Part shown: positions 1-64,000 of the stretch, in pieces | Position numbering within the stretch: the stretch's first letter is position 1 | How the letters are laid out: each line of letters starts with the position of its first letter | Virus record (IMG/VR): IMGVR_UViG_3300022602_000024 | Coordinates: 186,001-250,000 of that record | Direction: 5' to 3' (one strand) | Length of the DNA stretch: 64,000 nt | Translations under genes and position numbers: made by a program | The notes under the pieces: generated by a model | What the model saw: the letters and a program-made list of their open reading frames with translations, nothing else | What the model was told of the DNA's origin: nothing | Database searches by the model: none

Positions 1-14
1 CCAATTACGGATAT

Positions 15-857
15 CTACAGGGTTATTTCGAACTCCTGAGGATTGAACTCTTCGGCTCTTTCCTCGTATCCTTTGTAGCCACGCGGGTTGCACACAATGC
101 GGCATTCACCAATGGTGTAATCAAACTTGCTATGAGTATGACCATGTGTCCAAAGTTGTATCTCTGGATGATCTAAAATAAACTCACTTAGGTCACTGCT
201 ATAAGCACCATTCATAATGGTTTCGTTAACATAGCGTGGATGTGTACTCGCCTTGCTGGGACTATGATGTGTTACCACTACCACTGGATTGGTTAGACCT
301 GCTGCTCGACGTTCTGTTAAAGTCTTCTTGAAGTAGGCCATAGTTTGATGGTGATCCGCCATGGTACGCTCGGGCTGTAATCTAAAATAATTGCCATTGG
401 TTTTGGCAGTGATCTGGCGATAATCATTCATCATTGACCTCATTTGCCAAAGTGTAATTTCATCTCCGCGATTCATATCAGTCCAAAGTGTAGCACCCAT
501 AAAAGTAACGCCATCTAATTCATATGTTTCATTTTCTAACAAATGAACATTATCAGGTAACTGACTACGGATATGATCGTAGGTTTTGTGATACTTAAAC
601 CCATAGTGTTCATGATTGCCCATAACCATGATGGTCTCGCGATACTTGCGGCCACACTCTTCTTCTAAGAATCTGTAGAAACGATCTGGTCTATGATCTG
701 CACGCTCATGCTCCAACAACACCATGTTGGGATTGTACTCGGCTTTTCGAATACTCTTTGCTTCGCACAGGTCTCCTGAAATAATCAGCACATCGCCGCC
801 GGGTAATGTCAGATCAGCAAAGTCCAAATGGAGGTCAGAGATTACATTTATTTTCAT
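15..857 (-). CDS. Calcineurin-like metallophosphoesterase
   Basis: Motifs SDLH, GD, GNHE, THH, HGHTH, NPRGY. Confidence 0.9.
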   Translation of the reverse strand: MKINVISDLHLDFADLTLPGGDVLIISGDLCEAKSIRKAEYNPNMVLLEHERADHRPDRFYRFLEEECGRKYRETIMVMGNHEHYGFKYHKTYDHIRSQLPDNVHLLENETYELDGVTFMGATLWTDMNRGDEITLWQMRSMMNDYRQITAKTNGNYFRLQPERTMADHHQTMAYFKKTLTERRAAGLTNPVVVVTHHSPSKASTHPRYVNETIMNGAYSSDLSEFILDHPEIQLWTHGHTHSKFDYTIGECRIVCNPRGYKGYEERAEEFNPQEFEITL

Positions 858-888
858 ATAGGTATTTTAGCACAAGTTGTGCTGAAGG

Positions 889-1254
889 TCAATCGAAATA
901 ACGCTTGGTTTGGACAATCCAGCCAATTTTGGCTATGTCCGTTTCCACTTCGGGTGTGATATAACTTTCTTCTACAAATCCATCAAAGTCTGTTCCGCTA
1001 AATCCAGTGCCGGAACAATACCAGTTATGGTAGCTATCATCTTCCCGTATTTCGGATATCATTACTGCGGCATGACTCCAACTGCAATCCCATTGAATGT
1101 TTTTCAATATGGCCCATACATCCTTGGGAGAATACAGGTTATTGCACAGGGCAGCATATAAATTTTGAGCGTAAATTTCCCGATGCCGTACTTTATCAAT
1201 GATCCAGTTGGCACCACGTATATCGCGTTCTAGATTAAAAACACGTCTGCTCAT
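889..1254 (-). CDS. Conserved phage hypothetical protein (paralog of 3037..3399)
   Basis: Shares YAQNLYAALCN...W.CSW..A...WYCSG with 3037..3399. Confidence 0.75.
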   Translation of the reverse strand: MSRRVFNLERDIRGANWIIDKVRHREIYAQNLYAALCNNLYSPKDVWAILKNIQWDCSWSHAAVMISEIREDDSYHNWYCSGTGFSGTDFDGFVEESYITPEVETDIAKIGWIVQTKRYFD

Positions 1255-1376
1255 AATAGTATTTACATCGTTTATTAAAAAATACCAAAGACATAAATAA
1301 TATTATAATTCAACACAATAGTGCGGCTCGGTCCGATACACATTCGATAAATATTACTAATACACAGGAGTATCCT

Positions 1377-2408
1377 ATGACAGAACGTCGTAAAATTCGT
1401 TGGCTAATTGCCCATTTTCCCGCATACTTATTCATAAGAACTGCAGAAGCATTTAGTGCCGAATTAGAAAAAATGCGCCCAGGAGAATTTGAAATTGAAA
1501 TTCTCACCATGAAAGATTATGTAAACAAATACAACAAATTGCATGAATTCCTGATAGCACCGCCAGGAGTTGAAGGACTTGAAGATGGCCCAGCTGGCGG
1601 CGCAGCTAGATGGGAAAAAGCAGTGAGCAAATGGCCTAAAATGTTCGCGGCATTAGGTGATGGCGAGTTTGAACTAAGTCAAACGCCAATTGGTCTAATC
1701 GGAACACATCTATATAGAAATTTCTCCGCAATAGATCTACCTTTCTTATTTAAAGATCATGACCACGTAACTGACGTATTAGATGGGCAAATTGGAGATA
1801 GCTTATGTAATCAACTAGCCAAAGAAACACCTATCAGAGGGTTAGCATTTACCTATTCGGGTGGGTATAGAGTAATAGGTTCAAAGCAGAAAATTAAAAA
1901 TCTAACAGAACTTTCTGCAACCAAGTTGTTAACACACAGTATACACAGTAGCAAATTATTCAAAGGCATAGGAGCCAAAACATTTGGTAAACAATATTCA
2001 ACTGATCTTGATTTAGCAGATGTGGCCGAAGATCCAAATGCTGCAATTGAAACAACATATTTGCGATTTACCGGAACTCATGTTTATAAAACTGAACACA
2101 GTATGTTCACAACTAGCATTTTAACTGGTAATAAATTCTGGGACTCGTTAACAGAAGATCAACAAAAGGCATTTCAAATTGCCGCTAAAAATACTGCAAA
2201 ACTCGAAAGAGAATGGAGTATTGAAGACGCTTTAAAATACGAAAAAGATGCTACAAGCAAAGGTATTGAAATCGTTGATATCACCGAAGAAGATCGCGCA
2301 CAACTACAAAAAGCATCAGCGATAGTTTATGATACTCTCAATGACCGTGATATCGATACCGAACTAGTTCAAGCAATCATTGATGCTGGCAACAGCACAA
2401 AACATTAA
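1377..2408 (+). CDS. TRAP-transporter DctP-like substrate-binding protein
   Basis: DLPFLFKDHDH, GLAFTYSGGYR, C-terminal LTEDQQKAFQIAA pattern typical of DctP; SD AGGAG. Confidence 0.75.
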   Translation: MTERRKIRWLIAHFPAYLFIRTAEAFSAELEKMRPGEFEIEILTMKDYVNKYNKLHEFLIAPPGVEGLEDGPAGGAARWEKAVSKWPKMFAALGDGEFELSQTPIGLIGTHLYRNFSAIDLPFLFKDHDHVTDVLDGQIGDSLCNQLAKETPIRGLAFTYSGGYRVIGSKQKIKNLTELSATKLLTHSIHSSKLFKGIGAKTFGKQYSTDLDLADVAEDPNAAIETTYLRFTGTHVYKTEHSMFTTSILTGNKFWDSLTEDQQKAFQIAAKNTAKLEREWSIEDALKYEKDATSKGIEIVDITEEDRAQLQKASAIVYDTLNDRDIDTELVQAIIDAGNSTKH

Positions 2409-2424
2409 AATAAATGTACTCAAT

Positions 2425-2452
2425 AAAAAACCCGCCTTGAGCGGGTTTTTCT
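2425..2452. terminator. Bidirectional intrinsic terminator
   Basis: AAAAAACCCGC-cttga-GCGGGTTTTT between convergent genes. Confidence 0.9.
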
Positions 2453-2468
2453 TTGACTTAGTTAGATA

Positions 2469-2735
2469 TCAAACCAAGCCCATTGCCATTGCTTTGTAAC
2501 CAGCAGCAACCAAACGACGGCTTGCTTTGCCATGACGGTATTCTGTAACACGAACGCCATTGCCAGCAACACGCTTGTTAGCGTAAACTGCAAAACCAGC
2601 GTGACGGATCTCGCTGATAGTAGCAGTTGGGTTCTTGATGCTGAAACGCTTGCTGATTTGGCTGGCTGTCATGGTCTCGCCATTGAGTACGAGGGCGGTA
2701 AACAATTTACCTTGTTTTGTTTTTGGATTAAACAT
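2469..2735 (-). CDS. Small winged-HTH DNA-binding protein
   Basis: GETMTASQISKRFSIKNPTATISEIR helix-turn-helix pattern; SD AGGAG. Confidence 0.65.
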   Translation of the reverse strand: MFNPKTKQGKLFTALVLNGETMTASQISKRFSIKNPTATISEIRHAGFAVYANKRVAGNGVRVTEYRHGKASRRLVAAGYKAMAMGLV

Positions 2736-2852
2736 TTAATTATCTCCTATATAAAAGTATTTGCTGTTGTTATCAGCTAGATCTAGTATAACAAACTTTA
2801 TGCTAGAAAAGCAACGATTTGTTTGCCCATCTGCAAACTAATATAACCAAAG

Positions 2853-3017
2853 TTATTCAGTTTTATTGCTGCGACTGCGTCCACGTGAGTCAGACTCAAG
2901 AATCCTTACATAACTGCGAATAAACGCACCACGTTGATGTGCGTCAACAATCTGTGCTGCTGAACGTTTTACCTGTTTAGGTACTTTTACTGCTTTTGCA
3001 TCATATCCTGAACTCAT
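2853..3017 (-). CDS. Small basic hypothetical protein (54 aa, below ORF-track cutoff)
   Basis: Manually read MSSGYDAKAVKVPKQVKRSAAQIVDAHQRGAFIRSY...; SD AAGGAG upstream. Confidence 0.7.
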   Translation of the reverse strand: MSSGYDAKAVKVPKQVKRSAAQIVDAHQRGAFIRSYVRILESDSRGRSRSNKTE

Positions 3018-3036
3018 AACTTTCTCCTTTTAAAAT

Positions 3037-3399
3037 TTATTCATCTTTGGGCCATTCCCGCCATTGCCAACCTAACTTCCGGAAGTCTTCTTCAATTTCT
3101 TCTGTGACTGTACCTTCAGTGACATAACCTGATGTGTATTCACCTTCGGTCATTATGCCTGAGCAATACCAATCAAGATAATCGCCTTGCTCTAATATGT
3201 CAGCAACGATTCCGCCGGCACTGCGCCAACTACAACTCCACCAATCGTCTCGCAGTATGGGAATAACATCTCGACGCTGCCATTGCGTATTGCACAAGGC
3301 AGCATAGATATTTTGTGCGTACCTTTGGCTGGCTTGTGCCTTGGCCACAATCCAATCAGTAGTATACAGATCTTGCGCAAGATTGTCGTGGTTAGTCAT
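3037..3399 (-). CDS. Conserved phage hypothetical protein (paralog of 889..1254)
   Basis: YAQNIYAALCN, WSCSWRSAG, WYCSG. Confidence 0.75.
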   Translation of the reverse strand: MTNHDNLAQDLYTTDWIVAKAQASQRYAQNIYAALCNTQWQRRDVIPILRDDWWSCSWRSAGGIVADILEQGDYLDWYCSGIMTEGEYTSGYVTEGTVTEEIEEDFRKLGWQWREWPKDE

Positions 3400-3649
3400 T
3401 TAAAATTTTAATATCTGTTACATTGGCCACACGAAAACTGCGCCATTCCTGCTTATCTATGCAGTAAGCACTAACAACTTCAGCGTTGACCTTTTTGGGT
3501 TTCTTATCCTCTTTGATGGGTGCTGGAGGAATATGTGCTGAATTTAGTGTACAAGGCATAACCCGCACACTTCCATCTACCTTGGTAAATGTTACTTCAC
3601 AGATGTTTTCTGTGAGCATTGTTTTGATTTGTTTGTTTGTGTAGGTCAT
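3392..3649 (-). CDS. WYL_2/SH3-like (DUF2693, T4 61.1-like) protein
   Basis: VTFTKVDGSVRVMPCTL ... D.KQEWRSFR motif. Confidence 0.7.
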   Translation of the reverse strand: MTYTNKQIKTMLTENICEVTFTKVDGSVRVMPCTLNSAHIPPAPIKEDKKPKKVNAEVVSAYCIDKQEWRSFRVANVTDIKILND

Positions 3650-3657
3650 AGTTATCC

Positions 3658-3855
3658 TTATTGTCGATTCAGTTCAGCCCAAGCAAGCCAGGCAGTAAAT
3701 GCATTGTACACATTTTCTGCTTCTTTGTCATCCTGTGGCACTTTTACACCACGTACCCAAAATCCTTCGCTGCTAATTCGAATCATTTCTTCTTGTTGTA
3801 CACCATGAAAGGTTATTGAATCTTTCAAATATTCTGTGTCTTCAATTGATTCCAT
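3658..3855 (-). CDS. Hypothetical protein (start moved to MESIED)
   Basis: SD GAGGA before ATG at 3855; avoids long overlap with upstream ORF. Confidence 0.55.
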   Translation of the reverse strand: MESIEDTEYLKDSITFHGVQQEEMIRISSEGFWVRGVKVPQDDKEAENVYNAFTAWLAWAELNRQ

Positions 3856-4058
3856 GTGTATTCCTCTTCGGTGACATAAGCCACTAATTTTACCCAACCC
3901 TTCATACGTGCTCGCTGAATCATCTGTATGTATTCTGCAGGACAATCGGCACTGAATTCCATATCGGCACGGGGATAAGTAACCATGCCATCTAAGACAG
4001 CAAATTCTGATTCACCCTCGTGAATTTTAACGACCGTGCTCTTGTTGACGGTATACAT
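3825..4058 (-). CDS. Hypothetical protein
   Basis: ORF tightly coupled to neighbours. Confidence 0.55.
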   Translation of the reverse strand: MYTVNKSTVVKIHEGESEFAVLDGMVTYPRADMEFSADCPAEYIQMIQRARMKGWVKLVAYVTEEEYTWNQLKTQNI

Positions 4059-4354
4059 TAAATTTTCCGTAATTCCCAGGATCCGTCACCGCGGTCAATC
4101 CAATCGATTATATCACCTTCTTGCCATCCTGTGTGTCGTAACAACGACTCAGGAAAGGTAATGACAGCATCTCCAGTGGTAGGATCCTCTTCTACAGGAA
4201 TGGTCCAGCGCAAGGGATTGGCTTCGATAAACTCACGCAAGATGTTTTCAATCAATTGATTCAGCGTGATGTCACGTTCATGTGCCATTTGCATTAAACG
4301 AAACTGCAAATCCTCATCTAAGTCTAGTTCGACTTCTACTCTATTGTCTAACAT
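4058..4354 (-). CDS. RHH + AbrB/SpoVT-like fused DNA-binding protein
   Basis: AHERDITLNQLIENIL (RHH helices) followed by TIPVEED..G..ITFPESLL..TGWQEGD (AbrB-like). Confidence 0.55.
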   Translation of the reverse strand: MLDNRVEVELDLDEDLQFRLMQMAHERDITLNQLIENILREFIEANPLRWTIPVEEDPTTGDAVITFPESLLRHTGWQEGDIIDWIDRGDGSWELRKI

Positions 4355-4532
4355 CTGTTTTTACCTCGTCTCTTGCAATAATCAACAATGCAATCAGCAC
4401 AATAAAGGTCATTATGGCCATGTACCAATCACCACGTCCCACATACATCGATAATCCCATGGTGTTGAGTCCAATCAGGAACCAATTAATCTTAACGCTG
4501 TTTAACATACACCATAAAACAAAATTTTTCAT
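4341..4532 (-). CDS. Small membrane protein
   Basis: Two hydrophobic segments, 63 aa. Confidence 0.55.
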   Translation of the reverse strand: MKNFVLWCMLNSVKINWFLIGLNTMGLSMYVGRGDWYMAIMTFIVLIALLIIARDEVKTDVRQ

Positions 4533-4759
4533 TCTTTTAACTCCTTCATTACCATATCTTTGGCACGTTGATCTAACTCTTTTTCTTCGGTTTCTACAAT
4601 CAGTGGTATAACTGTTTTGAGCAATTCGCTTACCGCAGCTTCACCTTCCTCAGTCCAATGACTGTAACCTTTGATACTACTGCGATAGAAATATCGTTTA
4701 CTACTACTCAGTTCCACCAAACTGCCATATAACACATCTTTGATTGCATCTCTGTTCAT
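4529..4759 (-). CDS. Hypothetical protein (likely start MNRDAIK)
   Basis: Start placed just after the ligase stop; the longer ORF overlaps ligase by 218 nt. Confidence 0.55.
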   Translation of the reverse strand: MNRDAIKDVLYGSLVELSSSKRYFYRSSIKGYSHWTEEGEAAVSELLKTVIPLIVETEEKELDQRAKDMVMKELKE

Positions 4760-4775
4760 AAAATACTTTCTTAGT

Positions 4776-6086
4776 TTAGATTTTTTCGCCAGGTACAAAG
4801 CCACGGAAACGTAGGAACCTCGGAAAGCGAAGGCTATAAGTGCCATCTTGATTTTGTGTGACTGCGTCTGCGCGGACTTCAACGATGTTATTAAGAACGG
4901 TGTCACGACATATCCAAAGGCTACTGCGTAAATCATCAGTAAACCCACTACCCACGTTAACGCGGATGTTACGCCCATCGTCTTCTCCTTCACATATTAT
5001 AGCACCCAAGCGGCCTACATTACGACCTGTTCCTTCTTCAACGTCTACTACACTTAGGCTAACTTCAATAAAAGGTTTTAGTTTGAGCCAGGCCACACTA
5101 CGTTTACACTCGTATGCGGCATCGGGTGCTTTGATCATAATACCTTCATATCCACCGGCCACCGCTTGAGTATTGATCATTTTAAATCTCTCTTGTCCTT
5201 TGACGGTGTCAAGATCCACAAGTTCTTGTCCTACTACAGTAACATTGGGCATGTGATCTGCCAAGGGCTCATACCAGTTCTTTAACAAGGTACTGCGGTC
5301 CAATTGACTAAACTCACCGGAGCCGGCTTGGAACTCTTCTAAACTCAGGATATCAAACAGATTCAATACTGCATCACTAGCCTCAACATTGTCCTTGCGA
5401 TGCACCTGCTTCATCAAGTCTTGAAAACTACTTGACATGACTTCGCCATCCAATACAGTAGGTACTTTAAACAATCGTGCATGTTTAGCCAACTGTGCTT
5501 TTATGTGAGGGAAGTTAACCAGTTCCTTGCCATTACGGCTATACTGATCCACAGTACCGTTAGGATATACCACAGTGATAACCCGTACGCCATCCAACTT
5601 AACTTCGATAAGTTTACGTCCCCCGACTTTACTCTCATGATTTGTCGAATCATGAGCCAGCTGGCAACTAAACACAGGAATAACAAAACCCACATGATCT
5701 TTCTCCACCATTTTGTTGATTGTTTTTTCGCTAACCCCACAACGTAGATCTTTGATCAAGATCAGTCGATACCAGTTGTTCCACTCATCTTCTCGGGCAT
5801 TTAACCTAAGATAGTTAACTGCGGTAATGGCCGCAGTACCGGTGAGCCGACGTTCAGCCAACTGTTGTGCAGTGGTCCAGAATTGATCTGCGGTAATGCC
5901 ACGCCCTGAGCCAGTCTTGGGTTCTACTTGCTTGATACCATAAGTGATCATTGAGTCTAATGCTGCACGTGCTCCACGAAAGAACTCAACATTATTAGCC
6001 CGAGCCTCACGTGCAATGACTGATTCTTTAAACAGTCGACTATTGTCTGTGTTTAGTTCTGCAACAACTTCCCAAGGTTTTAGCAT
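4776..6086 (-). CDS. lig: ATP-dependent DNA ligase
   Basis: EVKLDGVR (KxDG), DGE, EGIMIK, WLKLKP, SLRFPRF motifs. Confidence 0.95.
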   Translation of the reverse strand: MLKPWEVVAELNTDNSRLFKESVIAREARANNVEFFRGARAALDSMITYGIKQVEPKTGSGRGITADQFWTTAQQLAERRLTGTAAITAVNYLRLNAREDEWNNWYRLILIKDLRCGVSEKTINKMVEKDHVGFVIPVFSCQLAHDSTNHESKVGGRKLIEVKLDGVRVITVVYPNGTVDQYSRNGKELVNFPHIKAQLAKHARLFKVPTVLDGEVMSSSFQDLMKQVHRKDNVEASDAVLNLFDILSLEEFQAGSGEFSQLDRSTLLKNWYEPLADHMPNVTVVGQELVDLDTVKGQERFKMINTQAVAGGYEGIMIKAPDAAYECKRSVAWLKLKPFIEVSLSVVDVEEGTGRNVGRLGAIICEGEDDGRNIRVNVGSGFTDDLRSSLWICRDTVLNNIVEVRADAVTQNQDGTYSLRFPRFLRFRGFVPGEKI

Positions 6087-6101
6087 TTTGGCTCCTTAAT
6101 A

Positions 6102-6136
6102 TACCTATATTATAACACGCTTTTCTTATTTGGTCA
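6102..6136 (-). promoter_or_regulatory. sigma70-type early promoter for ligase
   Basis: TTGACC-17nt-TATAAT then SD AAGGAG. Confidence 0.8.
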
Positions 6137-6139
6137 ATG

Positions 6140-6376
6140 TTAGTTCTTCAACAAATAAAGGGTCACTGCTTCGGAATCTAGGCGTATGAGATCAAAGGGA
6201 TATTTTCGTGCAGTCCAAGTCCACTGCCCACCTACTTTGTTAATGGTCAACATTTTAGGAGTGAGTTTGGTAATCTTACCAATGTGCATATTATTGTTGT
6301 CGGGAAATGCCACGCAATCATCTACATTGAGCTCTTGCCCCAACTTGTCCTGATGTTGATATACTGGTTTAGCCAT
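6140..6376 (-). CDS. Hypothetical protein, KOW/SH3-like
   Basis: DKLGQELNVDDCVAF...GKITKLTPKM; SD AGGAG before MAKPVY. Confidence 0.6.
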   Translation of the reverse strand: MAKPVYQHQDKLGQELNVDDCVAFPDNNNMHIGKITKLTPKMLTINKVGGQWTWTARKYPFDLIRLDSEAVTLYLLKN

Positions 6377-6722
6377 TTTGCACTCCTGCGATATGTCGGC
6401 AAGCACCTCGGAATTTGAACCCACTACAGGTGCAACTGTACTGATTGTCATTTAAACTCACAGTATAAGTATCGCCCTTGCTTCCTGCCACCGACCAAGT
6501 TTTAATACTGCTGTCTTTAACAGGTTCTTCGAACCCAAAAGTATTGGGGATTTCTTTGAATTTTCTGCCACGTGTATCTAAACGCATAGGAGTAGAAAAT
6601 CGAAACACTGAATTGGTGCCGGCACGCACATAAGCAAACATTTTGCTTTTGGAATCATCTGTGATGTAGATGTGATTGGGAGTACGTCCTTCCCATGCTG
6701 TTGTTTCTTGCAGAACTTTCAT
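6369..6722 (-). CDS. SWIM zinc-finger protein
   Basis: YSCTCSGFKFRGACRH (CxC...CxH). Confidence 0.8.
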   Translation of the reverse strand: MKVLQETTAWEGRTPNHIYITDDSKSKMFAYVRAGTNSVFRFSTPMRLDTRGRKFKEIPNTFGFEEPVKDSSIKTWSVAGSKGDTYTVSLNDNQYSCTCSGFKFRGACRHIAGVQNG

Positions 6723-6931
6723 TTTACAAATAACCCTACAATATAAATGGCTAACAGGATACCGTTGACAATGATTAGATTGGTTTCTCTAATTCTAACG
6801 GCCCAGATTAAGTATAACACAGCTCCTGCGTTGAGCAAATAGATATTGAGTGGATCTATACGAAAACTGGTGCAAAGTGCTCCTAAAACAACACTAGCAC
6901 AACCTAACCATTTTAACATTGTATTAATCAT
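6719..6931 (-). CDS. Small membrane protein
   Basis: Three hydrophobic helices; start MINTMLKW after SD. Confidence 0.6.
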   Translation of the reverse strand: MINTMLKWLGCASVVLGALCTSFRIDPLNIYLLNAGAVLYLIWAVRIRETNLIIVNGILLAIYIVGLFVK

Positions 6932-7039
6932 CTGCTTCTTTTTCCTTACTATGTGTATATTATAACACGTTTCGGACTTTTTGGGCAAATTTGGGTGTTG
7001 TTTTTACACTACAAAAAAGTAATACTTCAGTACTACATT

Positions 7040-8155
7040 TTAAACACCCAAGTTGTAGGACTTAGACCATATGGGTTTTAGTTTACCAATACCGCCAGGT
7101 GTAACAAACGCATTTTGATTTAAAAAATTGTAGAACTTTTTGTCTGACAAAAAATTATAAATTGATCGTAGATATGTCATTCCCACTTTGTTTTCTGCAC
7201 TTATTATATCGCGTAAAAATTTTTCTCCGTTTCTAAGTTGCAAATCAGGAGTTACTTCTAAGCTATAATATCCTTCGGAGGAACTGATATATATTTTTTG
7301 AAAAGCACTCATACCAGGTATTAACTCTGGGTGCCGCCCGTGTATGTTGTAAATTAATTGATATTCGAGCTTATTTGTTTCTCTGACACGTGGATCGGCT
7401 ACAAGATTTGGTTTGTCAGGTCTTGTTTGTTGTATCATTTTCAAGGTATTTTTTGCAATATGACTTTGTTTTAAATTAATCATTGGTTCGAGAAAAAAAC
7501 AATCAATATTTTCGTGTCCAAATGACAGTGAAGACAAGATATCATTTTGTTTACTATACCAATAAGGTGCTTCGTAATAAACTGAAGATTTTTCAAGTCC
7601 TAATACAACCACATAATCGGTATCATTGTATTTTCTCTGACAATAAATGTTAAAGTATTCAGCATCAGCGGCCCGTCCCACTTTTAAAAAACGACCCTTA
7701 TTTTGAAACATCCAGTCATCGCCGTACTCAGGATGTTCTTCGTAAATTATATTATCTTTATCAACTGTGGGTAGTTTAACAACTGTTATTTCTGTTGTTG
7801 GGTCTGGATGATTTTCGACCATCCATTTTGCATGAGCATTGATGGTAGTGATGTCGTCAACAAACACCATTATTTCGTCTATATGAATATTGTTTTGTAC
7901 AAAAATATTGTATATGGTATGGCTATCAGTCCCCCCAGACCAAGGAAGTATGATTTTCTTATGTTTGTTTCTAAGGAAGACTGCATGGCGAGTCATTAAC
8001 TCGTCTATGGTTTCTACCGGGTCTTGAGTCCAATTCAGTTTACTGTATTCAGCATCGAAACAATAAAATGTAATTGGTTTGTTGGATTTGTAGGACTCGT
8101 AATAAGCAAGATAAGGGTTATATAAGATTTTATTATTTACTTGATAATGTAGCAT
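7040..8155 (-). CDS. PP-loop (adenine nucleotide alpha-hydrolase-like) ATP pyrophosphatase family protein
   Basis: WSGGTDS PP-motif near N-terminus; substrate unknown. Confidence 0.65.
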   Translation of the reverse strand: MLHYQVNNKILYNPYLAYYESYKSNKPITFYCFDAEYSKLNWTQDPVETIDELMTRHAVFLRNKHKKIILPWSGGTDSHTIYNIFVQNNIHIDEIMVFVDDITTINAHAKWMVENHPDPTTEITVVKLPTVDKDNIIYEEHPEYGDDWMFQNKGRFLKVGRAADAEYFNIYCQRKYNDTDYVVVLGLEKSSVYYEAPYWYSKQNDILSSLSFGHENIDCFFLEPMINLKQSHIAKNTLKMIQQTRPDKPNLVADPRVRETNKLEYQLIYNIHGRHPELIPGMSAFQKIYISSSEGYYSLEVTPDLQLRNGEKFLRDIISAENKVGMTYLRSIYNFLSDKKFYNFLNQNAFVTPGGIGKLKPIWSKSYNLGV

Positions 8156-8169
8156 AGGAGTTTGAAGAG

Positions 8170-8491
8170 ACTGGTAGCTTATTCTGTTACGAGGAAAGCT
8201 ACCGAAACCCTAAGCAGTGTTTAGGCTGCTAATGCGAACAGTTCGTCGTTTGCGTTTACGTTTTTTGCTTCTACGACCGGGTTACCCCAATCCTAACGGG
8301 TTTCACATTCCCGAGCGCCACTATTCTTACTCTTTGCCCAATCGATCACCATGTCAGGCCCATCATAAAAACACAATACCAAAGTAAATTTACAGTGAAT
8401 ACCAAAGTAAATTTATGCTCTTATGGTGGACCTGGAGGCTTCGAAGCCTCTTCTTGAACACTTTTCTTAATAACAGTTTACGCTGTTCAAG
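8170..8491 (-). ncRNA. ssrA: Circularly permuted (two-piece) tmRNA: acceptor piece ~8491-8424, intervening segment 8423-8362, coding piece 8361-~8170
   Basis: Acceptor stem GGGCCTG (8361-8355) pairs with CAGGTCC-A-CCA (8434-8424) with G3:U70; tag ORF 8253-8221 = ANDELFALAA*; helix 2 pairings TTGGGCA/TGTTCAA and TAAGAATAGT/ACTGTTATTA; CCA half lies upstream of 5' half. Outer ends approximate. Confidence 0.93.
8375..8415. repeat. 18-nt direct repeat in the tmRNA intervening segment
   Basis: AATACCAAAGTAAATTTA at 8375-8392 and 8398-8415. Confidence 0.95.
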
Positions 8492-8557
8492 TATTTATTA
8501 TATGGTATGTCGAAACCATTGTCAAGCGGTTTTACTTGGTTTCGACTAAATAATATT

Positions 8558-9055
8558 ATGCTACACAAACATCACATTATCCCAAGATATCTAGGCGGGA
8601 CAGACGATCCTTCTAATCTAGTTGAACTAACTATAGAGCAACACGCAGAAGCACATCGACTACTTTATGAACAACACGGCAATTGGCAGGACTATGTTGC
8701 GTGGCAAGGACTTGCCAAACTTGATGCTAACTTTGATGCCGCTAAACAATCTATGCTGGAAGGTAGCAGAAGAGGAACAGCCACGATGATTGCTAATCGT
8801 AAAGGAAAAAAGTGGGAAGAAATCTATGGGAAGAAAAGAGCCGCCAAAATAAAATCTAAATGTAAATTAAGTCGAAATGGCAAAACCTGGAACGGCAAAC
8901 TATATGAAATAACTCACCCAGATGGGACTGTGGAAACAGTTGAAGGATTACGCCAATGGTGTTTAGATCGAGGTTATAATCCTAACAACTTTGGAAACGC
9001 TTGTTTGAGAGGTGGTGTAACAAATGGTGGATTTAGGATTAAAAGGTTGGTTTAG
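8558..9055 (+). mobile_element. Free-standing HNH homing endonuclease (likely start MLHKHH at 8558)
   Basis: HKHHIIPRYLGGTDDPSNLVELTIEQHAEAH motif, basic NUMOD-like C-terminus; TAAATA 5 nt before ATG. Confidence 0.85.
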
Positions 9056-9179
9056 TTCTGTGGATTATTTTGAATCAAAGAAAAAGACACATTGGTATAA
9101 TGATGGGTCTAAAAGTTATTTGTTAAAAGTTGGAGATCCCAAAGTAGAAACATTAGGATTAGTTAAAGGAAGGATCTAA
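9024..9179 (+). CDS. Small ORF with endonuclease-associated WYNDG..GR module
   Basis: Manually read MVDLG...HWYNDGSKSYLLKVGDPKVETLGLVKGRI; +1 frame overlap with HNH end. Confidence 0.4.
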   Translation: MVDLGLKGWFSSVDYFESKKKTHWYNDGSKSYLLKVGDPKVETLGLVKGRI

Positions 9180-9180
9180 C

Positions 9181-9222
9181 ACCGTCCAGAACTCCTTCGC
9201 CCGGAAGGGATTACAACTATTC
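9181..9222 (-). pseudogene. Putative remnant of an older tmRNA acceptor piece truncated at the T-stem
   Basis: ...CCTTCCGGGCGAAGGAGTTCTGGACGG| aligns with GTGTTCAAGAAGAGG of the functional piece and stops where the HNH cassette begins. Confidence 0.5.
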
Positions 9223-9223
9223 T

Positions 9224-9310
9224 TTACTTCATATGATTGTTATACCAGTCCCATGCCCAGAAACCGAATACGATTGCAACCATTAGACATCCTAAATATA
9301 CATCATCCAT
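9224..9310 (-). CDS. 28-aa membrane peptide
   Basis: MDDVYLGCLMVAIVFGFWAWDWYNNHMK; perfect TATAAATA 5 nt upstream. Confidence 0.55.
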   Translation of the reverse strand: MDDVYLGCLMVAIVFGFWAWDWYNNHMK

Positions 9311-9524
9311 ATAGTTATTTATACCATTGAAAAGTATTTGAGTGCCAATTTATGCGTCCGGTACTTGCGTATTCTCGTGCAACAGCGTATAGCTTGGTTA
9401 TATCAGGAACTCCGACCACGCCAGTTGAGCCCGCTAGTTAGTGCGTCCACTAACCTACCCATGTTTCATCTCAAACACTTATCAATGGTATGTGGCACAC
9501 TTGGCGCCACAAGCCATTTTGCAT

Positions 9525-9851
9525 TTACTCTGCTACAGTTTCTGTAGTCTTAGCACGAGCCGCAATAGCTTCAAGGCTAGGCTTAACTTTAGCGGCCTTA
9601 GTAGTCACTTTGCCATTGTACTTGGCATCAGCGTCATCAATGGCTGCACGATATTCAGCATTGGCATACAACTCTGTGGTCTTAAGGAACGTGACCAACT
9701 CAGGCTTGGTCATTGCTGAAGGCAAGTCCATGAGCTGAATATCGCTATCAGTCTTAGCAAGAATTTTGACACGAGTCATGTCAGATGCGAAACGCACTTT
9801 GTAACCAGACTTAGATTTAGAAACACCACCAACGTTAAATTGCTTATCCAT
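9525..9851 (-). CDS. Hypothetical protein with K/A-rich tail
   Basis: ORF; SD GGAG before MDKQF. Confidence 0.7.
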   Translation of the reverse strand: MDKQFNVGGVSKSKSGYKVRFASDMTRVKILAKTDSDIQLMDLPSAMTKPELVTFLKTTELYANAEYRAAIDDADAKYNGKVTTKAAKVKPSLEAIAARAKTTETVAE

Positions 9852-9967
9852 AGTAAAAAACTCCATTTGTTAAATTGAAAAAACCAATACAGACACACTC
9901 TGTATATTCAAATTATAGTTGATTTCGATTTCTGTGTCAACCATATTCTGAATTCTTTTTACCGAAA

Positions 9968-10102
9968 TCATTTGCTGAGATCGGTCCCGCTGATCTTATC
10001 CTTGGTCCAATCGGACGCATTGGTAAGATCCTTGCCAAGTCCTGCCACGGTGCTACATGCCGAACATGCCACTACCATTGCTAATGCTATTACAAATTTC
10101 AT
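9968..10102 (-). CDS. Entericidin (EcnA/B)-like lipoprotein, 44 aa
   Basis: MKFVIALAMVVACSA-CSTVAGLGKDL: signal, lipobox Cys and C.TVxGxGKD motif; SD AGGAGG. Confidence 0.65.
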   Translation of the reverse strand: MKFVIALAMVVACSACSTVAGLGKDLTNASDWTKDKISGTDLSK

Positions 10103-10227
10103 TGTGCCGCCTCCTTTGCTACTTCTTGAACTTTATTCACACTTTTATCTATCACGTGAAAAATACCTGATACGCCAACTGTACAAATCACAATGCCAGT
10201 GACAACGCCTAATACAAACTTGCTCAT
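10099..10227 (-). CDS. 42-aa membrane peptide
   Basis: MSKFVLGVVTGIVIC...; ATGA overlaps on both sides. Confidence 0.6.
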   Translation of the reverse strand: MSKFVLGVVTGIVICTVGVSGIFHVIDKSVNKVQEVAKEAAQ

Positions 10228-10697
10228 ACTTCTGACCTTTCCATGGCTTCGTGTAAGGGAACAAAATCGCTATCGTCGGGAGTGGATACATACCATACTC
10301 CATTGTCCATTAGATAGTAATACTCTGCACCAACATTGTCGTAGTGTTCTACCCACTCAGATTCACTGCCAAAGGTGCGGAACTCACAACCTGTTTCGCC
10401 ACGGTCACGACCGTAAAATGTAGTCCAACCTGCTAGTTCCGCGGCTTCGTGTGCTTGTCTGATCCTGACCTGTTTAGCAGGACTCTTTGAAGTAGAGTGT
10501 GGGCTAAAAGGATGTTTTTCGCCGATTTTGCGGTTAAGAAAGCTGATGTCGCCTAGTGCCACTAAATTATTAGCCTTGGCAGAATCATAACTTTCCAACA
10601 AAATTGCACCATTGTGCTCAAGATAACCGTCCCAATGGCAATAAACTGCTTTGATGTTGTTGCCATGTTTGACTGCAATTGAACTACGTGTACCCAT
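10224..10697 (-). CDS. Conserved phage early hypothetical protein
   Basis: MGTRSSI...VYCHWDGYLEHNG; follows promoter cassette. Confidence 0.8.
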   Translation of the reverse strand: MGTRSSIAVKHGNNIKAVYCHWDGYLEHNGAILLESYDSAKANNLVALGDISFLNRKIGEKHPFSPHSTSKSPAKQVRIRQAHEAAELAGWTTFYGRDRGETGCEFRTFGSESEWVEHYDNVGAEYYYLMDNGVWYVSTPDDSDFVPLHEAMERSEV

Positions 10698-10704
10698 TTA
10701 CTAC

Positions 10705-10781
10705 CCCTTTTTGCTTAACATGCTGTTATTATACTGCATTTCGAATTAATGGTCTACCAAACGGTGTTGTTTTTATACAAC
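10705..10781 (-). promoter_or_regulatory. Early promoter/leader cassette copy 1
   Basis: TAGACC-17-TATAAT-aacagc-ATGTTAAGCAAAAAGG, upstream TGTTG-N8-CAAC. Confidence 0.85.
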
Positions 10782-11042
10782 TTCAACCATGTTAGCAGGA
10801 ACTTTATACAGGCCTTGCGGTGTGCGAATTGTAATGTACTTGATGGCAATTTTTTCAACTCGGCCAGTATGTGAGCCAAGTCTCGGTGATCTAAATGTAA
10901 CAGTATTGCCAACACTCAAGGAACGTTTGGTATTCTTTGCGATTTGCGCACGGGCAAATTGCACCGCAGATACAATACTTTCGATGTCCCGATTATTTAA
11001 ATTGCCAAACATGATTTCATGAGTGATTTCTTTAATATCCAT
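10773..11042 (-). CDS. Early hypothetical protein (SH3-like C-terminus)
   Basis: ORF after cassette copy 2. Confidence 0.75.
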   Translation of the reverse strand: MDIKEITHEIMFGNLNNRDIESIVSAVQFARAQIAKNTKRSLSVGNTVTFRSPRLGSHTGRVEKIAIKYITIRTPQGLYKVPANMVEVV

Positions 11043-11048
11043 TTACGA

Positions 11049-11128
11049 ACTCCTTTTTGCCGAACATGTATTGATTATACTGCATTTCGATTTAATGAGC
11101 AACCAAAATCTGTTGTTTTTATGCAACA
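11049..11128 (-). promoter_or_regulatory. Early promoter/leader cassette copy 2
   Basis: TTGCTC-17-TATAAT, ATGTTCGGCAAAAAGGAG, TGTTG-N8-CAACA. Confidence 0.85.
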
Positions 11129-11131
11129 GCA

Positions 11132-11365
11132 TTAATAATAGGGACCATTTTCCTTGAAAAATCTACGAAAATGTGGGGCATAATCCTCATAACTGCAATA
11201 AGCCCACTCAGTGACACCACGTTCTCCCCAGACGAAGTGCTGTCTGCCTTTTAGTATGCGCATCATCAGCTCACGATTATTGCGAGTAACCTGTGCTTTG
11301 GCACTGCCTTCGCGGTCATAGACCCCAACGTTTTTACCAGTTTTGACATGATACACTACAAACAC
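11132..11365 (-). CDS. Early hypothetical protein
   Basis: ORF after cassette copy 3. Confidence 0.7.
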   Translation of the reverse strand: MFVVYHVKTGKNVGVYDREGSAKAQVTRNNRELMMRILKGRQHFVWGERGVTEWAYCSYEDYAPHFRRFFKENGPYY

Positions 11366-11371
11366 GATGTT

Positions 11372-11450
11372 TCCTTTTTGCTTAACATGTTGTTATTATA
11401 CCCGATTTTGATTTAATAGTCTACCAAAAAGTGTTGTATTTCTATTACAG
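11372..11450 (-). promoter_or_regulatory. Early promoter/leader cassette copy 3
   Basis: TAGACT-17-TATAAT, ATGTTAAGCAAAAAGGA. Confidence 0.8.
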
Positions 11451-11490
11451 ATTGTATGTTGTATAAATACAACATAATAAGGAATTTCCA

Positions 11491-12054
11491 ATGGCTATCA
11501 CAATAACCACTGTTTACGCTAGACCCGACACATCAGCTGAATTTTACTATAATATAGTAAACGATGTTCAAACTTCAGTTAAATCATCGTTGGCCCCCCA
11601 CAGAGATACTAGTTCATTATTGGTCAATGCTACAATAAGCAACGATAACTTAAATCTTACGCTAGTTAGTACTGCAGCTGATTTAACAGCACTAGGCATA
11701 CGAGCAAATATAATGTCAGTGGCGTTAGATAACGATTTTACTACATATACAACACAACACTCGCACACACGTGTTTCATACACAATGGTGGGAATTGATG
11801 CACCATTTACTTGTACCACTGTTTATCATTTCCCAACTCCCGGCTCTGCTGTAGAAACTGCATTAAACACTCAACTCAGTGATAACATTCATGGAAGATT
11901 GTCTAATTTAATAGTGACAACCTCTACAATAACTGCAATTCATACCTATTCAAATGATGCCGATTATTCAACTAATTTTTGGAGTGATTTTTCTTTAATT
12001 CCCGATTTACATGCTGCAGGTGCAACTAGAACAATTAACTATGCAATGGTATAA
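11491..12054 (+). CDS. Late hypothetical protein, Thr-rich
   Basis: TATAAATA at 11462-11469, SD AAGGA, followed by terminator. Confidence 0.7.
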   Translation: MAITITTVYARPDTSAEFYYNIVNDVQTSVKSSLAPHRDTSSLLVNATISNDNLNLTLVSTAADLTALGIRANIMSVALDNDFTTYTTQHSHTRVSYTMVGIDAPFTCTTVYHFPTPGSAVETALNTQLSDNIHGRLSNLIVTTSTITAIHTYSNDADYSTNFWSDFSLIPDLHAAGATRTINYAMV

Positions 12055-12080
12055 CTTTTAAAAACAATAATAAATCAAAG

Positions 12081-12109
12081 AAAAACCCGCCTAGTGCGGG
12101 TTTTGTTTT
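12081..12109. terminator. Bidirectional intrinsic terminator
   Basis: AAAAACCCGC-ctagt-GCGGGTTTT between convergent genes. Confidence 0.9.
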
Positions 12110-14582
12110 ATGACATTACCGGAACAACATTGAGTCCGGTATTTGCATATTGCGGATTACGTCTTATCCAATCTCTAGCAACATTGTTAGCATCAATTTG
12201 ATTGTTGCCTATGCCATTGAAACGATGCAGTTCAACACCATCGTTGTTGATGATTTTCCACCAACCAGTAAAGTTTCCTCCGGCAGCAGGCGGTTGAGTA
12301 TCCGTATTGGTTGCTCGCTCAACATTGTATTCTGCACCAGGATTTTCTTGTTGATATCGAGCTAATCTAGCTATGGCTTCTTGATCTGTATCAGCCACAA
12401 ATGTAGCTACAACAGCGTTTGAGTCCATGCCCCTGATGATATTATATTGCTGACCAAAACTGAATGTTTGTTGTGTCGGAGTCTCTGTTGCTCTGTGTTC
12501 CAATCTATAAATGTCTGGATCTGTTACACCATTGGCATTGCACCATGACCATTTGATACTCTCTGCATCATTTCTAGTTTCAGCATGGAATCTATATACC
12601 ACTTCCCTATCTCTTGGACTCAGTACAACCCAGTTGCCACGGGGATCGCTAGGTGGCAGCGTTCTGGGAGAAGTAGTGCCTCTTACAGGTGCATTGTTCA
12701 TGTTGACACCTGCTTGCCGATTACTAGGGTTGGCAAACAAATCAGCAAATCGTAGGTCAGGATAACTACGTTTAACCATCTCTCCAGCAAGGTACGCACT
12801 GGGAGCCATCACATACACTCTAAAATTAGGATCAACTTCAGGACGCAAGGTGACCACCCATTCAATGGGTTTGGCCAGGTCATTGTAGGCATGTCTGCCA
12901 ATATTGGTCACTTCTGCAGATTTGATATAGTCAGGAGTTACTCCCCACTCTTTGGCGGCCAATTCTAATGCTTCCGATTCAGTGCCGGCCACTACTTCTG
13001 TGGATCGATTAAGATGATCAACACGCCACCAGAACTGCTCGCCTTTGCGTTGGATCTTGCGTTGTAACTGAGCTTGCTTGATAAAACTGCGTAGTGCTGC
13101 CTTGGGCAGTTCGCCGGCCACATATCGGGCAAAATATTCAATGGTGCTTTTTTCACCCGACGGTGCTAACAACTTATACAACTTTTTCAAATACTCTTGA
13201 CGATACTTTTGTGGATTGGTTGCAGCGTCCAGTGCCACTACAAAACGCAACATGGTATTTTTGATTTTGCCTTCGTTGTTGTTTAGGTCACGCAACCAAT
13301 CGCCGCCGGGACTACGAAACTCTACATAACCATCTTTGACATTGGCACTGGTGTATTTGGTGGTACTCATCATACCCAGGGCTTTACTAGCCAAGTCGTT
13401 TAAGTGGCCCTTCATTTGGTTTAATAAAGGTTCTGCAAGACCAGTATTGGTTCTTATTCTTTCTTGAACTTTTTCCAAACCTGAACTGCAAAATGTATTG
13501 CTGGCACGGTCAAACTGATCCAACACATACTGATCTCCCATCAGCAGGACCAATTTGACATAATCGAGAGTCCCACCTTTTCCGGCATCACTCTTGGTCC
13601 ACCCAGGTACGCTGACATTCATGTGCAGTCCGGTGCTCTCGTTGGTGTAACAACCCATACGGTTGGCCCATTCTCGGATTTTGTCTAAATCATCAAACAG
13701 TTCTGATACTGGCATGGCAGGACTTACAAACTCCAAGCCAGAGTCTTCATCGCTGTCAGCACTGTCTAAACTGCCGTCGGTTTCCACAATATAGAATTGA
13801 TTTGTAGCATCAGGACGTCCTGCGCCTCTAATACTGTGATAACTACCGCCAGGCTTGCAGTCTTTGCCCACTGCATGCTCAAATTCACTGGCCACTTCGT
13901 CTATACTGAGACTACCGCCTGAACGTTGATCAGTCCAGTAAGGCCAAGAGATACCCTGACGGCCAAATGTGTTCATGGCATCTTCCATGTCACGAATGCC
14001 TTCAAGGTCTAACCACATTTCTTCACTGAAGTCGCTGTCACTTTCATTTTCATCACGGAACTCGTCATAAGCATCTTGCTTGCTAGAATCGTCTTTGCCC
14101 CAGAGATAGTTGGCATAGTCCAGGATGTCTTGCTTGCCAGGAGTGTAATCATCATCGAGATCTTGGCCAGCAACTTTTCCCAGCCACTCTTTGATGTCTA
14201 CTTCGTCAATATTATTGGCCACCCACGTGACATAAAACTCAAACCCGTCTTCGTCCCATAATTCAGAGACCTTGTTGTCGCGCCACTCAAAATAAGCTTC
14301 TTCCATTCTTTCTGTAAAATCTCGTATTGTACTACGATCATTGTAGTCACCATCGTGGAAAAAGTCTGCAATTTGCTGTATGCTGTAGGCTGACTCGTTG
14401 TATTCCATGTCAGGCTCTGAATCCCAGTCGTTTGGATCGCCGGCTGCATTGGGCACATACATTTCAAATTCCATACCTGCACGGGCATCGATCTGTGCCG
14501 CAAGTTTTTGCAGGCTGGTGGGGCTCATGGCAATTTCGTCTAATTGCTGTTCTGCTAGGGGTTTAATTTCTTTAAAGCGCAT
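12108..14582 (-). CDS. Putative amidoligase (Amidoligase_2-like) with acidic insert and repeated C-terminal modules
   Basis: GMEFEM, GLEFVSP, TNESTGLHMNVS, VEFRSPGG motifs. Confidence 0.7.
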   Translation of the reverse strand: MRFKEIKPLAEQQLDEIAMSPTSLQKLAAQIDARAGMEFEMYVPNAAGDPNDWDSEPDMEYNESAYSIQQIADFFHDGDYNDRSTIRDFTERMEEAYFEWRDNKVSELWDEDGFEFYVTWVANNIDEVDIKEWLGKVAGQDLDDDYTPGKQDILDYANYLWGKDDSSKQDAYDEFRDENESDSDFSEEMWLDLEGIRDMEDAMNTFGRQGISWPYWTDQRSGGSLSIDEVASEFEHAVGKDCKPGGSYHSIRGAGRPDATNQFYIVETDGSLDSADSDEDSGLEFVSPAMPVSELFDDLDKIREWANRMGCYTNESTGLHMNVSVPGWTKSDAGKGGTLDYVKLVLLMGDQYVLDQFDRASNTFCSSGLEKVQERIRTNTGLAEPLLNQMKGHLNDLASKALGMMSTTKYTSANVKDGYVEFRSPGGDWLRDLNNNEGKIKNTMLRFVVALDAATNPQKYRQEYLKKLYKLLAPSGEKSTIEYFARYVAGELPKAALRSFIKQAQLQRKIQRKGEQFWWRVDHLNRSTEVVAGTESEALELAAKEWGVTPDYIKSAEVTNIGRHAYNDLAKPIEWVVTLRPEVDPNFRVYVMAPSAYLAGEMVKRSYPDLRFADLFANPSNRQAGVNMNNAPVRGTTSPRTLPPSDPRGNWVVLSPRDREVVYRFHAETRNDAESIKWSWCNANGVTDPDIYRLEHRATETPTQQTFSFGQQYNIIRGMDSNAVVATFVADTDQEAIARLARYQQENPGAEYNVERATNTDTQPPAAGGNFTGWWKIINNDGVELHRFNGIGNNQIDANNVARDWIRRNPQYANTGLNVVPVMS

Positions 14583-14586
14583 TTAG

Positions 14587-15519
14587 TTATTTATTGTAAG
14601 GCACCAAAGCTGGTATAGTGTCAATACCCTGCGCACGAGCAGCAGTGGCACGGTGATTGCCATCAATGACCCATCCATCTGCGTCAATCACAATGGGACG
14701 GTTTTTGATGTCTTGAGGACGAATTGTTTCCACATGATCCCAGTCAATGTCAATCACCCGACGATAAGGATCATCTTGATGCACATACTCAGGAGTTTTT
14801 AGTCTACTAACTGGCACATTTTTCATAACCCAAATTTTGTGTGCCAAAATGGGCTTGGGCATGTGATATTCATCATGTATGCCAGTTACATAATCCAACA
14901 CTTGTCTGCTGGTGTATAAGCCACCGGTACGTCTAACATCTAGATCTTTTTCGTCTTCGCTGACAGGCATGCGATGTGGTTTTACTCGGCCACGTAGGGC
15001 CGCACTGAGTTTATGCAAGGCTTGTTGATATTTTTCATCTTTGTACAAGATGCCAATACCACCATTGGCTTCCCATAGGCGAATATTGGTATCCCAGTCA
15101 TCGATTAAGATATTAGGAGTGCCATCTGCTTGACGTGCAAACTTGTATTTTTCGTGATCAAATATCACTGCTTGTGGCTGATGATTTTTTAAATGGCGTT
15201 CTAGCCAATCAGCTTTTTCTCTACTGCTGTCCTCTACGTTGCTCAACAAAGGACTGCTTAGAATACTGTATTTTCCAGACAGTTGTATAACACCTTGCAT
15301 CAGTCTGCCAGCATTAGGCAACACAGGCAGTTTGGTAAAAAATTCGGGTTCTTGAGCAATTTGATCAATGCCCAGGTCCTTACGGTGTATTTCGCGCCAG
15401 TAGGCTACATCGTGTTCTCTTGCCACTTCCCCAAAGAAATCCGCAAGGACGCCATCCATGTCTACATACACTATCGGTGTAGGGGAACGATTAGCCGCTT
15501 CAAATTCAAATGATTTCAT
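14587..15519 (-). CDS. HAD 5'(3')-deoxyribonucleotidase-like domain fused to ParB/Srx-like domain
   Basis: N-term YVDMDGVLADF and LIDDWDTN; C-term PIVIDADGWVIDGNHRATAA. Confidence 0.75.
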   Translation of the reverse strand: MKSFEFEAANRSPTPIVYVDMDGVLADFFGEVAREHDVAYWREIHRKDLGIDQIAQEPEFFTKLPVLPNAGRLMQGVIQLSGKYSILSSPLLSNVEDSSREKADWLERHLKNHQPQAVIFDHEKYKFARQADGTPNILIDDWDTNIRLWEANGGIGILYKDEKYQQALHKLSAALRGRVKPHRMPVSEDEKDLDVRRTGGLYTSRQVLDYVTGIHDEYHMPKPILAHKIWVMKNVPVSRLKTPEYVHQDDPYRRVIDIDWDHVETIRPQDIKNRPIVIDADGWVIDGNHRATAARAQGIDTIPALVPYNK

Positions 15520-15546
15520 AACATAGTATTTATTACTATGCTTTTG

Positions 15547-16131
15547 TTATCCTAAAATGTTGTTGAACATTTCTTCCTGGCTCTGCAGGATCATACGATA
15601 CAAGTTGCGATTTTTAAGTGCGTACTCTTGCCCGATGCTGCTTAGGCTTGCTGGGGGCAATTTGCAACGGCTTTCTGTTTCTGTGCCATCAGTGAAGTTT
15701 TTGACATTTAGTCCGTGTTTTTCGCACAATTTACGGATGGGTTGATTCCAAGTTAGGCAATGCATAAACAAATGAACGTATCCACGGTTTCTTGCCCATA
15801 GTATAGCTTCTTCCATCATTTGATCTGCTATACCTTGTTTGCGATGTGCATGATCTACGATTACACCAAACTCCACATCTGTTTCGTTGGTGATTGCAAT
15901 ATGTACCGTACCCAACCAAACACCATTGCGTTCAGCAACCAAAAAGTGGTGATTATCACTATCGTTGATAAAACTCTGCACTAGATTATCTATAAAATAA
16001 TCAGTAACAGGAATGCCAAAGTACAATCGCAAGGTTTCTTCATCCTGTTCTTTGAGCCAATTGGCATACTGGCGGTATTCAGTGGGTCTTAAAAATCTGT
16101 TGGCTGGCATAGAAATATTTAGTCCGAACAT
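15547..16131 (-). CDS. GNAT N-acetyltransferase
   Basis: EFGVIVDHAHRKQGIADQMM acetyl-CoA motif A. Confidence 0.85.
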   Translation of the reverse strand: MFGLNISMPANRFLRPTEYRQYANWLKEQDEETLRLYFGIPVTDYFIDNLVQSFINDSDNHHFLVAERNGVWLGTVHIAITNETDVEFGVIVDHAHRKQGIADQMMEEAILWARNRGYVHLFMHCLTWNQPIRKLCEKHGLNVKNFTDGTETESRCKLPPASLSSIGQEYALKNRNLYRMILQSQEEMFNNILG

Positions 16132-16403
16132 GGCTCTATCACTAGGTTATTGTCGCTAGCAAAGTTTAAGACAAAATTCAGTGCCAAGGGCTCAATGAGC
16201 CCGATGCTATCATCCAGCAACACTGAACGAATGCCGTTAACCATTGAGGGCATGAGGTACTTAGAATATGTAGCTGTATGATGACCTTGCCGAGTCGGAA
16301 CATTGGTTTTGTAGTGTGCTAGTACGCTACACAATCTGTCGGACCAATCACTGGGACGAAATACATGCCCGGATTGTGTGCGTCCGTGAATAATATACTT
16401 CAT
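16119..16403 (-). CDS. DUF3579-like protein
   Basis: G.T.SG..FRPSDWSDRLC motif. Confidence 0.7.
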   Translation of the reverse strand: MKYIIHGRTQSGHVFRPSDWSDRLCSVLAHYKTNVPTRQGHHTATYSKYLMPSMVNGIRSVLLDDSIGLIEPLALNFVLNFASDNNLVIEPCSD

Positions 16404-16584
16404 TATCTTGTGATCAACAAATAAGCGATGGTTACAATAACACCAGTGATGGGGATTGTCACTTCAGTTTTTAATTTATCTAAAAATTCCATATCAATGA
16501 CCCAACTGCTTGAGTCTTGCTTCGGCAGCGGAATTTCTGATTTCTTTGATACCATTCCACAACCGAATAAAAAATTGTTTCATT

Positions 16585-16740
16585 TTACAGTTCCTTGGCC
16601 ATTGCTTGACGATTGTATTGATTTAGCCAAAATTCTACTTCAGCAGTGCTGGTAGGACGCTTGCTATTGATGAATTGTTCTATATTGCTGGCTTGATGCA
16701 GTTTAAAAAACTCTGTAAGTTTTTGTACTAGTTTTGTCAT
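16585..16740 (-). CDS. 51-aa hypothetical protein (possibly DUF3563-like)
   Basis: Manually read MTKLVQKLTEFF...STAEVEFWLNQY; SD AAGGAG; two further tiny ORFs follow (16494..16583 and one ending near 16403). Confidence 0.55.
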   Translation of the reverse strand: MTKLVQKLTEFFKLHQASNIEQFINSKRPTSTAEVEFWLNQYNRQAMAKEL

Positions 16741-16809
16741 TTTGTGACTCCTTTTGAATATTAGTGTTTCTACTACTAAGATATTTATCTCTCAGTGTTT
16801 CTACTAATA

Positions 16810-16842
16810 TACAATTATATTGCAAAGCAATATAGAAGTCAA
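16810..16842 (-). promoter_or_regulatory. sigma70 promoter overlapped by a palindromic operator
   Basis: TTGACT-17-TATAAT; TATATTGC-AAA-GCAATATA at 16816-16834. Confidence 0.75.
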
Positions 16843-16843
16843 A

Positions 16844-17326
16844 TCAACACTTGGTAAAGTCTTGATATTTGAACCACTTCAGCATCCTGTGTGTGGTTTT
16901 TAAGTGCAAGCCATAGTATTCGAACTGTTCGCGCCATGCAAAAAAATTGGGACCATGTGCACCAGAGAATTCGTAGATGCCCCCGTTTTCTTCACGGTAA
17001 ATGTCCCATTGCCACTGGTGCACCATTTCGTGTGCAAGTGTGTTCATAAACCATTGGGCACAGAACCATTTATCAACCAATCGAATTTCAGTATAAAACT
17101 CCATGGTTTTAGGGTGTTGTAACCATCGGCAGATGCCCCAACAACCAGGTACACGGCCTTGGGTTATTTTAGGACGCCGTAGTTGATTATCAAAAACATA
17201 CCTGTTAATGATATTGTAGGCGTAAGTAATGTCTTCGTCTGTGGGACGAAAAGGTTTGCGTTTTTGATCTGCTATGCTAGGCAATGGTAGTTCCATTATC
17301 CTGCGTATTGGGTTTGGTCTTGCCAT
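16844..17326 (-). CDS. SprT-like zinc metalloprotease
   Basis: TLAHEMVHQWQ (HExxH) and AHGPNF. Confidence 0.85.
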   Translation of the reverse strand: MARPNPIRRIMELPLPSIADQKRKPFRPTDEDITYAYNIINRYVFDNQLRRPKITQGRVPGCWGICRWLQHPKTMEFYTEIRLVDKWFCAQWFMNTLAHEMVHQWQWDIYREENGGIYEFSGAHGPNFFAWREQFEYYGLHLKTTHRMLKWFKYQDFTKC

Positions 17327-17393
17327 TGAATTGCCCTCGCTAATGTATTTAAGTATACACTAGGAGGGCAAAAAGTATAGTTATATCGAACGG

Positions 17394-18119
17394 TTATCTT
17401 AGGGTAGTTTGCCCAATAACTGCACCAGGTTTTTGTAAAGCAGCATCACGTTGAGCTTTGTACGCCTCGTTGTCTACTGGCAACAAATTAATGGTAGTTA
17501 CACCACTAACCGAACTTTGTGGAGATGCTACTGGAGCGGCTAGAGCAGGCGTAGATGCTGGCTTATTAGCAGGATCAGCGGCAACCCTATCCAATTCTTC
17601 AAACGCTTCTGGCACACGTTTCTGTGCATCCTTGGTACCTTTGAGCACATTGGTAGTGCCAATTGGCAGGGCTACCAACGCATAAGTCCTGATACGATTG
17701 CCTTCGCTCACGTGACGCATTTCCACGGTTTCTACACCAGTAATGTCTATGTCTGGACAAATACTGCGAACAGTAAGTTCACTGTTTTCACTGCTGGCAC
17801 TGTCGTTATCGATCTTGGCCATTTTCATTTGGCTACGTACTTTGCCGCCGGCTGCAATACAAATCTTAGCATAAGCAATGGTCTTGGCCTTCATGTCTGC
17901 CATACCAAAATCACTGGATGTTGCAGTGCCATTTTCATAAACTGCATTAGGTGACTTAGGCAACCGGCTCATCCAATCAGGGGCTTTATCAACTGCGGAC
18001 TGCATGTTGCTGATTTGTTGAGTATAAACTGCTTGTTGGTTTTGTGCATAGTTTGTCTGTGCAGTACTACATGCACTCAGCAAAACTGCAATACCTGCTA
18101 CAACGGCTAACTTTTTCAT
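17394..18119 (-). CDS. Lipoprotein (LPP20-like)
   Basis: Lipobox LSA-C; APDW motif. Confidence 0.7.
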   Translation of the reverse strand: MKKLAVVAGIAVLLSACSTAQTNYAQNQQAVYTQQISNMQSAVDKAPDWMSRLPKSPNAVYENGTATSSDFGMADMKAKTIAYAKICIAAGGKVRSQMKMAKIDNDSASSENSELTVRSICPDIDITGVETVEMRHVSEGNRIRTYALVALPIGTTNVLKGTKDAQKRVPEAFEELDRVAADPANKPASTPALAAPVASPQSSVSGVTTINLLPVDNEAYKAQRDAALQKPGAVIGQTTLR

Positions 18120-18164
18120 GATCTACCTTTCGGTGTTAATTAAAAATACATTATACAACAATAA

Positions 18165-18728
18165 TCAAAACTTGTCAACCACAGACCATTTTGAGTCTGG
18201 TGTCGAGTCTATTTTGCAGATAACTCCTTGATAAGTTATCAGGTTATTGTCTCTTGAGGCCTGTTCTGTAAAATATCTACACCGTGTGCCTTTGTAGACG
18301 AAATAAGGTCTTTCCGCCGGCATAGTATGTAGATCAGTTTCACTTTCCCAAATTACGTCCCCGACCCGAACAGGATGAATTTGGATTTCCGGAGCATCAC
18401 TACAAACCATCTGCATATCTGCAGACATTTGAGTGGGCTCTACTTCAGCTAATACGTAGCCACGACCAATGTCACGGGCACGCATACAGGCCTCAGATTC
18501 TGTTTTGGCATTGGCTGACCCTTCAGCATTGTGCCATGAGTTACCAATGTAAACTCTATAACTAACTACACAATGACTGCCCACTGCATCCGGAGTCGCC
18601 ATACGTCGAAAGTCAGTGGGACCAGCCACAATGTTTTGCCGTGTCATGCGAATGTTGGAATGTAGGTAGCAATCTGCCGCTGCATTCAACGCCAACAAAC
18701 AAAGTCCAAATGTGGCAATCTTTTTCAT
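18165..18728 (-). CDS. Secreted Cys-rich hypothetical protein
   Basis: Signal peptide, multiple Cys. Confidence 0.65.
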   Translation of the reverse strand: MKKIATFGLCLLALNAAADCYLHSNIRMTRQNIVAGPTDFRRMATPDAVGSHCVVSYRVYIGNSWHNAEGSANAKTESEACMRARDIGRGYVLAEVEPTQMSADMQMVCSDAPEIQIHPVRVGDVIWESETDLHTMPAERPYFVYKGTRCRYFTEQASRDNNLITYQGVICKIDSTPDSKWSVVDKF

Positions 18729-19027
18729 TTCTTGTATCTATCCGGATTTGAACAATCAACTCTGAGTTCCCATATCAATGCTCGGAATCGTAAATTAATT
18801 AATCTGTACTTGTTGTCTAATGCTTCAGGTGGTACATTTAATACACCCCAATACATTTGTTGAAGTTCTAAATAATTTACAATTTGATCAATGTAAGGGC
18901 AACTGTCTGGACCATAATGTAAAGTTAAAAGTTGTTGGTATGATAATTTTGGGTATGTGACCAAAACCTGACTGTGCGCAGATATTAGTAATCCTAAACT
19001 TATCAATAACCCAACTACTGTTTTCAT
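18725..19027 (-). CDS. Secreted hypothetical protein
   Basis: Signal peptide, ATGA coupling. Confidence 0.55.
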   Translation of the reverse strand: MKTVVGLLISLGLLISAHSQVLVTYPKLSYQQLLTLHYGPDSCPYIDQIVNYLELQQMYWGVLNVPPEALDNKYRLINLRFRALIWELRVDCSNPDRYKK

Positions 19028-19182
19028 CGTGTTTTATGGAACATGGTTACAGATTTAACGGCAGCCTTGGCAGTTGATTCATCAACTCCGGCATTGCGTT
19101 GAACATAACGAACCGCATCGCGGGTGTTAAACTGCAATTGGAATACTGCTTGATTGGCCATGGTTTCAACTAATGCGTTCAT
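19024..19182 (-). CDS. 52-aa hypothetical protein
   Basis: Manually read MNALVETMANQAVFQLQFNTRDAVRYV...; overlaps neighbours by 4 nt. Confidence 0.6.
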   Translation of the reverse strand: MNALVETMANQAVFQLQFNTRDAVRYVQRNAGVDESTAKAAVKSVTMFHKTR

Positions 19183-19400
19183 TTTTTCCCCTTTGATTTG
19201 AACTCTTTGTTAACATAAAAACTCAACAACTTTTGATTAATGTAAGTAACCAAATCTGTATTAAGACCTTCTGCGGTAAACCTTACGGGACAACTGCCCC
19301 AGGTACCTCGTTTAAGGAACTCAAAATAATAACTTCTATGTTTAGGATCCGTTTCGTCAAACGAAATAACCGGACGAGATCTAAGATATAGCAAACTCAT
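19179..19400 (-). CDS. Hypothetical protein
   Basis: ORF with SD GGAG. Confidence 0.65.
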   Translation of the reverse strand: MSLLYLRSRPVISFDETDPKHRSYYFEFLKRGTWGSCPVRFTAEGLNTDLVTYINQKLLSFYVNKEFKSKGKK

Positions 19401-19429
19401 TGCTGACTCCAGTGGTTAAAAACTTTATT

Positions 19430-19612
19430 TTACTTGATATTTCTAATTCTGTTAATAACAGCATCAGCTTCTGGGGTGCCATAACATTCCATAACAATGT
19501 TATCTAACTCATCAGCAAATCCATCCAGTATAGAAGAAACAAATTCATCTACTGCTGATGCGTTTTGCTGGACCGGCAATTTAAAAGAATAAGAAAGAAT
19601 CTCTTTGTTCAT
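19430..19612 (-). CDS. Hypothetical protein
   Basis: ORF with SD AAGGAG. Confidence 0.55.
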   Translation of the reverse strand: MNKEILSYSFKLPVQQNASAVDEFVSSILDGFADELDNIVMECYGTPEADAVINRIRNIK

Positions 19613-19914
19613 AACATACTCCTTAAGTATTGTGCAATTTCCATACCAAACACAATCAATGCAGATGCTACCGCAGTCAACAAGATTGTGCCAACAAATA
19701 ACAAGACGGGAATTAAAGGATCTTGTTTCATGATTCTACCGGAGCAAAAAGATTTTCAAATCCAGCCATTACATCATAAAATGCACCTAGTTCAGTAAGA
19801 CTAAACTCATAGGTGTGTTCTTTAATATAAAAGAGTGTCTCTAACAAAGGCATTTGAAGTTGTTCTTGAATTGCCTGTATTGTGGTCATTGATTGTGAGT
19901 GCATAGTGATCTCC

Positions 19915-20181
19915 TTAAGCAGCGACAGATTGGTTACGTTTTTCGTCCATCATTTCAAACAAGATGAACTTGGCAATGTTTAAATTACAACGGATCAACT
20001 CGTCAGTAAATGGTGAACCAATTGTGGGATTCTTCATTGCAATCATTTCTTGGCAGTCTGACATGATGCCAGCAACAACCATTTCGAGTCCGGAACATTT
20101 TGCAGTGATACTATTCATGTATTGATCACGAATTTGTTGCTCAGTTAACCCACCGTACATTTTAGTTTCTGTTGACATCAT
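19915..20181 (-). CDS. Early hypothetical protein (true start MMSTETK)
   Basis: ORF-track N-terminus MVVQKFK... is the promoter cassette read through. Confidence 0.7.
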   Translation of the reverse strand: MMSTETKMYGGLTEQQIRDQYMNSITAKCSGLEMVVAGIMSDCQEMIAMKNPTIGSPFTDELIRCNLNIAKFILFEMMDEKRNQSVAA

Positions 20182-20182
20182 T

Positions 20183-20263
20183 AACTCCTTTTTGCTTAAC
20201 ATGCTGTTATTATACTCGATCTTGAATTTTTGGACAACCAAACTGTGTTGTTTTTTAGCAACA
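20183..20263 (-). promoter_or_regulatory. Early promoter/leader cassette copy 4
   Basis: TTGTCC-17-TATAAT; 60 bp identical to copy 5. Confidence 0.9.
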
Positions 20264-20270
20264 AGTGTGA

Positions 20271-20420
20271 TTATGCCACTACTTCCAAAATGACATCATC
20301 GTAGTTTTGTGCAATCCACTCTTTATAGACTGCTTTGGCCTGATTTAAATCATCGCCTTCATAATCAGCTACGCCGCCTACCCAAACAATAAATTTGCTG
20401 ACGTTATTTGCGTTTGACAT
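20271..20420 (-). CDS. Early hypothetical protein (true start MSNANN)
   Basis: SD AAGGAG of cassette copy 5. Confidence 0.65.
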   Translation of the reverse strand: MSNANNVSKFIVWVGGVADYEGDDLNQAKAVYKEWIAQNYDDVILEVVA

Positions 20421-20424
20421 ATTC

Positions 20425-20505
20425 AACTCCTTTTTGCTTAACATGCTGTTATTATACTCGATCTTGAATTTTTGGACAACCAAAAAGTGTTGTTTTTATG
20501 CAACA
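20425..20505 (-). promoter_or_regulatory. Early promoter/leader cassette copy 5
   Basis: 20425-20484 identical to 20183-20242. Confidence 0.9.
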
Positions 20506-20699
20506 AAATCAATTATGTACTCGCCTGCAACAGGACCATTGAGTTCAATTGAGCCATAAGTCAAATATAGTTCGTCGTATACTTCTTGCAGTTTTTCTTC
20601 TGAACATTCTACAAAAAGACTACCATTGTAGAAACAGGCCTTACGAGCTTCGCCTAAAATTGTTTCTACACGATTTAGTACTACAGTTTCGAATCCCAT
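20496..20699 (-). CDS. Early hypothetical protein
   Basis: ORF after cassette copy 6. Confidence 0.7.
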   Translation of the reverse strand: MGFETVVLNRVETILGEARKACFYNGSLFVECSEEKLQEVYDELYLTYGSIELNGPVAGEYIIDFVA

Positions 20700-20705
20700 T
20701 TAAGA

Positions 20706-20763
20706 CTCCTTTTTGCTGAACATGTATTGATTATACTGCATTTCGAATTATGGGTCAACCAAA
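20706..20763 (-). promoter_or_regulatory. Early promoter/leader cassette copy 6
   Basis: TTGACC-17-TATAAT, ATGTTCAGCAAAAAGGAG. Confidence 0.9.
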
Positions 20764-20765
20764 AG

Positions 20766-20790
20766 AAAACCCGCTAAAAAGCGGGTTGTT
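20766..20790 (-). terminator. Intrinsic terminator after phasin-like gene
   Basis: AACCCGC-N6-GCGGGTT followed by T-rich run on minus strand. Confidence 0.8.
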
Positions 20791-20818
20791 GCAGTATTAC
20801 AACGGTAATACTAAAGTA

Positions 20819-21061
20819 TTACTTTTTAGCGAATGCTTTAGTGTAGTCAAATTTACCAATTTCTTGGAAAGTTTTGGTAAATTCTTCTGCAAAAGTAGTA
20901 GCAGTTTCTGTACCAGTTTTGACAGCTTTTTTGGTATATTCCGTTTGTGCATCCACAAAGTCGTTCATTGCGGTGGCAATGGCTTTGTTGGTTACGAAAG
21001 TGTTTACAAACATTTTCTTACCTGTTTGGATTGTGTCAATGGTTGAATCTAATGCGAACAT
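20819..21061 (-). CDS. Phasin-like small amphipathic helical protein
   Basis: 80 aa, A/T/K/F-rich amphipathic helices; upstream TATTGC-N3-GCAACA palindrome. Confidence 0.45.
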   Translation of the reverse strand: MFALDSTIDTIQTGKKMFVNTFVTNKAIATAMNDFVDAQTEYTKKAVKTGTETATTFAEEFTKTFQEIGKFDYTKAFAKK

Positions 21062-21189
21062 AATATGTCTCCTTTAAAATTGTATTATACATTTATTTAT
21101 ATTGCGCTGCAACACAAAATCACAAAAATTTTAGTGAATGGTCACTAGATGTTAAATAACTGTATCCAATTAAACATAGGAGTTCAAAA

Positions 21190-21507
21190 ATGGAAATTAT
21201 CATCGCTATTGTTATCGTAGTTGCTTTTGTTGCAGTATGGTACAACCGTCGTTCGCCAGCAGCACCTGTTGTCGAAGCAGAAACATTTTCTGACAACGGT
21301 ATCAAGTTCACAGCCAAAGAAGAAGCACCCGCACCAGTTGTAGCACCTGCTGCTCCTGCACCTGTTGTGGCCGAAACAACACCTGCCAAGAAGCCACGTG
21401 CCAAAAAGCCTGCGGTAGTGGCAAAAACTGCTACCAATGCTAAGAAAGCATCAAGTGCCAAAAAAGCACCTGCTAAGAAACCAGCGAAAACTGCAAAAGC
21501 AAAATAA
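21190..21507 (+). CDS. Membrane-anchored protein with histone-H1-like K/A/P tail
   Basis: N-terminal TM helix; PAKKPRAKK repeats. Confidence 0.7.
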   Translation: MEIIIAIVIVVAFVAVWYNRRSPAAPVVEAETFSDNGIKFTAKEEAPAPVVAPAAPAPVVAETTPAKKPRAKKPAVVAKTATNAKKASSAKKAPAKKPAKTAKAK

Positions 21508-22658
21508 TGATTGTTGATCCCGCATTCGGAGTTTATGTAGACTCCGAAAGTGCTCGCTGGCACTTTAATCAGTTTGCGGTATTACAATTTAGATACGACT
21601 TATTTAATAGGACTATAGATGACTTTGTCACTACAGACCGTTATGTAAGTCGTATCGCCGCTTTTCACGTACCATTTCCCGCAGAGCACACTTGGCTGGA
21701 GCGAGTAGAAAGACTGTTGCCATTGTGCCGGCACATATTTGTATTTTGCAGTGAACTACATGATCGCACAGTAGAACAACTGCGTAGCCTGGATAGACCC
21801 AACATCAGCATTTACGCCTGCGGAGTATTTGCAGAGCCATTTCAACACGCAACACAGGGTGCTTGGATGGATTGGTTGCATACTAGTAGCGAGTTTTATG
21901 CACGAACAAAACCTGGCTTTTTAGATGACAAATTAACACCTTACAAGCCTAAATCTCTGTCGTTTGATGTCCTGTTGGGCAATCAACGCACGCATAGAGA
22001 TTTTGTATATAACTATGTAAACGATTACATAAAAGACCACGCCGTAATGACCTATGTGTATCATGCACATTTACCAATCATCAACAGTGATAAGTTTATT
22101 ATGGAAACAGACGGAGTAGAGTTTGATGCCAATAGATCCTATACTCATAGCATAGACTCTGTTCGATATTATGGACGATGGATGACATTAAGCCAAGTTA
22201 TACCCTTAAAGATATACAATCAAACTGCGTACACTATTGTAACTGAAACCAACTTTAGCAATGACTATAATTTTTACACAGAAAAAATAGTTAAACCCAT
22301 ATTGGCACGCAGACTGTTCATTGTGATTGCTGGACAGAACTATTTGCGAAATTTACGTGCATTTGGTTTTAGAACCTTTGATGGTATCATTGATGAAACA
22401 TACGATACCATTGCCAACAATGAACAACGGTGGGCTGCCGCTATGGAGCAAGCACGTTGGCTAACTACCCAAGATCAATCCGCAATATTAAGTCAAGTAC
22501 AAGAGATTGCAGAACATAATTATCGATTGATCACTGAAAAAAACTGGTATCGAGATTTCAATCAAGTACTAGAACAAGAAGTGCAGGTATTAGTCGATAA
22601 TACCGAAATTAGCCCATCTAGCATCACCAAGACTTACCCATCCCAACGGCCCACCTAA
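21507..22658 (+). CDS. Glycosyltransferase-like protein (GT10-like TEK motif)
   Basis: IVTETN...YTEKIVKPI...GFRTF...IDETYD; paralog of 27229..28443. Confidence 0.5.
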   Translation: MIVDPAFGVYVDSESARWHFNQFAVLQFRYDLFNRTIDDFVTTDRYVSRIAAFHVPFPAEHTWLERVERLLPLCRHIFVFCSELHDRTVEQLRSLDRPNISIYACGVFAEPFQHATQGAWMDWLHTSSEFYARTKPGFLDDKLTPYKPKSLSFDVLLGNQRTHRDFVYNYVNDYIKDHAVMTYVYHAHLPIINSDKFIMETDGVEFDANRSYTHSIDSVRYYGRWMTLSQVIPLKIYNQTAYTIVTETNFSNDYNFYTEKIVKPILARRLFIVIAGQNYLRNLRAFGFRTFDGIIDETYDTIANNEQRWAAAMEQARWLTTQDQSAILSQVQEIAEHNYRLITEKNWYRDFNQVLEQEVQVLVDNTEISPSSITKTYPSQRPT

Positions 22659-23849
22659 ACTGGGCATACTGTTGAACACAATAGCACCACGTGGTTGATT
22701 TGTGCTGGGAGGAGTATCACTAACTGATATCATAATCGATCCAATGCTTAATTGATTTACTGCGGTGGCACCATCAGGTGTCAGGGTAATGTTATTTTTA
22801 CCATTACTGCTGATAATTAACGACTGAGTACGCGGTGTACCTAGTACAGCAACATTAGTTGATTGTTTGCCGATTCCCACTTCAATTTCTTGATCCCATA
22901 TGCTCAGGGCCTGTGCTGGCTCAATAGTATTGATACCAACTCTACGTTGTGTTGTATACAAAGTATCACTTAATAGTGTTTCGCCCGACACTTGTAGTTC
23001 TTTTAGTTGTCCTACTTTTTGCAAGTTACTGTTGACAATAAACCCGCCTAGACTATTGCCATCAACAGCAACTTGTCCGCTAATGGTAATTTGATTTAAA
23101 TCTACGCCGTCGGTTTTAATTTTGGCAAGTGTATTGTTTAAAATGTCAGTTAGCATTGCAGTATCAGCACAAACTATTTTCTTTGCAGCAGAAACAACAT
23201 TTTGAAACAGGGGACTAGATTCGGGCATTGTTCCCGTAACATTCAAATCGCCCTCAATTGTAGCAGTGCCTTTGACTGTTAGGTCTTTAGTAAGCAGATT
23301 ATTTTCAACCACTGTGATATCATCAAATACACTTAGTTGGCAGGTAGTAGCTTTGTCATCAATACCGGTGCTGCCGAATTGCTGTATGATCCCACCTTCA
23401 ATTTGACTGCCCGACAATCGTAGTTCGGTTAAATCTAATGCAGTATGCTTGATACTACCATCAGGGAAAGTAACCGCTTGATTTTGCAATGCATTTACAA
23501 TGCTGGATTGAAACAATCCGTTAAAGTCAATCTGCCTTATTTGCGTATTAACTGAATCTTCAATCATTCGCAATGATTGTGCTTGAACTGTAGCAGATAA
23601 GTTTTGTGCAAGAGTATCAACTCTAGTGCTCAATTCAGTCTGTATAGAGGCAGCACTAATAGGTAACTTACTTAGATGTGCATCTATTTTTTGACTTAGC
23701 AGTGCAGTTAATACATCTGTGTAGTCCAGTGCACCCACAACTTCGTCAATCTTTTGTGTGATTGCTGCCATCGCTTGTGTTTGCACTTGCGATGTTATTG
23801 ATGTTACTATGCCTTGGACTATTGAATTTACGTGTGTGTCTATATCCAT
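22590..23849 (-). CDS. Putative structural/fibre-associated protein
   Basis: Helical N-terminus, beta-rich C-terminus with RVGINTIEP motif. Confidence 0.55.
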   Translation of the reverse strand: MDIDTHVNSIVQGIVTSITSQVQTQAMAAITQKIDEVVGALDYTDVLTALLSQKIDAHLSKLPISAASIQTELSTRVDTLAQNLSATVQAQSLRMIEDSVNTQIRQIDFNGLFQSSIVNALQNQAVTFPDGSIKHTALDLTELRLSGSQIEGGIIQQFGSTGIDDKATTCQLSVFDDITVVENNLLTKDLTVKGTATIEGDLNVTGTMPESSPLFQNVVSAAKKIVCADTAMLTDILNNTLAKIKTDGVDLNQITISGQVAVDGNSLGGFIVNSNLQKVGQLKELQVSGETLLSDTLYTTQRRVGINTIEPAQALSIWDQEIEVGIGKQSTNVAVLGTPRTQSLIISSNGKNNITLTPDGATAVNQLSIGSIMISVSDTPPSTNQPRGAIVFNSMPSLGGPLGWVSLGDARWANFGIID

Positions 23850-23851
23850 TT

Positions 23852-24586
23852 TTACTCGAATTGAATGCTCACTACATGTTCATAGTTCTTTTTAATGAGC
23901 GATTTATACATTAGGTTTTTATGAACTAAGAAGTTTACTGCTCCTGCGTCCATGCTAAACTTAGCTAATTGTTTGAAAAACATGGTTCTACGAGCAAATG
24001 CCCCGTAACTGACTGTACCCTTTGCTGGTTCATTAATTTCATAAACCATTGATGTCCAAAGTGTACGATCTTTAACGTCCCAGTTGTGACTTTCTACAAA
24101 CATACGTGTGTCTGTGCCATTGCGTACTGCAATAGGTTGACTAAAGTCACGGTCTTTGAAATCTTGATTTTTGTAGTCTCTAATGGTACTTATTACAAAG
24201 GCAGTTGCTAGACCGCAAATGTTGGCTATCTTGTTCTGCTGATCTAGGTCGCTGTCGGCAAATGTAAAATACTCATCCATTGCTACTACACAATCAAAAT
24301 GTTTTTTGTACTTGGCCAAATCTGCGGATGCAATGTATTGATATTTTACTTTTTGTGTATCTAAGAACGCTCTTGCAGCATCACTGATTTCTGTTACTGC
24401 GATTGTAGGAGCGCAGCAACTTAATATAGCAGGATTAAATCCCACAAACAAAACGCTTTGTGGTTCAAGATTCTCTGTGCGATATACACCGTCTAAGATT
24501 TCTTGTTTGCGTGCAACCACATCTGCAAACTTGGGATTAAATGTTAGCGCAGATAATACTGCATCAGTATAAGTTGTGAATGTCAT
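23852..24586 (-). CDS. Degenerate class I methyltransferase-fold protein (start MTFTTY)
   Basis: SVLFVGFN, FDCVVAMDEYFTF resemble MTase motifs I/IV without a canonical GxG. Confidence 0.45.
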   Translation of the reverse strand: MTFTTYTDAVLSALTFNPKFADVVARKQEILDGVYRTENLEPQSVLFVGFNPAILSCCAPTIAVTEISDAARAFLDTQKVKYQYIASADLAKYKKHFDCVVAMDEYFTFADSDLDQQNKIANICGLATAFVISTIRDYKNQDFKDRDFSQPIAVRNGTDTRMFVESHNWDVKDRTLWTSMVYEINEPAKGTVSYGAFARRTMFFKQLAKFSMDAGAVNFLVHKNLMYKSLIKKNYEHVVSIQFE

Positions 24587-24594
24587 AAAGTTAT

Positions 24595-25509
24595 TTATTG
24601 CTCGCGTATTAAATCCAATGTCACACAATGAAATCCACCTCCGAGTGTACGGCTATGACGTAATTCTAACGGGATAACTGTAAATTTATGTACTTCTAAA
24701 GTTCTTATTAAGTCTACCTGATTTCGATCAACAATAACAGTATACGGATCAACCACCAGCATGTTGAGTGCTATCCACTTGCTGGCATAAGGATATTGAT
24801 AAAAGTCCTGTGCCACAACATCTGTGACCCAAATCTTCTCCCAGGAATCAAATGCTCGTGGGCAGTTGCTTTCATTTACACGACTGGCGTTTAACATTAC
24901 TAATCCTTCACGTAAGGGCACAATGGTTGAATCAATATGCACACCAGCGTAGAAGTTACATAGTTCAATATTGACTTCGGGAAAGCGAGCCACTAACCAA
25001 TCATATGCGGCACGGTTACCTGATGCACTTTCTAAAAATAACCAAGTGTCATTTAACCTCAATATGTTGGCCGCATCTAACACCATGCCCTGTTCTCGAC
25101 GCATATGAATAATGCTCCGGGATTTGTTTAATATATGTATATAACTACCGTACTCTTGATCTCTGCAGGGATACATCATGGGAGTATCTACAATGGTAGA
25201 TCCATATACTAAAAATCTATCCCGAGGACAATAATTGTATAACCCGTCATGACGTTGAAAATCATAAGTTGCTGGTCGGTCCACTTTGACTCCCAACTGT
25301 CCCAATGTACCGCACAGTTGATTTAGGTCTTCATTTGTTTCATCAATGATATGTTGCGGAACAGGTCCCGACGGCAAAGGAGTTTCTTTCCATAGTGTAC
25401 GTTCTGCTTCAGATCTAAATACTTTATCCTGAGTAGGCCAATTTGCAAATGCGGCATCACCGACTACTACTCTTTTCAATGGATCCCATTCATTGTAACT
25501 TGATATCAT
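24595..25509 (-). CDS. Amidinotransferase (glycine/inosamine-phosphate amidinotransferase family)
   Basis: SYNEWDPLKRVVVG, NYCPRD, HIDST, GGGFHCVTLD. Confidence 0.9.
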   Translation of the reverse strand: MISSYNEWDPLKRVVVGDAAFANWPTQDKVFRSEAERTLWKETPLPSGPVPQHIIDETNEDLNQLCGTLGQLGVKVDRPATYDFQRHDGLYNYCPRDRFLVYGSTIVDTPMMYPCRDQEYGSYIHILNKSRSIIHMRREQGMVLDAANILRLNDTWLFLESASGNRAAYDWLVARFPEVNIELCNFYAGVHIDSTIVPLREGLVMLNASRVNESNCPRAFDSWEKIWVTDVVAQDFYQYPYASKWIALNMLVVDPYTVIVDRNQVDLIRTLEVHKFTVIPLELRHSRTLGGGFHCVTLDLIREQ

Positions 25510-26024
25510 TTGTGTCCCGTTATTTGAAGTGTGTATCTGGGAATCATCCCTATGTTGGCTGCCATGTGTGGAGTATCATATGCCCATTCAACAACATCTC
25601 CGGCACGCCAGTGTATGATAACATCGTGTGCTATTTCTAAGTAGTGTCCACTAGACCAATCTTCTAAAAAAACAATTGCACGACGAATGTGTTGTTCTTG
25701 TCCTTGCAAGTCAAACAACTGTACATATTTTTTATACAGGTCTCGGTGCATGGGCAGTATAGCACCAGCATCCATGCGATAGTAACTGGTACCAATGTTT
25801 TTCCAACGTTTAGCAGTGAACAATTTTACAAAACTATCATTCCAGCTGGGTTGGGGACTACGCATATCACACATATAGCCAGTGGCAACATTTTGATAAC
25901 CAATAGTTGCCCATTCTGCCAACTTTTTATCGTCATTGAATTGTTCTCGAATGTAAGTCAAACTCTTATACTCATCATTCCAGAAAGGATCAATGCGATA
26001 TCTTTTGTAGCCTTGTGTTTCCAT
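25506..26024 (-). CDS. 2OG-Fe(II) oxygenase / cupin-fold hydroxylase
   Basis: PMHRD ... PHMAAN.G...RYTLQITG (HxD...H, R). Confidence 0.75.
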   Translation of the reverse strand: METQGYKRYRIDPFWNDEYKSLTYIREQFNDDKKLAEWATIGYQNVATGYMCDMRSPQPSWNDSFVKLFTAKRWKNIGTSYYRMDAGAILPMHRDLYKKYVQLFDLQGQEQHIRRAIVFLEDWSSGHYLEIAHDVIIHWRAGDVVEWAYDTPHMAANIGMIPRYTLQITGHK

Positions 26025-27228
26025 AATGTATTACCTTAATATTTGTGTTGTCTGTAGCAAATGTGCGCCAAGGATCAATAACAACGCTACCGTCTTCTAG
26101 ATGACAATATAATTGTTGTTCTCCGTCAACTCCAGCGTATCCGTAAGTAACTTTTTTATTGTGCGCCAGCAACACAATACCTCGTACTGATGTTGGCACT
26201 GATGGTTCTGTTAGTGGGTCAATATAGTTAGGAGTTATTCCGACCTCATTGAGATAATATCCAACTAGTAAACTGTAACTACCTTCTGTGAATGCCACAT
26301 CCGGCTTGTAGGCTTTGCCATGAATATATACTGGCAATGCGTAAGAATTATGATAACGTATGATATACTCGGCCATGTTTCGGGCCTGCTGTTCTCTAGC
26401 CAGCATGATGGTATCAAACAAGTCATAGCCCAAGTCTAGATTTTCAGCAAGATAACGCAAAGCAATGTTATCACGTGGGTGGCAAGGCCCAGCATCTCCC
26501 ATACCGGCAGTCATATACTTTGGTCCCATGATACGCATGCTGGATTTAGCCAGGGCCGTGGTTACTACATCAACATCAATGTTGCCTTGTTTGATGGCCA
26601 CATCTTGTATCATGTTTGCAAGACCAATCTTGGCGCTGATAAAAGTATTATAGAATACTTTGATACATTCTGCTTCGTCCCAGGTACCAACTTCGTAGCG
26701 TGGATCATTTTGCATTATGGTTTGGTAGAATTCAATCAGTAGTTTAGCATCGCCCGTGGTTGAGCCATCTTCAGTTCCAATAATGACCATTTCGGGATTG
26801 ACCATGTCCCAGGCCACACTACCCATGGCAATCAAATAAGGATTGTAGATAAAACGTGCTTGGTCCAACAAGTGTACAAATTCTCTGCGTGTGGTCCCTG
26901 GCAGTACTGTGCTGATAAGCACAACCAATTGTTCTGGGCTAGCCCATTGGTTGATTTCTTGTAAAACTTTTTTTACTATGCTATAATCAAAGTCTCGATT
27001 AGGTAAATGAGTAATGGGTTGCTCGCCACCATACACAGGATCATGTGGTGTTTGTACCGCAACAAATATAATGTCTTTGCCTGCAACTGCACCTCTGAGG
27101 CTGTCAGAAATTGTAATCTTGTCGCTGGTTCTTGGGTAAATATCATATCCAGTGACTTCATGTTTCTCTGCCATTGCTTCCGCACACGGCAATCCTAGCT
27201 TTCCAATTCCGATAAATCCAATTTTCAC
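25990..27228 (-). CDS. ugd: UDP-glucose/GDP-mannose 6-dehydrogenase family
   Basis: GIGKLG Rossmann, K..YNTF, GDAGPCHPRD catalytic Cys; GTG start. Confidence 0.9.
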   Translation of the reverse strand: MKIGFIGIGKLGLPCAEAMAEKHEVTGYDIYPRTSDKITISDSLRGAVAGKDIIFVAVQTPHDPVYGGEQPITHLPNRDFDYSIVKKVLQEINQWASPEQLVVLISTVLPGTTRREFVHLLDQARFIYNPYLIAMGSVAWDMVNPEMVIIGTEDGSTTGDAKLLIEFYQTIMQNDPRYEVGTWDEAECIKVFYNTFISAKIGLANMIQDVAIKQGNIDVDVVTTALAKSSMRIMGPKYMTAGMGDAGPCHPRDNIALRYLAENLDLGYDLFDTIMLAREQQARNMAEYIIRYHNSYALPVYIHGKAYKPDVAFTEGSYSLLVGYYLNEVGITPNYIDPLTEPSVPTSVRGIVLLAHNKKVTYGYAGVDGEQQLYCHLEDGSVVIDPWRTFATDNTNIKVIHYGNTRLQKISH

Positions 27229-28443
27229 ATGTTCTCCTTAGATAGATTTTACGATATATTGCACAATAATTTAGTTACTCATTTTAAACAGGCACGGTCT
27301 CTCTATCCCTACCCATTTGGTTCTTACGATCGTAGTATCATGTTATGCTCACGTCATGAAACTATGCGATTTACCAGTGAGTTTTTTACTAATTCGTTTT
27401 TTCATTGTTACTTTTTTGATCAAGAACCATATTATGATTACAGTTTAGATATTATTAGAAATTCATTTAGCAAATACAGAGACAATACAAATCAACCCAA
27501 TCGTATTAGCATACTAGCAAATAGTGAACATTCAGTCATGAAATCAAATTTTATCAAATCGGAAAAATTATACGATTGGTATTATTTCTTCCACGGATTT
27601 GCAGCATTAGATTGGTATAGAGATTTTCAGTATTTGAATCCAACTTCATTTAATCGATTTAACAAAGTATTTATATGTTACAATCATCTAACATCAAAAT
27701 ATCGATCATATAGATTACACTTAGTAAGTAATTTAATATCAAAGGATTTAGTTAAACATGGATCTGTTAGTTTATTCCTTAAAGATGATCAAGGCACATG
27801 GGAAGACACCGTCAAAGATCGCAGTCACCCATTGGATAATCGGGCACGAGTTAAAATTTATAATACGTTAAAAAATATAACAGAACCGTTGACTATCGAC
27901 ACTGACTCTCCCGATGGCTCAATGAGTGCCAATGTTGATATAAAACAATTAACAAGTGCCCTATGGCACGTGGTAACAGAAACAGTATACTTCCTGCCCA
28001 AGTTGCATTTAACAGAAAAAATATTTAAACCCATTGTGGCTCGACGTCCGTTTATACTAGTGGCTGCACCAGGTAATCTAGCGTATCTGAAAAGTTATGG
28101 GTTTCGTACATTTGATCGTTGGATAGATGAAAGTTACGACCAGGAACAGGATCATTATGTACGTATAGAAAAGATTACCAATGAAATTGAAAAGTTATGT
28201 GCACTCAGTCCTGAACAACTAAAACAAATGCACACAGAAATGCAAGAAGTATTAGAATACAACTTCAATCATTTCTATACAACATTCAAAATAGCTATAG
28301 TTAATGAATTAGTGGATAATTTTGCAGGGATATTAGGTCAAGTTAACAACGGCCGACAACCCAACAATCATAGTCCCCATCATACTAGATTTGAACTTGC
28401 TCCAGCATACTTAGAAGAGGTAAAAAAACGGTTGTCTAAATAA
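27229..28443 (+). CDS. Glycosyltransferase-like protein (GT10-like TEK motif)
   Basis: VVTETV...LTEKIFKPI...GFRTF..WIDESYD. Confidence 0.5.
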   Translation: MFSLDRFYDILHNNLVTHFKQARSLYPYPFGSYDRSIMLCSRHETMRFTSEFFTNSFFHCYFFDQEPYYDYSLDIIRNSFSKYRDNTNQPNRISILANSEHSVMKSNFIKSEKLYDWYYFFHGFAALDWYRDFQYLNPTSFNRFNKVFICYNHLTSKYRSYRLHLVSNLISKDLVKHGSVSLFLKDDQGTWEDTVKDRSHPLDNRARVKIYNTLKNITEPLTIDTDSPDGSMSANVDIKQLTSALWHVVTETVYFLPKLHLTEKIFKPIVARRPFILVAAPGNLAYLKSYGFRTFDRWIDESYDQEQDHYVRIEKITNEIEKLCALSPEQLKQMHTEMQEVLEYNFNHFYTTFKIAIVNELVDNFAGILGQVNNGRQPNNHSPHHTRFELAPAYLEEVKKRLSK

Positions 28444-28476
28444 ATACTTGATAATAAGAATTTCAAGGAGCAACCA

Positions 28477-29061
28477 ATGGCATTAACAGATTCAGTGTTA
28501 AACCTACTTAACAAAAAACCCAAAGACTCAGACTTACAAGCAGATCCCTTACGTCCAGCACGTGAAGCCAAGATGAAGGATCGTGCAGGTATGGTTATCA
28601 GTGTGTTTGCATTAATATTGGCAGTGAATGCCTGGTATGGCAATAAACTCAGCAGTGCTACACTAAATGATACCATTGCTGCCAATGATGTTTGGAGTTT
28701 TTACGAAGCCAAGAGCATTAAACAAATGTTAGCTGAACAAAGCCTAGACGATGCTGTCGTTCGCAAAGACACAGACAAAATTGCCAAATTAGAAGCCAAG
28801 ATTGCTCGCTATGAAAGCGATCCCAAAACTGGCGAAGGCAAAGTAGAATTAATGGCCAAAGCCAAGGCAATTGAAGCCGAACGCGACCATGCAAAAAAGC
28901 AAAGCCCATGGATTGGGTTTGCTAGTACCTTATATCAATTATCAATTGTTGTTCTATCCGCAAGCATCTTGGCAGTAAGTATGTCAATGTTCTGGGGCAG
29001 CTTTTTTGTTGCCGGGTTAGGACTATTACTTTCAGCACAAGGTGTCTTCCTCTGGTTCTAA
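28477..29061 (+). CDS. DUF4337-like membrane protein
   Basis: TM - NDVWSFYEAKSIKQ - coiled coil - two TM. Confidence 0.7.
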   Translation: MALTDSVLNLLNKKPKDSDLQADPLRPAREAKMKDRAGMVISVFALILAVNAWYGNKLSSATLNDTIAANDVWSFYEAKSIKQMLAEQSLDDAVVRKDTDKIAKLEAKIARYESDPKTGEGKVELMAKAKAIEAERDHAKKQSPWIGFASTLYQLSIVVLSASILAVSMSMFWGSFFVAGLGLLLSAQGVFLWF

Positions 29062-29073
29062 GGAGCCAGGCGT

Positions 29074-29850
29074 GTGGATCCGTTAACACTTTTTGCCTTG
29101 GCCAATGGGGCAGTACAGGCCGTTAAAAAAGGCTGTCAACTGTACAAAGACATCAAGGGTGCTGCCGGAGATGTTAAAGCCGTCCTTAAAGATCTTGACG
29201 ACCAATTTCACACAAATCATCCGCCCGACAAACCTGCCACGGTTACTCAACGTAACGCTTACATAGAAGAAAAGAATCGTGTAATCGAGCTGAACAAAAA
29301 GCAAGGAGAAACTGTTGGAATTTACCAAGAGCTAGCCAACTATCTTGGTGACTTCTTTGACAACATGAACAAGTGCATGGCTGTTATTGAAGAAGAAGAA
29401 CGCAAAAACCGTGAAGAAATATACGAAGGTGAAGAAAGTCTAGGTCGTCGTGCTTTACAATTGGTTATAATGAAAAAGCAGTTGGAGCAAATGCAAGTTG
29501 AACTACGTGAAATGATGATTTACAACTCTCCCCCAGAGTTAGGTGCACTATGGACTGACGTCAGCGAAATGATGAAAGAAATGGGTGCACAACAAAAGTT
29601 TCTACTCACTAACAAAATGCGTGCTGAAGAAGTTCAAGCTAAAAGACGTAGAGCTAGAATGAAAGCGTTACGAGACGAAGCAATCTGGGGTGTTCTAATG
29701 TTGGTTGGGGTATTCACTACTGCTAGCTTGTTTGTTTGGGTGGCATATGACCGGCAACAAAAATATCCGCAATACGGTGCTGGATTGTTTCCTAGAACCG
29801 AAGATGAACGCAGAGTAGAAGAAGGCCCGCAAAAATATGTTGGTCGATAA
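29074..29850 (+). CDS. Coiled-coil membrane protein with MDPLT N-terminal helix
   Basis: GTG start, SD AAGGAG, C-terminal TM. Confidence 0.7.
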   Translation: MDPLTLFALANGAVQAVKKGCQLYKDIKGAAGDVKAVLKDLDDQFHTNHPPDKPATVTQRNAYIEEKNRVIELNKKQGETVGIYQELANYLGDFFDNMNKCMAVIEEEERKNREEIYEGEESLGRRALQLVIMKKQLEQMQVELREMMIYNSPPELGALWTDVSEMMKEMGAQQKFLLTNKMRAEEVQAKRRRARMKALRDEAIWGVLMLVGVFTTASLFVWVAYDRQQKYPQYGAGLFPRTEDERRVEEGPQKYVGR

Positions 29851-29855
29851 AGTGG

Positions 29856-29996
29856 TTATCGGAAAAAATGAATATAAACCAACAGAACAATCATTGCTAT
29901 TGACCATAATCCAAGTACTATAGCAAACATTGACCAAAAGAATACTGCAAAGGACAAGTCCAGTACCCAATCTGTGAAGGATCGTTCATTACTCAT
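29856..29996 (-). CDS. 46-aa membrane peptide
   Basis: Manually read MSNERSFTDWVLDLSFAVFFW...; TAAATA 5 nt upstream. Confidence 0.5.
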   Translation of the reverse strand: MSNERSFTDWVLDLSFAVFFWSMFAIVLGLWSIAMIVLLVYIHFFR

Positions 29997-30039
29997 ATAA
30001 ATATTTAACTACCTGTTATATTCCGTTAAACGCTATGTA

Positions 30040-30074
30040 AAGTAATGTAACTGTAATATAACAAGATATAAATA
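30040..30074 (+). promoter_or_regulatory. Pho-box-like repeat plus late TATAAATA promoter
   Basis: AAGTAAT-gtaa-CTGTAAT, 11-nt gap, TAAATA. Confidence 0.5.
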
Positions 30075-30098
30075 CTTGTAATTCAACTAAGGTGCCCT

Positions 30099-31148
30099 GT
30101 GTCAAAAATATTATTCATTCTCAAGCGTCGTGAAGATTTCAACGCAACCGTCCATAACCATGTAGGACTAAGTACAGGCCTATATAATAGTGCCAGTTTT
30201 ATGAACAACATGCTCAATGATTTAGATATCGAATCTAAGTTAGTGGTTGTTCCCGACAACAATTCCATAGACCGCGAAGTCACTGCTTTTAAACCGACTC
30301 ATGTTATCATTGAGGCCTTGTGGGTAGTACCTCAGAAGTTTGCTATCTTACAAAAGTTGCATCCTAATGTAAAATGGATTATCCGTATCCACAGTGAAAT
30401 GCCATTCATGGCCGGAGAAGGTATGGCCATGGATTGGTTAGGTGATTACAGTATGTTTAAAAATATAATCATTGGTGTTAATGCACCACGTATGTTGCGT
30501 GAAACAAGATTATATCTACAGCATAAAAATCAATGGGACGATGCTACGACAGAAGAAAAAGTAATTTATATGCCAAATTACTATCCGCAGGATTATGTCA
30601 ATAAACAATTCAGCAAAAACAAGTACTGGATTGATGTCAGTTGTTTTGGTGCAGTTCGTCCACTTAAAAATCATTTAGTCCAAGCATTTGCTGCCATTGA
30701 TTTTGCAAATAAAATAGGCAAACAACTGCGGTTCCACGTCAATGCAGGACGTATTGAAATGCAGGGTGGTCCAGCCTTGGCCAATCTCAAAGGTCTATTC
30801 CAACAAATAAGCGATCACGGGCATCAACTGATCAATCATCAATGGACTCCACGTGAACAATTCTTAGAATTGTGCGCCGAAATGGACATTGGTCTTCAAT
30901 GTAGCTTTAGCGAAACATTCAATATCGTAGGTGCAGATATCATTAGTCAGGGTGTTCCGCTTGTGGGCAGCCGAGAAATACCCTGGGCTATACCAATATT
31001 TTGTGCTGATCCTACTTCTAGCGAAGATATATGCAATAAATTGATGTTGGCATACCGTTGGCCACAAATCAATGTACTATCAAATCAATGGGCATTAACA
31101 CGCTATACCAGTAAAACTGCCAATACATGGCATAAATACTTCAGTTAA
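30099..31148 (+). CDS. GT-B fold glycosyltransferase-like protein
   Basis: FGAVRPLKNH and DIGLQCSFSETFNIVGAD..SQGVPLVGS resemble GT4 C-domain. Confidence 0.6.
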   Translation: MSKILFILKRREDFNATVHNHVGLSTGLYNSASFMNNMLNDLDIESKLVVVPDNNSIDREVTAFKPTHVIIEALWVVPQKFAILQKLHPNVKWIIRIHSEMPFMAGEGMAMDWLGDYSMFKNIIIGVNAPRMLRETRLYLQHKNQWDDATTEEKVIYMPNYYPQDYVNKQFSKNKYWIDVSCFGAVRPLKNHLVQAFAAIDFANKIGKQLRFHVNAGRIEMQGGPALANLKGLFQQISDHGHQLINHQWTPREQFLELCAEMDIGLQCSFSETFNIVGADIISQGVPLVGSREIPWAIPIFCADPTSSEDICNKLMLAYRWPQINVLSNQWALTRYTSKTANTWHKYFS

Positions 31149-31158
31149 GGAAACAACT

Positions 31159-31365
31159 ATGTCAAGAGCTCACAGAGTAAGAACACACCACTGGAGAATG
31201 GGTCGATTAGAAGTTAAAGATCAGATTTTTGAATCCGAAGAGGCTGCGCTAGCGTTTGCTAATAGCGTTGAAGGTGCTGATAGTGTAAAGGTATTCGATC
31301 ATACCAATCAATTATCTCACAACATTGTCGAACAAGGTACTCCAACTGCAGAAAGTTATGCCTAA
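31159..31365 (+). CDS. Small protein, paralog 1 of tandem trio
   Basis: HRV..H.W..G.L....FES.E.A..FA...VKV...L.H...YA. Confidence 0.8.
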   Translation: MSRAHRVRTHHWRMGRLEVKDQIFESEEAALAFANSVEGADSVKVFDHTNQLSHNIVEQGTPTAESYA

Positions 31366-31563
31366 ATGCCTAATTTTCACAAAGTAAAATCTCATCGTTG
31401 GATCGACGGTAAACTAACAACTGTATGGGATTTTTTTGAGTCATTTGAAGATGCAAAGATATTTGCAGAAAATCAAGTAGATTCACACTCAGTGAAGGTT
31501 TACACAGATTCTAACGAATTACTTCATAGTATACAACCCACTATTACTAATACTTACGCATAA
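31366..31563 (+). CDS. Small protein, paralog 2 of tandem trio
   Basis: Same motif, ends NTYA. Confidence 0.8.
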   Translation: MPNFHKVKSHRWIDGKLTTVWDFFESFEDAKIFAENQVDSHSVKVYTDSNELLHSIQPTITNTYA

Positions 31564-31572
31564 GGATTTACC

Positions 31573-31764
31573 ATGGCAGATCATCGAGTTAGACAACATA
31601 CGTGGATTGGCGGAATATTAAAAACCGTAGATCACTTCTTTGAGGAAATCGAAGAAGCCATAGGTTTTGCAAAAAAACAAGATGCACATACTATCAAAGT
31701 ATACGATGCTAATGGACAACTAGTACATCACGAAGACCCTAAGCCCGTGAATACTTACGCTTAA
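31573..31764 (+). CDS. Small protein, paralog 3 of tandem trio
   Basis: Same motif, ends NTYA. Confidence 0.8.
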   Translation: MADHRVRQHTWIGGILKTVDHFFEEIEEAIGFAKKQDAHTIKVYDANGQLVHHEDPKPVNTYA

Positions 31765-31767
31765 TCA

Positions 31768-32481
31768 ATGTTGGCACTAATTTATACACTTGTGGTCACA
31801 CATATTACCATAGTATGTGTGACTTTGTTTTTGCATCGCGGTCAAGCACATCGCGGATTTGAATTTAATCCTGTAGTCGAACACTTTATGCGCTTTTGGT
31901 TATGGCTAACCACGGGCATGATTACTAAGCAATGGGTTGCTATACATCGCAAACATCATCAATACAGTGATTTAGCAAGAGATCCACACAGTCCTGTGGT
32001 ATACGGCCTATGGCGTGTGTTGTTTGGCGGTGCTTTGTTGTATAGTTCGGCAGCCAAAGATGCGGAAATGGTTGCCCAATATGGCGTAGGAACTCCAGAT
32101 GATTGGATTGAGCGTAACTTATATACCCCACATAACTTCACTGGCATAGGAATAATGTTGCTAATAGATATGTCTATATTCGGACCATGGGGATTTGTAG
32201 TATGGGCGGTGCAAATGTTATGGATACCGTTTTGGGCTGCAGGAGTTATCAATGGTCTAGGACACTGGTGGGGTTATCGCAATGGCAATTCTAGAGACAA
32301 TAGTCGCAACTTAGTGCCCTGGGGTATTATAGTTGGTGGAGAAGAACTACATAACAATCATCATTTGAGCCCAGCAAGACCCAAGTTAAGTCTAAAACCT
32401 GGTGAATTTGATATAGGGTGGATGTATATCCGTATACTACAAGCTCTAGGTCTTGTAAAAATCAATAGGCCTCTGCAATAA
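31768..32481 (+). CDS. Membrane fatty-acid desaturase (delta-9 / DesA-like)
   Basis: His boxes LHRGQAH, HRKHH, HNNHH; EFDIGW. Confidence 0.92.
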   Translation: MLALIYTLVVTHITIVCVTLFLHRGQAHRGFEFNPVVEHFMRFWLWLTTGMITKQWVAIHRKHHQYSDLARDPHSPVVYGLWRVLFGGALLYSSAAKDAEMVAQYGVGTPDDWIERNLYTPHNFTGIGIMLLIDMSIFGPWGFVVWAVQMLWIPFWAAGVINGLGHWWGYRNGNSRDNSRNLVPWGIIVGGEELHNNHHLSPARPKLSLKPGEFDIGWMYIRILQALGLVKINRPLQ

Positions 32482-33172
32482 ACTCTGCTTCGGGAATACG
32501 TGTATGCGTATTCTTACTACCAAGCACTACAACAATTCTACGTCCCACATCAGTATCTAACATCATTACAATGCATCCGCCTGATGCGTGTATGTAACCT
32601 GTTTTGCTGACAATAAAATTGTGTCGTTTGCCAATGACAGGGTTAGTATTATATAATATTAGCCAACGACGCTTCATACGAATCTTTACAATGGGACTAG
32701 CAGCCGCATCAACAATGGGTTTATACTTACTGGCTTCGGTTACTAGTTTAACCAACTCGCCGGCAGTACTGACATTAAACACACTGAGACCAGTTGCTTC
32801 GATAAAGTGAGTATGTGTCATACCTAACTGTTGTGCTTTGGCATTCATTGCTGTGACACAAGCAGTTTTACCGCCAGGGTAATAATCGCACAACAACTTT
32901 GCTGAGTTATTATCAGATTTTACCAACGCCATCATTATGCGTTGTTCTCTACTGACTCCTATTAAGTCAGTATGTGGATTTTGATCTGCATCTAACACCA
33001 CCATGACCGTCATTAGTTTACTAATGCTAGCAATAGGACGAACTTCTTCAATATTTTCGCTTTGTAATAACTTACCTTCACCGTCGGCCACTAACCAACT
33101 TGTAGCAGTTATTGTTTTAGCAAAGGTAGGTAATACAACTGTTGTTAACAACACCAATAAAAGTTTTTTCAT
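32462..33172 (-). CDS. pbpG: Peptidase S11 D-alanyl-D-alanine endo/carboxypeptidase (PbpG-like)
   Basis: Signal peptide; SISK (SxxK), SDN, KTG. Confidence 0.88.
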   Translation of the reverse strand: MKKLLLVLLTTVVLPTFAKTITATSWLVADGEGKLLQSENIEEVRPIASISKLMTVMVVLDADQNPHTDLIGVSREQRIMMALVKSDNNSAKLLCDYYPGGKTACVTAMNAKAQQLGMTHTHFIEATGLSVFNVSTAGELVKLVTEASKYKPIVDAAASPIVKIRMKRRWLILYNTNPVIGKRHNFIVSKTGYIHASGGCIVMMLDTDVGRRIVVVLGSKNTHTRIPEAEFIAEAY

Positions 33173-33302
33173 TTGGACTTATTAATGCTCGAAAGGTCGT
33201 TTAAGATAGCGTATGGCATAAAGTACAATTGTAGCATCCACCATTGGTTCAAGTCAAACCATTTGGCTAATAGTTTATCCAATACTGGGGGTACAATATA
33301 CA

Positions 33303-34124
33303 TTATCGTTGTGCCATTTGGAAACGTTTTTCCAAATCTTGTCTGCGATCCAAGTGAACTGCTTTGTTTTTACCAGGGTCAACGGTTTGAGTTGCGGCAG
33401 TTACGTTGTGTTGTCCACGACGTTTTAAATCTGGTTCAACTCTATTTTTCCAAAACCATAAACTTGTGCGTAAGGCTATTTCGGGTTTGGCAACCAAGTC
33501 GGGATTTTGAACTAATCTATCATCACCAAATATGTCTCTAGAGGCTGCAGTATAGTTCCAACGTCCTGTAAGCATAATAAACCCGCGTCCTTTAAAACGT
33601 GGACCGTCTCCGGGCTTTACATTGCCTAAACTTTTGCGTCCTTCATACTGTTTGCCTGAACTGTCTTCAACTAGTTTAGTAAACATAGCCGACTCATGCG
33701 CACATGTAGCTAAGAATGCCATTAGGTATGCACCAGTTATGTGTTCTGCTTCAGCAAACTTCTTTAAGATTGGTTCCAGCGGGGATTTAGTTACAGGAAT
33801 ATACTCGTGTTTAGCAGGTGCAACACCTTTTGCTTGTTGTGATGCAGGATGTGCCGGTGCCTTCGGGTTAGCGGCTTGAACTGTTGTAGTAGCCGCAGTT
33901 GCTAACTTTTCTTTTGCATCATTTAAGAACTGAATGATAATGCCAAGTTTGTCATCCTCTACTGGCGCAAGTGACATGTTATTTTGTTTACTATAATGTG
34001 TAACAAAATCATCCAGTTCGTCAGCTTTGGTGCCTGTAACACCTGCGGCTGCCGCGGCGCCTGCACCAAATTTTCTTAGGACATCGCGTCTAGTATCTTC
34101 GTTTAATATATCATGTAGGAACAT
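33303..34124 (-). CDS. GH19 chitinase-like lysozyme with twin-arginine-like N-terminus
   Basis: AHES, YEGRKSLGN..PGDG..FKGRG..MLTGR.NY; TRRDVLRK. Confidence 0.88.
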   Translation of the reverse strand: MFLHDILNEDTRRDVLRKFGAGAAAAAGVTGTKADELDDFVTHYSKQNNMSLAPVEDDKLGIIIQFLNDAKEKLATAATTTVQAANPKAPAHPASQQAKGVAPAKHEYIPVTKSPLEPILKKFAEAEHITGAYLMAFLATCAHESAMFTKLVEDSSGKQYEGRKSLGNVKPGDGPRFKGRGFIMLTGRWNYTAASRDIFGDDRLVQNPDLVAKPEIALRTSLWFWKNRVEPDLKRRGQHNVTAATQTVDPGKNKAVHLDRRQDLEKRFQMAQR

Positions 34125-34135
34125 GAAGTATTTAG

Positions 34136-34927
34136 TTAAATACCGTCAGGTCTATACTTTGAGTTCTTTGCTATTGCGGCATTCAAAACCGCTAAATTGA
34201 TGTCTAAATCACGTGCAATCTTAGCCAAAGCGGCAGTATCCTTAGGGAAACATGCACCTCCATAGCCTCTACTGCCGTCAGGCCCGGGTACTGCCCAATG
34301 ACTAGTGCCCAAGCGTGGATCTGTTTTGGCCATATCTGCAATAGTGGCCCAATCAATACCTAGAGATTGACACAGATCGTAATATTCATTATTAACTGTT
34401 ACTTTGATTGCTAACTGTGTGTTAGCCAAATACTTGAACATACTGGCTTCGGCTACTGTGCAGTAATCAATTTTTCCGTAAAACTTAACTGAACTTTTGT
34501 CGATCAATACCTTAGTAATATCTGCTCTGAGTCCTTCAGAGCACCCAATGACCACTTTGTGTGGTTCCAAGTAATCGTTGACTGCGTTTACCTGTGTTAA
34601 AAATTCAGGCACATGAGCAAAACGTAATCCGGACTCTTTTTCTAAATGAGTGTATACTGAGGGACTTGCAGTGCTTTTACTGATTACAAGACCTCGATAT
34701 CCAAACAGTTGTTCAACGACTAACTCTAATATGCTGGTATCACAAGCACCGTCTGCACTTTGTGGTGTAGGCACACAGATAAAAATAACATCGCATTTGT
34801 CTTTTAATTCGCTAAGTGGTCTGCTGATGTCCGGATATGCGGGATCATTGATCATTAACTCATCGGGTCTATAACTTGCTGCCACTGCTGAACCTACATA
34901 GCCGCGGCCTATAATGCCTACATTCAT
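34136..34927 (-). CDS. Short UDP-glucose 6-dehydrogenase family protein
   Basis: GRGYVG, PEFL, GYGGACFPKD; lacks C-terminal UDP-binding domain. Confidence 0.85.
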   Translation of the reverse strand: MNVGIIGRGYVGSAVAASYRPDELMINDPAYPDISRPLSELKDKCDVIFICVPTPQSADGACDTSILELVVEQLFGYRGLVISKSTASPSVYTHLEKESGLRFAHVPEFLTQVNAVNDYLEPHKVVIGCSEGLRADITKVLIDKSSVKFYGKIDYCTVAEASMFKYLANTQLAIKVTVNNEYYDLCQSLGIDWATIADMAKTDPRLGTSHWAVPGPDGSRGYGGACFPKDTAALAKIARDLDINLAVLNAAIAKNSKYRPDGI

Positions 34928-34952
34928 TGAAAACTCCTAATTGAACTAATAT

Positions 34953-35180
34953 TTATTTTGCTAAAGTCAGACTGTCTTTAAAAATCTTCCAACAACTTTC
35001 CCAAGACCAACGATGACTGGCTTGTTCTACTTGTGTTCTATCCATCATTATACACTGATCCACTGCGGCACGCAAGCCCACAGATTCCGAAACCATAAAT
35101 CCAGTTATGCCTTGATCTACAACATCCTTGGTTCCTAAGTGTACATCACTAATGAAAATAGTCCTGTAAGTTTTGTTCAT
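34953..35180 (-). pseudogene. In-frame chimera: N-terminus of LpxH/PlcP-like phosphoesterase joined to C-terminus of GT4 glycosyltransferase
   Basis: YRTIFISDVHLGTKD | VVDQGITG...RWSWESCWKIF. Confidence 0.7.
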
Positions 35181-35184
35181 ATTG

Positions 35185-35219
35185 TATTTACGTAGAAGAT
35201 TGTTACAATTGTGTTACAA
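35185..35219 (-). promoter_or_regulatory. Pho-box-like repeat plus TAAATA
   Basis: TTGTAAC-acaa-TTGTAAC, 11-nt gap, TAAATA, 4 nt, ATG. Confidence 0.7.
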
Positions 35220-35221
35220 TC

Positions 35222-35788
35222 TTATTTGTTGGCCAATGGATTGTCGATGGCTTTTTGGATTTTGCTGTCTACATCTCTATTGAGTTTTTCCAATTTGGCA
35301 TCTGTAGTAGATTTTAACTTGTCCATGTCATTGCGCACTTTGTCTAGGTCGTCGCGCACATCTTTGCGCATGGCACGTATCTCTGCGTCTGTTTCACGCA
35401 TGGTTTCTTTTGAACTGCGCTCCACTGTTTCGGTAACTGATTCGTTACGACGTATGTCATTTTTTAAATCGTTTTTGATGTCACGAGTATAGTCATTGGT
35501 CTTGCCCAGAGTTTCTTCAATCACTGCCAGGCGCTTGTCGTAGTCGCTCAAGTCTGGTGCTGAGTAATCAGCAATCTTTTTCTTCATATTCATATAGTCT
35601 TGGTAAACTTGGAAACATCCGTATAGTCCACCAAGTAACGAGCTAGCCAATGTAAATGCCACCATTAGTTTTGCTGGGGTGAATTCATATCCGCCGATGC
35701 TGATAACTGTATCTTTGCTGGCATACTTTTTTACTGCTGCTTCAGCATCATCAATTTTTGCATCAACACTTTTAATTTCTTCTGACAT
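35222..35788 (-). CDS. TM plus coiled-coil hypothetical protein
   Basis: One TM, heptad-rich C-terminus. Confidence 0.75.
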   Translation of the reverse strand: MSEEIKSVDAKIDDAEAAVKKYASKDTVISIGGYEFTPAKLMVAFTLASSLLGGLYGCFQVYQDYMNMKKKIADYSAPDLSDYDKRLAVIEETLGKTNDYTRDIKNDLKNDIRRNESVTETVERSSKETMRETDAEIRAMRKDVRDDLDKVRNDMDKLKSTTDAKLEKLNRDVDSKIQKAIDNPLANK

Positions 35789-35789
35789 A

Positions 35790-37454
35790 TTATTCTCCTA
35801 TTTTGTATTGCATGTCAAGCATTTCTTGGTATAGACGTTCGCTTGCCATTTGTCTTAGTGCTCTTACGTTATCTACTGTTGCTTGATTTGCGTAGACTTC
35901 TTTGGGTGCATAAAAAGCCGCATCTCGTAGTGTGACTGAATATGCTTCAAATCCCTTTGGTTGGGTGGCCATTGCTTCGATAGTAACTGCTCCAGCGGCT
36001 TCGTTTTGCTGAGCATTACGATTTACTGTTTCTGTTTTGGTTTCTTGCAAATTGTTAGACAATTCAAATCTACTGTTCATTGCATCATTTACGGGGTTGC
36101 CGGGTCGGTTTAATCCCAAAGAGCCAACTGAGGCATCTTGTGTAGCAACTTCTGTAAATCTAGTAGCCTGTGTTGGTTGTGAAACAAAGGTTGGTGTTTG
36201 CACAGGAGTTGACTGTTGTGAAGACGTAGTATTAACAGTTATACCTGTTCCAGATGGAGCAAATGGGTTTAATCCAATTGATCCAGTAATACTTTTATTA
36301 GACAAACTGGTTGCGGTTATTGCAGAAGCCGCAGATCCCTGCATGACGCTGACGGCCAGTGCAGATGATTGTTGTGCTTGTGCAGTCGAAGCGGCCAATG
36401 ATGCTTGTGAATTTTGTAGTGCGGCTTTTTGTGTTGCTTGGTCTCTTGCTTCTGCTTGTCTTAGTGCCTTCATTGCAGTTGTAGATGGACCGGCCTTGGT
36501 ACTAGATGATGTGCTGGCAGTTGTTGGGGTAGCGGCTGAAGGTGAAGACGACGCTACTGAATCTTTAACTGTTTGTGGTACACCATCTTGTGCCGAAACT
36601 GTGCCAGTAGAACTTACATTAGCACCACCAGCATTAACTGTTGTCACACTGGTCATTGTGGGATTACTCGATGTTTGGCCAGTCGGCGGAGTCACTGCGG
36701 TTGAACTAGTAGTTACTGTAGTTTGACCAGTTTGACCAACAGTTACATTATTAGATGACGAATTTGTAGTTGTAGGAACGGTTGGTGTTGTAGTACTTGT
36801 GCCAGTTGACGAAGGAGAACTAGTATAGTTCAATGATACATTAACATCACGTACTCTCGGTCCATAGTATCCTGCCCAGAATCGATTATCTTTGCCAGTA
36901 AATGATACATCAAGACTGCTTACAGATGACAAACTATAATTGGTGGTAAAATTTTGCGTACCCGAGAATGTTTGTAAATTGATATTTGTATTGTTATAAT
37001 TGTAACTGTAACTTTCTAATGTCTGCCCATTGGCACCTTGTAGGCTGACATTGCCAGTTAATGTTCCTTGAGTAGCGCCTTCATTATCAATGGTCCAAGA
37101 ATAATTATAGCCGTTGAGTTTAATGCCAGAGCCAGCATTGGCCAACGCTGTGTTAATGCCGATTATTTGCGAAGCGGTACTGTAACCCCAAGAAAATCGA
37201 ATAGTATTAGTATCCTGATTCATTGCAGGTGCAGGACCGCCCCAACAACACTGACTTACTCCAGCAGTATTGGTATATGTTATTCCGTTCCATCCTGTTG
37301 GATTGATCAAATTTCCAGTAGAAGAAACAACACCAGTATTTGGATTTACTGTCTGTACTGTTTGTGCTTTAGAATAATTTAAAAGCAAGGATGCCAAGCA
37401 AAGCGCCAAGGCCAATATTTTTCTTAGTGTCATCAACTTTATCCTTTTCATCAT
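35790..37454 (-). CDS. Secreted S/T/Q-rich protein with N-terminal beta-sandwich (carbohydrate-binding-like) domain
   Basis: Signal-like N-terminus; FWAGYYGPRV; long low-complexity linker. Confidence 0.65.
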   Translation of the reverse strand: MMKRIKLMTLRKILALALCLASLLLNYSKAQTVQTVNPNTGVVSSTGNLINPTGWNGITYTNTAGVSQCCWGGPAPAMNQDTNTIRFSWGYSTASQIIGINTALANAGSGIKLNGYNYSWTIDNEGATQGTLTGNVSLQGANGQTLESYSYNYNNTNINLQTFSGTQNFTTNYSLSSVSSLDVSFTGKDNRFWAGYYGPRVRDVNVSLNYTSSPSSTGTSTTTPTVPTTTNSSSNNVTVGQTGQTTVTTSSTAVTPPTGQTSSNPTMTSVTTVNAGGANVSSTGTVSAQDGVPQTVKDSVASSSPSAATPTTASTSSSTKAGPSTTAMKALRQAEARDQATQKAALQNSQASLAASTAQAQQSSALAVSVMQGSAASAITATSLSNKSITGSIGLNPFAPSGTGITVNTTSSQQSTPVQTPTFVSQPTQATRFTEVATQDASVGSLGLNRPGNPVNDAMNSRFELSNNLQETKTETVNRNAQQNEAAGAVTIEAMATQPKGFEAYSVTLRDAAFYAPKEVYANQATVDNVRALRQMASERLYQEMLDMQYKIGE

Positions 37455-38442
37455 CCTTAGGCATCTTCTCTGGATTGTCTGCCCATGCTGCCTTGGCTTG
37501 TTCGCCTATCTTACCTTCATAAGGGCAAGGTGTTCCGGCCTGTGCCATGGCATCAAACACACGACGGTCCTGGCACATGGTAGCAACAGCAGCCACTTTC
37601 ATTCCCATATCGTAAAGAGTCTTGGACAATTTTAATCGTTCGCAATTCAAATCACGAACTGTACCACCAGTGCTAACACCAAATATTTGTGTTTGAACTG
37701 ATCCACTGGTACCTGTTGTACACAGGTCAGCATTACCACCCGACATCATAGCAGGTGCTATAGCAGTTGGAGGAGGTTGAATAACACGCTGAGTGATATC
37801 ACTTACGTTGTTATTGTTGTTGTTTAATGTTCCACTTTGAATGTTTTGATTGACGTTGTTATTGGTAGCGGTACTAGTGCTGGCATTAACATTGTTATTG
37901 TTGTTGGTCATTGTACCAGTGTTAACATTGTTATTGTTGTAGGTCATTGTACCAGTGTTAACATTGTTGTTATTATTAGTATTGGTACTTGTTGAAGTAG
38001 AGGTAGATGTATTAACATTATTATTATTATTGTTATTGGTCATTGTCCCATACTGATAATTTGTGTTTGTACTGGTAGATGTGTTAACGTTATTATTGTT
38101 GTTTGTTAGTGTACCACTTTGAACGTTATTGTTGGTGTAGGTAACTGACCCGCTCAATACATTATTGTTGGTCACTGTTCCACTTTGAACGTTGTTGTTG
38201 GTATTAACATTGGTAGTACCGCCACTAAGAGCGGTATTGTTATTGTTGGTAACTGTGCCACTGTTGACATTGTTTGAATTGATTGTACTAACGCTATTGC
38301 TAGTACTGTTGGTATCAACCAAACTAGATGAACTGTAGCCACCCAAAGCAGTGCTTTGGTTTATTATCGTAGGTGATGTTTGTGCAGTCGCAGACAAGGC
38401 GATCAACGCAGACATACCAATCATTATTATTTTTCTTATCAT
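37369..38442 (-). CDS. Secreted Asn/Thr-repeat protein with Cys-rich C-terminal domain
   Basis: NNNVNTGTMT-type repeats; CERLKLSKTLYDMGMKVAAV..MCQD. Confidence 0.75.
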   Translation of the reverse strand: MIRKIIMIGMSALIALSATAQTSPTIINQSTALGGYSSSSLVDTNSTSNSVSTINSNNVNSGTVTNNNNTALSGGTTNVNTNNNVQSGTVTNNNVLSGSVTYTNNNVQSGTLTNNNNNVNTSTSTNTNYQYGTMTNNNNNNNVNTSTSTSTSTNTNNNNNVNTGTMTYNNNNVNTGTMTNNNNNVNASTSTATNNNVNQNIQSGTLNNNNNNVSDITQRVIQPPPTAIAPAMMSGGNADLCTTGTSGSVQTQIFGVSTGGTVRDLNCERLKLSKTLYDMGMKVAAVATMCQDRRVFDAMAQAGTPCPYEGKIGEQAKAAWADNPEKMPKDDEKDKVDDTKKNIGLGALLGILAFKLF

Positions 38443-38508
38443 TTGATTGCTCCATAAGGTAAGTCTTACCTAAATATTTATAAAGCAATCTACTGAACTT
38501 AAGTGCTA

Positions 38509-38763
38509 CTACTTAGTTTTCGTGGGATGGAATGAGTTTATTTGCCTTTGACTGTCTCTAACGTTAAGAATACATGTGGTTTTTAGTTCCAAGTTGTTGA
38601 TTTTTTCGCACTCAGTGGCGCTCAAAGTGACTCTCGCAATGCATAAATGATGTTGATTTGTTTCGTGTATTTGATTGCACTGATCTATGTCGCCAGCAAA
38701 TGCAGAGGGAAATAGCAATAAAATTACAAGGATGTAATACATACAGTATTTACATACAACCAA
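38509..38763 (-). CDS. Small secreted Cys-containing protein
   Basis: Signal peptide, four Cys. Confidence 0.5.
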   Translation of the reverse strand: MVVCKYCMYYILVILLLFPSAFAGDIDQCNQIHETNQHHLCIARVTLSATECEKINNLELKTTCILNVRDSQRQINSFHPTKTK

Positions 38764-38766
38764 AAT

Positions 38767-38788
38767 AAAAGGCTCCGAAGAGCCTTTT
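38767..38788. terminator. Intrinsic terminator
   Basis: AAAAGGCTC-cgaa-GAGCCTTTT. Confidence 0.85.
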
Positions 38789-38805
38789 GGTTAAGTTAAC
38801 GAAAC

Positions 38806-39723
38806 TTATGCCGGAATGTAATCGATTCCTGTTCCAGCTAATACACCAGTTGTTGCAGGAGAAACACCAACCAATCCAATGGTTTGTTGGAATGCTGTAA
38901 TGTGTGCAGCTGCTGCCAACATAGCACCTTCAGTAGTAGCACCAGTGGCCAACTGTGTTACATAAGGCAAGGCCTGTGCAGGAGTAGGAGCAGTTCCGAC
39001 TACGTTGGTGTAAACAAAGTTAACAAAACTTGCATAGTCTGAACCACCTGCGGCTGTTGCAAATACACTAGAGCTGGCAATGGCTTGACCAACTTGTGCG
39101 CTGGTTTGTCCGGCGTCTTCCATTTTGATACCAAGACCTTCGTATGTGGTGTTGACTGTGCCGCCCAAGCCGGCTTTGAGTAATGCATACACGTCGCCAG
39201 CAGTTCCGCTGACATCAAATGCAGTTGCTTTGTCTGTGAATGTAATACGCTCGTGATTTTCTAATTTGAAACTCACTGTTGTATCTAATGCAGATGTTAC
39301 TAAAATAGCCTTGTTGGTTGTATCATTAACCACTGTGTAGTCTGCACTCTTATCATTAAGCACATAGTTGTCAATACCGTTAGTACCAGTTACATCAATG
39401 ATGGTGTCAATGATGCCATTGCCAATAGCGCCAGTACCAGATGTAGCAAAGCCAGTGATTTTACCACCTGTACCAATGCCGGTAACGATTACCACGTCAT
39501 TGTTAGTGGGAGCTGCGCCACCAAGGGCAGTACCAGCAATAGTTACTGTATCACCAAGAGCATATCCTGTGCCCGAGTTAGTAGATTCAACTGCGGTTGT
39601 ATATACGCCATTGGTTTTTGTTACGTCAAACTTAGCACCGGTACCCGAGCCACTGGTTGTGCCCGTTACTGCGTTATAAGTTGCGTTGATTGGGACTACC
39701 CCGATTGTTACTGTTGTTGTCAT
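38806..39723 (-). CDS. G/T/A-rich surface-type protein with DUF4214-like C-terminus
   Basis: ERITFTDKATAFD and FVNFVYTNVVGTAP resemble S-layer/RTX-associated DUF4214 proteins. Confidence 0.55.
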   Translation of the reverse strand: MTTTVTIGVVPINATYNAVTGTTSGSGTGAKFDVTKTNGVYTTAVESTNSGTGYALGDTVTIAGTALGGAAPTNNDVVIVTGIGTGGKITGFATSGTGAIGNGIIDTIIDVTGTNGIDNYVLNDKSADYTVVNDTTNKAILVTSALDTTVSFKLENHERITFTDKATAFDVSGTAGDVYALLKAGLGGTVNTTYEGLGIKMEDAGQTSAQVGQAIASSSVFATAAGGSDYASFVNFVYTNVVGTAPTPAQALPYVTQLATGATTEGAMLAAAAHITAFQQTIGLVGVSPATTGVLAGTGIDYIPA

Positions 39724-39797
39724 TTATTTTCCTTTGAATTCAATAAAGTAATAGTATATAGTATTTCTACTAGTAGGTCAAATATTTTGTTAGCCAT

Positions 39798-39818
39798 AAA
39801 AAAGAGCCTTTCGGCTCT
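39798..39818 (-). terminator. pstS terminator
   Basis: AGAGCC-gaaa-GGCTCT-TTTTT. Confidence 0.85.
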
Positions 39819-39869
39819 CAGTGTTGGTTACGAGTTCCAACATCCACTCTATCGTTGTGGCCGGTTATT

Positions 39870-40844
39870 TTACTTAGCGTTCCATTCTGCACGGATTTTA
39901 TTTTTAACTCGGTCAGGTAAAACCAAATAATCTAAATCAGTTGCTGACTTATCGCCCTTGGTAAATGCCCAATCAAAGAATTTAGTCACTGCAGGTGTAC
40001 GGTCTAATCCTTTGTAAACAACAACAAATGTAGCACTGGTAATGGGCCAACCATCCAGGTTGTTTAAATCAACCGCAAATCCGGGAACGTCCCAGTTTGC
40101 TGATTTGGCCGAGACTGCAAATGTGGTATCATCGGGTTGAACAACTTGTCCTTTGCGATTTTTCATCACAACATAATTCATCTTGGCCTGCTTAACATAA
40201 GCATACTCTACATATCCAATGGCTCCAGGGAATTGTTGCACGTATGCAGCAACTCCAGGATTGCCTTTACCTGCCACAATACCTTCTTTACCAAAGATAA
40301 CTGTTTTACCTGTGCCCACATTCTTTTTAAATTCTTCGTTGACTTTGCTCAAGAAGTCTGTGAATACTGCGGTAGTGCCCGATGCATCACTGCGTACGAT
40401 CAGTGTGATTGCTTGATCTGGCAATGCTAACCCAGGATTTAGTTTAGCAATGGCTGCATCATTCCAGTTTAAAATTTTACGTTGGAAAATGTCTGCCAAA
40501 GTTCGTCCGTCTAGCACTAACTTGCCGGGTTCAACACCTTTGAGATTGATTACCGGAACAACACCGCCTACCGCAGTTGGAAATTGATAATAACCTTTTG
40601 CACGAATTTCATCTGTAGTAACAGGATCATCTGTGCCGGCAAAGTCCACGGTCTTTGCTTCGATTTGCTTCATACCAGCACCTGATCCCACTGGTTGATA
40701 GTTGATAGCAATACCAGTTTCCTTATTGTATTCTGCTGCCCACTTTGAATATAATGGACCTGCAAAACTGGAACCTGCCCCAGTTACTTGTGCTTGACTG
40801 ACCATAGCCACTGTGGCTAATAAAATTGCTAAGAGTTTGTTCAT
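39870..40844 (-). CDS. pstS: Phosphate ABC transporter substrate-binding protein PstS
   Basis: GAGSSF, YQPVGSGAG, DFAGTD, RSDASGTT, GAIGYVE, WPITSAT. Confidence 0.96.
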   Translation of the reverse strand: MNKLLAILLATVAMVSQAQVTGAGSSFAGPLYSKWAAEYNKETGIAINYQPVGSGAGMKQIEAKTVDFAGTDDPVTTDEIRAKGYYQFPTAVGGVVPVINLKGVEPGKLVLDGRTLADIFQRKILNWNDAAIAKLNPGLALPDQAITLIVRSDASGTTAVFTDFLSKVNEEFKKNVGTGKTVIFGKEGIVAGKGNPGVAAYVQQFPGAIGYVEYAYVKQAKMNYVVMKNRKGQVVQPDDTTFAVSAKSANWDVPGFAVDLNNLDGWPITSATFVVVYKGLDRTPAVTKFFDWAFTKGDKSATDLDYLVLPDRVKNKIRAEWNAK

Positions 40845-40868
40845 TGATTTTCCTTTGTGTTATATTAC

Positions 40869-40914
40869 TATTTAAACACAAATATGTTACAGTTTTATTA
40901 CAAACTCATTACAA
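40869..40914 (-). promoter_or_regulatory. Triple Pho box plus TAAATA upstream of pstS
   Basis: TTGTAAT-gagt-TTGTAAT-aaaa-CTGTAAC (11-bp period), 11-nt gap, TAAATA. Confidence 0.85.
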
Positions 40915-40915
40915 T

Positions 40916-41215
40916 TTAAATATTTTTGCCCAAATTGATTAAATGAGCGCGATTACCCACTCCAACTACACAAGCATCGTTGTTTTGGTATTGGATCATG
41001 GTCCAGGATTTTGTTTTGGGATTAACCATCAATATGTATTTGGAGTCATCGTCAGCACCATTCCAAAATGGCACTTCATTATATTCGCCAGACACATATT
41101 CTATTACAGTTTTAAGATCACTACAAACAATGGGTTTTTGAGATTTATATATTTGGGCGTTGGCTACAAGACTGGTTAGGGCTAATAGGAACGCTATTGA
41201 TCGCCACATAGCCAC
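40916..41215 (-). CDS. Secreted hypothetical protein
   Basis: Signal peptide; TAAATA and SD AAGGAG upstream. Confidence 0.65.
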   Translation of the reverse strand: MAMWRSIAFLLALTSLVANAQIYKSQKPIVCSDLKTVIEYVSGEYNEVPFWNGADDDSKYILMVNPKTKSWTMIQYQNNDACVVGVGNRAHLINLGKNI

Positions 41216-41612
41216 TCCTTAAAGCAGTATTTAGTGACCGGGCCAAGCAAACCAACTATATTTTTGTAGGCGACGTATTACTTCGTCTTCGGTTATAGAG
41301 AATTCTTTAGCAACTATTTCAACAAACATAACCCAATGTTCTGCGTAGTCTTCTATACCCTGTATCCATTGTTGGTACATATTATATAATTGATACTCGA
41401 TCATTTCTTGACTTTTTTAACTGGGGGTATTATAGTGGGTTTTGAAGATTCCTTGGTTTCTCGGAGTAGGCGTTCAACAGTGGGACTATATCGATGAGAT
41501 GAATGACTTGGGGGTTCTTTCACATTGGGTTTGCGTCTAAACCAACTCATCGGCATCTCCTTAATCTTACAGATATTTACACACTGGTATCTGTAAAATT
41601 AAGTACTGCGTT

Positions 41613-41912
41613 TTAGTCTATCTTCTTTGCTATTTCTTCGTAGAAAGAGTCTAGTTCCCCGCCAAATTTGCCCGTTAATATAGGCATTAAATCTCGACAC
41701 AGTTGATAGTTTTTGGCATTGTAAGCATTTATAAACTCTTGGTGCAGATTCTTGTAACTTTCCAATGTAGACATTTCCATCACAATCTTTTCTGCTGGCA
41801 GTACACAATACACCGGAGTAGGCTCGCCATTGACGTCAAAAGTTTCAAGCTCTAACAAGGTATGCTTGCTCTTTAGCAAATGAATTGCAGTTGGTTCCCA
41901 AACTATTTGCAT
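41613..41912 (-). CDS. Hypothetical protein
   Basis: ORF coupled to exonuclease. Confidence 0.65.
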   Translation of the reverse strand: MQIVWEPTAIHLLKSKHTLLELETFDVNGEPTPVYCVLPAEKIVMEMSTLESYKNLHQEFINAYNAKNYQLCRDLMPILTGKFGGELDSFYEEIAKKID

Positions 41913-42445
41913 TAACGTTCCTTTGATATTTTTAATCTATGATATATTTCCTGCACACCTTGTGCTTGGCTAATACAATCTTCTAAGGCATTGTGTAGGC
42001 CGGCTTTGTTTTTTTCTCTAGGATCGCCATGTACTCCAAACAAGGTACGACTATCACGTATTTGCCAAAACTGCCAAGGTGTAGGCCAGCCCATTTGTCT
42101 ATAGATGTTTTCTAGTATCACAATATCAAATGCAGGGCCTTGGCACCAAATATTATTTACGCCAACTAAGAATCTATTCAGTTGTTGATACATGTCGGTT
42201 AGGCTGATGCGTCCGGTTTCGCCTAATGCTTCTTCACGAACATCTTCAGCTTGTCTCCCCCACCATTCAAGAGTATCTTCTTGTACCTCACGGCCCAGTT
42301 CTAACTGTTCGTTAACATCAATTCGGAAATACAATCCGTCTCCGAACCGGTCAACTTCAAAAGGATCAAACTTGACTGCGCCTAGTGTGAGTATGGCACA
42401 GTCAGGGCGGGTTCCTAACGATTCTAAATCAATCATACAATCCAT
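41912..42445 (-). CDS. DEDDh 3'-5' exoribonuclease (Rv2179c-like)
   Basis: MIDLESLG, WCQGPAFD, HNALEDC. Confidence 0.88.
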   Translation of the reverse strand: MDCMIDLESLGTRPDCAILTLGAVKFDPFEVDRFGDGLYFRIDVNEQLELGREVQEDTLEWWGRQAEDVREEALGETGRISLTDMYQQLNRFLVGVNNIWCQGPAFDIVILENIYRQMGWPTPWQFWQIRDSRTLFGVHGDPREKNKAGLHNALEDCISQAQGVQEIYHRLKISKER

Positions 42446-42465
42446 GCTTGTATTATACTAGGTTT

Positions 42466-42945
42466 TTACTTAGTTGTCAAGATTTTGTGGCTTTCTGCTT
42501 CAGCCACACGTCGACGCAAATTGGTACTGGAGAAACTGTGATCTCGTCCATTGTGTACAATTTCGATACCACGTGCCCAGCAGGCTTCATCACCGGTAAA
42601 TCGTTTGCCTTCGTACTCAACACCCAATACACGTACATCAATTGGTAATGTAAGTAAGATGTCTACTAGGTCTTGCTCCGTGCTATATACCACAACTTCA
42701 TCTACGTATCTGCAGCCTGCCAATTGTATTTGACGTTCCACAATGCTTTGGATAGGTTTGTTTTTGGTATCGGGGCGATCAATTGTGGGATCTGTTTGCA
42801 AGCCAGCAATTAAATAATCGCAATGATTTTTGGCATCCGATAACATGGCCACGTGTCCAGCATGTAAAAGATCAAACGAACTAAAAACTATACCAATTCG
42901 TTTTCCATCGGCTTTGAGTTTTTTAAAATTATTAAATATGTTCAT
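42466..42945 (-). CDS. Cytidylyltransferase (TagD/RfaE-like)
   Basis: FDLLHAGH (HxGH), YVDEV, SSTNLR. Confidence 0.9.
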   Translation of the reverse strand: MNIFNNFKKLKADGKRIGIVFSSFDLLHAGHVAMLSDAKNHCDYLIAGLQTDPTIDRPDTKNKPIQSIVERQIQLAGCRYVDEVVVYSTEQDLVDILLTLPIDVRVLGVEYEGKRFTGDEACWARGIEIVHNGRDHSFSSTNLRRRVAEAESHKILTTK

Positions 42946-43634
42946 ATGTATTTTATGGTAATAATATTACGATGTATTTTGTCGTAAAAAGTTGCTCTAT
43001 GTTTTATCCCTAATGCTATCATAGCATCTTTTATTGAGGGATATTCTATATTGTTTATTATAACTGGTTTATATTTTTTTATCAATGGTTTTCCAACTCT
43101 TTTGGCCATTGCTTCACCATGAGATTTTTTCCAGGCTGGATTATTTGCTCTATCAAATTCAATATTGCTTTTACGTATTTTTTCGATAGTTTCAGCAGTT
43201 TGGGTTAAACCTTCATGTCCATTTGATTTTCCTTTTTTAGAATTTTGTATTTTTTGATTACGGAGTGTTTTCTGTTCGGTAGTTAAAGAAGAATGCCACT
43301 GCTTTATTCCAGCAGACCTTTTTTTCGTTATCAATTCTTTATTGGGATGATTACTTGTAGTATCACCACCAGTGCCACCATCTGTTATATTATATAAATT
43401 TTCTACTAACTTACTTTTTTTAATGTATTCTATTTCGAGCATGTCAAGTTCTTTTTTTGACTCTGCCCAACAAAGTATTTCAATTTTAAAATTTTCTTTA
43501 CCGTATTTTTTTATGGCATCATTTAATATAACACCAGATCCATAATATGTTGGGCAAAAATTTGCTGATTTTTTCTGCCCAACATAAGATCTTTGATTGA
43601 TTAAATTTGTCGTCTTGTAAATGTATCCGTACAT
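42942..43634 (-). mobile_element. Free-standing GIY-YIG (Seg-like) homing endonuclease
   Basis: GYIYKTTNLIN..YVGQK, YYGSG, YNITDGG. Confidence 0.88.
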
Positions 43635-43684
43635 GATATCTCCTATACATTATTTATTACATTGACAACATTTAACCTATCATT

Positions 43685-44002
43685 TTAACTGTCCTGTTCA
43701 ATTTTTACCTGTAAAGGATAACCATTGTTGCGTGCCAACAAGGTGACTTCTATACCTTTTTGTTCAGCCATTTCATATGGCATTACTGCTACTACTGCAG
43801 ATCCTTCTTCGTGAACTTTTAATGTCAGTGCTTCAGCAGCACCTTCATCGTAGCCAAAAATAAGTCGTAGCGTTTCAACAACAAACTCCTGTGTGGTAGT
43901 TTCATCATTGATGTAAATTATTCTGTATTGCGGAGGTTCGGGAATGTTCTGTTTAGGAGCGATTCGTTCTCTCACTGGAGTTTCTGTTTTTGTATTGGCC
44001 AT
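43685..44002 (-). CDS. clpS: ATP-dependent Clp protease adaptor ClpS
   Basis: YINDETTTQEFV, VHEEGSAVV, EMAEQK. Confidence 0.93.
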   Translation of the reverse strand: MANTKTETPVRERIAPKQNIPEPPQYRIIYINDETTTQEFVVETLRLIFGYDEGAAEALTLKVHEEGSAVVAVMPYEMAEQKGIEVTLLARNNGYPLQVKIEQDS

Positions 44003-44017
44003 TATTTTTCACTCATA

Positions 44018-44047
44018 ATAAAAGGGGAAGTTTTAAGTTCCCCTTAT
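44018..44047 (-). terminator. Terminator after hsp20
   Basis: AAGGGGAA-N8-TTCCCCTT-TTATT. Confidence 0.7.
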
Positions 44048-44063
44048 TGTAACATACTGCTGA

Positions 44064-44507
44064 TTACTTAGCAAATGTTATGGCGATCTTTTTAGCCTTT
44101 TGTTCTTCCGGAACTACTTCCTCAAGAGCAACTGCTAGGATACCATTCTTAACTGTAGCACCTTTGACTTGAATGTGTTCAGCCAAGGGAAATGTGCGAA
44201 CAAAATTGCGAGTTGAAATACCTTTATGCAAGTATTCCACATCTTTGTCAGTTTTTGTTTGCTCGCCTTTTACTGTAAGAACATTGTCCTTTAGTTCAAG
44301 ATCGATTTCTTTTTCACTGAACCCAGCAACGGCCAACTCCAACACATAGTGTGTGTCGTCCAGTTTGACCACGTTGTGTGGGGGATAATTACCATCTGCT
44401 TTACTGTTGGCAAAGGTTTTGTTCAGCTGATCAAACAGTTGGTCAAAGCCAATTGCGTGACGGTGTAAAGCTGGTAAATCAATCGTGTGAAGTGTAAATT
44501 GTGTCAT
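44064..44507 (-). CDS. hsp20: Small heat-shock protein Hsp20 (IbpA-like)
   Basis: YPPHNV, LAVAGF, YLHKGIS.R.F.R.F.LAEH, NGIL. Confidence 0.95.
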   Translation of the reverse strand: MTQFTLHTIDLPALHRHAIGFDQLFDQLNKTFANSKADGNYPPHNVVKLDDTHYVLELAVAGFSEKEIDLELKDNVLTVKGEQTKTDKDVEYLHKGISTRNFVRTFPLAEHIQVKGATVKNGILAVALEEVVPEEQKAKKIAITFAK

Positions 44508-44572
44508 TTTATTTCTCCTTTAATAAGCAAGTTATGACTAATGTTGTAGCCCGACTATCGGCACTACACATT
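44508..44572 (-). promoter_or_regulatory. ROSE-like RNA thermometer in the hsp20 5' UTR
   Basis: CUUGCUU-auua-AAGGAG hairpin with bulged G over the SD; upstream hairpin UGUAG..CCGA-uag-UCGG..CUACA. Confidence 0.6.
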
Positions 44573-44605
44573 TATTTATTATACACAAAGTCTAATAAAA
44601 TACAA

Positions 44606-45370
44606 TTATTTTGGTTGAATTCTTTTTAGAACTGCATCCCATAAATGTATTCTATGGTGAATAGCTGATACTGCTGCTTGTTCAGCTTGAACAATCTTAA
44701 CAGGATCACTATCGCATAACATTTCAATCAAATCCAGGCTAGCCGGCCCATGCTCGTCGCCATCTATATCGATATGTCTTTCTAGATAATAATAAAATCT
44801 AGGAGTTTGATTTCTGGGAATTTTTAACTGAGCCAACAACGCACTGAACATGTCAGTGATAACAGTTTCTCTGCCAAAACAAAATGCTGCCGCTACCACA
44901 TGCGGATTTCCTGTGTTGATAAAGTCAAATGTACTGGAGACAAATTCTTTACTTTCTTTTGGTACTGAATTTAATTTTAGTGCCGCATCAACTCCGCTGG
45001 TTTTTACTGTTTCTATAAATTTGGTAATTGGGCCAATGTCTGCTCCGATTTCCATCATGCTTTGACAGTATAAATCAAAGTGACTGGATGTTCCTGATAG
45101 ATTAAAATCACTTTCTTCGGCAATTACAATTTCATTTATCAACCTGGCACTTGAACTACGTTTGTAATTGGTTGGCACCCAAGGCACAGTAGAAGGCACG
45201 ATTGCATTTTGTAAAAACTTCAACATGCTCATAAAGTCCCATACTGCATATACGTGACTCTCCATAAAAATGGTTAATTCTTTTACATTCTGTATAACGG
45301 GTTTTGCCAGTAAAGGGTGATTTGCCAACTTAAATTGTTCTTCTTTGATTCTTTCTAAGTTTATCTTCAT
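44606..45370 (-). CDS. DUF3050 heme-oxygenase-like (HDO) protein
   Basis: FMESHVYAVWDFMS, YYLERHIDIDGDEHGP. Confidence 0.85.
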   Translation of the reverse strand: MKINLERIKEEQFKLANHPLLAKPVIQNVKELTIFMESHVYAVWDFMSMLKFLQNAIVPSTVPWVPTNYKRSSSARLINEIVIAEESDFNLSGTSSHFDLYCQSMMEIGADIGPITKFIETVKTSGVDAALKLNSVPKESKEFVSSTFDFINTGNPHVVAAAFCFGRETVITDMFSALLAQLKIPRNQTPRFYYYLERHIDIDGDEHGPASLDLIEMLCDSDPVKIVQAEQAAVSAIHHRIHLWDAVLKRIQPK

Positions 45371-46923
45371 ATGTCAATTCCCTCATACTTGCATAATTCT
45401 GCAATATATTCATTTTTCTGCATTTCCAATCTGTTTTTTATCTCTATACGATCATAATCAAATTTTGCACGAGTTTGTATATCTGAAAATTTATATCCTA
45501 TATCCTGTAGACCCATTACTTCATATGCACTTACTTTGTTCCTTCTTGAATAATACATTTTTTCCATGTATTTTTTAGCCAAGATGTTGACGTCATTGAC
45601 ATTCCAATGTTCGTTTTTCCAATGAACTTCCGTATCAAATTCATATTTGTCGTCTAGTTCTGTCAGACTGTATCCATATTTTTCAATGTCTAATCCAAAT
45701 ACACTCGGAATATCTTTGTACATATGAAATGGATGTACTCTAACATAATCTATCGGGCAGTTGGCATCTTCTAACCACTCCATCCATTTACTTACAGTTT
45801 CGGGAGTGTCGTATGGTAATCCAAAGATAAAAGATCCGTATATCATAACTTGATTGCCCCAGGCCAACTTGAGTTCTCCCAAAAACTCTTTTACCATTGA
45901 GCTTTTCATGGGTTTACCTATCAACTTGAGTGTAGCATCATTGAATGTTTCGATTCCAAAATAAGCAGATGTTAAGCCCATATCTTTGAGTAGTTGTATC
46001 TGTTCAGGATGTTTTTTTATCAAATCAAGCCTAAGAAATGCAAAAAAAGAAAAATCGGGAACACCAGCTTGAATAACAGCTTGTTTTATGGCTTCTAATT
46101 TTTCAGTTGTTTCATTGAATGTATCATCTATTATGTAATATTTGTTGATCCGATAGTTATCCCAGTTGTATTTTAATTCTTGTGTGATTATGTCTATTTC
46201 TTTGTGATATTTGGGGTCAGTCTTTTTTCTGCCCAATAACAAGTAAGTACAAAATTTACATTTAAACATACACCCGCGACTGGTTTCTATACACATCACT
46301 TCGCCTTGACGTATGTGGTCAGTGGGTTCAAATTTGGTAAAACTATTTGGAAAGTCAAAACTCAATCCCAATGGGTCATGATTTATTAATTTTTGCCCTG
46401 GATATGATCCGGGCATGAATTTTAAAGGAGTTCCAAACTTTAAATGATTTGCCAGTTCAACAATGGTTGTATCTGCTAATCCCTTTACTACATAATCTAT
46501 ACCAGCATTAAATTTAATTCCAGCATTGGTCCATGCACCACCGTAAACTATTTTGGTATTGCGATTTATACTTTTTATTGTTGACAAGAAGATTGAAAAT
46601 CTTTTTTCGTCTCCAGGATACGGACTGGGTCTATATCCCATTGTTTCTTGATACGCATTGTTATGGGAAAAGCTGAGTTTACTTACTGCTTTTGTAGAAA
46701 AATGTGTACCGCTAAATCCGACAAATATGGTATTATCGCCAATTAAATTTTTGAATATTTTTAATGCTAGCCGATGGTCGCAGAATATATGTTGTGTGTG
46801 ATCAACTACTTTAACAGTATATCCATGTTTTCTAAGTTCTGATGCAAGTCGATATGGCCCGAGGGTGCGGATTCTACTATACCCAATAATAGAATCCGTA
46901 AACAATATTATATCATATGTCAT
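45367..46923 (-). CDS. B12-binding-like radical SAM protein
   Basis: N-terminal LGPYRLASEL..G..VKVVD; ETSRGCMFKCKFC; GIET; FIFGLPYDT. Confidence 0.85.
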   Translation of the reverse strand: MTYDIILFTDSIIGYSRIRTLGPYRLASELRKHGYTVKVVDHTQHIFCDHRLALKIFKNLIGDNTIFVGFSGTHFSTKAVSKLSFSHNNAYQETMGYRPSPYPGDEKRFSIFLSTIKSINRNTKIVYGGAWTNAGIKFNAGIDYVVKGLADTTIVELANHLKFGTPLKFMPGSYPGQKLINHDPLGLSFDFPNSFTKFEPTDHIRQGEVMCIETSRGCMFKCKFCTYLLLGRKKTDPKYHKEIDIITQELKYNWDNYRINKYYIIDDTFNETTEKLEAIKQAVIQAGVPDFSFFAFLRLDLIKKHPEQIQLLKDMGLTSAYFGIETFNDATLKLIGKPMKSSMVKEFLGELKLAWGNQVMIYGSFIFGLPYDTPETVSKWMEWLEDANCPIDYVRVHPFHMYKDIPSVFGLDIEKYGYSLTELDDKYEFDTEVHWKNEHWNVNDVNILAKKYMEKMYYSRRNKVSAYEVMGLQDIGYKFSDIQTRAKFDYDRIEIKNRLEMQKNEYIAELCKYEGIDI

Positions 46924-46943
46924 CGGATTAGGGAGTTAAAAGT

Positions 46944-47180
46944 TTAATAAAGTTTTTTAGGAAGAGATTCCGCGGCGATTTTCTTTTGCCAACGGTTTTT
47001 AGCAGCAGATTTTGCTCGCTTGCGTGCAGTTGTGGGTTTTTCGTAAAACTCTTTTTCTTTGAGTATACGCAACAGGCCCGACTCTAGAACTTTCTTCTTG
47101 AATTTACGCATGGCCTTGTCTACTTGGTCGTTGACCACAACAACTGTCATGCCTTTGGTATGTTTTGAATTATATGCCAT
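46944..47180 (-). CDS. rpsU: 30S ribosomal protein S21
   Basis: VDKAMRKFKKKV...G.L...KEKEFYEKPT..RKR. Confidence 0.92.
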   Translation of the reverse strand: MAYNSKHTKGMTVVVVNDQVDKAMRKFKKKVLESGLLRILKEKEFYEKPTTARKRAKSAAKNRWQKKIAAESLPKKLY

Positions 47181-47186
47181 AGTGCT

Positions 47187-47474
47187 TTATTTAGCAAAAT
47201 AATCTGCTGGTTCCTTTAGAATTTGATCTGCTCCAAATTTTATGTGGTTTAGTATGGGCGCTGGACTATCTTGCGCTAATAATACCGTATCTGCTCGATC
47301 AATTGCTTGCCCTAGCCAATTTAAATCGTTCATTGCTGAATTGTAAAGATACACATTATACGGGATTTGCGCATCCTTGCAATGTTGTGCCACTGACTCA
47401 ATTTGTTCTTTGGTGGCATCTACGATTAGTACTGAATCTACAAAATCTGGGGGAGTTATAAAATTTGAATGCAT
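47187..47474 (-). CDS. Conserved hypothetical protein
   Basis: SNFITPPD motif ORF. Confidence 0.7.
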   Translation of the reverse strand: MHSNFITPPDFVDSVLIVDATKEQIESVAQHCKDAQIPYNVYLYNSAMNDLNWLGQAIDRADTVLLAQDSPAPILNHIKFGADQILKEPADYFAK

Positions 47475-48004
47475 TATATATTATTTTTACAGTTGTCAAA
47501 ATGCCATCTTTTCATGGCGGTCATTTGTCCAATTTTCTCACAATGTGGGCATTTTATATCATTTAATAAATGATGAGTCCCATTTAACATTTTTTCTCTA
47601 TTTACACTAATCATCGATTCACTAATTTTTTTACGATGTAGTAGAGATTTAGGATTAGTATTTTTACCAATCATTGATTTTGATTTTTTATCACGAATTT
47701 CCTGCGACGGATTATGCAATCCTTCGCCTCCGTCTGTCATATTGCGTAAAATTCCAGTTCCGATATCCTTGCGTCCGTATTTTACTATTAGTTCTATTTC
47801 TAATTCTTTTGCTTGTTGGTTAGTTAAATGTTCTTTAAGAATTACTATTCTTGATTTGTCTTTTGGTGTCCAGACATACATACCATTTTTTCTATGTTGT
47901 TTCCATGCTCTTTTATGTACTCCTTTACCGATATAATAAGGAGTACCATCTTCCCTAAGGTATGCGTAAACGTAATAAATATTCATGCTGACATGCCTTT
48001 CCAT
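47474..48004 (-). mobile_element. GIY-YIG-like homing endonuclease with C-terminal Zn ribbon
   Basis: YYVYAYLREDGTPYYIGKG, LRNMTDGGEG, CPHC. Confidence 0.85.
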
Positions 48005-48046
48005 GTTAGAGTAGTTGGGCCTGCCAGCCGCGAACTACACTTATAT

Positions 48047-49717
48047 TTAGTTACTTTTTGACAAATATTGTTGAATTTGTTCGCGCTCTACTGCGGTCAG
48101 TGTATCTGTATCGTAACGTCCAGCATCAATTTCTTCGATCAAATGCTGAATATACTGTTCTTCATAAGCATACACATCTGTGGCTTCTTTGTCAACTTCA
48201 ATCCATTTATTACCATTGTACTTGAATAGTCTGTTTGGTAAGAAATCTGTTCTTAAATATACATCGCCCTTTTCTGGTACAGCAGGAAATTGATTGCCGA
48301 AGTCACTGTTGGCTGCTTTGCCTAAATCTGGTTCTGCATTGTCTGCTGGGATTACCGGAGTATATTTGGCGCCTGGATGCGGGGCAGCTTCGATGCTCGG
48401 AATTATCAGGGGAGCAGGTGGTTCCGGTGGCAAAGTTGCTATAACATAATCGCCGGGACGTTCCATGTCTGCAATATCTATCGGAAGCTCGGGCTCGGGT
48501 TCTGGAGCAAACATCCATCCAGGAGTGTGTGGATTATTGTCTGCTACGGGCTCGGGGGGTTCTGGAGTATATACTCTTGGTTTTTCATTGTTAAACCCAT
48601 CGCCCCAGGGTCTATTCAAATAGGGATGACGTTCATATAGTGTGGGTTCTGGCTCGGGTAATTCAACTGCAAATTCAATTGTTTCGCCACTGACGGCATC
48701 CATCACTGTGCAGTCCTTATTAGGGCAAAATTGACCTATGCCGGGTGCATTTACCAATTCAGTGCCGCATTTGTAACACTGAATAGTTTCGGGTTCGTCA
48801 GGAGGTTCTCCGACTGAGTCATTGCTGACCGCAGGCTGCGTATGTTTGTTCGCCTCGACAGGTGTATGTTCCTCCTCCTCAACGCTCTCTAACTCTTCTG
48901 GTGTGGGCTTTTCACCAACAAATGTATCCGATTCTGCAATAGTAGGATGTGGTTCTCGTTCTGATCGTATCCACGCAAACGTCATTTGACTGGCCAATAG
49001 CATTACAACTGCCAAGGGATCAAATACTATAACAATCAGGATAATGACCCATGTTACTGCTCGTTCCAAAATAGATGCATCGGGATTGTCACCGTATACA
49101 AAAGCCGCAATATACTTGATGGGTCCAACTTCGGCTTCTACTTTGCGATTCTCTGCACGTACAGGTGCCGCTTCGTCATTGAGCTGACTAATTGTTTTCT
49201 GGTTCGCTTCGATATCACGGGCAAGAGCCGCACGGTCTTTTTGTTGCGATTTGCGTACAGCGTTTGCTTTATCGGCACCTTTTTCATCTGTGCTTCGGCC
49301 CATGATTTGGTCCACCGCTTCATCCATTTGTCGAAGTTGCCGGCGGTCAACTTCGATGTTTTCTTTTGCCGTCTTAATCTTCTCATCATATATTGCAATC
49401 CGACTTTGTACGTCACCCGATACTAAAGTCTGGTCACTGTGTGCTTTACTTAAAAATCCAAAAATACCTAAACTGGTAATAAACATTAGAATGGCCACTG
49501 CGGTTACTGCATAACTTCGCATGAGCCAAGGCAATCTGGGCCAGTGTGCTTTGACCCAAGACGCAGTTACCAGTTTACCAATTTCCAAACTGATGCCCAT
49601 GATCATGATGGGAATAGCGGCTGCCGAAAAGATGGCCATCAAGCCCATGACCGAATAGTAAATGGCCACGGCCGAGATGGTCAGGCCAGAGAGTAAGAGT
49701 AGTGTTGCTAATATCAT
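48047..49717 (-). CDS. Membrane coiled-coil protein with P/E-rich linker
   Basis: N-terminal TMs, coiled coil, VFDPLAV, conserved C-terminal domain. Confidence 0.75.
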   Translation of the reverse strand: MILATLLLLSGLTISAVAIYYSVMGLMAIFSAAAIPIMIMGISLEIGKLVTASWVKAHWPRLPWLMRSYAVTAVAILMFITSLGIFGFLSKAHSDQTLVSGDVQSRIAIYDEKIKTAKENIEVDRRQLRQMDEAVDQIMGRSTDEKGADKANAVRKSQQKDRAALARDIEANQKTISQLNDEAAPVRAENRKVEAEVGPIKYIAAFVYGDNPDASILERAVTWVIILIVIVFDPLAVVMLLASQMTFAWIRSEREPHPTIAESDTFVGEKPTPEELESVEEEEHTPVEANKHTQPAVSNDSVGEPPDEPETIQCYKCGTELVNAPGIGQFCPNKDCTVMDAVSGETIEFAVELPEPEPTLYERHPYLNRPWGDGFNNEKPRVYTPEPPEPVADNNPHTPGWMFAPEPEPELPIDIADMERPGDYVIATLPPEPPAPLIIPSIEAAPHPGAKYTPVIPADNAEPDLGKAANSDFGNQFPAVPEKGDVYLRTDFLPNRLFKYNGNKWIEVDKEATDVYAYEEQYIQHLIEEIDAGRYDTDTLTAVEREQIQQYLSKSN

Positions 49718-49763
49718 ATTTGTAGATTCTACTAGAATATCAGCATAAGGTCAACAAGTTTGG

Positions 49764-51785
49764 TTAAATGGTATTGTTACCAATTGCAGTTACAAATAAG
49801 TTACCGGTTGTTCCGTCGAAATTAAAATATTTGATATACATACTTTGGTGTGATGTAACAAAAATACTAGCACCGTTTGTAGATTGCCCGCTAGACACCC
49901 CGTGATTGAACTGTGTGCTGCCGCCAGCCGGACTCATTACCAGCACTTCCACTGTTTTGCCTATTGTAGTTGCTAGGTTGATCAAATTGGCAGTGAGAGT
50001 TGTACCGGGCCCGGTTGTGTGTACATGTATCAAATCGTCTGTATCAAAGTTGATTGGAACCACATTGGCCACTAGGGTGGGCTGTGTTGCATTGTGGGTA
50101 ATACCCTTGGTTGAACTAAAAGTCCCATTAACAGCAACATTGCCTGTGGTCAATGTCTTACCCGCGGCCATAACAGTGTTAAGATTCAGTACTAAGTTAG
50201 CAGTAGAACCAGTTGACCCGATCTGTATATCAATGTTGCCTGTAGCGGATTGGATTGTGTTATCGACAAACTTTAATTGACCAACTTGTAACTGGTTGGC
50301 TCCGTTGATTTGTAACACACCGTTTGTAACAGTAAGTTCTGCACTTATTGCGGCGTTAGCAGTATCTTGGATGTATATTGATCCCGGACCAATATAGACA
50401 CTCTTCCATTTTCTGGTCTCACTACCAAGGTAATATGTATTATCAAGGCTAGGAGTTAAGTTACCGCCGATGTTGCTGTCTGCGGTTAAATTAATACCTG
50501 CAAAGGTCGGAGTGGCATTTGCAGAAACATCCTGCCCAATACTAACAGTAATAGCACTGCCTAAACTAACAGTGCCACCGCCCGTGACGCCTGTTCCTGA
50601 GTTTACTGTGACTGTTGAATTTTGTAATTTAACGTTTTGTATACTGCTTGCAGCCAATGCACCGATAACATCAGCATTGCTTAATGTTATAGCACCAGTA
50701 CGTGTATTGAATGTTGTTACTCCGTTGGCGCCGACTGGAATTCTTTCCCAAGTTGCACCGTTATAAATTACCCAGTCGCCTGCAACAAAAGTAGACCCTA
50801 GGTTGGTACCACCGGTAGTAACTGCATATTCATATCCAGTTGTACCTACGCCATTGGCCAGTGTTGGTACGTTGGTATTAGCGTTCCATGTGCCTTGATA
50901 ACTTACTCCGCCTAACAACGAAGTAGGAATTTGTGATAATGTAAGTCTACTTGCGCCGTCTAATGTAGCAACACCGCTGGCTGCGCCCAGTTGTGTTAAT
51001 GGGATAGCCGCAGTACTCTGAGTTGTTGCGTCAGCAAAAGTAATACCACCACTGTCTATTGTTAAACTACGACTAACGCTATTGCTATTAATAGCACTAG
51101 TCCAAAACTGTATGTTGCTGCCTTGGTTAGTTCCGGTTTGATCTTGGCTGGAAACAAAATCTATACGAGCTGTACTTAATGCGGGCCATCCTGCGCTAGT
51201 ATAAGGAGTAGCACCAACTCGACTAATGATGTTGCCATTTAATACTTGAGTTGGAGCTCTGCTGGATCCGTTATATCTTCGTCCTACATAAGCAGCATAG
51301 CCCGATTGGCCATCATTGTAAATTCTGCTGCTGTTGTTGGGTTGCCCTGTTACGTGAAGTAATACACCAGTATTTTGCGGGGCTTGAACTGTGTGGTCTG
51401 GGTTACCGATAATATCAATGCCCGAGTCAAGGCTATTGACTACTGGTACATAAAAATTGATAGTTTTGTTAGATAAACTTTCTATTAGAACATCGCCAGA
51501 TGGAGATTCAGTAATAAAATTACCAACTACATATATGTTACCTGTACCGTTACTAGCAATAGTAACATCTTGGTTTGTGCCGGTGGAACTCATTGTGGTT
51601 CCATTGAACTCTATGTCACCAATTCTATTACTACCCAGAGCAATGGGATTACCACCGGGAGTAACGCCGTCACTAATCCTTAAGTTACCAGTTGACTCAT
51701 CATAAAACATGTGACCTTTTTCACCGACAAAGGTTGCACCGTTTGTACCGTTTGCTCTACTAGTAAATAGTTTTTGGATTGCCAT
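49764..51785 (-). CDS. Virion structural protein (tail fibre/baseplate-like)
   Basis: G/T/N-rich; GVASLD-like, YQGTWNANTN.PTL, GDWVIYNG motifs. Confidence 0.7.
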   Translation of the reverse strand: MAIQKLFTSRANGTNGATFVGEKGHMFYDESTGNLRISDGVTPGGNPIALGSNRIGDIEFNGTTMSSTGTNQDVTIASNGTGNIYVVGNFITESPSGDVLIESLSNKTINFYVPVVNSLDSGIDIIGNPDHTVQAPQNTGVLLHVTGQPNNSSRIYNDGQSGYAAYVGRRYNGSSRAPTQVLNGNIISRVGATPYTSAGWPALSTARIDFVSSQDQTGTNQGSNIQFWTSAINSNSVSRSLTIDSGGITFADATTQSTAAIPLTQLGAASGVATLDGASRLTLSQIPTSLLGGVSYQGTWNANTNVPTLANGVGTTGYEYAVTTGGTNLGSTFVAGDWVIYNGATWERIPVGANGVTTFNTRTGAITLSNADVIGALAASSIQNVKLQNSTVTVNSGTGVTGGGTVSLGSAITVSIGQDVSANATPTFAGINLTADSNIGGNLTPSLDNTYYLGSETRKWKSVYIGPGSIYIQDTANAAISAELTVTNGVLQINGANQLQVGQLKFVDNTIQSATGNIDIQIGSTGSTANLVLNLNTVMAAGKTLTTGNVAVNGTFSSTKGITHNATQPTLVANVVPINFDTDDLIHVHTTGPGTTLTANLINLATTIGKTVEVLVMSPAGGSTQFNHGVSSGQSTNGASIFVTSHQSMYIKYFNFDGTTGNLFVTAIGNNTI

Positions 51786-51787
51786 AA

Positions 51788-52465
51788 TTAAATTTCTTTC
51801 CCTAAAGTTTTACACTTATCAAAATGATATTGTTTCATTTGTGGCAATCCGCCAATTTTATTACAATGGGGGCATTCAACTTTGGGTTTTGGTTTTCTTA
51901 ATTTACTACGCTCTATTTCCGTCCAGGCTCTGCCAGGTTTCCCTGCGTTCACACCTATCAATGATTGCTTCATTTTTGCAATATGCTCGTTGGATAATTT
52001 TCTTCCTTTAAGCGGACTCGGTTTACCCAATTTCTTAATTGTCTCCGCCCGTTTAGCGATTGTCTGTGTTGGTATTTTTCTACCTTTAAGAGTATTTGAA
52101 ATTTTATTACGAAGTTCTTCTGTTAAAATTCTACCAGAACAACCTTCACCACCATTAGTCATATTTCTTAATATACCAGTGCCCAAATCTTTACGACCAT
52201 ATTTTTCTATTAGACTTATTTCTAATTCAAATGCATCAATTTCATTTAAATTTTCTGCCAATATTTTAATTTTAGATTTATCTTTTGGCACCACAACTGA
52301 ATGTTTATTATTCCATGCCCGATTACCCTTCCCCTTACCAATATAGTAAGGAGTATCATCTGATTTTCTTAAATAGGCATAAACGTAATACGTATTCATA
52401 CAATGTAAATTACGATTCGAAAGGCTCGTCTTCGTCTGCAATAACCATTGTGGCAGCAGGAGCAA
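51788..52465 (-). mobile_element. GIY-YIG-like homing endonuclease with NUMOD3 repeats (paralog of 47474..48004)
   Basis: YYVYAYLRKSDDTPYYIGKGKG, LRNMTNGGEG, KGRKLSNEH, CPHC; likely start MNTYY. Confidence 0.85.
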
Positions 52466-52811
52466 TACCAGCGTTGCGCTTCATGATTGACATTTCGTCT
52501 TCTGCATCACAATCGCAAGGTGAGTGTCCACAAGCAGGGCAAGATTCTTCGCCTCCGGCAATGCTGACATCAGTTACTGGAACTTCTACACCAGCCAATT
52601 TTTTCATTAGATCCAATTTTTGTTGCAATGGGCCAACCATGCTACGAGTGTTGACCTGTGCAGCACCTTCGATGCCGTGTGTGCTGTCTGCACCACCCAC
52701 TTCAACGTCAACAATTTCGGGACGGTTAGTGATTTCAGTGCTGGATGATTGACCAGACTCTTTTGAGTCAATAATGTCGGCCATTTTTCTTAATATTTCA
52801 CTTGCTCTCAT
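52410..52811 (-). CDS. Late hypothetical protein
   Basis: MRASEIL leader; CPACGHSPCDC. Confidence 0.7.
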   Translation of the reverse strand: MRASEILRKMADIIDSKESGQSSSTEITNRPEIVDVEVGGADSTHGIEGAAQVNTRSMVGPLQQKLDLMKKLAGVEVPVTDVSIAGGEESCPACGHSPCDCDAEDEMSIMKRNAGIAPAATMVIADEDEPFES

Positions 52812-52823
52812 AGTGTTCTTTCA

Positions 52824-53135
52824 TTAACCATTGGTATATGTGTTGCCGCCAAATGCTGGACCAGCAGTGCCCGAAGCCGCTACATTACCAACTTGTGTGA
52901 TTGTAATTGCAGCGGTACCAGCAGTGGGCAACAAACCCAGTGTGTTGCCAATGCCCTGCATATTAATGGGGGTTCTCATGTTTGCTGGGATTAGTGTAGT
53001 TACGTTGCTGGTTATTGATGCTGAGCCATTGATGTTGGCGTAGCAGGCCACGTTAGAAACTACAATAACTTTGGTACTGTTGATTGGAAGACTTGTGATT
53101 CCAACTGCTGATACAAATGTTTGTGAATATGCCAT
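52824..53135 (-). CDS. Small structural-type protein
   Basis: Beta-rich G/T/A/N composition. Confidence 0.65.
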   Translation of the reverse strand: MAYSQTFVSAVGITSLPINSTKVIVVSNVACYANINGSASITSNVTTLIPANMRTPINMQGIGNTLGLLPTAGTAAITITQVGNVAASGTAGPAFGGNTYTNG

Positions 53136-53169
53136 TTTTAGATTCCTGAATCGTTATTGTTATTTATGG

Positions 53170-55992
53170 TTAGAAGCCTGCGGCTTTCAATCTTGCAGCA
53201 ATTTGGTCTAATGCACTACTAATTGTGTAAACATTGCTGGTCCAATTACGATAATTGCCCATAATATACTGAATATTACCAGTGACTGTCAGATTGCCGG
53301 CCTGCACGTTACCACTATAAGTTGGCAAATAACTAGCAACATTAGCATTAGAATAAACATTGGCCTGTAAGTTTGCTAACCAAGTGGTGTGAGTAGAAAT
53401 TGTTGTTGCTTGTGCAGAAATATTAGCATTGCTCCATATTTCATAACTACCAACATTGGCCTGTAGTGTCGATATTGCAGCATTAGCCGCAGTCACGTTT
53501 GCAACTATTCCTGTAACAACTGTTGATGTTGGTAAAAAACTTGCAACATTGATGTTACTGTAAGTACCAGTGGGCGGATTAGCAATCAAATAGCTGGCAA
53601 CATTGGAGTTACTGTATGTGTTTACAAGTGGGCTTGTAACCAAAAAGCTGGCAACGTTGGAGTTACTATAAGTACCTGTAGGCGGATTAGCAATCAAATA
53701 ACTAGCCACGTTGGAGTTGCTATAGTTACTAGTACCAAAATGTGAATTAGCCCAGGTCTGGTATGCTCCGATATTGCTATTGATATTAACAAAATTGCCA
53801 ACATTACTGGTTATACTAGTGGCAGTTATATTACCTGTTACTACATTGCCAGTTGCATAATCAAAAGTTATAAACGGTGTAGAGAAGTTGCTGCCGCCTT
53901 GCTTGTAAAGACCAAAGCGAGCATGTTGAGATCCAGTTCCGGTACCATTACCTACTCCATCGGTCCAGTCCCAGTCCCATGCAACATCACCACGATAAGT
54001 GACATTACCAACCCCGCCGTTGCTGAATCCAATGTCAATGTTACCTGTGTTAGGTATAGCAGACAATGAACCATCACCTACACTCAGGACCAGTCCAGGA
54101 TTGGGGTTCTTAACACCAGTGTAACTGTCTAAGTGTATTTTTCCAGATCCGTATGGGTCAATGAAAATGCCCACATTGCCGTTGCTGATAGTACCAATAC
54201 TGTTGCCATTGAAGGTGATATTACCAATGGATCCTACTGCAACATTTCCACCACCAATAAACGGTGTACCATTGGCCCAGTAGAAGCCCGACACAATGAT
54301 ATTACCTGCAGTGATGTTACCGGCAGTATGAATATATCCTGTGGTCACATTTGCTACCAAGGCATTGACTGTATTGTTAATAGTACTCAACGTTGCAGTA
54401 TGTGTGGTTATCACTGCGTTAGCAGCCGCAACATTGGCATTGATTGTGGCTATGGTAGTATTGGTAGCAGTATTAGCAGATAAGTTTGCAAGATTACTTT
54501 GTAAAGTGATTATGGCTGCATTGGCTGCAGTAACATTGGCATTTACTAAATTAATTCGAGTAGTCTGACTAACTGCATTAGCATTGGCGTAGGTTTCAAA
54601 TGCACCAATGTTGGTCTGTATTGCGGCAATCACCAAATTGGCGGCAGTTACGTTAGCCGATAATGCAGCATTAACTGTGGCAACATTGGTATTCGTAGAC
54701 CCAATTGCAGAATTAACCGCAGTCAATGAATTATTAATTGTTACAAGATAAGCAGAGGTACTACTTACATTAGATATTAAAGTAGCAATACTTGTATTTG
54801 CGATTGTAACACCAGCAACCAATGATCCAATGGCAACTGATTGAGCGGCCGCATTGGAAAATAGTGTGGTGATGTTATTTGTAGCAGTACCAAGGTTAGC
54901 ATTGGCATAAGAGCCACTGGCTAACAAGTTAACTATGTTGGTTGTTGCAGTACCAAGGTTGGCCTGTATAGAAATTATAGAACTAGCTACTGTTGATAAA
55001 CCAGATTGCAGATTACCAATTGAAGACGTATGCCCAACAATCGTTGCATTGGCAGCTGTCAAGTTGGCATTTAGCAGGCTGATGTTATATGTGTTGCTCG
55101 ATATATTATTATTTGCCGCAGTTGCATTAGCAGTCAACTGTGCTACCGTTGCAAATCCAGCATTACTAAACGCCACATTAGCGGCTGTGATATTAGCACG
55201 TAATCCAGCAATTTCAGTTTCTTGTGCGGCAGCATTACTTTGTAAACTGGCTACTGTAAGATTAACGGTAGAAACGTTAGAGTTTACTGCATTAATTTCG
55301 GTAGCTAATACTCCGGTGTTGGTAGTTAATGTATTAAGGTAGTTGCTTACTGATCCAAGGTTGGCATTGATTGTGCTTATTGCAGAATTAGCAGCAGTGA
55401 CATTAGCGTTTAACGAATTGATACTGGTTGCTTGTACGGCTGCATTTGTAAACAATGTGGTGATGTTATTTGTAGCCGTTCCAAGATTAGCATTAACTGC
55501 TGCATTACCGGCAATTAATGCAACAATATTTGTAGTTGCAGTTCCGAGATTTGCTTGTGTTGTGGCAATCGATGCATTAGCGGCAGCGACATTAGCATTA
55601 ACTACAGTAATTAAATTTGCAATACCGCCCAATGAGCCAGCACTGATAGTAGCAGCAACATTGGCAATATTAGCACTTAGTGCCGCTGAAAGATTTGCGT
55701 AAACATTTGCTGAAATGCTACTATAAGCGGTGCTTAAACTTTGTGTTACAAAAACATTACTGGCAATAGTTTGTTGGTTAACATAAGCAATATTAGCCGC
55801 CCCGGCAACATCATTAACAGTCAACACAACATTGCCAGTGCGTCCTGCTACCGTAGCAACTCCAACAATGGCATTACCTTGGGCTAAAATATTAGCAAAG
55901 TTGCGATCGATTGTTTGAAAAGCGGTGCGTAACGGATCACCAGTGCCATCGTTGGCAGTATTACCGATAAAGACGTTAGAAAGAACGAGCAT
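53170..55992 (-). CDS. Long fibre protein (baseplate-anchor N-terminus, A/N/T coiled coil, repeats)
   Basis: IG..ANDGTGDPLRTAF anchor motif; VATVAGRTGNVVL; YSNSNVAS repeats. Confidence 0.8.
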   Translation of the reverse strand: MLVLSNVFIGNTANDGTGDPLRTAFQTIDRNFANILAQGNAIVGVATVAGRTGNVVLTVNDVAGAANIAYVNQQTIASNVFVTQSLSTAYSSISANVYANLSAALSANIANVAATISAGSLGGIANLITVVNANVAAANASIATTQANLGTATTNIVALIAGNAAVNANLGTATNNITTLFTNAAVQATSINSLNANVTAANSAISTINANLGSVSNYLNTLTTNTGVLATEINAVNSNVSTVNLTVASLQSNAAAQETEIAGLRANITAANVAFSNAGFATVAQLTANATAANNNISSNTYNISLLNANLTAANATIVGHTSSIGNLQSGLSTVASSIISIQANLGTATTNIVNLLASGSYANANLGTATNNITTLFSNAAAQSVAIGSLVAGVTIANTSIATLISNVSSTSAYLVTINNSLTAVNSAIGSTNTNVATVNAALSANVTAANLVIAAIQTNIGAFETYANANAVSQTTRINLVNANVTAANAAIITLQSNLANLSANTATNTTIATINANVAAANAVITTHTATLSTINNTVNALVANVTTGYIHTAGNITAGNIIVSGFYWANGTPFIGGGNVAVGSIGNITFNGNSIGTISNGNVGIFIDPYGSGKIHLDSYTGVKNPNPGLVLSVGDGSLSAIPNTGNIDIGFSNGGVGNVTYRGDVAWDWDWTDGVGNGTGTGSQHARFGLYKQGGSNFSTPFITFDYATGNVVTGNITATSITSNVGNFVNINSNIGAYQTWANSHFGTSNYSNSNVASYLIANPPTGTYSNSNVASFLVTSPLVNTYSNSNVASYLIANPPTGTYSNINVASFLPTSTVVTGIVANVTAANAAISTLQANVGSYEIWSNANISAQATTISTHTTWLANLQANVYSNANVASYLPTYSGNVQAGNLTVTGNIQYIMGNYRNWTSNVYTISSALDQIAARLKAAGF

Positions 55993-56036
55993 AAAATTTC
56001 AACCTTAATATAAGGTATTTATGCTAAAACTACATA

Positions 56037-57047
56037 TTAGATTGCTTGATGGTATAGCTCAAAACTGGCCAAGTTTTTGCCTTTGGCCTCGCACATGATG
56101 TCAAACTGATCCCAAAATGTCAAGGCCCACTCGTTCACCGTACGATTCCAGAAAAAGTCTGAGTGTGCACGCAATTTTTGCTTTTTATAGCCAGTGGCCA
56201 ACAAGTGCTGATAGTTGGGCATTACATCGGGGTCGTGACCCACAAGTACATCTTCACGGCTGACGCTGTAATGCATAGTGGGACGCAGACCGCGCCAGCT
56301 ATCAACCACCTGTCGGACTCGACTATCTGTTGGATCAATGTATTCGCCTTCCCTAATCCAATGGTGGTGAATGTCCATAACAATAGGAAGTAAGTCGGTA
56401 AGTTCAAGACAATCATTTAGCCCCCATGAGTTTTCTTCGTTTTCGATAGTGATACAGTTGCGGGCTTCGGGCGATAGGCGTTTATATGCCAACCTGATGC
56501 CTTGCGGACCTTGACGTCCGGAGATGTGTACGTTGATTTTAAAGTCTTGGAAACTTCTGCCAAATCCCATCCAACGGGCCATTGTTGCATGATACTCAAA
56601 CTCCTCAATGCTACGTTCTACAATATCAGGATTTTCTGATGCCAATACACAAAACTGTCCAGGATGGAAACTGAGTCGCACACCCAAACGACGAGCAGCT
56701 TCGCCTACAGGAGCAAATATCCGTGCACAATGGTCCTGTATTTCACGACGTTGCCACCAGGCCTGCCAGTCTGGTTCAGTATAGCCCTGTAGCATTTCGC
56801 TACCAAGCCGTACCATGCGCAGATGTGGATCGAGACTGCCCACACGCTCAACCAACAACAAGGCTGCACGAGCATTATGATTCATAATGTCCCACTGGCG
56901 TTGTTCAGCTTCGCTTTTGTGTTCGCGTAACCATCGCATGGTGGTACTACGTCCGTTGAGATCACGATCAGCGGCATTTACTTTCATGCCACCAACCTCA
57001 CTGGGATCATTGATCCATTTACAAGCAAAGCCAATACGTTTAGTCAT
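56037..57047 (-). CDS. uvsE: UV-damage endonuclease
   Basis: RIGFACK, RLSFHPGQF, TIENEE, DIHHH, AHSD. Confidence 0.93.
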   Translation of the reverse strand: MTKRIGFACKWINDPSEVGGMKVNAADRDLNGRSTTMRWLREHKSEAEQRQWDIMNHNARAALLLVERVGSLDPHLRMVRLGSEMLQGYTEPDWQAWWQRREIQDHCARIFAPVGEAARRLGVRLSFHPGQFCVLASENPDIVERSIEEFEYHATMARWMGFGRSFQDFKINVHISGRQGPQGIRLAYKRLSPEARNCITIENEENSWGLNDCLELTDLLPIVMDIHHHWIREGEYIDPTDSRVRQVVDSWRGLRPTMHYSVSREDVLVGHDPDVMPNYQHLLATGYKKQKLRAHSDFFWNRTVNEWALTFWDQFDIMCEAKGKNLASFELYHQAI

Positions 57048-57077
57048 AGTGTATTATAGCAGTATATTATTTTTGTG

Positions 57078-57518
57078 TCAAGCATAAATCCATCCCAAAT
57101 TTTCTAATTTATAGATCCAAGTAAAAATGGGCACAGAAAACTCCAACTCCCATTGCCCATTCCACCCCAAATAGGTAGCACTCTTGTGTGATTCGGGCAA
57201 AGGTTTTGTTTGCTCGCTAGCCCAAGGTTCTGGGTAATCAGGATAGTATACCCCGGCCCATTTAAACCTATCGGTGGTTATTCCTTCTACTGAAACTGCC
57301 ACCACCTCCACCGCCATATCTGGGGTTTCGTTGGTTTTGTTTGCGAATTCCAGGATAAATCTATGTTGGCCAACCGACAGGTCTTGGGCAAACTCAAGTA
57401 TTACATCATCAGTTAATACTAAAGTATTACTGTCTACGTCGTCAACGCCACAACGGATTTCGGGTGCTACTATACCATGTGGACGCAAATGTATGCTAAA
57501 CTCTGTATTGTATATCAT
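57078..57518 (-). CDS. Hypothetical beta-sandwich protein accompanying radical SAM
   Basis: YLGWNGQW.L.F..PIFTW motif. Confidence 0.65.
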   Translation of the reverse strand: MIYNTEFSIHLRPHGIVAPEIRCGVDDVDSNTLVLTDDVILEFAQDLSVGQHRFILEFANKTNETPDMAVEVVAVSVEGITTDRFKWAGVYYPDYPEPWASEQTKPLPESHKSATYLGWNGQWELEFSVPIFTWIYKLENLGWIYA

Positions 57519-58788
57519 TTAAAAACTCTGCGTATTCTGGGTAATAGTCATGTGCATCTAATTTGAATTCTTGGTCCCAACGCATTAGCCAGTCTGCCAA
57601 TTGAGTTTGCAACTCTGCTACATTATCAGGTTCAGGTGCTAGCAACATAGCAATCATGGTATCACATTCCCTACGCAATAGTGTATTCAATGTACCTGCG
57701 TTTCTGCCAGTACTTAATTCCTGTATTTCGGCAGGCGGTATAGAATCTTTGATTAATTGGTATCGGTCAACAAATGTTTTCCTTAACTCTACAGGCAACA
57801 CAGATATTTGCAAATATGCAGGATTAATAAGCGGAATACCTTGTATAGGCAATCCCAATTTCCATGCCCAGGCGATATACTGATCATAGTTATTGATGTT
57901 TAACAGTTGCGGTACACTTCTTAATATCACGTGAAATTGATCAGTTTGTTGACTGCGTAGCCAGATTATGTTTTTAAGTACATCTTCAGTGTTACTGCCC
58001 TGACGAATATAATGATTGTTGTGATGAATACTTTCTAGACTAACTTCTATGTCGCAACTACGAAATTTTAGCAATCTGTCAACAACCTGTTGATTGGTTA
58101 CCGTTCCGTTGGTAACAAAACTGATAGAAATAGAATGTCGGTTATTGTCTAGTAGAAAATCTAACAATTCTACAAATCGTTTATTCAACAAAGGTTCTCC
58201 GCCCATAAAGTGCAGTCGGTTAAGGTTGGGCACAGACATGATACTATCTAAAAAGTTTTGCCAGGATGGTGAGTCCTGAGTCCAATTGCGATTGGCAGAG
58301 TCAGCAATCAAATGCCATTTTTTAAATATGCTGGATATTTTACTGCTGGCCTGGGGATTACACATTTTACAAGCCAAATTACATTCATTGCCCAAATCAA
58401 TGTGCCAATCTATAGGTAACCTATTGGTTACATTAGACTGAAAGTCTTGATACATAGGACTTTGTAGATAACTTTTATCAAATGCCTGCTGAGTAAAAAT
58501 AACGCTTTTAAAGTTTTCTTTAATGCGCCTACTTTCATATCCTATGTGTTCCTCTTTATAACAACCCACACACTGAGTCAAACGATATTTAGACTTGATC
58601 CGAGACCGCATGTCGATCATTGGTTGAGATTTGTACCATTGATCCACCGTCATTGTGTGCAGATTATATCGATCAGGCTCGGTGTGCGGAGGATGACGCT
58701 CGCTACAACACCCGCCAAAACTACCATCCCAATAAACATGGAGGTTGGTCCACGGCACATTACAAAATATGTCTTTATTTGCCATCAA
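57496..58788 (-). CDS. Radical SAM protein with N-terminal twitch/SPASM-like Cys cluster
   Basis: FCNVPW..CC; CNLACKMC; FMGGEP; VTNGT. Confidence 0.88.
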   Translation of the reverse strand: MMANKDIFCNVPWTNLHVYWDGSFGGCCSERHPPHTEPDRYNLHTMTVDQWYKSQPMIDMRSRIKSKYRLTQCVGCYKEEHIGYESRRIKENFKSVIFTQQAFDKSYLQSPMYQDFQSNVTNRLPIDWHIDLGNECNLACKMCNPQASSKISSIFKKWHLIADSANRNWTQDSPSWQNFLDSIMSVPNLNRLHFMGGEPLLNKRFVELLDFLLDNNRHSISISFVTNGTVTNQQVVDRLLKFRSCDIEVSLESIHHNNHYIRQGSNTEDVLKNIIWLRSQQTDQFHVILRSVPQLLNINNYDQYIAWAWKLGLPIQGIPLINPAYLQISVLPVELRKTFVDRYQLIKDSIPPAEIQELSTGRNAGTLNTLLRRECDTMIAMLLAPEPDNVAELQTQLADWLMRWDQEFKLDAHDYYPEYAEFLNDIQYRV

Positions 58789-58799
58789 TCTTTGGTGTT

Positions 58800-59021
58800 T
58801 TAATGTAACGTACTGTCGTTGAATTTTTCTGGGTCATGAATGCCAAAAAGTTTTAGAATCTTTCTGACATTTTTTGGCGAATCAAATGGTAGTGCTTCAG
58901 GGAAGATTACAGATTTTAGATTACCGTCGGGTCCTAGTACAAAACAATAGTCCCCTTCTTCTAAATCGGTGTCGTAAACCGCCTGTACGTCTAGCTCAGT
59001 TTCTTGAATCAATTTGCTCAT
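58800..59021 (-). CDS. Hypothetical acidic protein
   Basis: SD GGAG before MSKL. Confidence 0.6.
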   Translation of the reverse strand: MSKLIQETELDVQAVYDTDLEEGDYCFVLGPDGNLKSVIFPEALPFDSPKNVRKILKLFGIHDPEKFNDSTLH

Positions 59022-59089
59022 GCTACACTCCATTGTTTTTAATATTTACTCATTTACAAACTTCATTGTAACATAAGTTTAAACAAATA

Positions 59090-59668
59090 TCAATCACCGT
59101 AGAATATATGACCACCTATTCGAGCAATTTTCTTTTTCAGGGAACGCCATGTCGGACGAATAGCGGTAGCGTGAAAGTACAAGGCTTCATCGTATTTGTT
59201 CCGGAATTCATTGTAACCGCCATTAAGTAATTCTTCAGCTACATTGACACTTTCTGCCCAACGCTCATCATTGGCCTGAGGTTTTTTAACTGATCCGCAA
59301 CTCCAGCTGAACTGACATACCGCAGTGGTATAAGGCTGACTTTGAATTTCTGTCACATGGTCAACTTGATCAATCACTAGATATTTCTTGTGATGTACTT
59401 CTTTAGTGACCTTGGTATGACGAGTACGATGCAGTACTGTTCTTTGGTGCACTACTCCGCAAACGTTGTTGCCAAATCGGCCATCGGCCACACGATTTAA
59501 TGTTACCACGCCAACTGCAACTTTGCCTTCGAGGCTTTCTGTGCCGGCTTCGTAGTAAATGTTTTTTGCAAGACAGTCTAACTCGCGATGGTTGACTTCA
59601 GTTGCATGACCGAGTTGTAGTACGGTCAGGGTCATAATGGTCACTATGATTTGCATCATGGTTTTCAT
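59090..59668 (-). CDS. Cell-wall hydrolase SleB/Hydrolase_2
   Basis: CLAKNIYYEAG.ES..GK.AV..VTLNRV, CQFSW, ALYFHA, IGGHIFY. Confidence 0.9.
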   Translation of the reverse strand: MKTMMQIIVTIMTLTVLQLGHATEVNHRELDCLAKNIYYEAGTESLEGKVAVGVVTLNRVADGRFGNNVCGVVHQRTVLHRTRHTKVTKEVHHKKYLVIDQVDHVTEIQSQPYTTAVCQFSWSCGSVKKPQANDERWAESVNVAEELLNGGYNEFRNKYDEALYFHATAIRPTWRSLKKKIARIGGHIFYGD

Positions 59669-59787
59669 ATGGCTCTCCTTTTTAAAATTGTAAAATATTT
59701 AAAGACAGATATCAATAGTTATAATACTATATAAGTCTGATTTTGTCAAGTTAAATAAGGAACTTTAGAAAAACACCAGTTAAAACC

Positions 59788-61713
59788 CTACTTATTCTGA
59801 GATAAGTATGTCTTTAATGGTATCCCTTGGTGGCTAGCATTGTACAATGCCATGCCAGGTTTGGCATCGTTGGGATACGATGCTGAGTTGTTTACTTCTG
59901 CCACTGCGGCACGAATAGTGTCACCGTACCCGTTTAAGTCGGCGGTAATTAAATTTGCCAATAGTGCATCGCCTCTGAATCCCGAATAGTCAGTTGACGC
60001 CATAGAGGGAAACTGCTGACTAAATCCATACGCTAATACATTCGATCCAGGATTAAATTTGATATTAGCAAATGCCAATAAATTTATTTCATTGACTAGT
60101 TTATTCACAATTGCATAATAGGCCGCTTGACTAGTAGCATACCCAGAAGATCCACTGCTTGCAGTTACTGAATTGATTAACGCAGTAGCAGCAGCAGTAA
60201 CTCCCGAAGTGTCTGGCACAATAGTAGCAGTATTTGGAGTTCCTAGTGTATGAGCATTTGATACTGCTAATTGATAGGCAGTATTACAAGCAGTAATTGC
60301 AGAATTTAAATTCTGAAATGCAGTATACGTAGCCGATGATAATCCATTGTAACTGGCATTTATTGTGCGAAGAGCAGCAGTATAAACATTACCAGCACAA
60401 GCACCTAGTAGATCAGCGGCAGTATAATTGCCATAGTCTCCAGTACCTTTTATAGGGAATGTTTTACTTAATGCAGTATCAACCGTTGGTAACAATACAG
60501 GACTAGAACTAGTAGTAGCCTTGGTATGCGGCATACTGGGAATTTGTACGTTTGATAAAAAATTATATACATCTTTCCAGGATTGGAATGTATTTTTACC
60601 TAATCTAGTACTCAAATATGTGGCCAACTGAGACATCGAATTTATGCCTAACGAGGACAACTGTGGTTGTAGTTTTAAGTCAACTACTTTAGCAATGTCA
60701 AGAAAATCTGCTAGCGTTTTCCATGTAGTGTTGGGCGAAGAGAATCCAGTGGCCTGAACAATACTAGTAAGGTTAGCGCCTGTAATGGATTCATAAATGT
60801 TCAGCACCACTGTTGGATTATTTCCAGTGGGAGTAACTGATGATTGAACCCCACCAACTGTAGGTAAAGAAAATTTCCCAACATCACTACTGATCGAACT
60901 AACTGATGTAGTTGTAAGAGTTGGTACATTTGTAACAGATGCAGTTGGCATTACTGCTATGTTTGCTGTGTCTAGACCTGTGGCAGTTAGATTTGCTGAT
61001 AAATTACCAACTGTACCAAGTCCTTGATTTAACAAATTTTGTCCAAATACATATGGGTCTGCAAGTAAATTGATTTGATTAACATCATACATGGTCCCCC
61101 AATGCATAACCACATTAGCCAATAAAGGAGCATTGACACCAACCCCGCCAGTGGCAAGATCAATAGGGCCAGAATAGCCTAATCCCGACTGAGCGTAGGT
61201 CTTCCCGTGTAAGATGTTAGCAGTACCAATCAAATCAAATGTTGATCCAGCAAATCCCCTGACAGACGAATATGACCCAGCAAAATTTGCAGTATATTGA
61301 ATACCGCCTACACCAGGGTCAACATTACCAAATGGTAATCGTGCTTGATTATACAGGGTTCCTATTACATCTGGAATCTGGCTATTGGCTGTGTTTAATA
61401 AATTATATGTAGCCGCACCAGAAACACCAACTGAACTAATAGTGGATCCGCCATTTGTAATACCCGAAGGAACCGTCCCGATTAAAAATTCACCTTGCAC
61501 AACCGAGTTGGGTATACTGGCAAGTATAGGAGCAACATGACTAGCAACAACAGCATTTGCACTAGTATTGAAATTTATAGTGGACCATTGTTGTATAGCA
61601 CCTTTGGGATTTAGCCGATAAGTTTGAATTTCTTGCATCAAAGCAGCGTTTGGTGCTATGCCAAGGCCTTGTAATAAAACTGCGGCTGCATTTAATTGTA
61701 GTGCTGAGGACAC
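59788..61713 (-). CDS. Putative baseplate/tail structural protein
   Basis: Large S/T/A/N-rich ORF between PAAR and SleB. Confidence 0.6.
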   Translation of the reverse strand: MSSALQLNAAAVLLQGLGIAPNAALMQEIQTYRLNPKGAIQQWSTINFNTSANAVVASHVAPILASIPNSVVQGEFLIGTVPSGITNGGSTISSVGVSGAATYNLLNTANSQIPDVIGTLYNQARLPFGNVDPGVGGIQYTANFAGSYSSVRGFAGSTFDLIGTANILHGKTYAQSGLGYSGPIDLATGGVGVNAPLLANVVMHWGTMYDVNQINLLADPYVFGQNLLNQGLGTVGNLSANLTATGLDTANIAVMPTASVTNVPTLTTTSVSSISSDVGKFSLPTVGGVQSSVTPTGNNPTVVLNIYESITGANLTSIVQATGFSSPNTTWKTLADFLDIAKVVDLKLQPQLSSLGINSMSQLATYLSTRLGKNTFQSWKDVYNFLSNVQIPSMPHTKATTSSSPVLLPTVDTALSKTFPIKGTGDYGNYTAADLLGACAGNVYTAALRTINASYNGLSSATYTAFQNLNSAITACNTAYQLAVSNAHTLGTPNTATIVPDTSGVTAAATALINSVTASSGSSGYATSQAAYYAIVNKLVNEINLLAFANIKFNPGSNVLAYGFSQQFPSMASTDYSGFRGDALLANLITADLNGYGDTIRAAVAEVNNSASYPNDAKPGMALYNASHQGIPLKTYLSQNK

Positions 61714-61716
61714 TGG

Positions 61717-62082
61717 TTATCCTCCCAACGGTCCGCCAACTAATACTGTTGGTATCCCAGGGCCTGCTACCCAATGACCGCACATGGTCAAACTGCCCAA
61801 TGCCCCTGCTAGTGCAACCGGTCGGCCTTCTACCAATACTGTGGCACTGCCTTCAACAATAAGAGAGGCAGCACAGGTGGGGTTGTATCCGGGTGCAGAT
61901 GGATTGTAGGGATTGCCGTGTACACTGGTATCTGTGCCTACTGTAGCAACAGGAAGTCCGCCAGCCAACACAGTTCTTGCTGCTGGTGCTACCACCATAC
62001 CGATAGGAGTGGGTGCATTGGTGCCTTCAACACCACCAACTCCATCTAATATAGTTGTTACAATTGCTATCGGGCTTGGCAT
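61717..62082 (-). CDS. PAAR-like spike tip protein
   Basis: TVLAGGLPVATVG, H, TVLVEGRPVA, CGH. Confidence 0.85.
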   Translation of the reverse strand: MPSPIAIVTTILDGVGGVEGTNAPTPIGMVVAPAARTVLAGGLPVATVGTDTSVHGNPYNPSAPGYNPTCAASLIVEGSATVLVEGRPVALAGALGSLTMCGHWVAGPGIPTVLVGGPLGG

Positions 62083-62390
62083 TAAGTTATGATCCCTTTT
62101 CCTGCTGGTTCAATTCCTGTAGTGGTACGAATATAGTGATTTTCTATATCTTTGATTACAGGACCATGCATAATAATATGTATGTTTTTTAACTCTACAT
62201 TATTATTTATATCCGCAGAAATTAGGCTTTGCATCAAGCCCAGGCCTTGCTGGCTAGGGATAACTGTACAGGGACGATTAACAGTAAATCCGTCTTCATC
62301 AACTGATACAATTTTTGCTACAATTTCGTCGCCATTGGAGATTTTGAAACATACGATGTCACCTGCACCGTAGCCTTTTCGAATTAACAT
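62082..62390 (-). CDS. Conserved Sm-like hypothetical protein
   Basis: GDIVCFKISNGDEIVAK motif. Confidence 0.65.
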   Translation of the reverse strand: MLIRKGYGAGDIVCFKISNGDEIVAKIVSVDEDGFTVNRPCTVIPSQQGLGLMQSLISADINNNVELKNIHIIMHGPVIKDIENHYIRTTTGIEPAGKGIIT

Positions 62391-62393
62391 ATT

Positions 62394-62639
62394 TTAACCT
62401 TTGAGTGTTTGAAAGAATTCTTCGGACTGTTTACGCAATCCGTTGAATCCGCCTTCGACCAATAATTTTCCGTCTTGGTAAATTTGAGGTACTGTGCGAT
62501 GACCTTCTGCTAGGATAAAGTCACGTGCATCAGTGTTTTCGTCTATTTTAACTTCTTGAAATTCAATGCCTTTGCTAGCAAGCAGATTTTTAGCTTGCAC
62601 ACAGAAGGCACAATTGTTTTTACTATAAACTGTTATCAT
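62394..62639 (-). CDS. grx: Glutaredoxin
   Basis: YSKNNCAFC, TVPQI, GGF. Confidence 0.93.
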   Translation of the reverse strand: MITVYSKNNCAFCVQAKNLLASKGIEFQEVKIDENTDARDFILAEGHRTVPQIYQDGKLLVEGGFNGLRKQSEEFFQTLKG

Positions 62640-62646
62640 TCTTTAA

Positions 62647-62952
62647 TTATTCGTTAGATTCTACTACAGTTAGTGTAGTTCCAGTTTCTGCTAGGTACCT
62701 ATCAAAAAATACTTTCCAGTCTGGATCAATATGAGCTTCAACATTAACATTTGCATTGTTCCATTTGACTTTGCCGGGCTCGTGTCCTGCTAGTGCTCCG
62801 GATGCAATGTTAGCATCGTCAATTGCTTGTTGTTTAGCTTGAGCTGAAGCAAAAGCCGTTTGTTGATCTGCAGGTAATGTTGCAATCCACTCAAGTAAAG
62901 TAACCAGTGGTTTGCCTGCAGCAGGTGTATAAGTTAACGTATGAACTAGCAT
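62647..62952 (-). CDS. Hypothetical protein (paralog of 62979..63326)
   Basis: W..TL...Q..F..A...Q....DP.WK..F.RYLAETG. Confidence 0.7.
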   Translation of the reverse strand: MLVHTLTYTPAAGKPLVTLLEWIATLPADQQTAFASAQAKQQAIDDANIASGALAGHEPGKVKWNNANVNVEAHIDPDWKVFFDRYLAETGTTLTVVESNE

Positions 62953-62978
62953 GTTGATGCTCCTTTAATATATTGTAT

Positions 62979-63326
62979 TTATTGTTTTATTTCTGTTTCA
63001 ATAATATCAAACTCAATTCCTGTTTCAGCCAAATATCTATTCCAATATTCTTTCCAAGTTGGATCAAAAGGTTTACCTTTACGTGCAGTTTCTTCATCTT
63101 TCCACACATAAAGGGGTTGGCTAGCAGGATTCTTGGGATCAACACTACTAAAATCACGTATCATGTCGCCACGATCAATTGCTTCTTGCCTGTACGCTTC
63201 TTGCCGTTGTTTAGAAGCATAAAAATCTGTTTGTTCGGCAGAAGACAGGGTTTTAACCCAATCTTCAAACTGAATAAACTTTTTTCCCTCTGGCACAGAG
63301 TAATTAAACCGATGCGCGACTGCCAT
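62979..63326 (-). CDS. Hypothetical protein (paralog of 62647..62952)
   Basis: DPTWKEYWNRYLAETG. Confidence 0.7.
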   Translation of the reverse strand: MAVAHRFNYSVPEGKKFIQFEDWVKTLSSAEQTDFYASKQRQEAYRQEAIDRGDMIRDFSSVDPKNPASQPLYVWKDEETARKGKPFDPTWKEYWNRYLAETGIEFDIIETEIKQ

Positions 63327-63327
63327 T

Positions 63328-64000
63328 TTACAAACTAAATCCCTTAAATGTATTGTTGTCTACGTCTTGCTTAGTACCACCAATCACATAAGTTGTAATT
63401 TCTGTTTCTTGTGGTGCCACTTGCACTTCTGATCCAGCAATCCATTTAGCAGTCCAGGGTAAGGGGTTAGAACCAGGCTTGATACCACAGTCTAAGCCTA
63501 CCGCAGTCATACGTTTGCATGCCAACCAATCAACATACTGCGCCAACAGTTGTTCGTTAAGGCCAATCATTGATCCGTCCTTGAACAAGTACTTGGCCCA
63601 GTTCTTTTCTTGCTCAGCAGCAGCCAAGAACATGCGAGTACATTCTTCCTTGGTTTCTGCTTTGATTGCGACATAGTCGGGATCATCCTGAGGCAATAGT
63701 TTCAACAGAGTTTGAGTAGATCCTAAGTGCACATTTTCGTCACGTGCAATTAGTTTAATGATCTTGGCATTGCCTTCCATCTTTTTAAGTTCAGCAAAGG
63801 CCCAACTACAAGCAAAACTCACATAGAAACGTATGCCTTCTAGTGCGTTAACACTATTCAAACACAACCACAGTTTCTTTTTAAGTTCATATGGATCTAC
63901 CACAATAGTTTTGCCATTGACAGAGTGTGTGCCGTAGCCCAACATACGATACCAACCCGATGCTTCAATCAATGAATCATAGTACTTGCTGATGTCTGTG
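63328..64000 (-). CDS. nrdB: Class Ia ribonucleotide reductase beta subunit (3' part; start outside window)
   Basis: LEGIRFYVSFACSWAF, IARDENVH, APQETEITTY. Confidence 0.96.
   Translation of the reverse strand, partial: TDISKYYDSLIEASGWYRMLGYGTHSVNGKTIVVDPYELKKKLWLCLNSVNALEGIRFYVSFACSWAFAELKKMEGNAKIIKLIARDENVHLGSTQTLLKLLPQDDPDYVAIKAETKEECTRMFLAAAEQEKNWAKYLFKDGSMIGLNEQLLAQYVDWLACKRMTAVGLDCGIKPGSNPLPWTAKWIAGSEVQVAPQETEITTYVIGGTKQDVDNNTFKGFSL

What the first reader, a model, noticed from the sequence alone, without database searches (positions are those of the whole stretch)
30040..40914. Pho boxes placed exactly 11 nt upstream of phage late-type TAAATA at three loci
Three loci share one geometry. 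pstS: three heptamers with 11-bp period (40914-40886), gap 40885-40875, TAAATA at 40874. plcP/agt remnant: TTGTAAC-N4-TTGTAAC (35219-35202), gap 35201-35191, TAAATA at 35190. GT/trio/desaturase operon: AAGTAAT-N4-CTGTAAT (30040-30057), gap 30058-30068, TAAATA at 30069. Established: PhoB binds CTGTCAT-like 11-bp-period repeats and activates sigma70 promoters, and phage pstS genes with Pho boxes are known. Here, at least at pstS and the plcP remnant, the downstream element matches the T4-type late motif rather than TAnnnT. Hypothesis: host PhoB co-activates the phage late sigma factor, giving a phosphate-sensing late regulon.
Basis: partly seen in the sequence, partly recalled or inferred. Interest (0 to 1): 0.75.

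Follow-up and report, generated by a model that had tools for sequence, protein, structure and literature searches.

The report
Phosphate-sensing boxes fused to phage late promoters
In an uncultured 354-kb T4-like lake phage and hundreds of its relatives, binding sites for the host's phosphate-starvation regulator PhoB sit at one fixed distance from the core of the phage's own late promoter, so a host nutrient sensor may control genes read by a viral sigma factor.

Summary
All three loci are exactly as described. In this genome, YTGTAAY heptamer pairs with an 11-bp period occur 6 times, against about 0.4 at other periods. TAAATA with a good box upstream occurs only at a gap of 11.

Across IMG/VR, box-N11-TAAATA gives 89 of 118 unique sites; every other gap from 6 to 16 gives 1-6. 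Of 65 phage pstS promoters chosen by protein alone, 53 have phased heptamers ending at N11, N22 or N32 from an invariant TAAATA. Bacterial pstS promoters instead have box-N10-TAnnnT.

TAAATA is the core of this phage's own late-type motif, ATAAATA, which is 9.6-fold enriched upstream of genes. A gp55 late-sigma homologue is present. The genes served are pstS, a PlcP-like phosphoesterase made as leaderless mRNA, small RNAs, and a 349-aa/desaturase operon.

There is a caveat. N11+TAAATA equals N10+TTAAAT, and bacterial phoB promoters use T[GTC]NAAT at N10; three have the identical arrangement. Both readings predict the same start site.

The best reading is a composite, PhoB-controlled promoter readable by sigma70 and by the late sigma. 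Direct co-activation of the late sigma by PhoB remains possible but untested. No RNA data were available.

The parts
40886..40914 (-). Three Pho-box heptamers (TTGTAAT, TTGTAAT, CTGTAAC) with an 11-bp period, upstream of pstS
   Evidence: The phased arrays are conserved in 53 of 65 phage pstS promoters.
40875..40881 (-). Degenerate fourth heptamer TTGTGTT, in phase, abutting TAAATA. It fills the '11-nt gap' as N4 + 7.
   Evidence: gap-0 alignment. The same ..TTGTGTT-TAAATA recurs in many relatives.
40869..40874 (-). TAAATA core (TTAAATA with the preceding T), 24 nt before the pstS ATG. It can be read as a late-type core (-11..-6) and/or as a sigma70 hexamer TTAAAT (-12..-7).
   Evidence: PMC2988020.
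39870..40844 (-). pstS, periplasmic phosphate-binding protein (324 aa)
   Evidence: NCBIfam NF008171, E = 9e-109, above the cut-off. Pfam PBP_like_2.
39797..39864 (-). Conserved structured RNA element directly 3' of pstS (two hairpins) plus an intrinsic terminator. It is part of the Pho-controlled transcript.
   Evidence: compensatory changes in stem 2; terminator at 39819-39802. No Rfam family.
35202..35219 (-). Perfect Pho box TTGTAAC-ACAA-TTGTAAC
35185..35190 (-). TAAATA core (GTAAATA), only 4 nt before the ATG: a leaderless-type arrangement
   Evidence: PlcP genes in relatives sit 4-8 nt (mode 5) after TAAATA.
34953..35180 (-). 75-aa ORF whose first ~19 residues (MNKTYRTIFISDVHLGTKD) are the N-terminus of the PlcP-like LpxH-family metallophosphoesterase. 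The rest is unrelated, so this is a gene remnant.
   Evidence: The intact 264-294-aa homologues in relatives match Metallophos / LpxH-like families.
34136..34927 (-). Fragment of a UDP-glucose 6-dehydrogenase family gene (covers profile positions 74-295 of 413), with its own ATAAATA site at about 34956
30040..30057 (+). Weak distal heptamer (AAGTAAT) plus consensus proximal heptamer (CTGTAAT)
   Evidence: 2 mismatches. The same half-strength box at N11 occurs in about 10 of 37 relatives; phased heptamers lie at N21-23 and N31-33 in others.
30067..30074 (+). Full late-type consensus TATAAATA (ATAAATA plus T), 24 nt before the GTG start
30099..32481 (+). Operon: a 349-aa protein of unknown family (no Pfam, NCBIfam or PDB hit), three small ORFs (68, 65 and 63 aa), and a DesA-family fatty-acid desaturase (237 aa, covering profile positions 11-241 of 385)
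   Evidence: Calling the 349-aa protein a glycosyltransferase is not supported by any tool result.

Best explanation
These are host-PhoB-controlled promoters of a phosphate-stress regulon. The carrier is an uncultured freshwater 354-kb T4-like phage, and the same arrangement runs through a large family of ~350-kb relatives.

Anatomy. Arrays of PhoB heptamers (YTGTMAY, 11-bp phase) end exactly 11 bp upstream of an invariant TAAATA. TAAATA is the core of the phage's own late-type promoter, ATAAATA. In T4 numbering it lies at -11..-6. The proximal PhoB dimer therefore sits at -40..-23, the place it occupies at bacterial Pho promoters.

Two readings of one element. The same heptamer-long stretch (T)TAAATA also spells TTAAAT at -12..-7. 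That is a bacterial phoB-type sigma70 hexamer, and it predicts the same start site.

Most likely mechanism (inferred, not shown). The element is a composite promoter. In phosphate-starved cells PhoB~P recruits sigma70 RNA polymerase early. The gp55-type late sigma then uses the same core and the same +1 later. Expression of pstS (with its 3' RNA), the PlcP-like gene (as leaderless mRNA) and the 349-aa/desaturase operon is thus phosphate-responsive and carries on into the late phase.

Shown versus inferred. The sequence anatomy, its conservation and its specificity to phages are shown. PhoB binding, the sigma factor used, the start site and the timing are inferred.
For: 1. Pho-box identity.
- 11-bp phasing: period 11 occurs 6 times against 0.4 at other periods.
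- Heptamer ends occupy only N0, N10, N11, N21, N22 and N32 in 53 phage pstS promoters.
- Downstream genes are PstS (33) and PlcP-like (34), with single cases of a Na/Pi-cotransporter fragment and other proteins.
- No Trans_reg_C domain is encoded in the phage, while the control genomes were positive.

2. TAAATA is a late-type core.
- ATAAATA has 55 of its 87 genomic copies within 100 nt upstream of genes, a 9.6-fold enrichment.
- It precedes structural genes, such as a 940-aa minor-head-like gene; GTAAATA precedes a 1935-aa fibre-like gene and the head-gene operon.
- A gp55 homologue is present (phrog_12791, E = 2e-81), as is Gp23.
- The phage's sigma70-type promoters are canonical TTGAC-N17-TATAAT and never pair with TAAATA.

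3. The constraint is specific to phages.
- 53 phage pstS promoters have TAAATA. The exceptions are TAAGTA in L259 and L274 (L259 is the same record as L005) and TAAATT in L006-L008.
- 32 of 37 bacterial pstS promoters have box-N10-TAnnnT, with many different hexamers.
- In the phages the first base is free and the last A is invariant. In bacterial phoB promoters the opposite holds.

4. Late core with and without boxes. The locus-1 gene family keeps ATAAATA (A at -12 in 24 of 37) whether or not the N11 heptamer is present.

5. Same start-site rule. The distance from TAAATA to a leaderless ATG is 4-8 nt (mode 5) for Pho-type plcP. It is the same for 11 box-less ATAAATA genes in this genome.

6. 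Sigma70 readability. T[GTC]NAAT lies at N10 in 15 of 21 bacterial phoB promoters, and three have the identical box-N11-TAAATA.

7. Tandem variants. L256, L258, L220 and L253 carry box-N10-TATTAT/TACAAT followed by TAAATA at N21. Both element types are kept even when they do not overlap.

8. Register. The T4 TATA box spans -13..-6 (PMC2988020).
Against: - There are no transcript data: no RNA run was listed. The start site, the sigma factor and phosphate dependence are all unmeasured.
- TTAAAT lacks the -11 A that sigma70 normally needs.
- In 22 of 53 pstS promoters and most plcP promoters the first base is C, G or A. That makes a poor sigma70 hexamer and argues that sigma70 is not the main reader there.
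- pstS promoters never have A before TAAATA (0 of 53). They therefore depart from the phage's own late consensus at one position.
- The N21 class mostly lacks any sigma70-like hexamer at N10. A pure sigma70/PhoB mechanism does not explain that.
- The host is unknown, so its PhoB and its own promoters could not be examined.
Confidence: 0.45

Rival explanations
1. PhoB~P directly activates RNA polymerase carrying the phage late sigma (the gp55 homologue) at sub-consensus late promoters. Sigma70 plays no role. The result is a phosphate-gated late regulon.
For: - TAAATA is invariant, including its last A, while the sigma70 '-12' base is free.
- pstS promoters never carry the late-optimal A at -12 (0 of 53). 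The phage's general TAAATA sites carry it about 51% of the time. That is the classic signature of an activator-dependent weakened promoter.
- Locus-1 relatives combine the full ATAAATA with phased boxes, where ATAAAT would be a poor sigma70 hexamer.
- A second spacing class at N21/22 exists without a sigma70-like hexamer at N10.
- In T4 numbering the box sits at exactly the canonical PhoB position.
- The gp55 homologue in this family carries a conserved extra N-terminal region of ~175 aa with unknown function. It could offer a new contact surface.
- No gp33 was detectable, so the beta-flap may be free (with a positive control).
Against: - PhoB is known to act through sigma70 region 4, which gp55 lacks (established knowledge; background in PMC7892883).
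- No precedent was found in the literature searched.
- In T4 the sliding clamp and gp33 occupy the upstream DNA where PhoB would sit.
- Identical box-N11-TAAATA promoters work in bacteria that have no gp55.
- The N-terminal extension could not be modelled (pLDDT 51). It shows no similarity to gp33 or to anything in the Atlas.
Confidence: 0.3
2. These are ordinary PhoB/sigma70 promoters copied from, or converged on, a bacterial type (box-N10-TTAAAT). The resemblance to the late motif has no function, and the late sigma does not use these sites.
For: - Bacterial phoB promoters carry T[GTC]NAAT at N10, and three carry exactly box-N11-TAAATA.
- T is the commonest base before TAAATA at pstS (31 of 53), as expected for a sigma70 -12 T.
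- Cyanophage pstS is known to be under host PhoBR control (Zeng & Chisholm 2012, as cited in PMC10976474).
Against: - It does not explain why about 56 diverged phage promoters fix TAAATA, including the base after the hexamer, while bacteria vary those positions and fix the first T instead.
- It does not explain why TAAATA is kept at N21 when a canonical TATTAT or TACAAT already sits at N10.
- It does not explain why the same gene family uses ATAAATA without a proximal box.
- It does not explain why G, C or A precede TAAATA in most plcP promoters.
Confidence: 0.17
3. The heptamer repeats are bound by a phage-encoded regulator, not by host PhoB. This would be a MotA-like activator of a phage-specific promoter class.
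For: The architecture is confined to one phage family. Many of the phage's ORFs have no known function.
Against: - The core and the 11-bp phase match proteobacterial Pho boxes, including TGTCAY variants.
- The regulon consists of classic Pho-regulon functions.
- No PhoB-type winged-helix domain and no MotA (with a positive control) was found in the genome.
Confidence: 0.05

Closest known systems
Proteobacterial PhoB-dependent (class II) promoters, e.g. E. coli pstS, phoA and phoB
   Same: - Direct 7-bp repeats related to CTGTCAT, with 4-bp spacers and 11-bp phasing.
- Arrays of 2-4 units that replace the -35 element.
- The last unit lies a fixed distance from the -10.
- They serve pstS and other phosphate-stress genes.
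   Different: - The -10-position element is an invariant TAAATA, one base further from the box than the bacterial hexamer.
- Bacterial pstS promoters use varied TAnnnT hexamers, and phoB promoters use T[GTC]NAAT.
- Only 1 of 21 sampled bacterial phoB promoters, and none of 37 pstS promoters, has TAAATA.
T4-type late promoters (TATAAATA read by gp55, with gp33 and the gp45 clamp)
   Same: - The core TAAATA is identical.
- The phage's own enriched motif is ATAAATA.
- A gp55 homologue is present.
- The short distance to the start is compatible with -11..-6.
   Different: - T4 late promoters have no conserved upstream element (PMC2988020, PMC7892883). Here a phased activator array sits at -40..-23.
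- The pstS and plcP sites lack the phage's preferred A at -12.
- gp33 and gp45 were not detectable with T4-based queries.
- The gp55 homologue is 291 aa, against 185 aa in T4.
PhoB-regulated genes of T4-like cyanophages (P-SSM2 pstS/phoA; S-PM2d, Rihtman et al. 2024, PMC10976474)
   Same: A T4-like phage places host PhoB sites in front of phosphate-related auxiliary genes, so that expression follows the host's phosphate status.
   Different: - The cyanobacterial boxes are 8-bp PyTTAAPyPy(T/A) repeats at variable positions (-25 to -138 in S-PM2d).
- No fixed register to a late-type core is described there.
- Here the boxes are of the proteobacterial type and are locked at N11 (or N21/22) from TAAATA.
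T4 middle promoters (a MotA box at -30 plus a sigma70 -10, with AsiA)
   Same: An activator box replaces the -35 element at a fixed distance from the -10 element in a T4-like phage.
   Different: The box sequence differs. No MotA or AsiA was found. The binding protein is most likely a host regulator, not a phage one.

Membership tests
Pho box (PhoB binding site) | Two or more 7-bp direct repeats related to CTGTCAT, separated by 4 bp (11-bp period) | tested here: met
   (period 11: 6 against 0.4); phased at N0, N11, N22 and N32 only.
Pho box (PhoB binding site) | Replaces the -35 element; the last repeat lies ~10 bp upstream of the -10 hexamer, so the repeats span about -40..-23 | tested here: met
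   N11 to TAAATA equals N10 to TTAAAT. With either register the repeats fall at -40..-34 and -29..-23. The start site itself is inferred, not mapped.
Pho box (PhoB binding site) | Lies upstream of phosphate-starvation genes | tested here: met
   PstS, PlcP-like LpxH-family phosphoesterase, Na/Pi-cotransporter fragment.
Pho box (PhoB binding site) | Bound by phosphorylated PhoB; expression induced by phosphate limitation | not testable with these tools
   The host is unknown and no RNA runs were listed. Complex prediction did not fold the DNA complex.
T4-type late promoter | A TATAAATA-like element at -13..-6 | tested here: inconclusive
   The core TAAATA is present at all three loci. Full TATAAATA is present only at locus 1. 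The pstS site is TTTAAATA and the plcP site is CGTAAATA. The phage's own preferred A at -12 is absent there, and absent in 0 of 53 related pstS promoters.
T4-type late promoter | No conserved sequence at the -35 position; activation comes from the sliding clamp through gp33 | tested here: not met
   A conserved phased heptamer array occupies -40..-23. gp33 was not found, with a positive T4 control. gp45 was not found with T4-based queries, without a positive control for the Pfam model.
T4-type late promoter | The genome encodes a gp55-type late sigma | tested here: met
   G000 30520-31395 (minus strand), 291 aa. phrog_12791 E = 2e-81, phrog_234 E = 9e-25, T4 gp55 E = 6e-6.
T4-type late promoter | Transcribed late, dependent on gp55, from a start ~6 nt after the element | not testable with these tools
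   Indirect evidence only. The distance to a leaderless ATG is 4-8 nt (mode 5), the same as for box-less ATAAATA genes.
Sigma70 PhoB-dependent promoter | A sigma70 -10 hexamer (TAnnnT, with A at -11 and T at -7) 10 bp after the box | tested here: inconclusive
   The hexamers at N10 are TTAAAT, GTAAAT and ATAAAT: no A at -11. However, 15 of 21 bacterial phoB promoters also have a non-A second base (T[GTC]NAAT), and three are identical to the phage arrangement.

The most novel reading that the evidence does not exclude
A host two-component response regulator (PhoB~P) directly activates RNA polymerase carrying a phage-encoded T4-type late sigma. It would do so by sitting at -40..-23 of sub-consensus TAAATA promoters. 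This would make a nutrient-gated late regulon in an abundant family of ~350-kb freshwater phages. The contact might run through the conserved ~175-aa N-terminal extension of their gp55 homologue, in place of the gp33/clamp route.
Probability: 0.3. Interest if true: 0.85.

Novelty: new variant of a known kind. Interest (0 to 1): 0.64.

Why it matters
T4-type late promoters are textbook examples of promoters with no upstream element. They are switched on only by the replication clamp. Here a host nutrient sensor's sites are locked in register to that same core, in hundreds of diverged promoters from an abundant, uncultured family of lake phages.

If the late sigma reads these sites under PhoB control, it would be the first case of a cellular response regulator steering a viral sigma factor. 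It would also show how giant phages tune phosphate uptake (pstS) and phospholipid salvage (PlcP-like) to the host's nutrient state while they build a 354-kb genome.

The more modest reading is a promoter readable by both sigma70 and the late sigma from one start site. Even that is a compact regulatory design not described before. It gives a sequence rule, box-N11-TAAATA, for finding phosphate-responsive viral genes and small RNAs in metagenomes.

Tried and rejected
- **RNA evidence.** Two run searches listed DNA runs from freshwater lakes but no RNA run. Start sites could not be mapped and read laying was not used.
- **Complex prediction** (2 PhoB + promoter DNA + gp55 homologue) was not folded by the tool. 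It is not evidence either way.
- **Structure of the gp55 homologue.** The AlphaFold model was poor (mean pLDDT 51.5), so no fold search was run. The Atlas search of the N-terminal 178 aa gave nothing above chance. hhalign against T4 gp33 found no similarity.
- **Cultured relatives.** A distant DNA search found nothing. The tblastn search with PstS found only cyanophages, plus records that are really E. coli or Salmonella DNA. The 'Campylobacter phage A11a' hit is the E. coli pstS locus. No cultured model was found.
- **'TAAATA is incompatible with sigma70 because N11 differs from N10.'** I held this view until and then rejected it. The two registers are the same DNA, and bacterial phoB promoters use similar hexamers.
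- **'TAAATA is merely the next unit of the heptamer array.'** Rejected. The downstream 'unit' is heptamer-like only at this pstS site, not at plcP or in L002.
- **A sigma70-like TACAAT overlapping TAAATA at the plcP remnant**. Rejected as functional: it lies 15 nt from the box and would start inside the ORF.
- **Rfam.** No family matched the RNA-like leaders.
- **The 349-aa protein as a glycosyltransferase.** No Pfam, NCBIfam, PHROG or PDB support.
- **Unpublished genome.** Locus L616 (genome G090) was left out of every count.

Full report
**What the window is.** The window is bases 186001-250000 of a single 354,429-bp IMG/VR virus record. CheckV rates it 98% complete, and its GC content is 40%. 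It encodes a T4-type major capsid protein (Pfam Gp23, E = 7e-99). It also encodes a homologue of the T4 late sigma gp55 at genome position 30520-31395 on the minus strand. This homologue matches phrog_12791 'sigma factor for late transcription' at E = 2e-81 and T4 gp55 at E = 6e-6. DNA runs that hold the region are freshwater and lake metagenomes. No cultured relative was found.

**Checking the observation.**
- At pstS, three heptamers (TTGTAAT, TTGTAAT, CTGTAAC) with an 11-bp period are followed by 11 nt and then TAAATA. The ATG lies 24 nt further on.
- At the plcP remnant, TTGTAAC-N4-TTGTAAC is followed by 11 nt, TAAATA, 4 nt and the ATG.
- At locus 1, AAGTAAT-N4-CTGTAAT is followed by 11 nt and TAAATA. 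This TAAATA is part of a full TATAAATA, 24 nt before a GTG start.
- The '11-nt gap' at pstS is itself N4 plus a degenerate in-phase heptamer, TTGTGTT.

**Chance.**
- In the whole genome, YTGTAAY pairs occur 6 times at period 11. The mean for the other periods from 5 to 40 is 0.4.
- Of 329 TAAATA sites, a box with 2 or fewer mismatches is centred on gap 11, at exactly these three loci. The other hits are two further alignments within the pstS array itself (gaps 0 and 22) and one 1-mismatch box at gap 16, not upstream of a gene.
- I scanned IMG/VR for the box followed by a free gap of 6-16 nt and then TAAATA. It gave 118 unique sites: 89 at gap 11 and 1-6 at each other gap.
- The TGTCAY form of the box gave 36 unique sites at gap 11. 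It also gave 22 at gap 9, which are a few clonal groups from other phages.
- A scan of gaps 17-28 showed a secondary peak at 21 and 22 (29 and 13 sites, against 3-10 elsewhere), mostly in front of plcP.

**Samples not biased by the motif.** I picked phage pstS genes by protein similarity alone, giving 65 unique upstream regions.
- 53 of them have TAAATA with phased heptamers.
- Heptamers end only at N0, N10, N11, N21, N22 and N32 from TAAATA; 42 promoters have one at N11.
- The base before TAAATA is T in 31, C in 10, G in 12 and A in none. The gaps printed are one too high because of a counting slip in my script.
- The only departures from TAAATA are TAAGTA (L259, which is the same record as L005, and L274) and TAAATT (L006-L008).

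I picked relatives of the 349-aa locus-1 protein in the same way, giving 37 unique regions with TAAATA.
- Heptamer cores end only at N11 (10), N21-23 (19) and N31-33 (10).
- The base before TAAATA is A in 24.

So the weak box at locus 1 is genuine. The same late-type core serves this gene both with and without a proximal box.

**What TAAATA is in this phage.**
- ATAAATA is the most enriched heptamer in the 100 nt upstream of my rough gene calls: 55 of 87 copies, a 9.6-fold enrichment, with 61% of copies intergenic against 8% of the genome.
- It, or GTAAATA, precedes structural genes.
- The sites fall into two classes: about 20-25 nt before a start codon with a Shine-Dalgarno sequence, and 4-8 nt before an ATG with none (11 sites).
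- The phage's sigma70-type promoters are a separate, canonical class: TTGAC-N16-18-TATAAT (20 sites) or TATACT (8 sites), with T at position 6 in 48 of 53. TAAATA is never paired with TTGAC upstream of a gene.

TAAATA is therefore the core of a T4-type late promoter class, not the phage's ordinary sigma70 -10.

**What the boxes control.** The 98 N11 sites retrieved from IMG/VR lie before these genes:
- a PlcP-like, LpxH-family metallophosphoesterase (34 sites), with 4-8 nt (mode 5) between TAAATA and the ATG and no Shine-Dalgarno sequence, which implies a leaderless mRNA;
- PstS (33 or more sites);
- a Na/Pi-cotransporter fragment;
- a phage outer-membrane-protein-like gene;
- a few proteins of unknown function;
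- two terminator-ended small RNA-like units.

This is a Pho regulon. The phage encodes no PhoB-type winged-helix domain (positive controls) and no MotA. The binder is therefore most likely host PhoB.

PstS is closest to PstS of Burkholderiales, at about 50-53% identity. That is only a weak hint about the host.

The larger contigs carrying the architecture hold the same long gp55. Their completeness estimates imply genomes of about 350 kb. The gp55 homologue has at least 8000 close relatives in public data.

**Comparison with bacteria.** In 37 bacterial pstS promoters from the closest PstS relatives, the box is followed by exactly 10 nt and a varied TAnnnT hexamer (TAGAGT, TACAGT, TAAATT and others) in 32. 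The four enterobacterial exceptions have a second box further downstream. The E. coli pstS promoter, recovered by accident, shows box-N10-TATTTT. None of the 37 has TAAATA.

Taken alone, this suggested that the phage element is not a sigma70 hexamer. A wider look changed that view.
- In 401 genomes of the same GTDB class, box-N(8-14)-TAAATA occurs 8 times. Three of these are at N11, and all three lie directly upstream of phoB.
- Among 21 bacterial phoB promoters with a good box, the hexamer at N10 is TGTAAT (5), TTTAAT (5), TGCAAT, TCTAAT, TTGAAT, TGAAAT or similar. That is T[GTC]NAAT with a non-A second base in 15 of 21. The following base varies (the unpublished genome G090 was left out).

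Box-N11-TAAATA is the same DNA as box-N10-TTAAAT, which fits this bacterial class. Sigma70 with PhoB could therefore read the phage promoters.

**Register.** The T4 late TATA box spans -13..-6 (PMC2988020), so TAAATA lies at -11..-6. A sigma70 hexamer lies at -12..-7 (established knowledge). The two readings of (T)TAAATA therefore predict the same +1. Both put the proximal PhoB dimer at -40..-34 and -29..-23, its canonical place. But it does not discriminate between the two sigma factors.

**What does discriminate, in part.**
- The pattern of constraint differs. Bacteria fix the first T and the AAT, and leave the second and third positions and the following base free. The phages free the first base and fix TAAATA, including the base after the sigma70 hexamer. 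That is the footprint of a second reader needing TAAATA.
- In L256, L258, L220 and L253 a canonical TATTAT or TACAAT sits at N10, yet TAAATA is still kept, at N21. TAAATA therefore has a role of its own.
- The locus-1 family uses ATAAATA with or without a proximal box.
- The distance from TAAATA to a leaderless ATG is the same for Pho-type plcP and for box-less late-type genes.

These points argue that the late sigma uses these sites. In favour of sigma70 also using them are the bacterial precedents and the preference for T before TAAATA at pstS.

In favour of direct PhoB action on the late enzyme:
- total avoidance of the late-optimal A at pstS (0 of 53), as in activator-dependent promoters;
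- the many plcP promoters with G, C or A in the sigma70 '-12' position;
- phased boxes on consensus ATAAATA promoters at locus 1;
- the N21/22 class, which has no sigma70-like hexamer at N10.

Against it:
- PhoB is known to act through sigma70 region 4, which gp55 lacks;
- in T4, gp33 and the clamp occupy the upstream DNA (PMC7892883);
- no publication linking PhoB to gp55-type promoters was found.

Known cyanophage cases (P-SSM2; S-PM2d, PMC10976474) use cyanobacterial boxes at variable positions, with no fixed register to a late core.

**Verdict.** I rate the possibilities as follows:
- a composite promoter, PhoB-controlled and readable by both sigma70 and the late sigma from one start site: about 0.45;
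- direct PhoB co-activation of the late sigma: about 0.3;
- a sigma70-only promoter: about 0.17;
- a phage-encoded binder: about 0.05.

Nothing here was measured. PhoB binding, start sites, timing and sigma dependence are all inferred. The decisive experiments are in vitro transcription with the two holoenzymes, with and without PhoB~P, and 5'-end mapping.

**Side observations.** The pstS transcript ends in a conserved two-hairpin RNA plus terminator (window 39864-39797, minus strand). In relatives the same RNA sometimes has its own box-TAAATA promoter. Stem 2 shows compensatory changes, and no Rfam family matches. The plcP gene in this genome is a remnant: 19 N-terminal residues fused to unrelated sequence, followed by a fragment of a UDP-glucose dehydrogenase gene. 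The gp55 homologue carries a conserved N-terminal extension of about 175 aa with unknown fold.

Noticed in passing
window 39797-39864 (- strand); also L263:1999-2083, L158:640-724(-), L157:2435-2519, L128, L394, L244: A conserved ~45-nt two-hairpin RNA plus intrinsic terminator lies directly 3' of pstS. In some relatives it has its own Pho box-N11(10)-TAAATA promoter instead. Stem 2 shows compensatory changes (GCTGG/CCAGC, GTTGG/CCAAC, ACCGG/CCGGT). No Rfam family matches. It is a candidate phosphate-regulated phage small RNA or 3'UTR element.
   Followed up: partly
L114, L168, L186, L100, L134 (IMG/VR loci): A second small RNA-like unit of about 70 nt runs from a Pho box-N11-TAAATA promoter to its own terminator, and often sits just upstream of plcP. 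No Rfam match.
   Followed up: no
G000:C1:30520-31395 (- strand; outside the window): The late-sigma (gp55) homologue is 291 aa. Only residues ~180-280 match the usual gp55 profile, and a ~175-aa N-terminal extension is highly conserved. At least 8000 homologues were found; the 120 listed are 79-99% identical. The C-terminus (…GPVYEE) does not look like the T4 clamp-binding tail. The fold could not be predicted.
   Followed up: partly
G000 genome, 11 sites (e.g. window 15533, - strand, before the 310-aa deoxyribonucleotidase-like gene at 14587-15519): ATAAATA sits only 4-8 nt before an ATG with no Shine-Dalgarno sequence. This suggests a class of leaderless late mRNAs in a T4-like phage.
   Followed up: partly
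G000:C1:7510 (- strand), G000:C1:18591 (- strand), G000:C1:159875 (+ strand): Three further perfect YTGTAAY-N4-YTGTAAY boxes lie at or inside gene ends. One lies 34 nt upstream of a GTAAATA that precedes a 1935-aa fibre-like gene. One lies 59 nt upstream of the GTAAATA of the head-gene operon. One is inside a gene with no start nearby. Whether they function is unknown.
   Followed up: partly
window 34136-35180 (- strand): This is a decayed lipid-remodelling locus. Only the promoter and 19 codons of the PlcP-like gene survive. They are followed by a UDP-glucose 6-dehydrogenase fragment truncated at both ends, which has its own ATAAATA site.
   Followed up: partly
window 31768-32481 (+ strand): The DesA-family desaturase ORF covers only profile positions 11-241 of 385 (NCBIfam NF049918, just over the cut-off). 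It is possibly truncated.
   Followed up: no
L611-L640 (bacterial phoB loci): Bacterial phoB promoters in this class mostly carry T[GTC]NAAT (TGTAAT, TTTAAT), with no A at the second position, exactly 10 nt after the Pho box. pstS promoters of related bacteria carry TAnnnT. This is a systematic difference in the -10 between two Pho-regulon genes.
   Followed up: partly
L485 (MG065691.1, 'UNVERIFIED Campylobacter phage A11a', 29636-31389): This stretch of the public record is the E. coli pstS promoter and gene. It is probably contaminating host or laboratory DNA in the deposited phage record.
   Followed up: partly
G000 genome: TGTAA pairs at a period of 18 occur 12 times, against 1-4 at most other periods. 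This unexplained second periodicity is possibly another repeat family.
   Followed up: no
window 41912-43634 (- strand): An exonuclease-like ORF matches only the C-terminal half of its PHROG profile. It lies next to a homing-endonuclease-like ORF and a nucleotidyltransferase-like ORF. It may be a gene split by a mobile endonuclease.
   Followed up: no
L486, L502, L511 and others: In unrelated viral contigs, TGTCAT-N4-TTGTCAT is followed at gap 9 by TAAATA in a few clonal groups. This is a different, unexplored arrangement.
   Followed up: no

What the first reader, a model, noticed from the sequence alone, without database searches (positions are those of the whole stretch)
34953..35219. Deletion scar of a phosphate-starvation lipid-remodelling pair (PlcP-like + Agt-like)
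The 75-aa ORF joins the first 19 residues of an LpxH/PlcP-type phosphoesterase (YRTIFISDVHLGTKD) in frame to a GT4 C-terminus (VVDQGITG...RWSW...IF), with the junction near 35124-35131. Established: Pho-regulated PlcP plus the GT4 enzyme Agt replace phospholipids with glycolipids, including glucuronosyl-DAG. A Pho-like box is upstream and a UDP-glucose dehydrogenase (a UDP-glucuronate source) is downstream. Inference: this lineage carried a module for freeing phosphate from host membranes, and this genome lost it by microhomology deletion (GTKD/GPKD-like).
Basis: partly seen in the sequence, partly recalled or inferred. Interest (0 to 1): 0.6.

Follow-up and report, generated by a model that had tools for sequence, protein, structure and literature searches.

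The report
Deletion scar of phage lipid-remodelling genes
A 75-codon reading frame in a 354-kb freshwater jumbo phage is the dead, in-frame stump left when about 2 kb was deleted from a phosphate-starvation gene pair (phospholipase PlcP plus glycolipid synthase Agt), a pair that many related phages still carry intact behind a Pho-box promoter.

Summary
Both the observation and the interpretation hold. The ORF at 34953-35180 (-) joins codons 1-19 of a PlcP/LpxH-type metallophosphoesterase to the last 56 codons of an Agt-clade GT4 glycosyltransferase.

- **Intact relatives.** Related viral contigs carry the two genes whole and adjacent (73 of 80 GT loci). L172, a close relative, has them at the same site, right after the conserved 188-aa gene.
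- **Junction.** It falls at 35124/5-35131, in a 7-8 nt exact microhomology (CCAAGGA[T]). The plcP side reads GGAACCAAGGA-; the GT of close relative L168 reads GGACCCAAGGAT (GPKD).
- **Not a misassembly.** Three other assemblies carry the same junction. Two of them (one strain) add a +1 frameshift in the stump, so the 75-aa product is not conserved.
- **Second allele.** L168 carries a different, independent deletion of the same cassette.
- **Pho box.** The upstream TTGTAACA-N3-TTGTAACA repeat, 10 nt before a TAAATA box, recurs before phage plcP genes and, as a triple repeat, before this phage's own pstS.

Caveats: the downstream "UGDH" belongs to a conserved short (about 260 aa) phage family without the UDP-binding domain, and is linked to the GT only in this lineage. 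The lipid function during infection is inferred. I found no paper describing phage-borne plcP-agt.

The parts
35201..35219 (-). Pho-box-like direct repeat TTGTAACA-CAA-TTGTAACA (11-bp period), retained promoter/operator of the former plcP gene
   Evidence: Sequence. Motif occurs 6 times in the genome vs 0.7 expected. Present in 18 of 57 distinct phage plcP upstream regions vs 0.5% of random windows. Same motif as a triple repeat before pstS.
35185..35190 (-). -10-like box TAAATA, 10 nt after the second repeat and 4 nt before the ATG
   Evidence: Sequence. The same spacing is seen upstream of plcP in L135, L136, L172, L195 and upstream of pstS. Function as a promoter is inferred.
35124..35180 (-). 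plcP-derived part: codons 1-19 (MNKTYRTIFISDVHLGTKD), holding only metallophosphoesterase motif I (D-x-H)
   Evidence: Alignment A2. Motifs II-V are present in intact relatives and absent here.
35124..35131 (-). Deletion junction: 7-8 nt exact microhomology CCAAGGA(T) shared by plcP codons 17-19 and GT codons for P-K-D. With the adjacent AGGA this is 11-12 of 12-13 nt.
   Evidence: Alignment A3 with L168. Loose ends at 35125 (plcP side) and at 35126, 35131 and 35136 (GT side).
34953..35123 (-). agt-derived part: last 56 codons plus stop of an Agt-clade GT4 glycosyltransferase, lying after the UDP-sugar motifs and the catalytic Asp
   Evidence: Alignment A1. 96% DNA identity to the GT remnant of L168. 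Motif positions in intact GTs (PMC8231724).
34136..34927 (-). Short (263 aa) UDP-glucose/GDP-mannose-dehydrogenase-like gene directly downstream; not truncated by the deletion
   Evidence: Pfam PF03721 + PF00984, no C-terminal domain. 412 viral relatives; the 80 fetched are all 256-307 aa. It follows the GT in L008 and L168.
33303..34124 (-). GH19/endolysin-like gene, conserved downstream flank (97% identical in L168)
35222..35788 (-). Conserved 188-aa coiled-coil/membrane protein, upstream flank used as the synteny anchor
   Evidence: 564+ viral relatives. 91-100% identical in L168, L169, L170, L172.
40869..40914 (-). Supporting evidence only: triple TGTAAY repeat plus TAAATA box upstream of the phage pstS-like gene (39870-40844, -)

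Best explanation
The 75-codon ORF is a non-functional deletion scar.

**Ancestral state.** An ancestor of this freshwater jumbo phage carried, just downstream of its conserved 188-aa gene, a cassette of Pho-box promoter, plcP, agt and short UGDH-like gene. plcP is a PlcP/LpxH-type metallophosphoesterase; in bacteria PlcP cleaves the phosphorus-containing head group from phospholipids to give diacylglycerol. agt is an Agt-clade GT4 enzyme; in bacteria it glycosylates that diacylglycerol.

**The deletion.** A single deletion of about 1.8 kb removed everything between plcP codon 19 and about codon 283 of agt. It would be about 2.2 kb if a homing-endonuclease gene sat between the two genes, as in L172. 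The ends were joined in frame within a 7-8 nt microhomology: plcP ...GGA ACC AAG GA(T/C) and agt ...GGA CCC AAG GAT.

**What remains.** The Pho-box promoter, the start codon, metallophosphoesterase motif I and the C-terminal tail of the GT. None of the remaining catalytic motifs of either enzyme is left. The stump is drifting: a sister strain has a +1 frameshift in it.

**Shown:** the fusion, the junction, the microhomology, the intact relatives, the independent second deletion allele, and the lack of conservation.

**Inferred:**
- The cassette remodels host lipids under PhoB control during infection.
- The retained promoter may still drive the stump and read through into the UGDH-like and GH19-like genes.
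- A double-strand break, possibly made by the homing endonuclease that occupies the plcP-agt spacer in relatives, triggered microhomology-mediated end joining.
For: **The two halves.** Residues 1-19 are 95% identical to the L004 PlcP N-terminus (A2). Residues 20-75 align end to end with GT C-termini (A1).

**Intact pairs.**
- L004 has genes of 250 and 339 aa; L007 has 262 and 335 aa.
- 73 of 80 viral GT loci have plcP directly upstream on the same strand.
- 14 of 21 bacterial plcP loci have the GT homolog directly downstream. This is the plcP-agt arrangement described in PMC4796936.

**Same locus.** L172 reads p554, p188 (91%), two small ORFs, plcP (261 aa), homing-endonuclease-like ORF, GT. 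L008 has GT then UGDH.

**Junction.** (A3) and the loose ends place it at 35124/5-35131.

**Not an artefact.** The same junction appears in IMG/VR contig L003/L169, Logan contig L281 and ENA contig L282. Run X2 spans the whole 3.5 kb in one contig.

**Decay.** L281 and L282 carry one extra C that shifts the frame, plus 3 amino-acid changes.

**Not conserved.** Only 2 hits of 41-131 aa among 5.8 billion proteins.

**No other copy.** Nothing else in the 354-kb genome matches either gene.

**Independent second loss.** L168 keeps 94 GT codons but has no plcP start and no Pho box.

**Family assignment of the intact relatives.**
- plcP: Metallophos/LpxH-like, below the LpxH cut-offs, with all five metallophosphoesterase motifs.
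- GT: GT4, with the GRVSKEKN and FPSxxDTFG motifs and His about 104 and Asp about 256, as in GTcp/Agt (PMC8231724).

**Pho box.**
Against: - No direct ancestor sequence is in hand. The plcP side of the microhomology is read from the window itself plus a 30-letter contig overhang. The GT side comes from a relative that is 96% identical in that stretch.
- No expression or enzymatic data exist for any phage copy.
- The closest named bacterial homologs seen are only about 50% (PlcP) and 37-45% (GT) identical. The experimentally characterised PlcP and Agt proteins were not available for direct comparison.
- The homing-endonuclease trigger is pure inference.
- All read evidence comes from assembled contigs, so minority alleles and true allele frequencies cannot be measured.
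Confidence: 0.93

Rival explanations
1. The 75-aa product is a genuine small protein, a new chimeric gene kept by selection. For example, it could be a Pho-induced peptide that uses the GT C-terminal helices.
For: The fusion is in frame, keeps an intact promoter and start codon, and is present in at least two strains that differ by about 1.3%.
Against: One of those strains has a +1 frameshift that replaces the last 21 residues and shortens the product to 67 aa. There are no diverged homologs of this length among 5.8 billion proteins. It keeps no complete domain of either parent. A one-in-three chance of an in-frame junction is not remarkable.
Confidence: 0.04
2. Assembly artefact: two real genes were collapsed at a short repeat by the assembler, and the phage actually has the intact pair.
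For: The junction lies in a short sequence shared by both genes, the kind of place where de Bruijn graphs can mis-join. Contigs with GT-type and plcP-type continuations co-occur in the same runs.
Against: A 7-8 nt repeat is far below assembler k-mer sizes. The same junction is found in three other assemblies from different data sets (L003/L169, Logan L281, ENA L282), and in a single 4,176-bp contig that spans both flanks. The alternative continuations belong to diverged alleles, L168-like and L172-like, not to the same strain.
Confidence: 0.02
3. The ORF is only a truncated LpxH/PlcP gene. On this reading the resemblance of residues 20-75 to a GT4 C-terminus is chance, and the tBLASTn hit to Synechococcus phage S-SRM01 LpxH covering residues 1-61 reflects real homology throughout.
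For: tBLASTn and BLASTP aligned residues 4-61 to the S-SRM01 LpxH-like protein at 34% identity.
Against: Beyond residue 17 that alignment has no conserved motif; the GDxxD motif II is not there. By contrast, residues 20-75 are 43% identical to full-length GT C-termini. At the DNA level, all but about six bases of the stretch match the GT remnant of L168, which itself hits Pfam Glycos_transf_1 at 1e-16.
Confidence: 0.01

Closest known systems
Bacterial plcP-agt lipid-remodelling operon (PlcP of Sinorhizobium, Phaeobacter MED193 and SAR11; Agt of Agrobacterium tumefaciens; GTcp of Pelagibacter HTCC7211). Sources: PMC4796936, PMC8231724.
   Same: Same two protein families in the same order and orientation, preceded by a Pho-box-type direct repeat. 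The intact phage GTs are 332-339 aa (GTcp is 334 aa) and carry GRVSKEKN, FPSxxDTFG and His about 104 / Asp about 256. Phage PlcP has all five metallophosphoesterase motifs. Bacterial plcP-GT pairs are about 50% and 37-45% identical.
   Different: The cassette is encoded by phages: 219 viral contigs for the GT, many from contigs over 100 kb. In this window it is reduced to a 75-codon stump. The Pho-box half-site is TGTAAY rather than the canonical TGTCAY. No biochemical data exist for any phage copy.
Pho-regulon auxiliary metabolic genes of phages (pstS, phoH, phoA in cyanophages). Named from my own knowledge of the field; no paper was read for it here.
   Same: Host-derived phosphate-stress genes carried by phages behind host-type Pho boxes. 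This genome has a pstS-like gene with a triple Pho-like repeat, and a phoH-like gene.
   Different: plcP-agt targets membrane phospholipid rather than external phosphate. No paper in the searched library holds 'plcP' together with 'auxiliary metabolic'.
LpxH (UDP-2,3-diacylglucosamine diphosphatase), the name given to these phage genes by automatic annotation
   Same: Same metallophosphoesterase subfamily fold and N-terminal D-x-H motif. JGI names the relatives LpxH, and phage S-SRM01 has one so named.
   Different: Scores are 34-45 bits against equivalog cut-offs of 134-190. The genomic partner is a DAG-type GT4, not a lipid A gene.
Microhomology-mediated deletions that create in-frame fusion pseudogenes (general phenomenon)
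   Same: Short direct repeat at the junction, loss of the intervening DNA, subsequent frameshift decay.
   Different: Nothing unusual. The only special feature is that intact, differently deleted and replaced alleles of the same locus all survive in related lake phages.

Membership tests
PlcP (phosphate-starvation phospholipase C, metallophosphoesterase) | Five metallophosphoesterase motifs (DxH, GDxxD, GNH[D/E], H, GHxH) | tested here: not met
   The window ORF keeps only motif I (SDVH, residues 11-14). Intact relatives L004, L007, L145 and L172 have all five. The window copy is therefore a remnant, not a member enzyme.
PlcP (phosphate-starvation phospholipase C, metallophosphoesterase) | Sequence homology to bacterial plcP (Sebastian et al. 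used BLAST E below 1e-40 to MED193_17359) | tested here: inconclusive
   Intact phage proteins match bacterial plcP-position genes in Tritonibacter, Puniceispirillales, Kordiimonas and others at 46-53% identity, E 1e-73 to 1e-84. The characterised reference proteins themselves were not available to compare.
PlcP (phosphate-starvation phospholipase C, metallophosphoesterase) | Pho box upstream and a non-phosphorus-lipid synthesis gene downstream | tested here: met
   Pho-like repeat at 35201-35219 and in 18 of 57 phage plcP upstream regions. GT directly downstream in 73 of 80 phage loci.
PlcP (phosphate-starvation phospholipase C, metallophosphoesterase) | Phospholipase C activity on PE, PG or PC | not testable with these tools
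   Needs an enzyme assay or lipidomics.
Agt/GTcp clade of GT4 (DAG glucosyl/glucuronosyl transferase) | GT-B GT4 fold with motifs GRVAxEKN and FPSxTDTFG, catalytic His104-Asp256, about 334 aa (PMC8231724) | tested here: not met
   The window ORF starts after all of these; its GT part corresponds to about residues 283-339. Intact relatives meet them: GRVSKEKN/G/S at 185-188, FPSxxDTFG with Asp at 254-258, YHTKFPE His at 103-105, length 332-339.
Agt/GTcp clade of GT4 (DAG glucosyl/glucuronosyl transferase) | Clade membership: members share 46-58% identity with each other and under 25% with other GT4 enzymes | tested here: inconclusive
   Phage GTs are 37-45% identical to the GTs downstream of bacterial plcP, including one in a Kordiimonas genome. 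The best NCBIfam hits are lipid-acting GT4s far below cut-off. No tree with the reference Agt/GTcp sequences could be built.
Agt/GTcp clade of GT4 (DAG glucosyl/glucuronosyl transferase) | Use of UDP-glucuronate to make GADG | not testable with these tools
   Donor specificity varies within the clade: the Pseudomonas homolog takes only UDP-glucose (PMC8231724).
UDP-glucose 6-dehydrogenase | Three domains: NAD-binding, central with catalytic Cys, C-terminal UDP-binding (PF03720) | tested here: not met
   The 263-aa protein has the PF03721 and PF00984 domains and the GGACFPKD Cys, but no C-terminal domain. It scores 147 bits against a TIGR03026 cut-off of 190. All 80 viral relatives fetched are 256-307 aa.
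Pho box (PhoB binding site) | Two or more 7-nt direct repeats with 11-bp period, replacing the -35 box, about 10 nt upstream of the -10 box, and found before Pho-regulon genes | tested here: met
   The geometry is met at 35185-35219. The same motif, tripled, precedes pstS. Related phage pstS genes carry TGTAAY or canonical TGTCAT-N5-TGTCAC repeats in the same place. PhoB binding itself is not testable here.

The most novel reading that the evidence does not exclude
Freshwater phages, many with genomes over 100 kb, widely carry a PhoB-controlled plcP-agt cassette. This would be an auxiliary metabolic module that converts host phospholipid into glycolipid and releases phosphorus for phage DNA synthesis, a class of phage AMG not described in the literature I could search. 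On this reading the cassette is a mobile, unstable island. It sits at different genome positions, is invaded by homing endonuclease or ATP-grasp genes in its spacer, and has been lost at least twice independently in this lineage. Differently deleted alleles persist in lake phages, and contig overhangs suggest that some co-occur with intact alleles in the same samples. The window's scar would then be one natural knockout in a gain/loss polymorphism tuned to phosphorus supply.
Probability: 0.5. Interest if true: 0.72.

Novelty: new variant of a known kind. Interest (0 to 1): 0.55.

Why it matters
By itself, the stump is an ordinary pseudogene. Its value is as a pointer.

- **A known bacterial system in a new carrier.** The plcP-agt system is known from bacteria under phosphorus stress. 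Here it turns up in hundreds of freshwater phage contigs, behind Pho boxes that match the one before the phage's own pstS.
- **A possible phage strategy.** If the cassette works as it does in bacteria, phages would be mining the host membrane for phosphorus. In phosphorus-limited lakes that would change how viral infection couples to phosphorus cycling and to the lipid composition of particulate matter.
- **Natural comparison material.** Intact (L172-type), fusion-deleted (window-type), differently deleted (L168-type) and replaced (L170-type) alleles exist in closely related phages. That makes the fitness value of the cassette testable against phosphate gradients without genetic manipulation.
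- **An annotation problem.** These genes are currently labelled 'LpxH' and 'glycosyltransferase' by pipelines, which hides the pathway.

Tried and rejected
**Searches that gave nothing or little**
- Megablast of 4 kb against 50,697 phage records: no match.
- Pfam, NCBIfam and PDB searches with the 75-aa ORF alone: nothing usable.
- The only PHROG hit for the ORF was noise (E 0.24).
- tBLASTn against phage records gave a weak LpxH hit in Synechococcus phage S-SRM01. Its alignment over residues 1-61 is real only for residues 4-17.
- An exact-pattern search for the GT-side overhang found nothing in viral contigs. The same pattern in metagenome contigs gave L168.
- PDB searches with the intact PlcP (no hit) and the intact GT (only generic GT4 C-domains) gave no structural anchor.
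- Four literature searches found no description of phage-borne plcP/agt. A 2026 paper on boreal freshwater jumbophages does not mention phosphate, pstS or these genes.

**A reading I corrected**
- I first took the overhangs at 35131 and 35136 as evidence for intact GT alleles. L168 showed that at least that allele type is itself a truncated GT. Only the overhang at 35126 (VAAYPCQGPE, as in L172) and the one at 35125 (CKADQLNNF) point to L172-like or intact genes, and both are only 30-letter consensus strings.

**Ideas rejected or left open**
- UGDH is not part of a conserved three-gene cassette: none of the 80 GT loci (L088-L167) has it adjacent, and only L008 among the 80 UGDH loci has a GT.
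- Host identification was not pursued.
- The genome-collection scan used one narrow N-terminal pattern, so the roughly 50% identity to Alphaproteobacteria is not a donor inference.
- Complex prediction, structure prediction and the large representative search were not used, because nothing in the verdict depends on them.

Full report
**1. The object**

The window is bases 186001-250000 of a 354,429-bp virus record rated 98% complete; this is a jumbo phage from fresh water. Twenty public lake and freshwater metagenome runs from 19 studies hold all or part of the 3.5-kb stretch around the finding.

The ORF at 34953-35180 on the minus strand encodes 75 aa. It sits between two conserved genes:
- upstream, a 188-aa gene at 35222-35788;
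- downstream, a 263-aa UDP-glucose/GDP-mannose-dehydrogenase-like gene at 34136-34927, followed by a GH19/endolysin-like gene at 33303-34124.

The ORF matches no Pfam, NCBIfam or PDB entry on its own. It occurs once in the genome.

**2. Both halves have intact parents in related phages**

A scan of viral contigs with the 75-aa sequence returned three kinds of locus:
- a near-identical contig (L003, which contains the junction);
- contigs matching residues 16-71;
- one contig matching residues 4-75.

Reading those loci shows two adjacent full-length genes:
- L004 has a 250-aa protein starting MNKTYRTIFISDVHLGTRD and, 222 nt later, a 339-aa protein ending ...SKWTWDNCWKIFKDNL.
- L007 has genes of 262 and 335 aa.

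Residues 1-19 of the window ORF are 95% identical to the L004 N-terminus (A2). Residues 20-75 align without internal gaps to the last 56-59 residues of the GTs, with 15 invariant columns (A1).

Family assignments for the intact proteins:
- The first protein is Metallophos/LpxH-like but far below the LpxH equivalog cut-offs. It has all five metallophosphoesterase motifs.
- The second is GT4 (PF13439 + PF00534). Its best NCBIfam similarities are to lipid-acting GT4 enzymes.
- It carries the features that PMC8231724 lists for the Agt/GTcp clade: GRVAxEKN, FPSxTDTFG, His104/Asp256, 334 aa.

**3. The pair is the plcP-agt arrangement**

- Of 80 viral loci fetched with the GT alignment (out of 219 found), 73 have plcP immediately upstream on the same strand.
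- Of 21 bacterial loci found with the plcP N-terminal pattern, 14 have the GT homolog immediately downstream. These are mostly Alphaproteobacteria, including Puniceispirillales, Kordiimonas, Tritonibacter and Rhodopila. Identities are about 50% for PlcP and 37-45% for the GT.

This is the commonest plcP neighbourhood described by Sebastian et al. In that work plcP and agt were shown by mutagenesis and heterologous expression to replace phospholipids with MGDG and GADG under phosphorus deficiency (PMC4796936).

**4. The same site in close relatives**

Using the 188-aa flank as an anchor (564+ viral relatives), I tabulated what lies next to it.

| Locus | p188 identity | What follows p188 |
|---|---|---|
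| L172 | 91% | two small ORFs, intact plcP (261 aa), 212-aa homing-endonuclease-like ORF (phrog_314, E 1e-10), GT running to the contig end |
| L008 | not applicable (found through UGDH, 56% identical) | GT residues 73-334 directly upstream of the short dehydrogenase |
| L168 | 93% (GH19 gene 97%) | one small ORF, a 94-codon GT C-terminal remnant, UGDH, GH19 |
| L170, L171 | 94% | unrelated genes: LamG-like, fatty-acid desaturase, a 412-aa dehydrogenase |

L168 keeps GT sequence that the window lacks, and lacks the plcP start and Pho box that the window keeps. The two deletions are therefore independent events.

**5. The junction**

The DNA alignment of the window with L168 (A3) compares:
- window: TTA GGA ACC AAG GAT GTT GTA GAT
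- L168: GCA GGA CCC AAG GAT GTT GTA GAT

From there to the stop codon, all but about six bases match.

Contigs laid on the window give the same answer from both sides:
- GT-type contigs stop matching at 35126, 35131 or 35136.
- A contig in X6 matches from 35125 upward, and its overhang translates as C-K-A-D-Q-L-N-N-F. That is the PlcP continuation seen in L004 (HLGTRD-CKADQLNNF).

The crossover therefore lies in CCAAGGA(T), at 35124/5-35131. That is 7-8 exact nucleotides, or 11-12 of 12-13 if the adjacent AGGA is counted.

The deleted segment corresponds to 1,766 nt in L004 and about 2,180 nt in L172, which has the endonuclease gene in the spacer (my arithmetic).

**6. Real, and decaying**

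The same junction is present in:
- IMG/VR contig L003/L169 (98-100% identical);
- a 4,176-bp Logan contig (L281);
- an 806-bp ENA contig (L282).

Run X2 covers the whole 3.5 kb in one contig, with 47 substitutions and one inserted base.

That inserted base is a C inside the stump. It changes the reading frame after residue 55 and gives a 67-aa product, P0001. The same strain also has S30P, T48A and Q53H.

Among 5.8 billion proteins of 41-131 aa, the only other hit is a GT fragment on a 501-bp contig. tBLASTn with intact PlcP and GT finds nothing else in the 354-kb genome.

**7. The Pho box**

Between the stop of the 188-aa gene (35222) and the ATG (35180), the minus strand reads GA-TTGTAACA-CAA-TTGTAACA-ATCTTCTACG-TAAATA-CAAT-ATG.

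Evidence that this is a Pho-type site:
- The same design (TGTAAY, 11-bp period, often 10 nt before a TAAATA box) stands upstream of plcP in many phage loci. The strict repeat is in 18 of 57 distinct upstream regions, against 0.5% of random 103-nt windows from the same loci.
- In the whole genome the repeat occurs 6 times, against 0.7 expected (maximum 3 in 50 shuffles).
- Two overlapping hits form a triple repeat at 40885-40914, again 10 nt before TAAATA. It lies upstream of a 324-aa PBP_like_2 (PstS-type) gene.
- Of 8 related phage pstS loci, 4 carry TGTAAY repeats in that position. Three near-identical ones carry the canonical TGTCAT-N5-TGTCAC.

I take this as good comparative evidence for a PhoB-type operator. 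Binding itself is untested.

No terminator-like site lies on the minus strand between the stump and the GH19 gene. Read-through from the retained promoter is therefore possible but unshown.

**8. The dehydrogenase**

The 263-aa protein has the NAD-binding and central domains and the GGACFPKD cysteine. It has no C-terminal UDP-binding domain and scores below the TIGR03026 cut-off.

It was not truncated by the deletion. There are 412 viral relatives, and the 80 fetched are all 256-307 aa. Among those 80 loci only L008 has an Agt-like GT nearby, and none of the 80 GT loci has the dehydrogenase.

The 'UDP-glucuronate source' idea is thus a lineage-specific adjacency involving an atypical enzyme. 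It is possible but not supported beyond that.

**9. Mechanism of loss (inference)**

The plcP-agt spacer is a repeated insertion site:
- homing-endonuclease-like genes in L172 and L145 (the latter with NUMOD3 motifs; their N-terminal domains are 44% identical, E 2e-21);
- RimK-type ATP-grasp genes in L095 and L197.

A double-strand break in or near the spacer, resected and rejoined at the nearest microhomology, would give exactly the window allele. I have no direct evidence for this trigger.

**10. Novelty**

No paper in the searchable library holds 'plcP' together with 'auxiliary metabolic'. Other searches returned only bacterial work, or phage-receptor work in P. aeruginosa.

Automatic annotation names these phage genes LpxH. 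The scar itself is an ordinary pseudogene. The phage-borne, Pho-box-fronted plcP-agt cassette, and its polymorphic loss, appear to be undescribed.

**11. Limits and compliance**

- All read evidence is from assembled contigs (Logan), so depth and minority alleles cannot be judged.
- No alternative genetic code was used.
- Nothing here concerns a toxin or a virus of animals, people or crops.

Noticed in passing
window 34136-34927 (-); L008-L087: The 'UDP-glucose dehydrogenase' belongs to a large viral family (412 contigs) of short two-domain proteins (256-307 aa). They keep the catalytic GGACFPKD cysteine but lack the C-terminal UDP-binding domain of canonical enzymes of about 390-450 aa. What substrate they bind, and whether they need a partner, is open.
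   Followed up: partly
L172:2819-3457; L145:4378-5001; L095:4044-4928; L197:1653-2543: The spacer between phage plcP and agt is a recurrent insertion site. L172 and L145 have homing-endonuclease-like genes there (phrog_314; NUMOD3). L095 and L197 have RimK-type ATP-grasp genes there.
   Followed up: partly
window 39870-40844 (-) and 40869-40914: A PstS-type phosphate-binding protein gene is preceded by a triple TGTAAY repeat and a TAAATA box. Related phage pstS genes carry the same repeats or canonical TGTCAY repeats. A PhoH-like gene lies at about G000 159771-160364, with one repeat pair inside it.
   Followed up: yes
G000:C1 18574-18590 (-) and 7493-7509 (-) (loci L271, L272): Two more Pho-like repeat pairs lie upstream of genes of unknown function (360 aa and at least 810 aa, no Pfam hit). 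These are candidate further Pho-controlled phage genes.
   Followed up: partly
window 35181-35190; upstream regions of plcP in L096, L097, L135, L172 and others: The TAAATA box sits only 4-8 nt before the plcP ATG and there is no Shine-Dalgarno sequence, whereas pstS has AAGGAG. The plcP message looks leaderless.
   Followed up: no
L168:8754-8938 and L172:1843-1974: A small ORF (34-43 aa, ...KLWFKLLKKSFKHKHTEAVR) lies between p188 and the cassette in L172 and L168 but is absent from the window, where only 41 nt separate p188 from the stump. The 5' breakpoint of the L168 deletion was not mapped.
   Followed up: no
L170:2757-7056 (and L171): In phages whose p188 is 94% identical, the site holds different genes: LamG-like, a fatty-acid desaturase like window 31768-32481, a 362-aa protein with no Pfam hit, and a 412-aa dehydrogenase with the same N-terminal and central domains. 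The region downstream of p188 is a hypervariable island.
   Followed up: partly
window 31768-33172: A fatty-acid desaturase (31768-32481, +) and a D-Ala-D-Ala carboxypeptidase (32462-33172, -) lie just beyond the GH19-like gene. These are further envelope- and lipid-related genes clustered near the scar.
   Followed up: no
window 35790-38442 (-): Two large Asn/Thr/Ser/Gln-rich low-complexity secreted-looking proteins (554 and 357 aa) precede p188. Their lengths vary between close relatives (654 and 406 aa in L168).
   Followed up: no
run X1, window 33738-35131: In one lake sample, a contig matching the window from the stump (34938-35131) to the GH19 gene (33738-34135), but not across most of the UGDH gene as expected of an L168-type strain, has a mean word depth of about 25. 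Window-identical contigs are at about 6, and an L172-like overhang is also present. Contig depths cannot rank alleles, so this is only a hint that several alleles co-occur.
   Followed up: no
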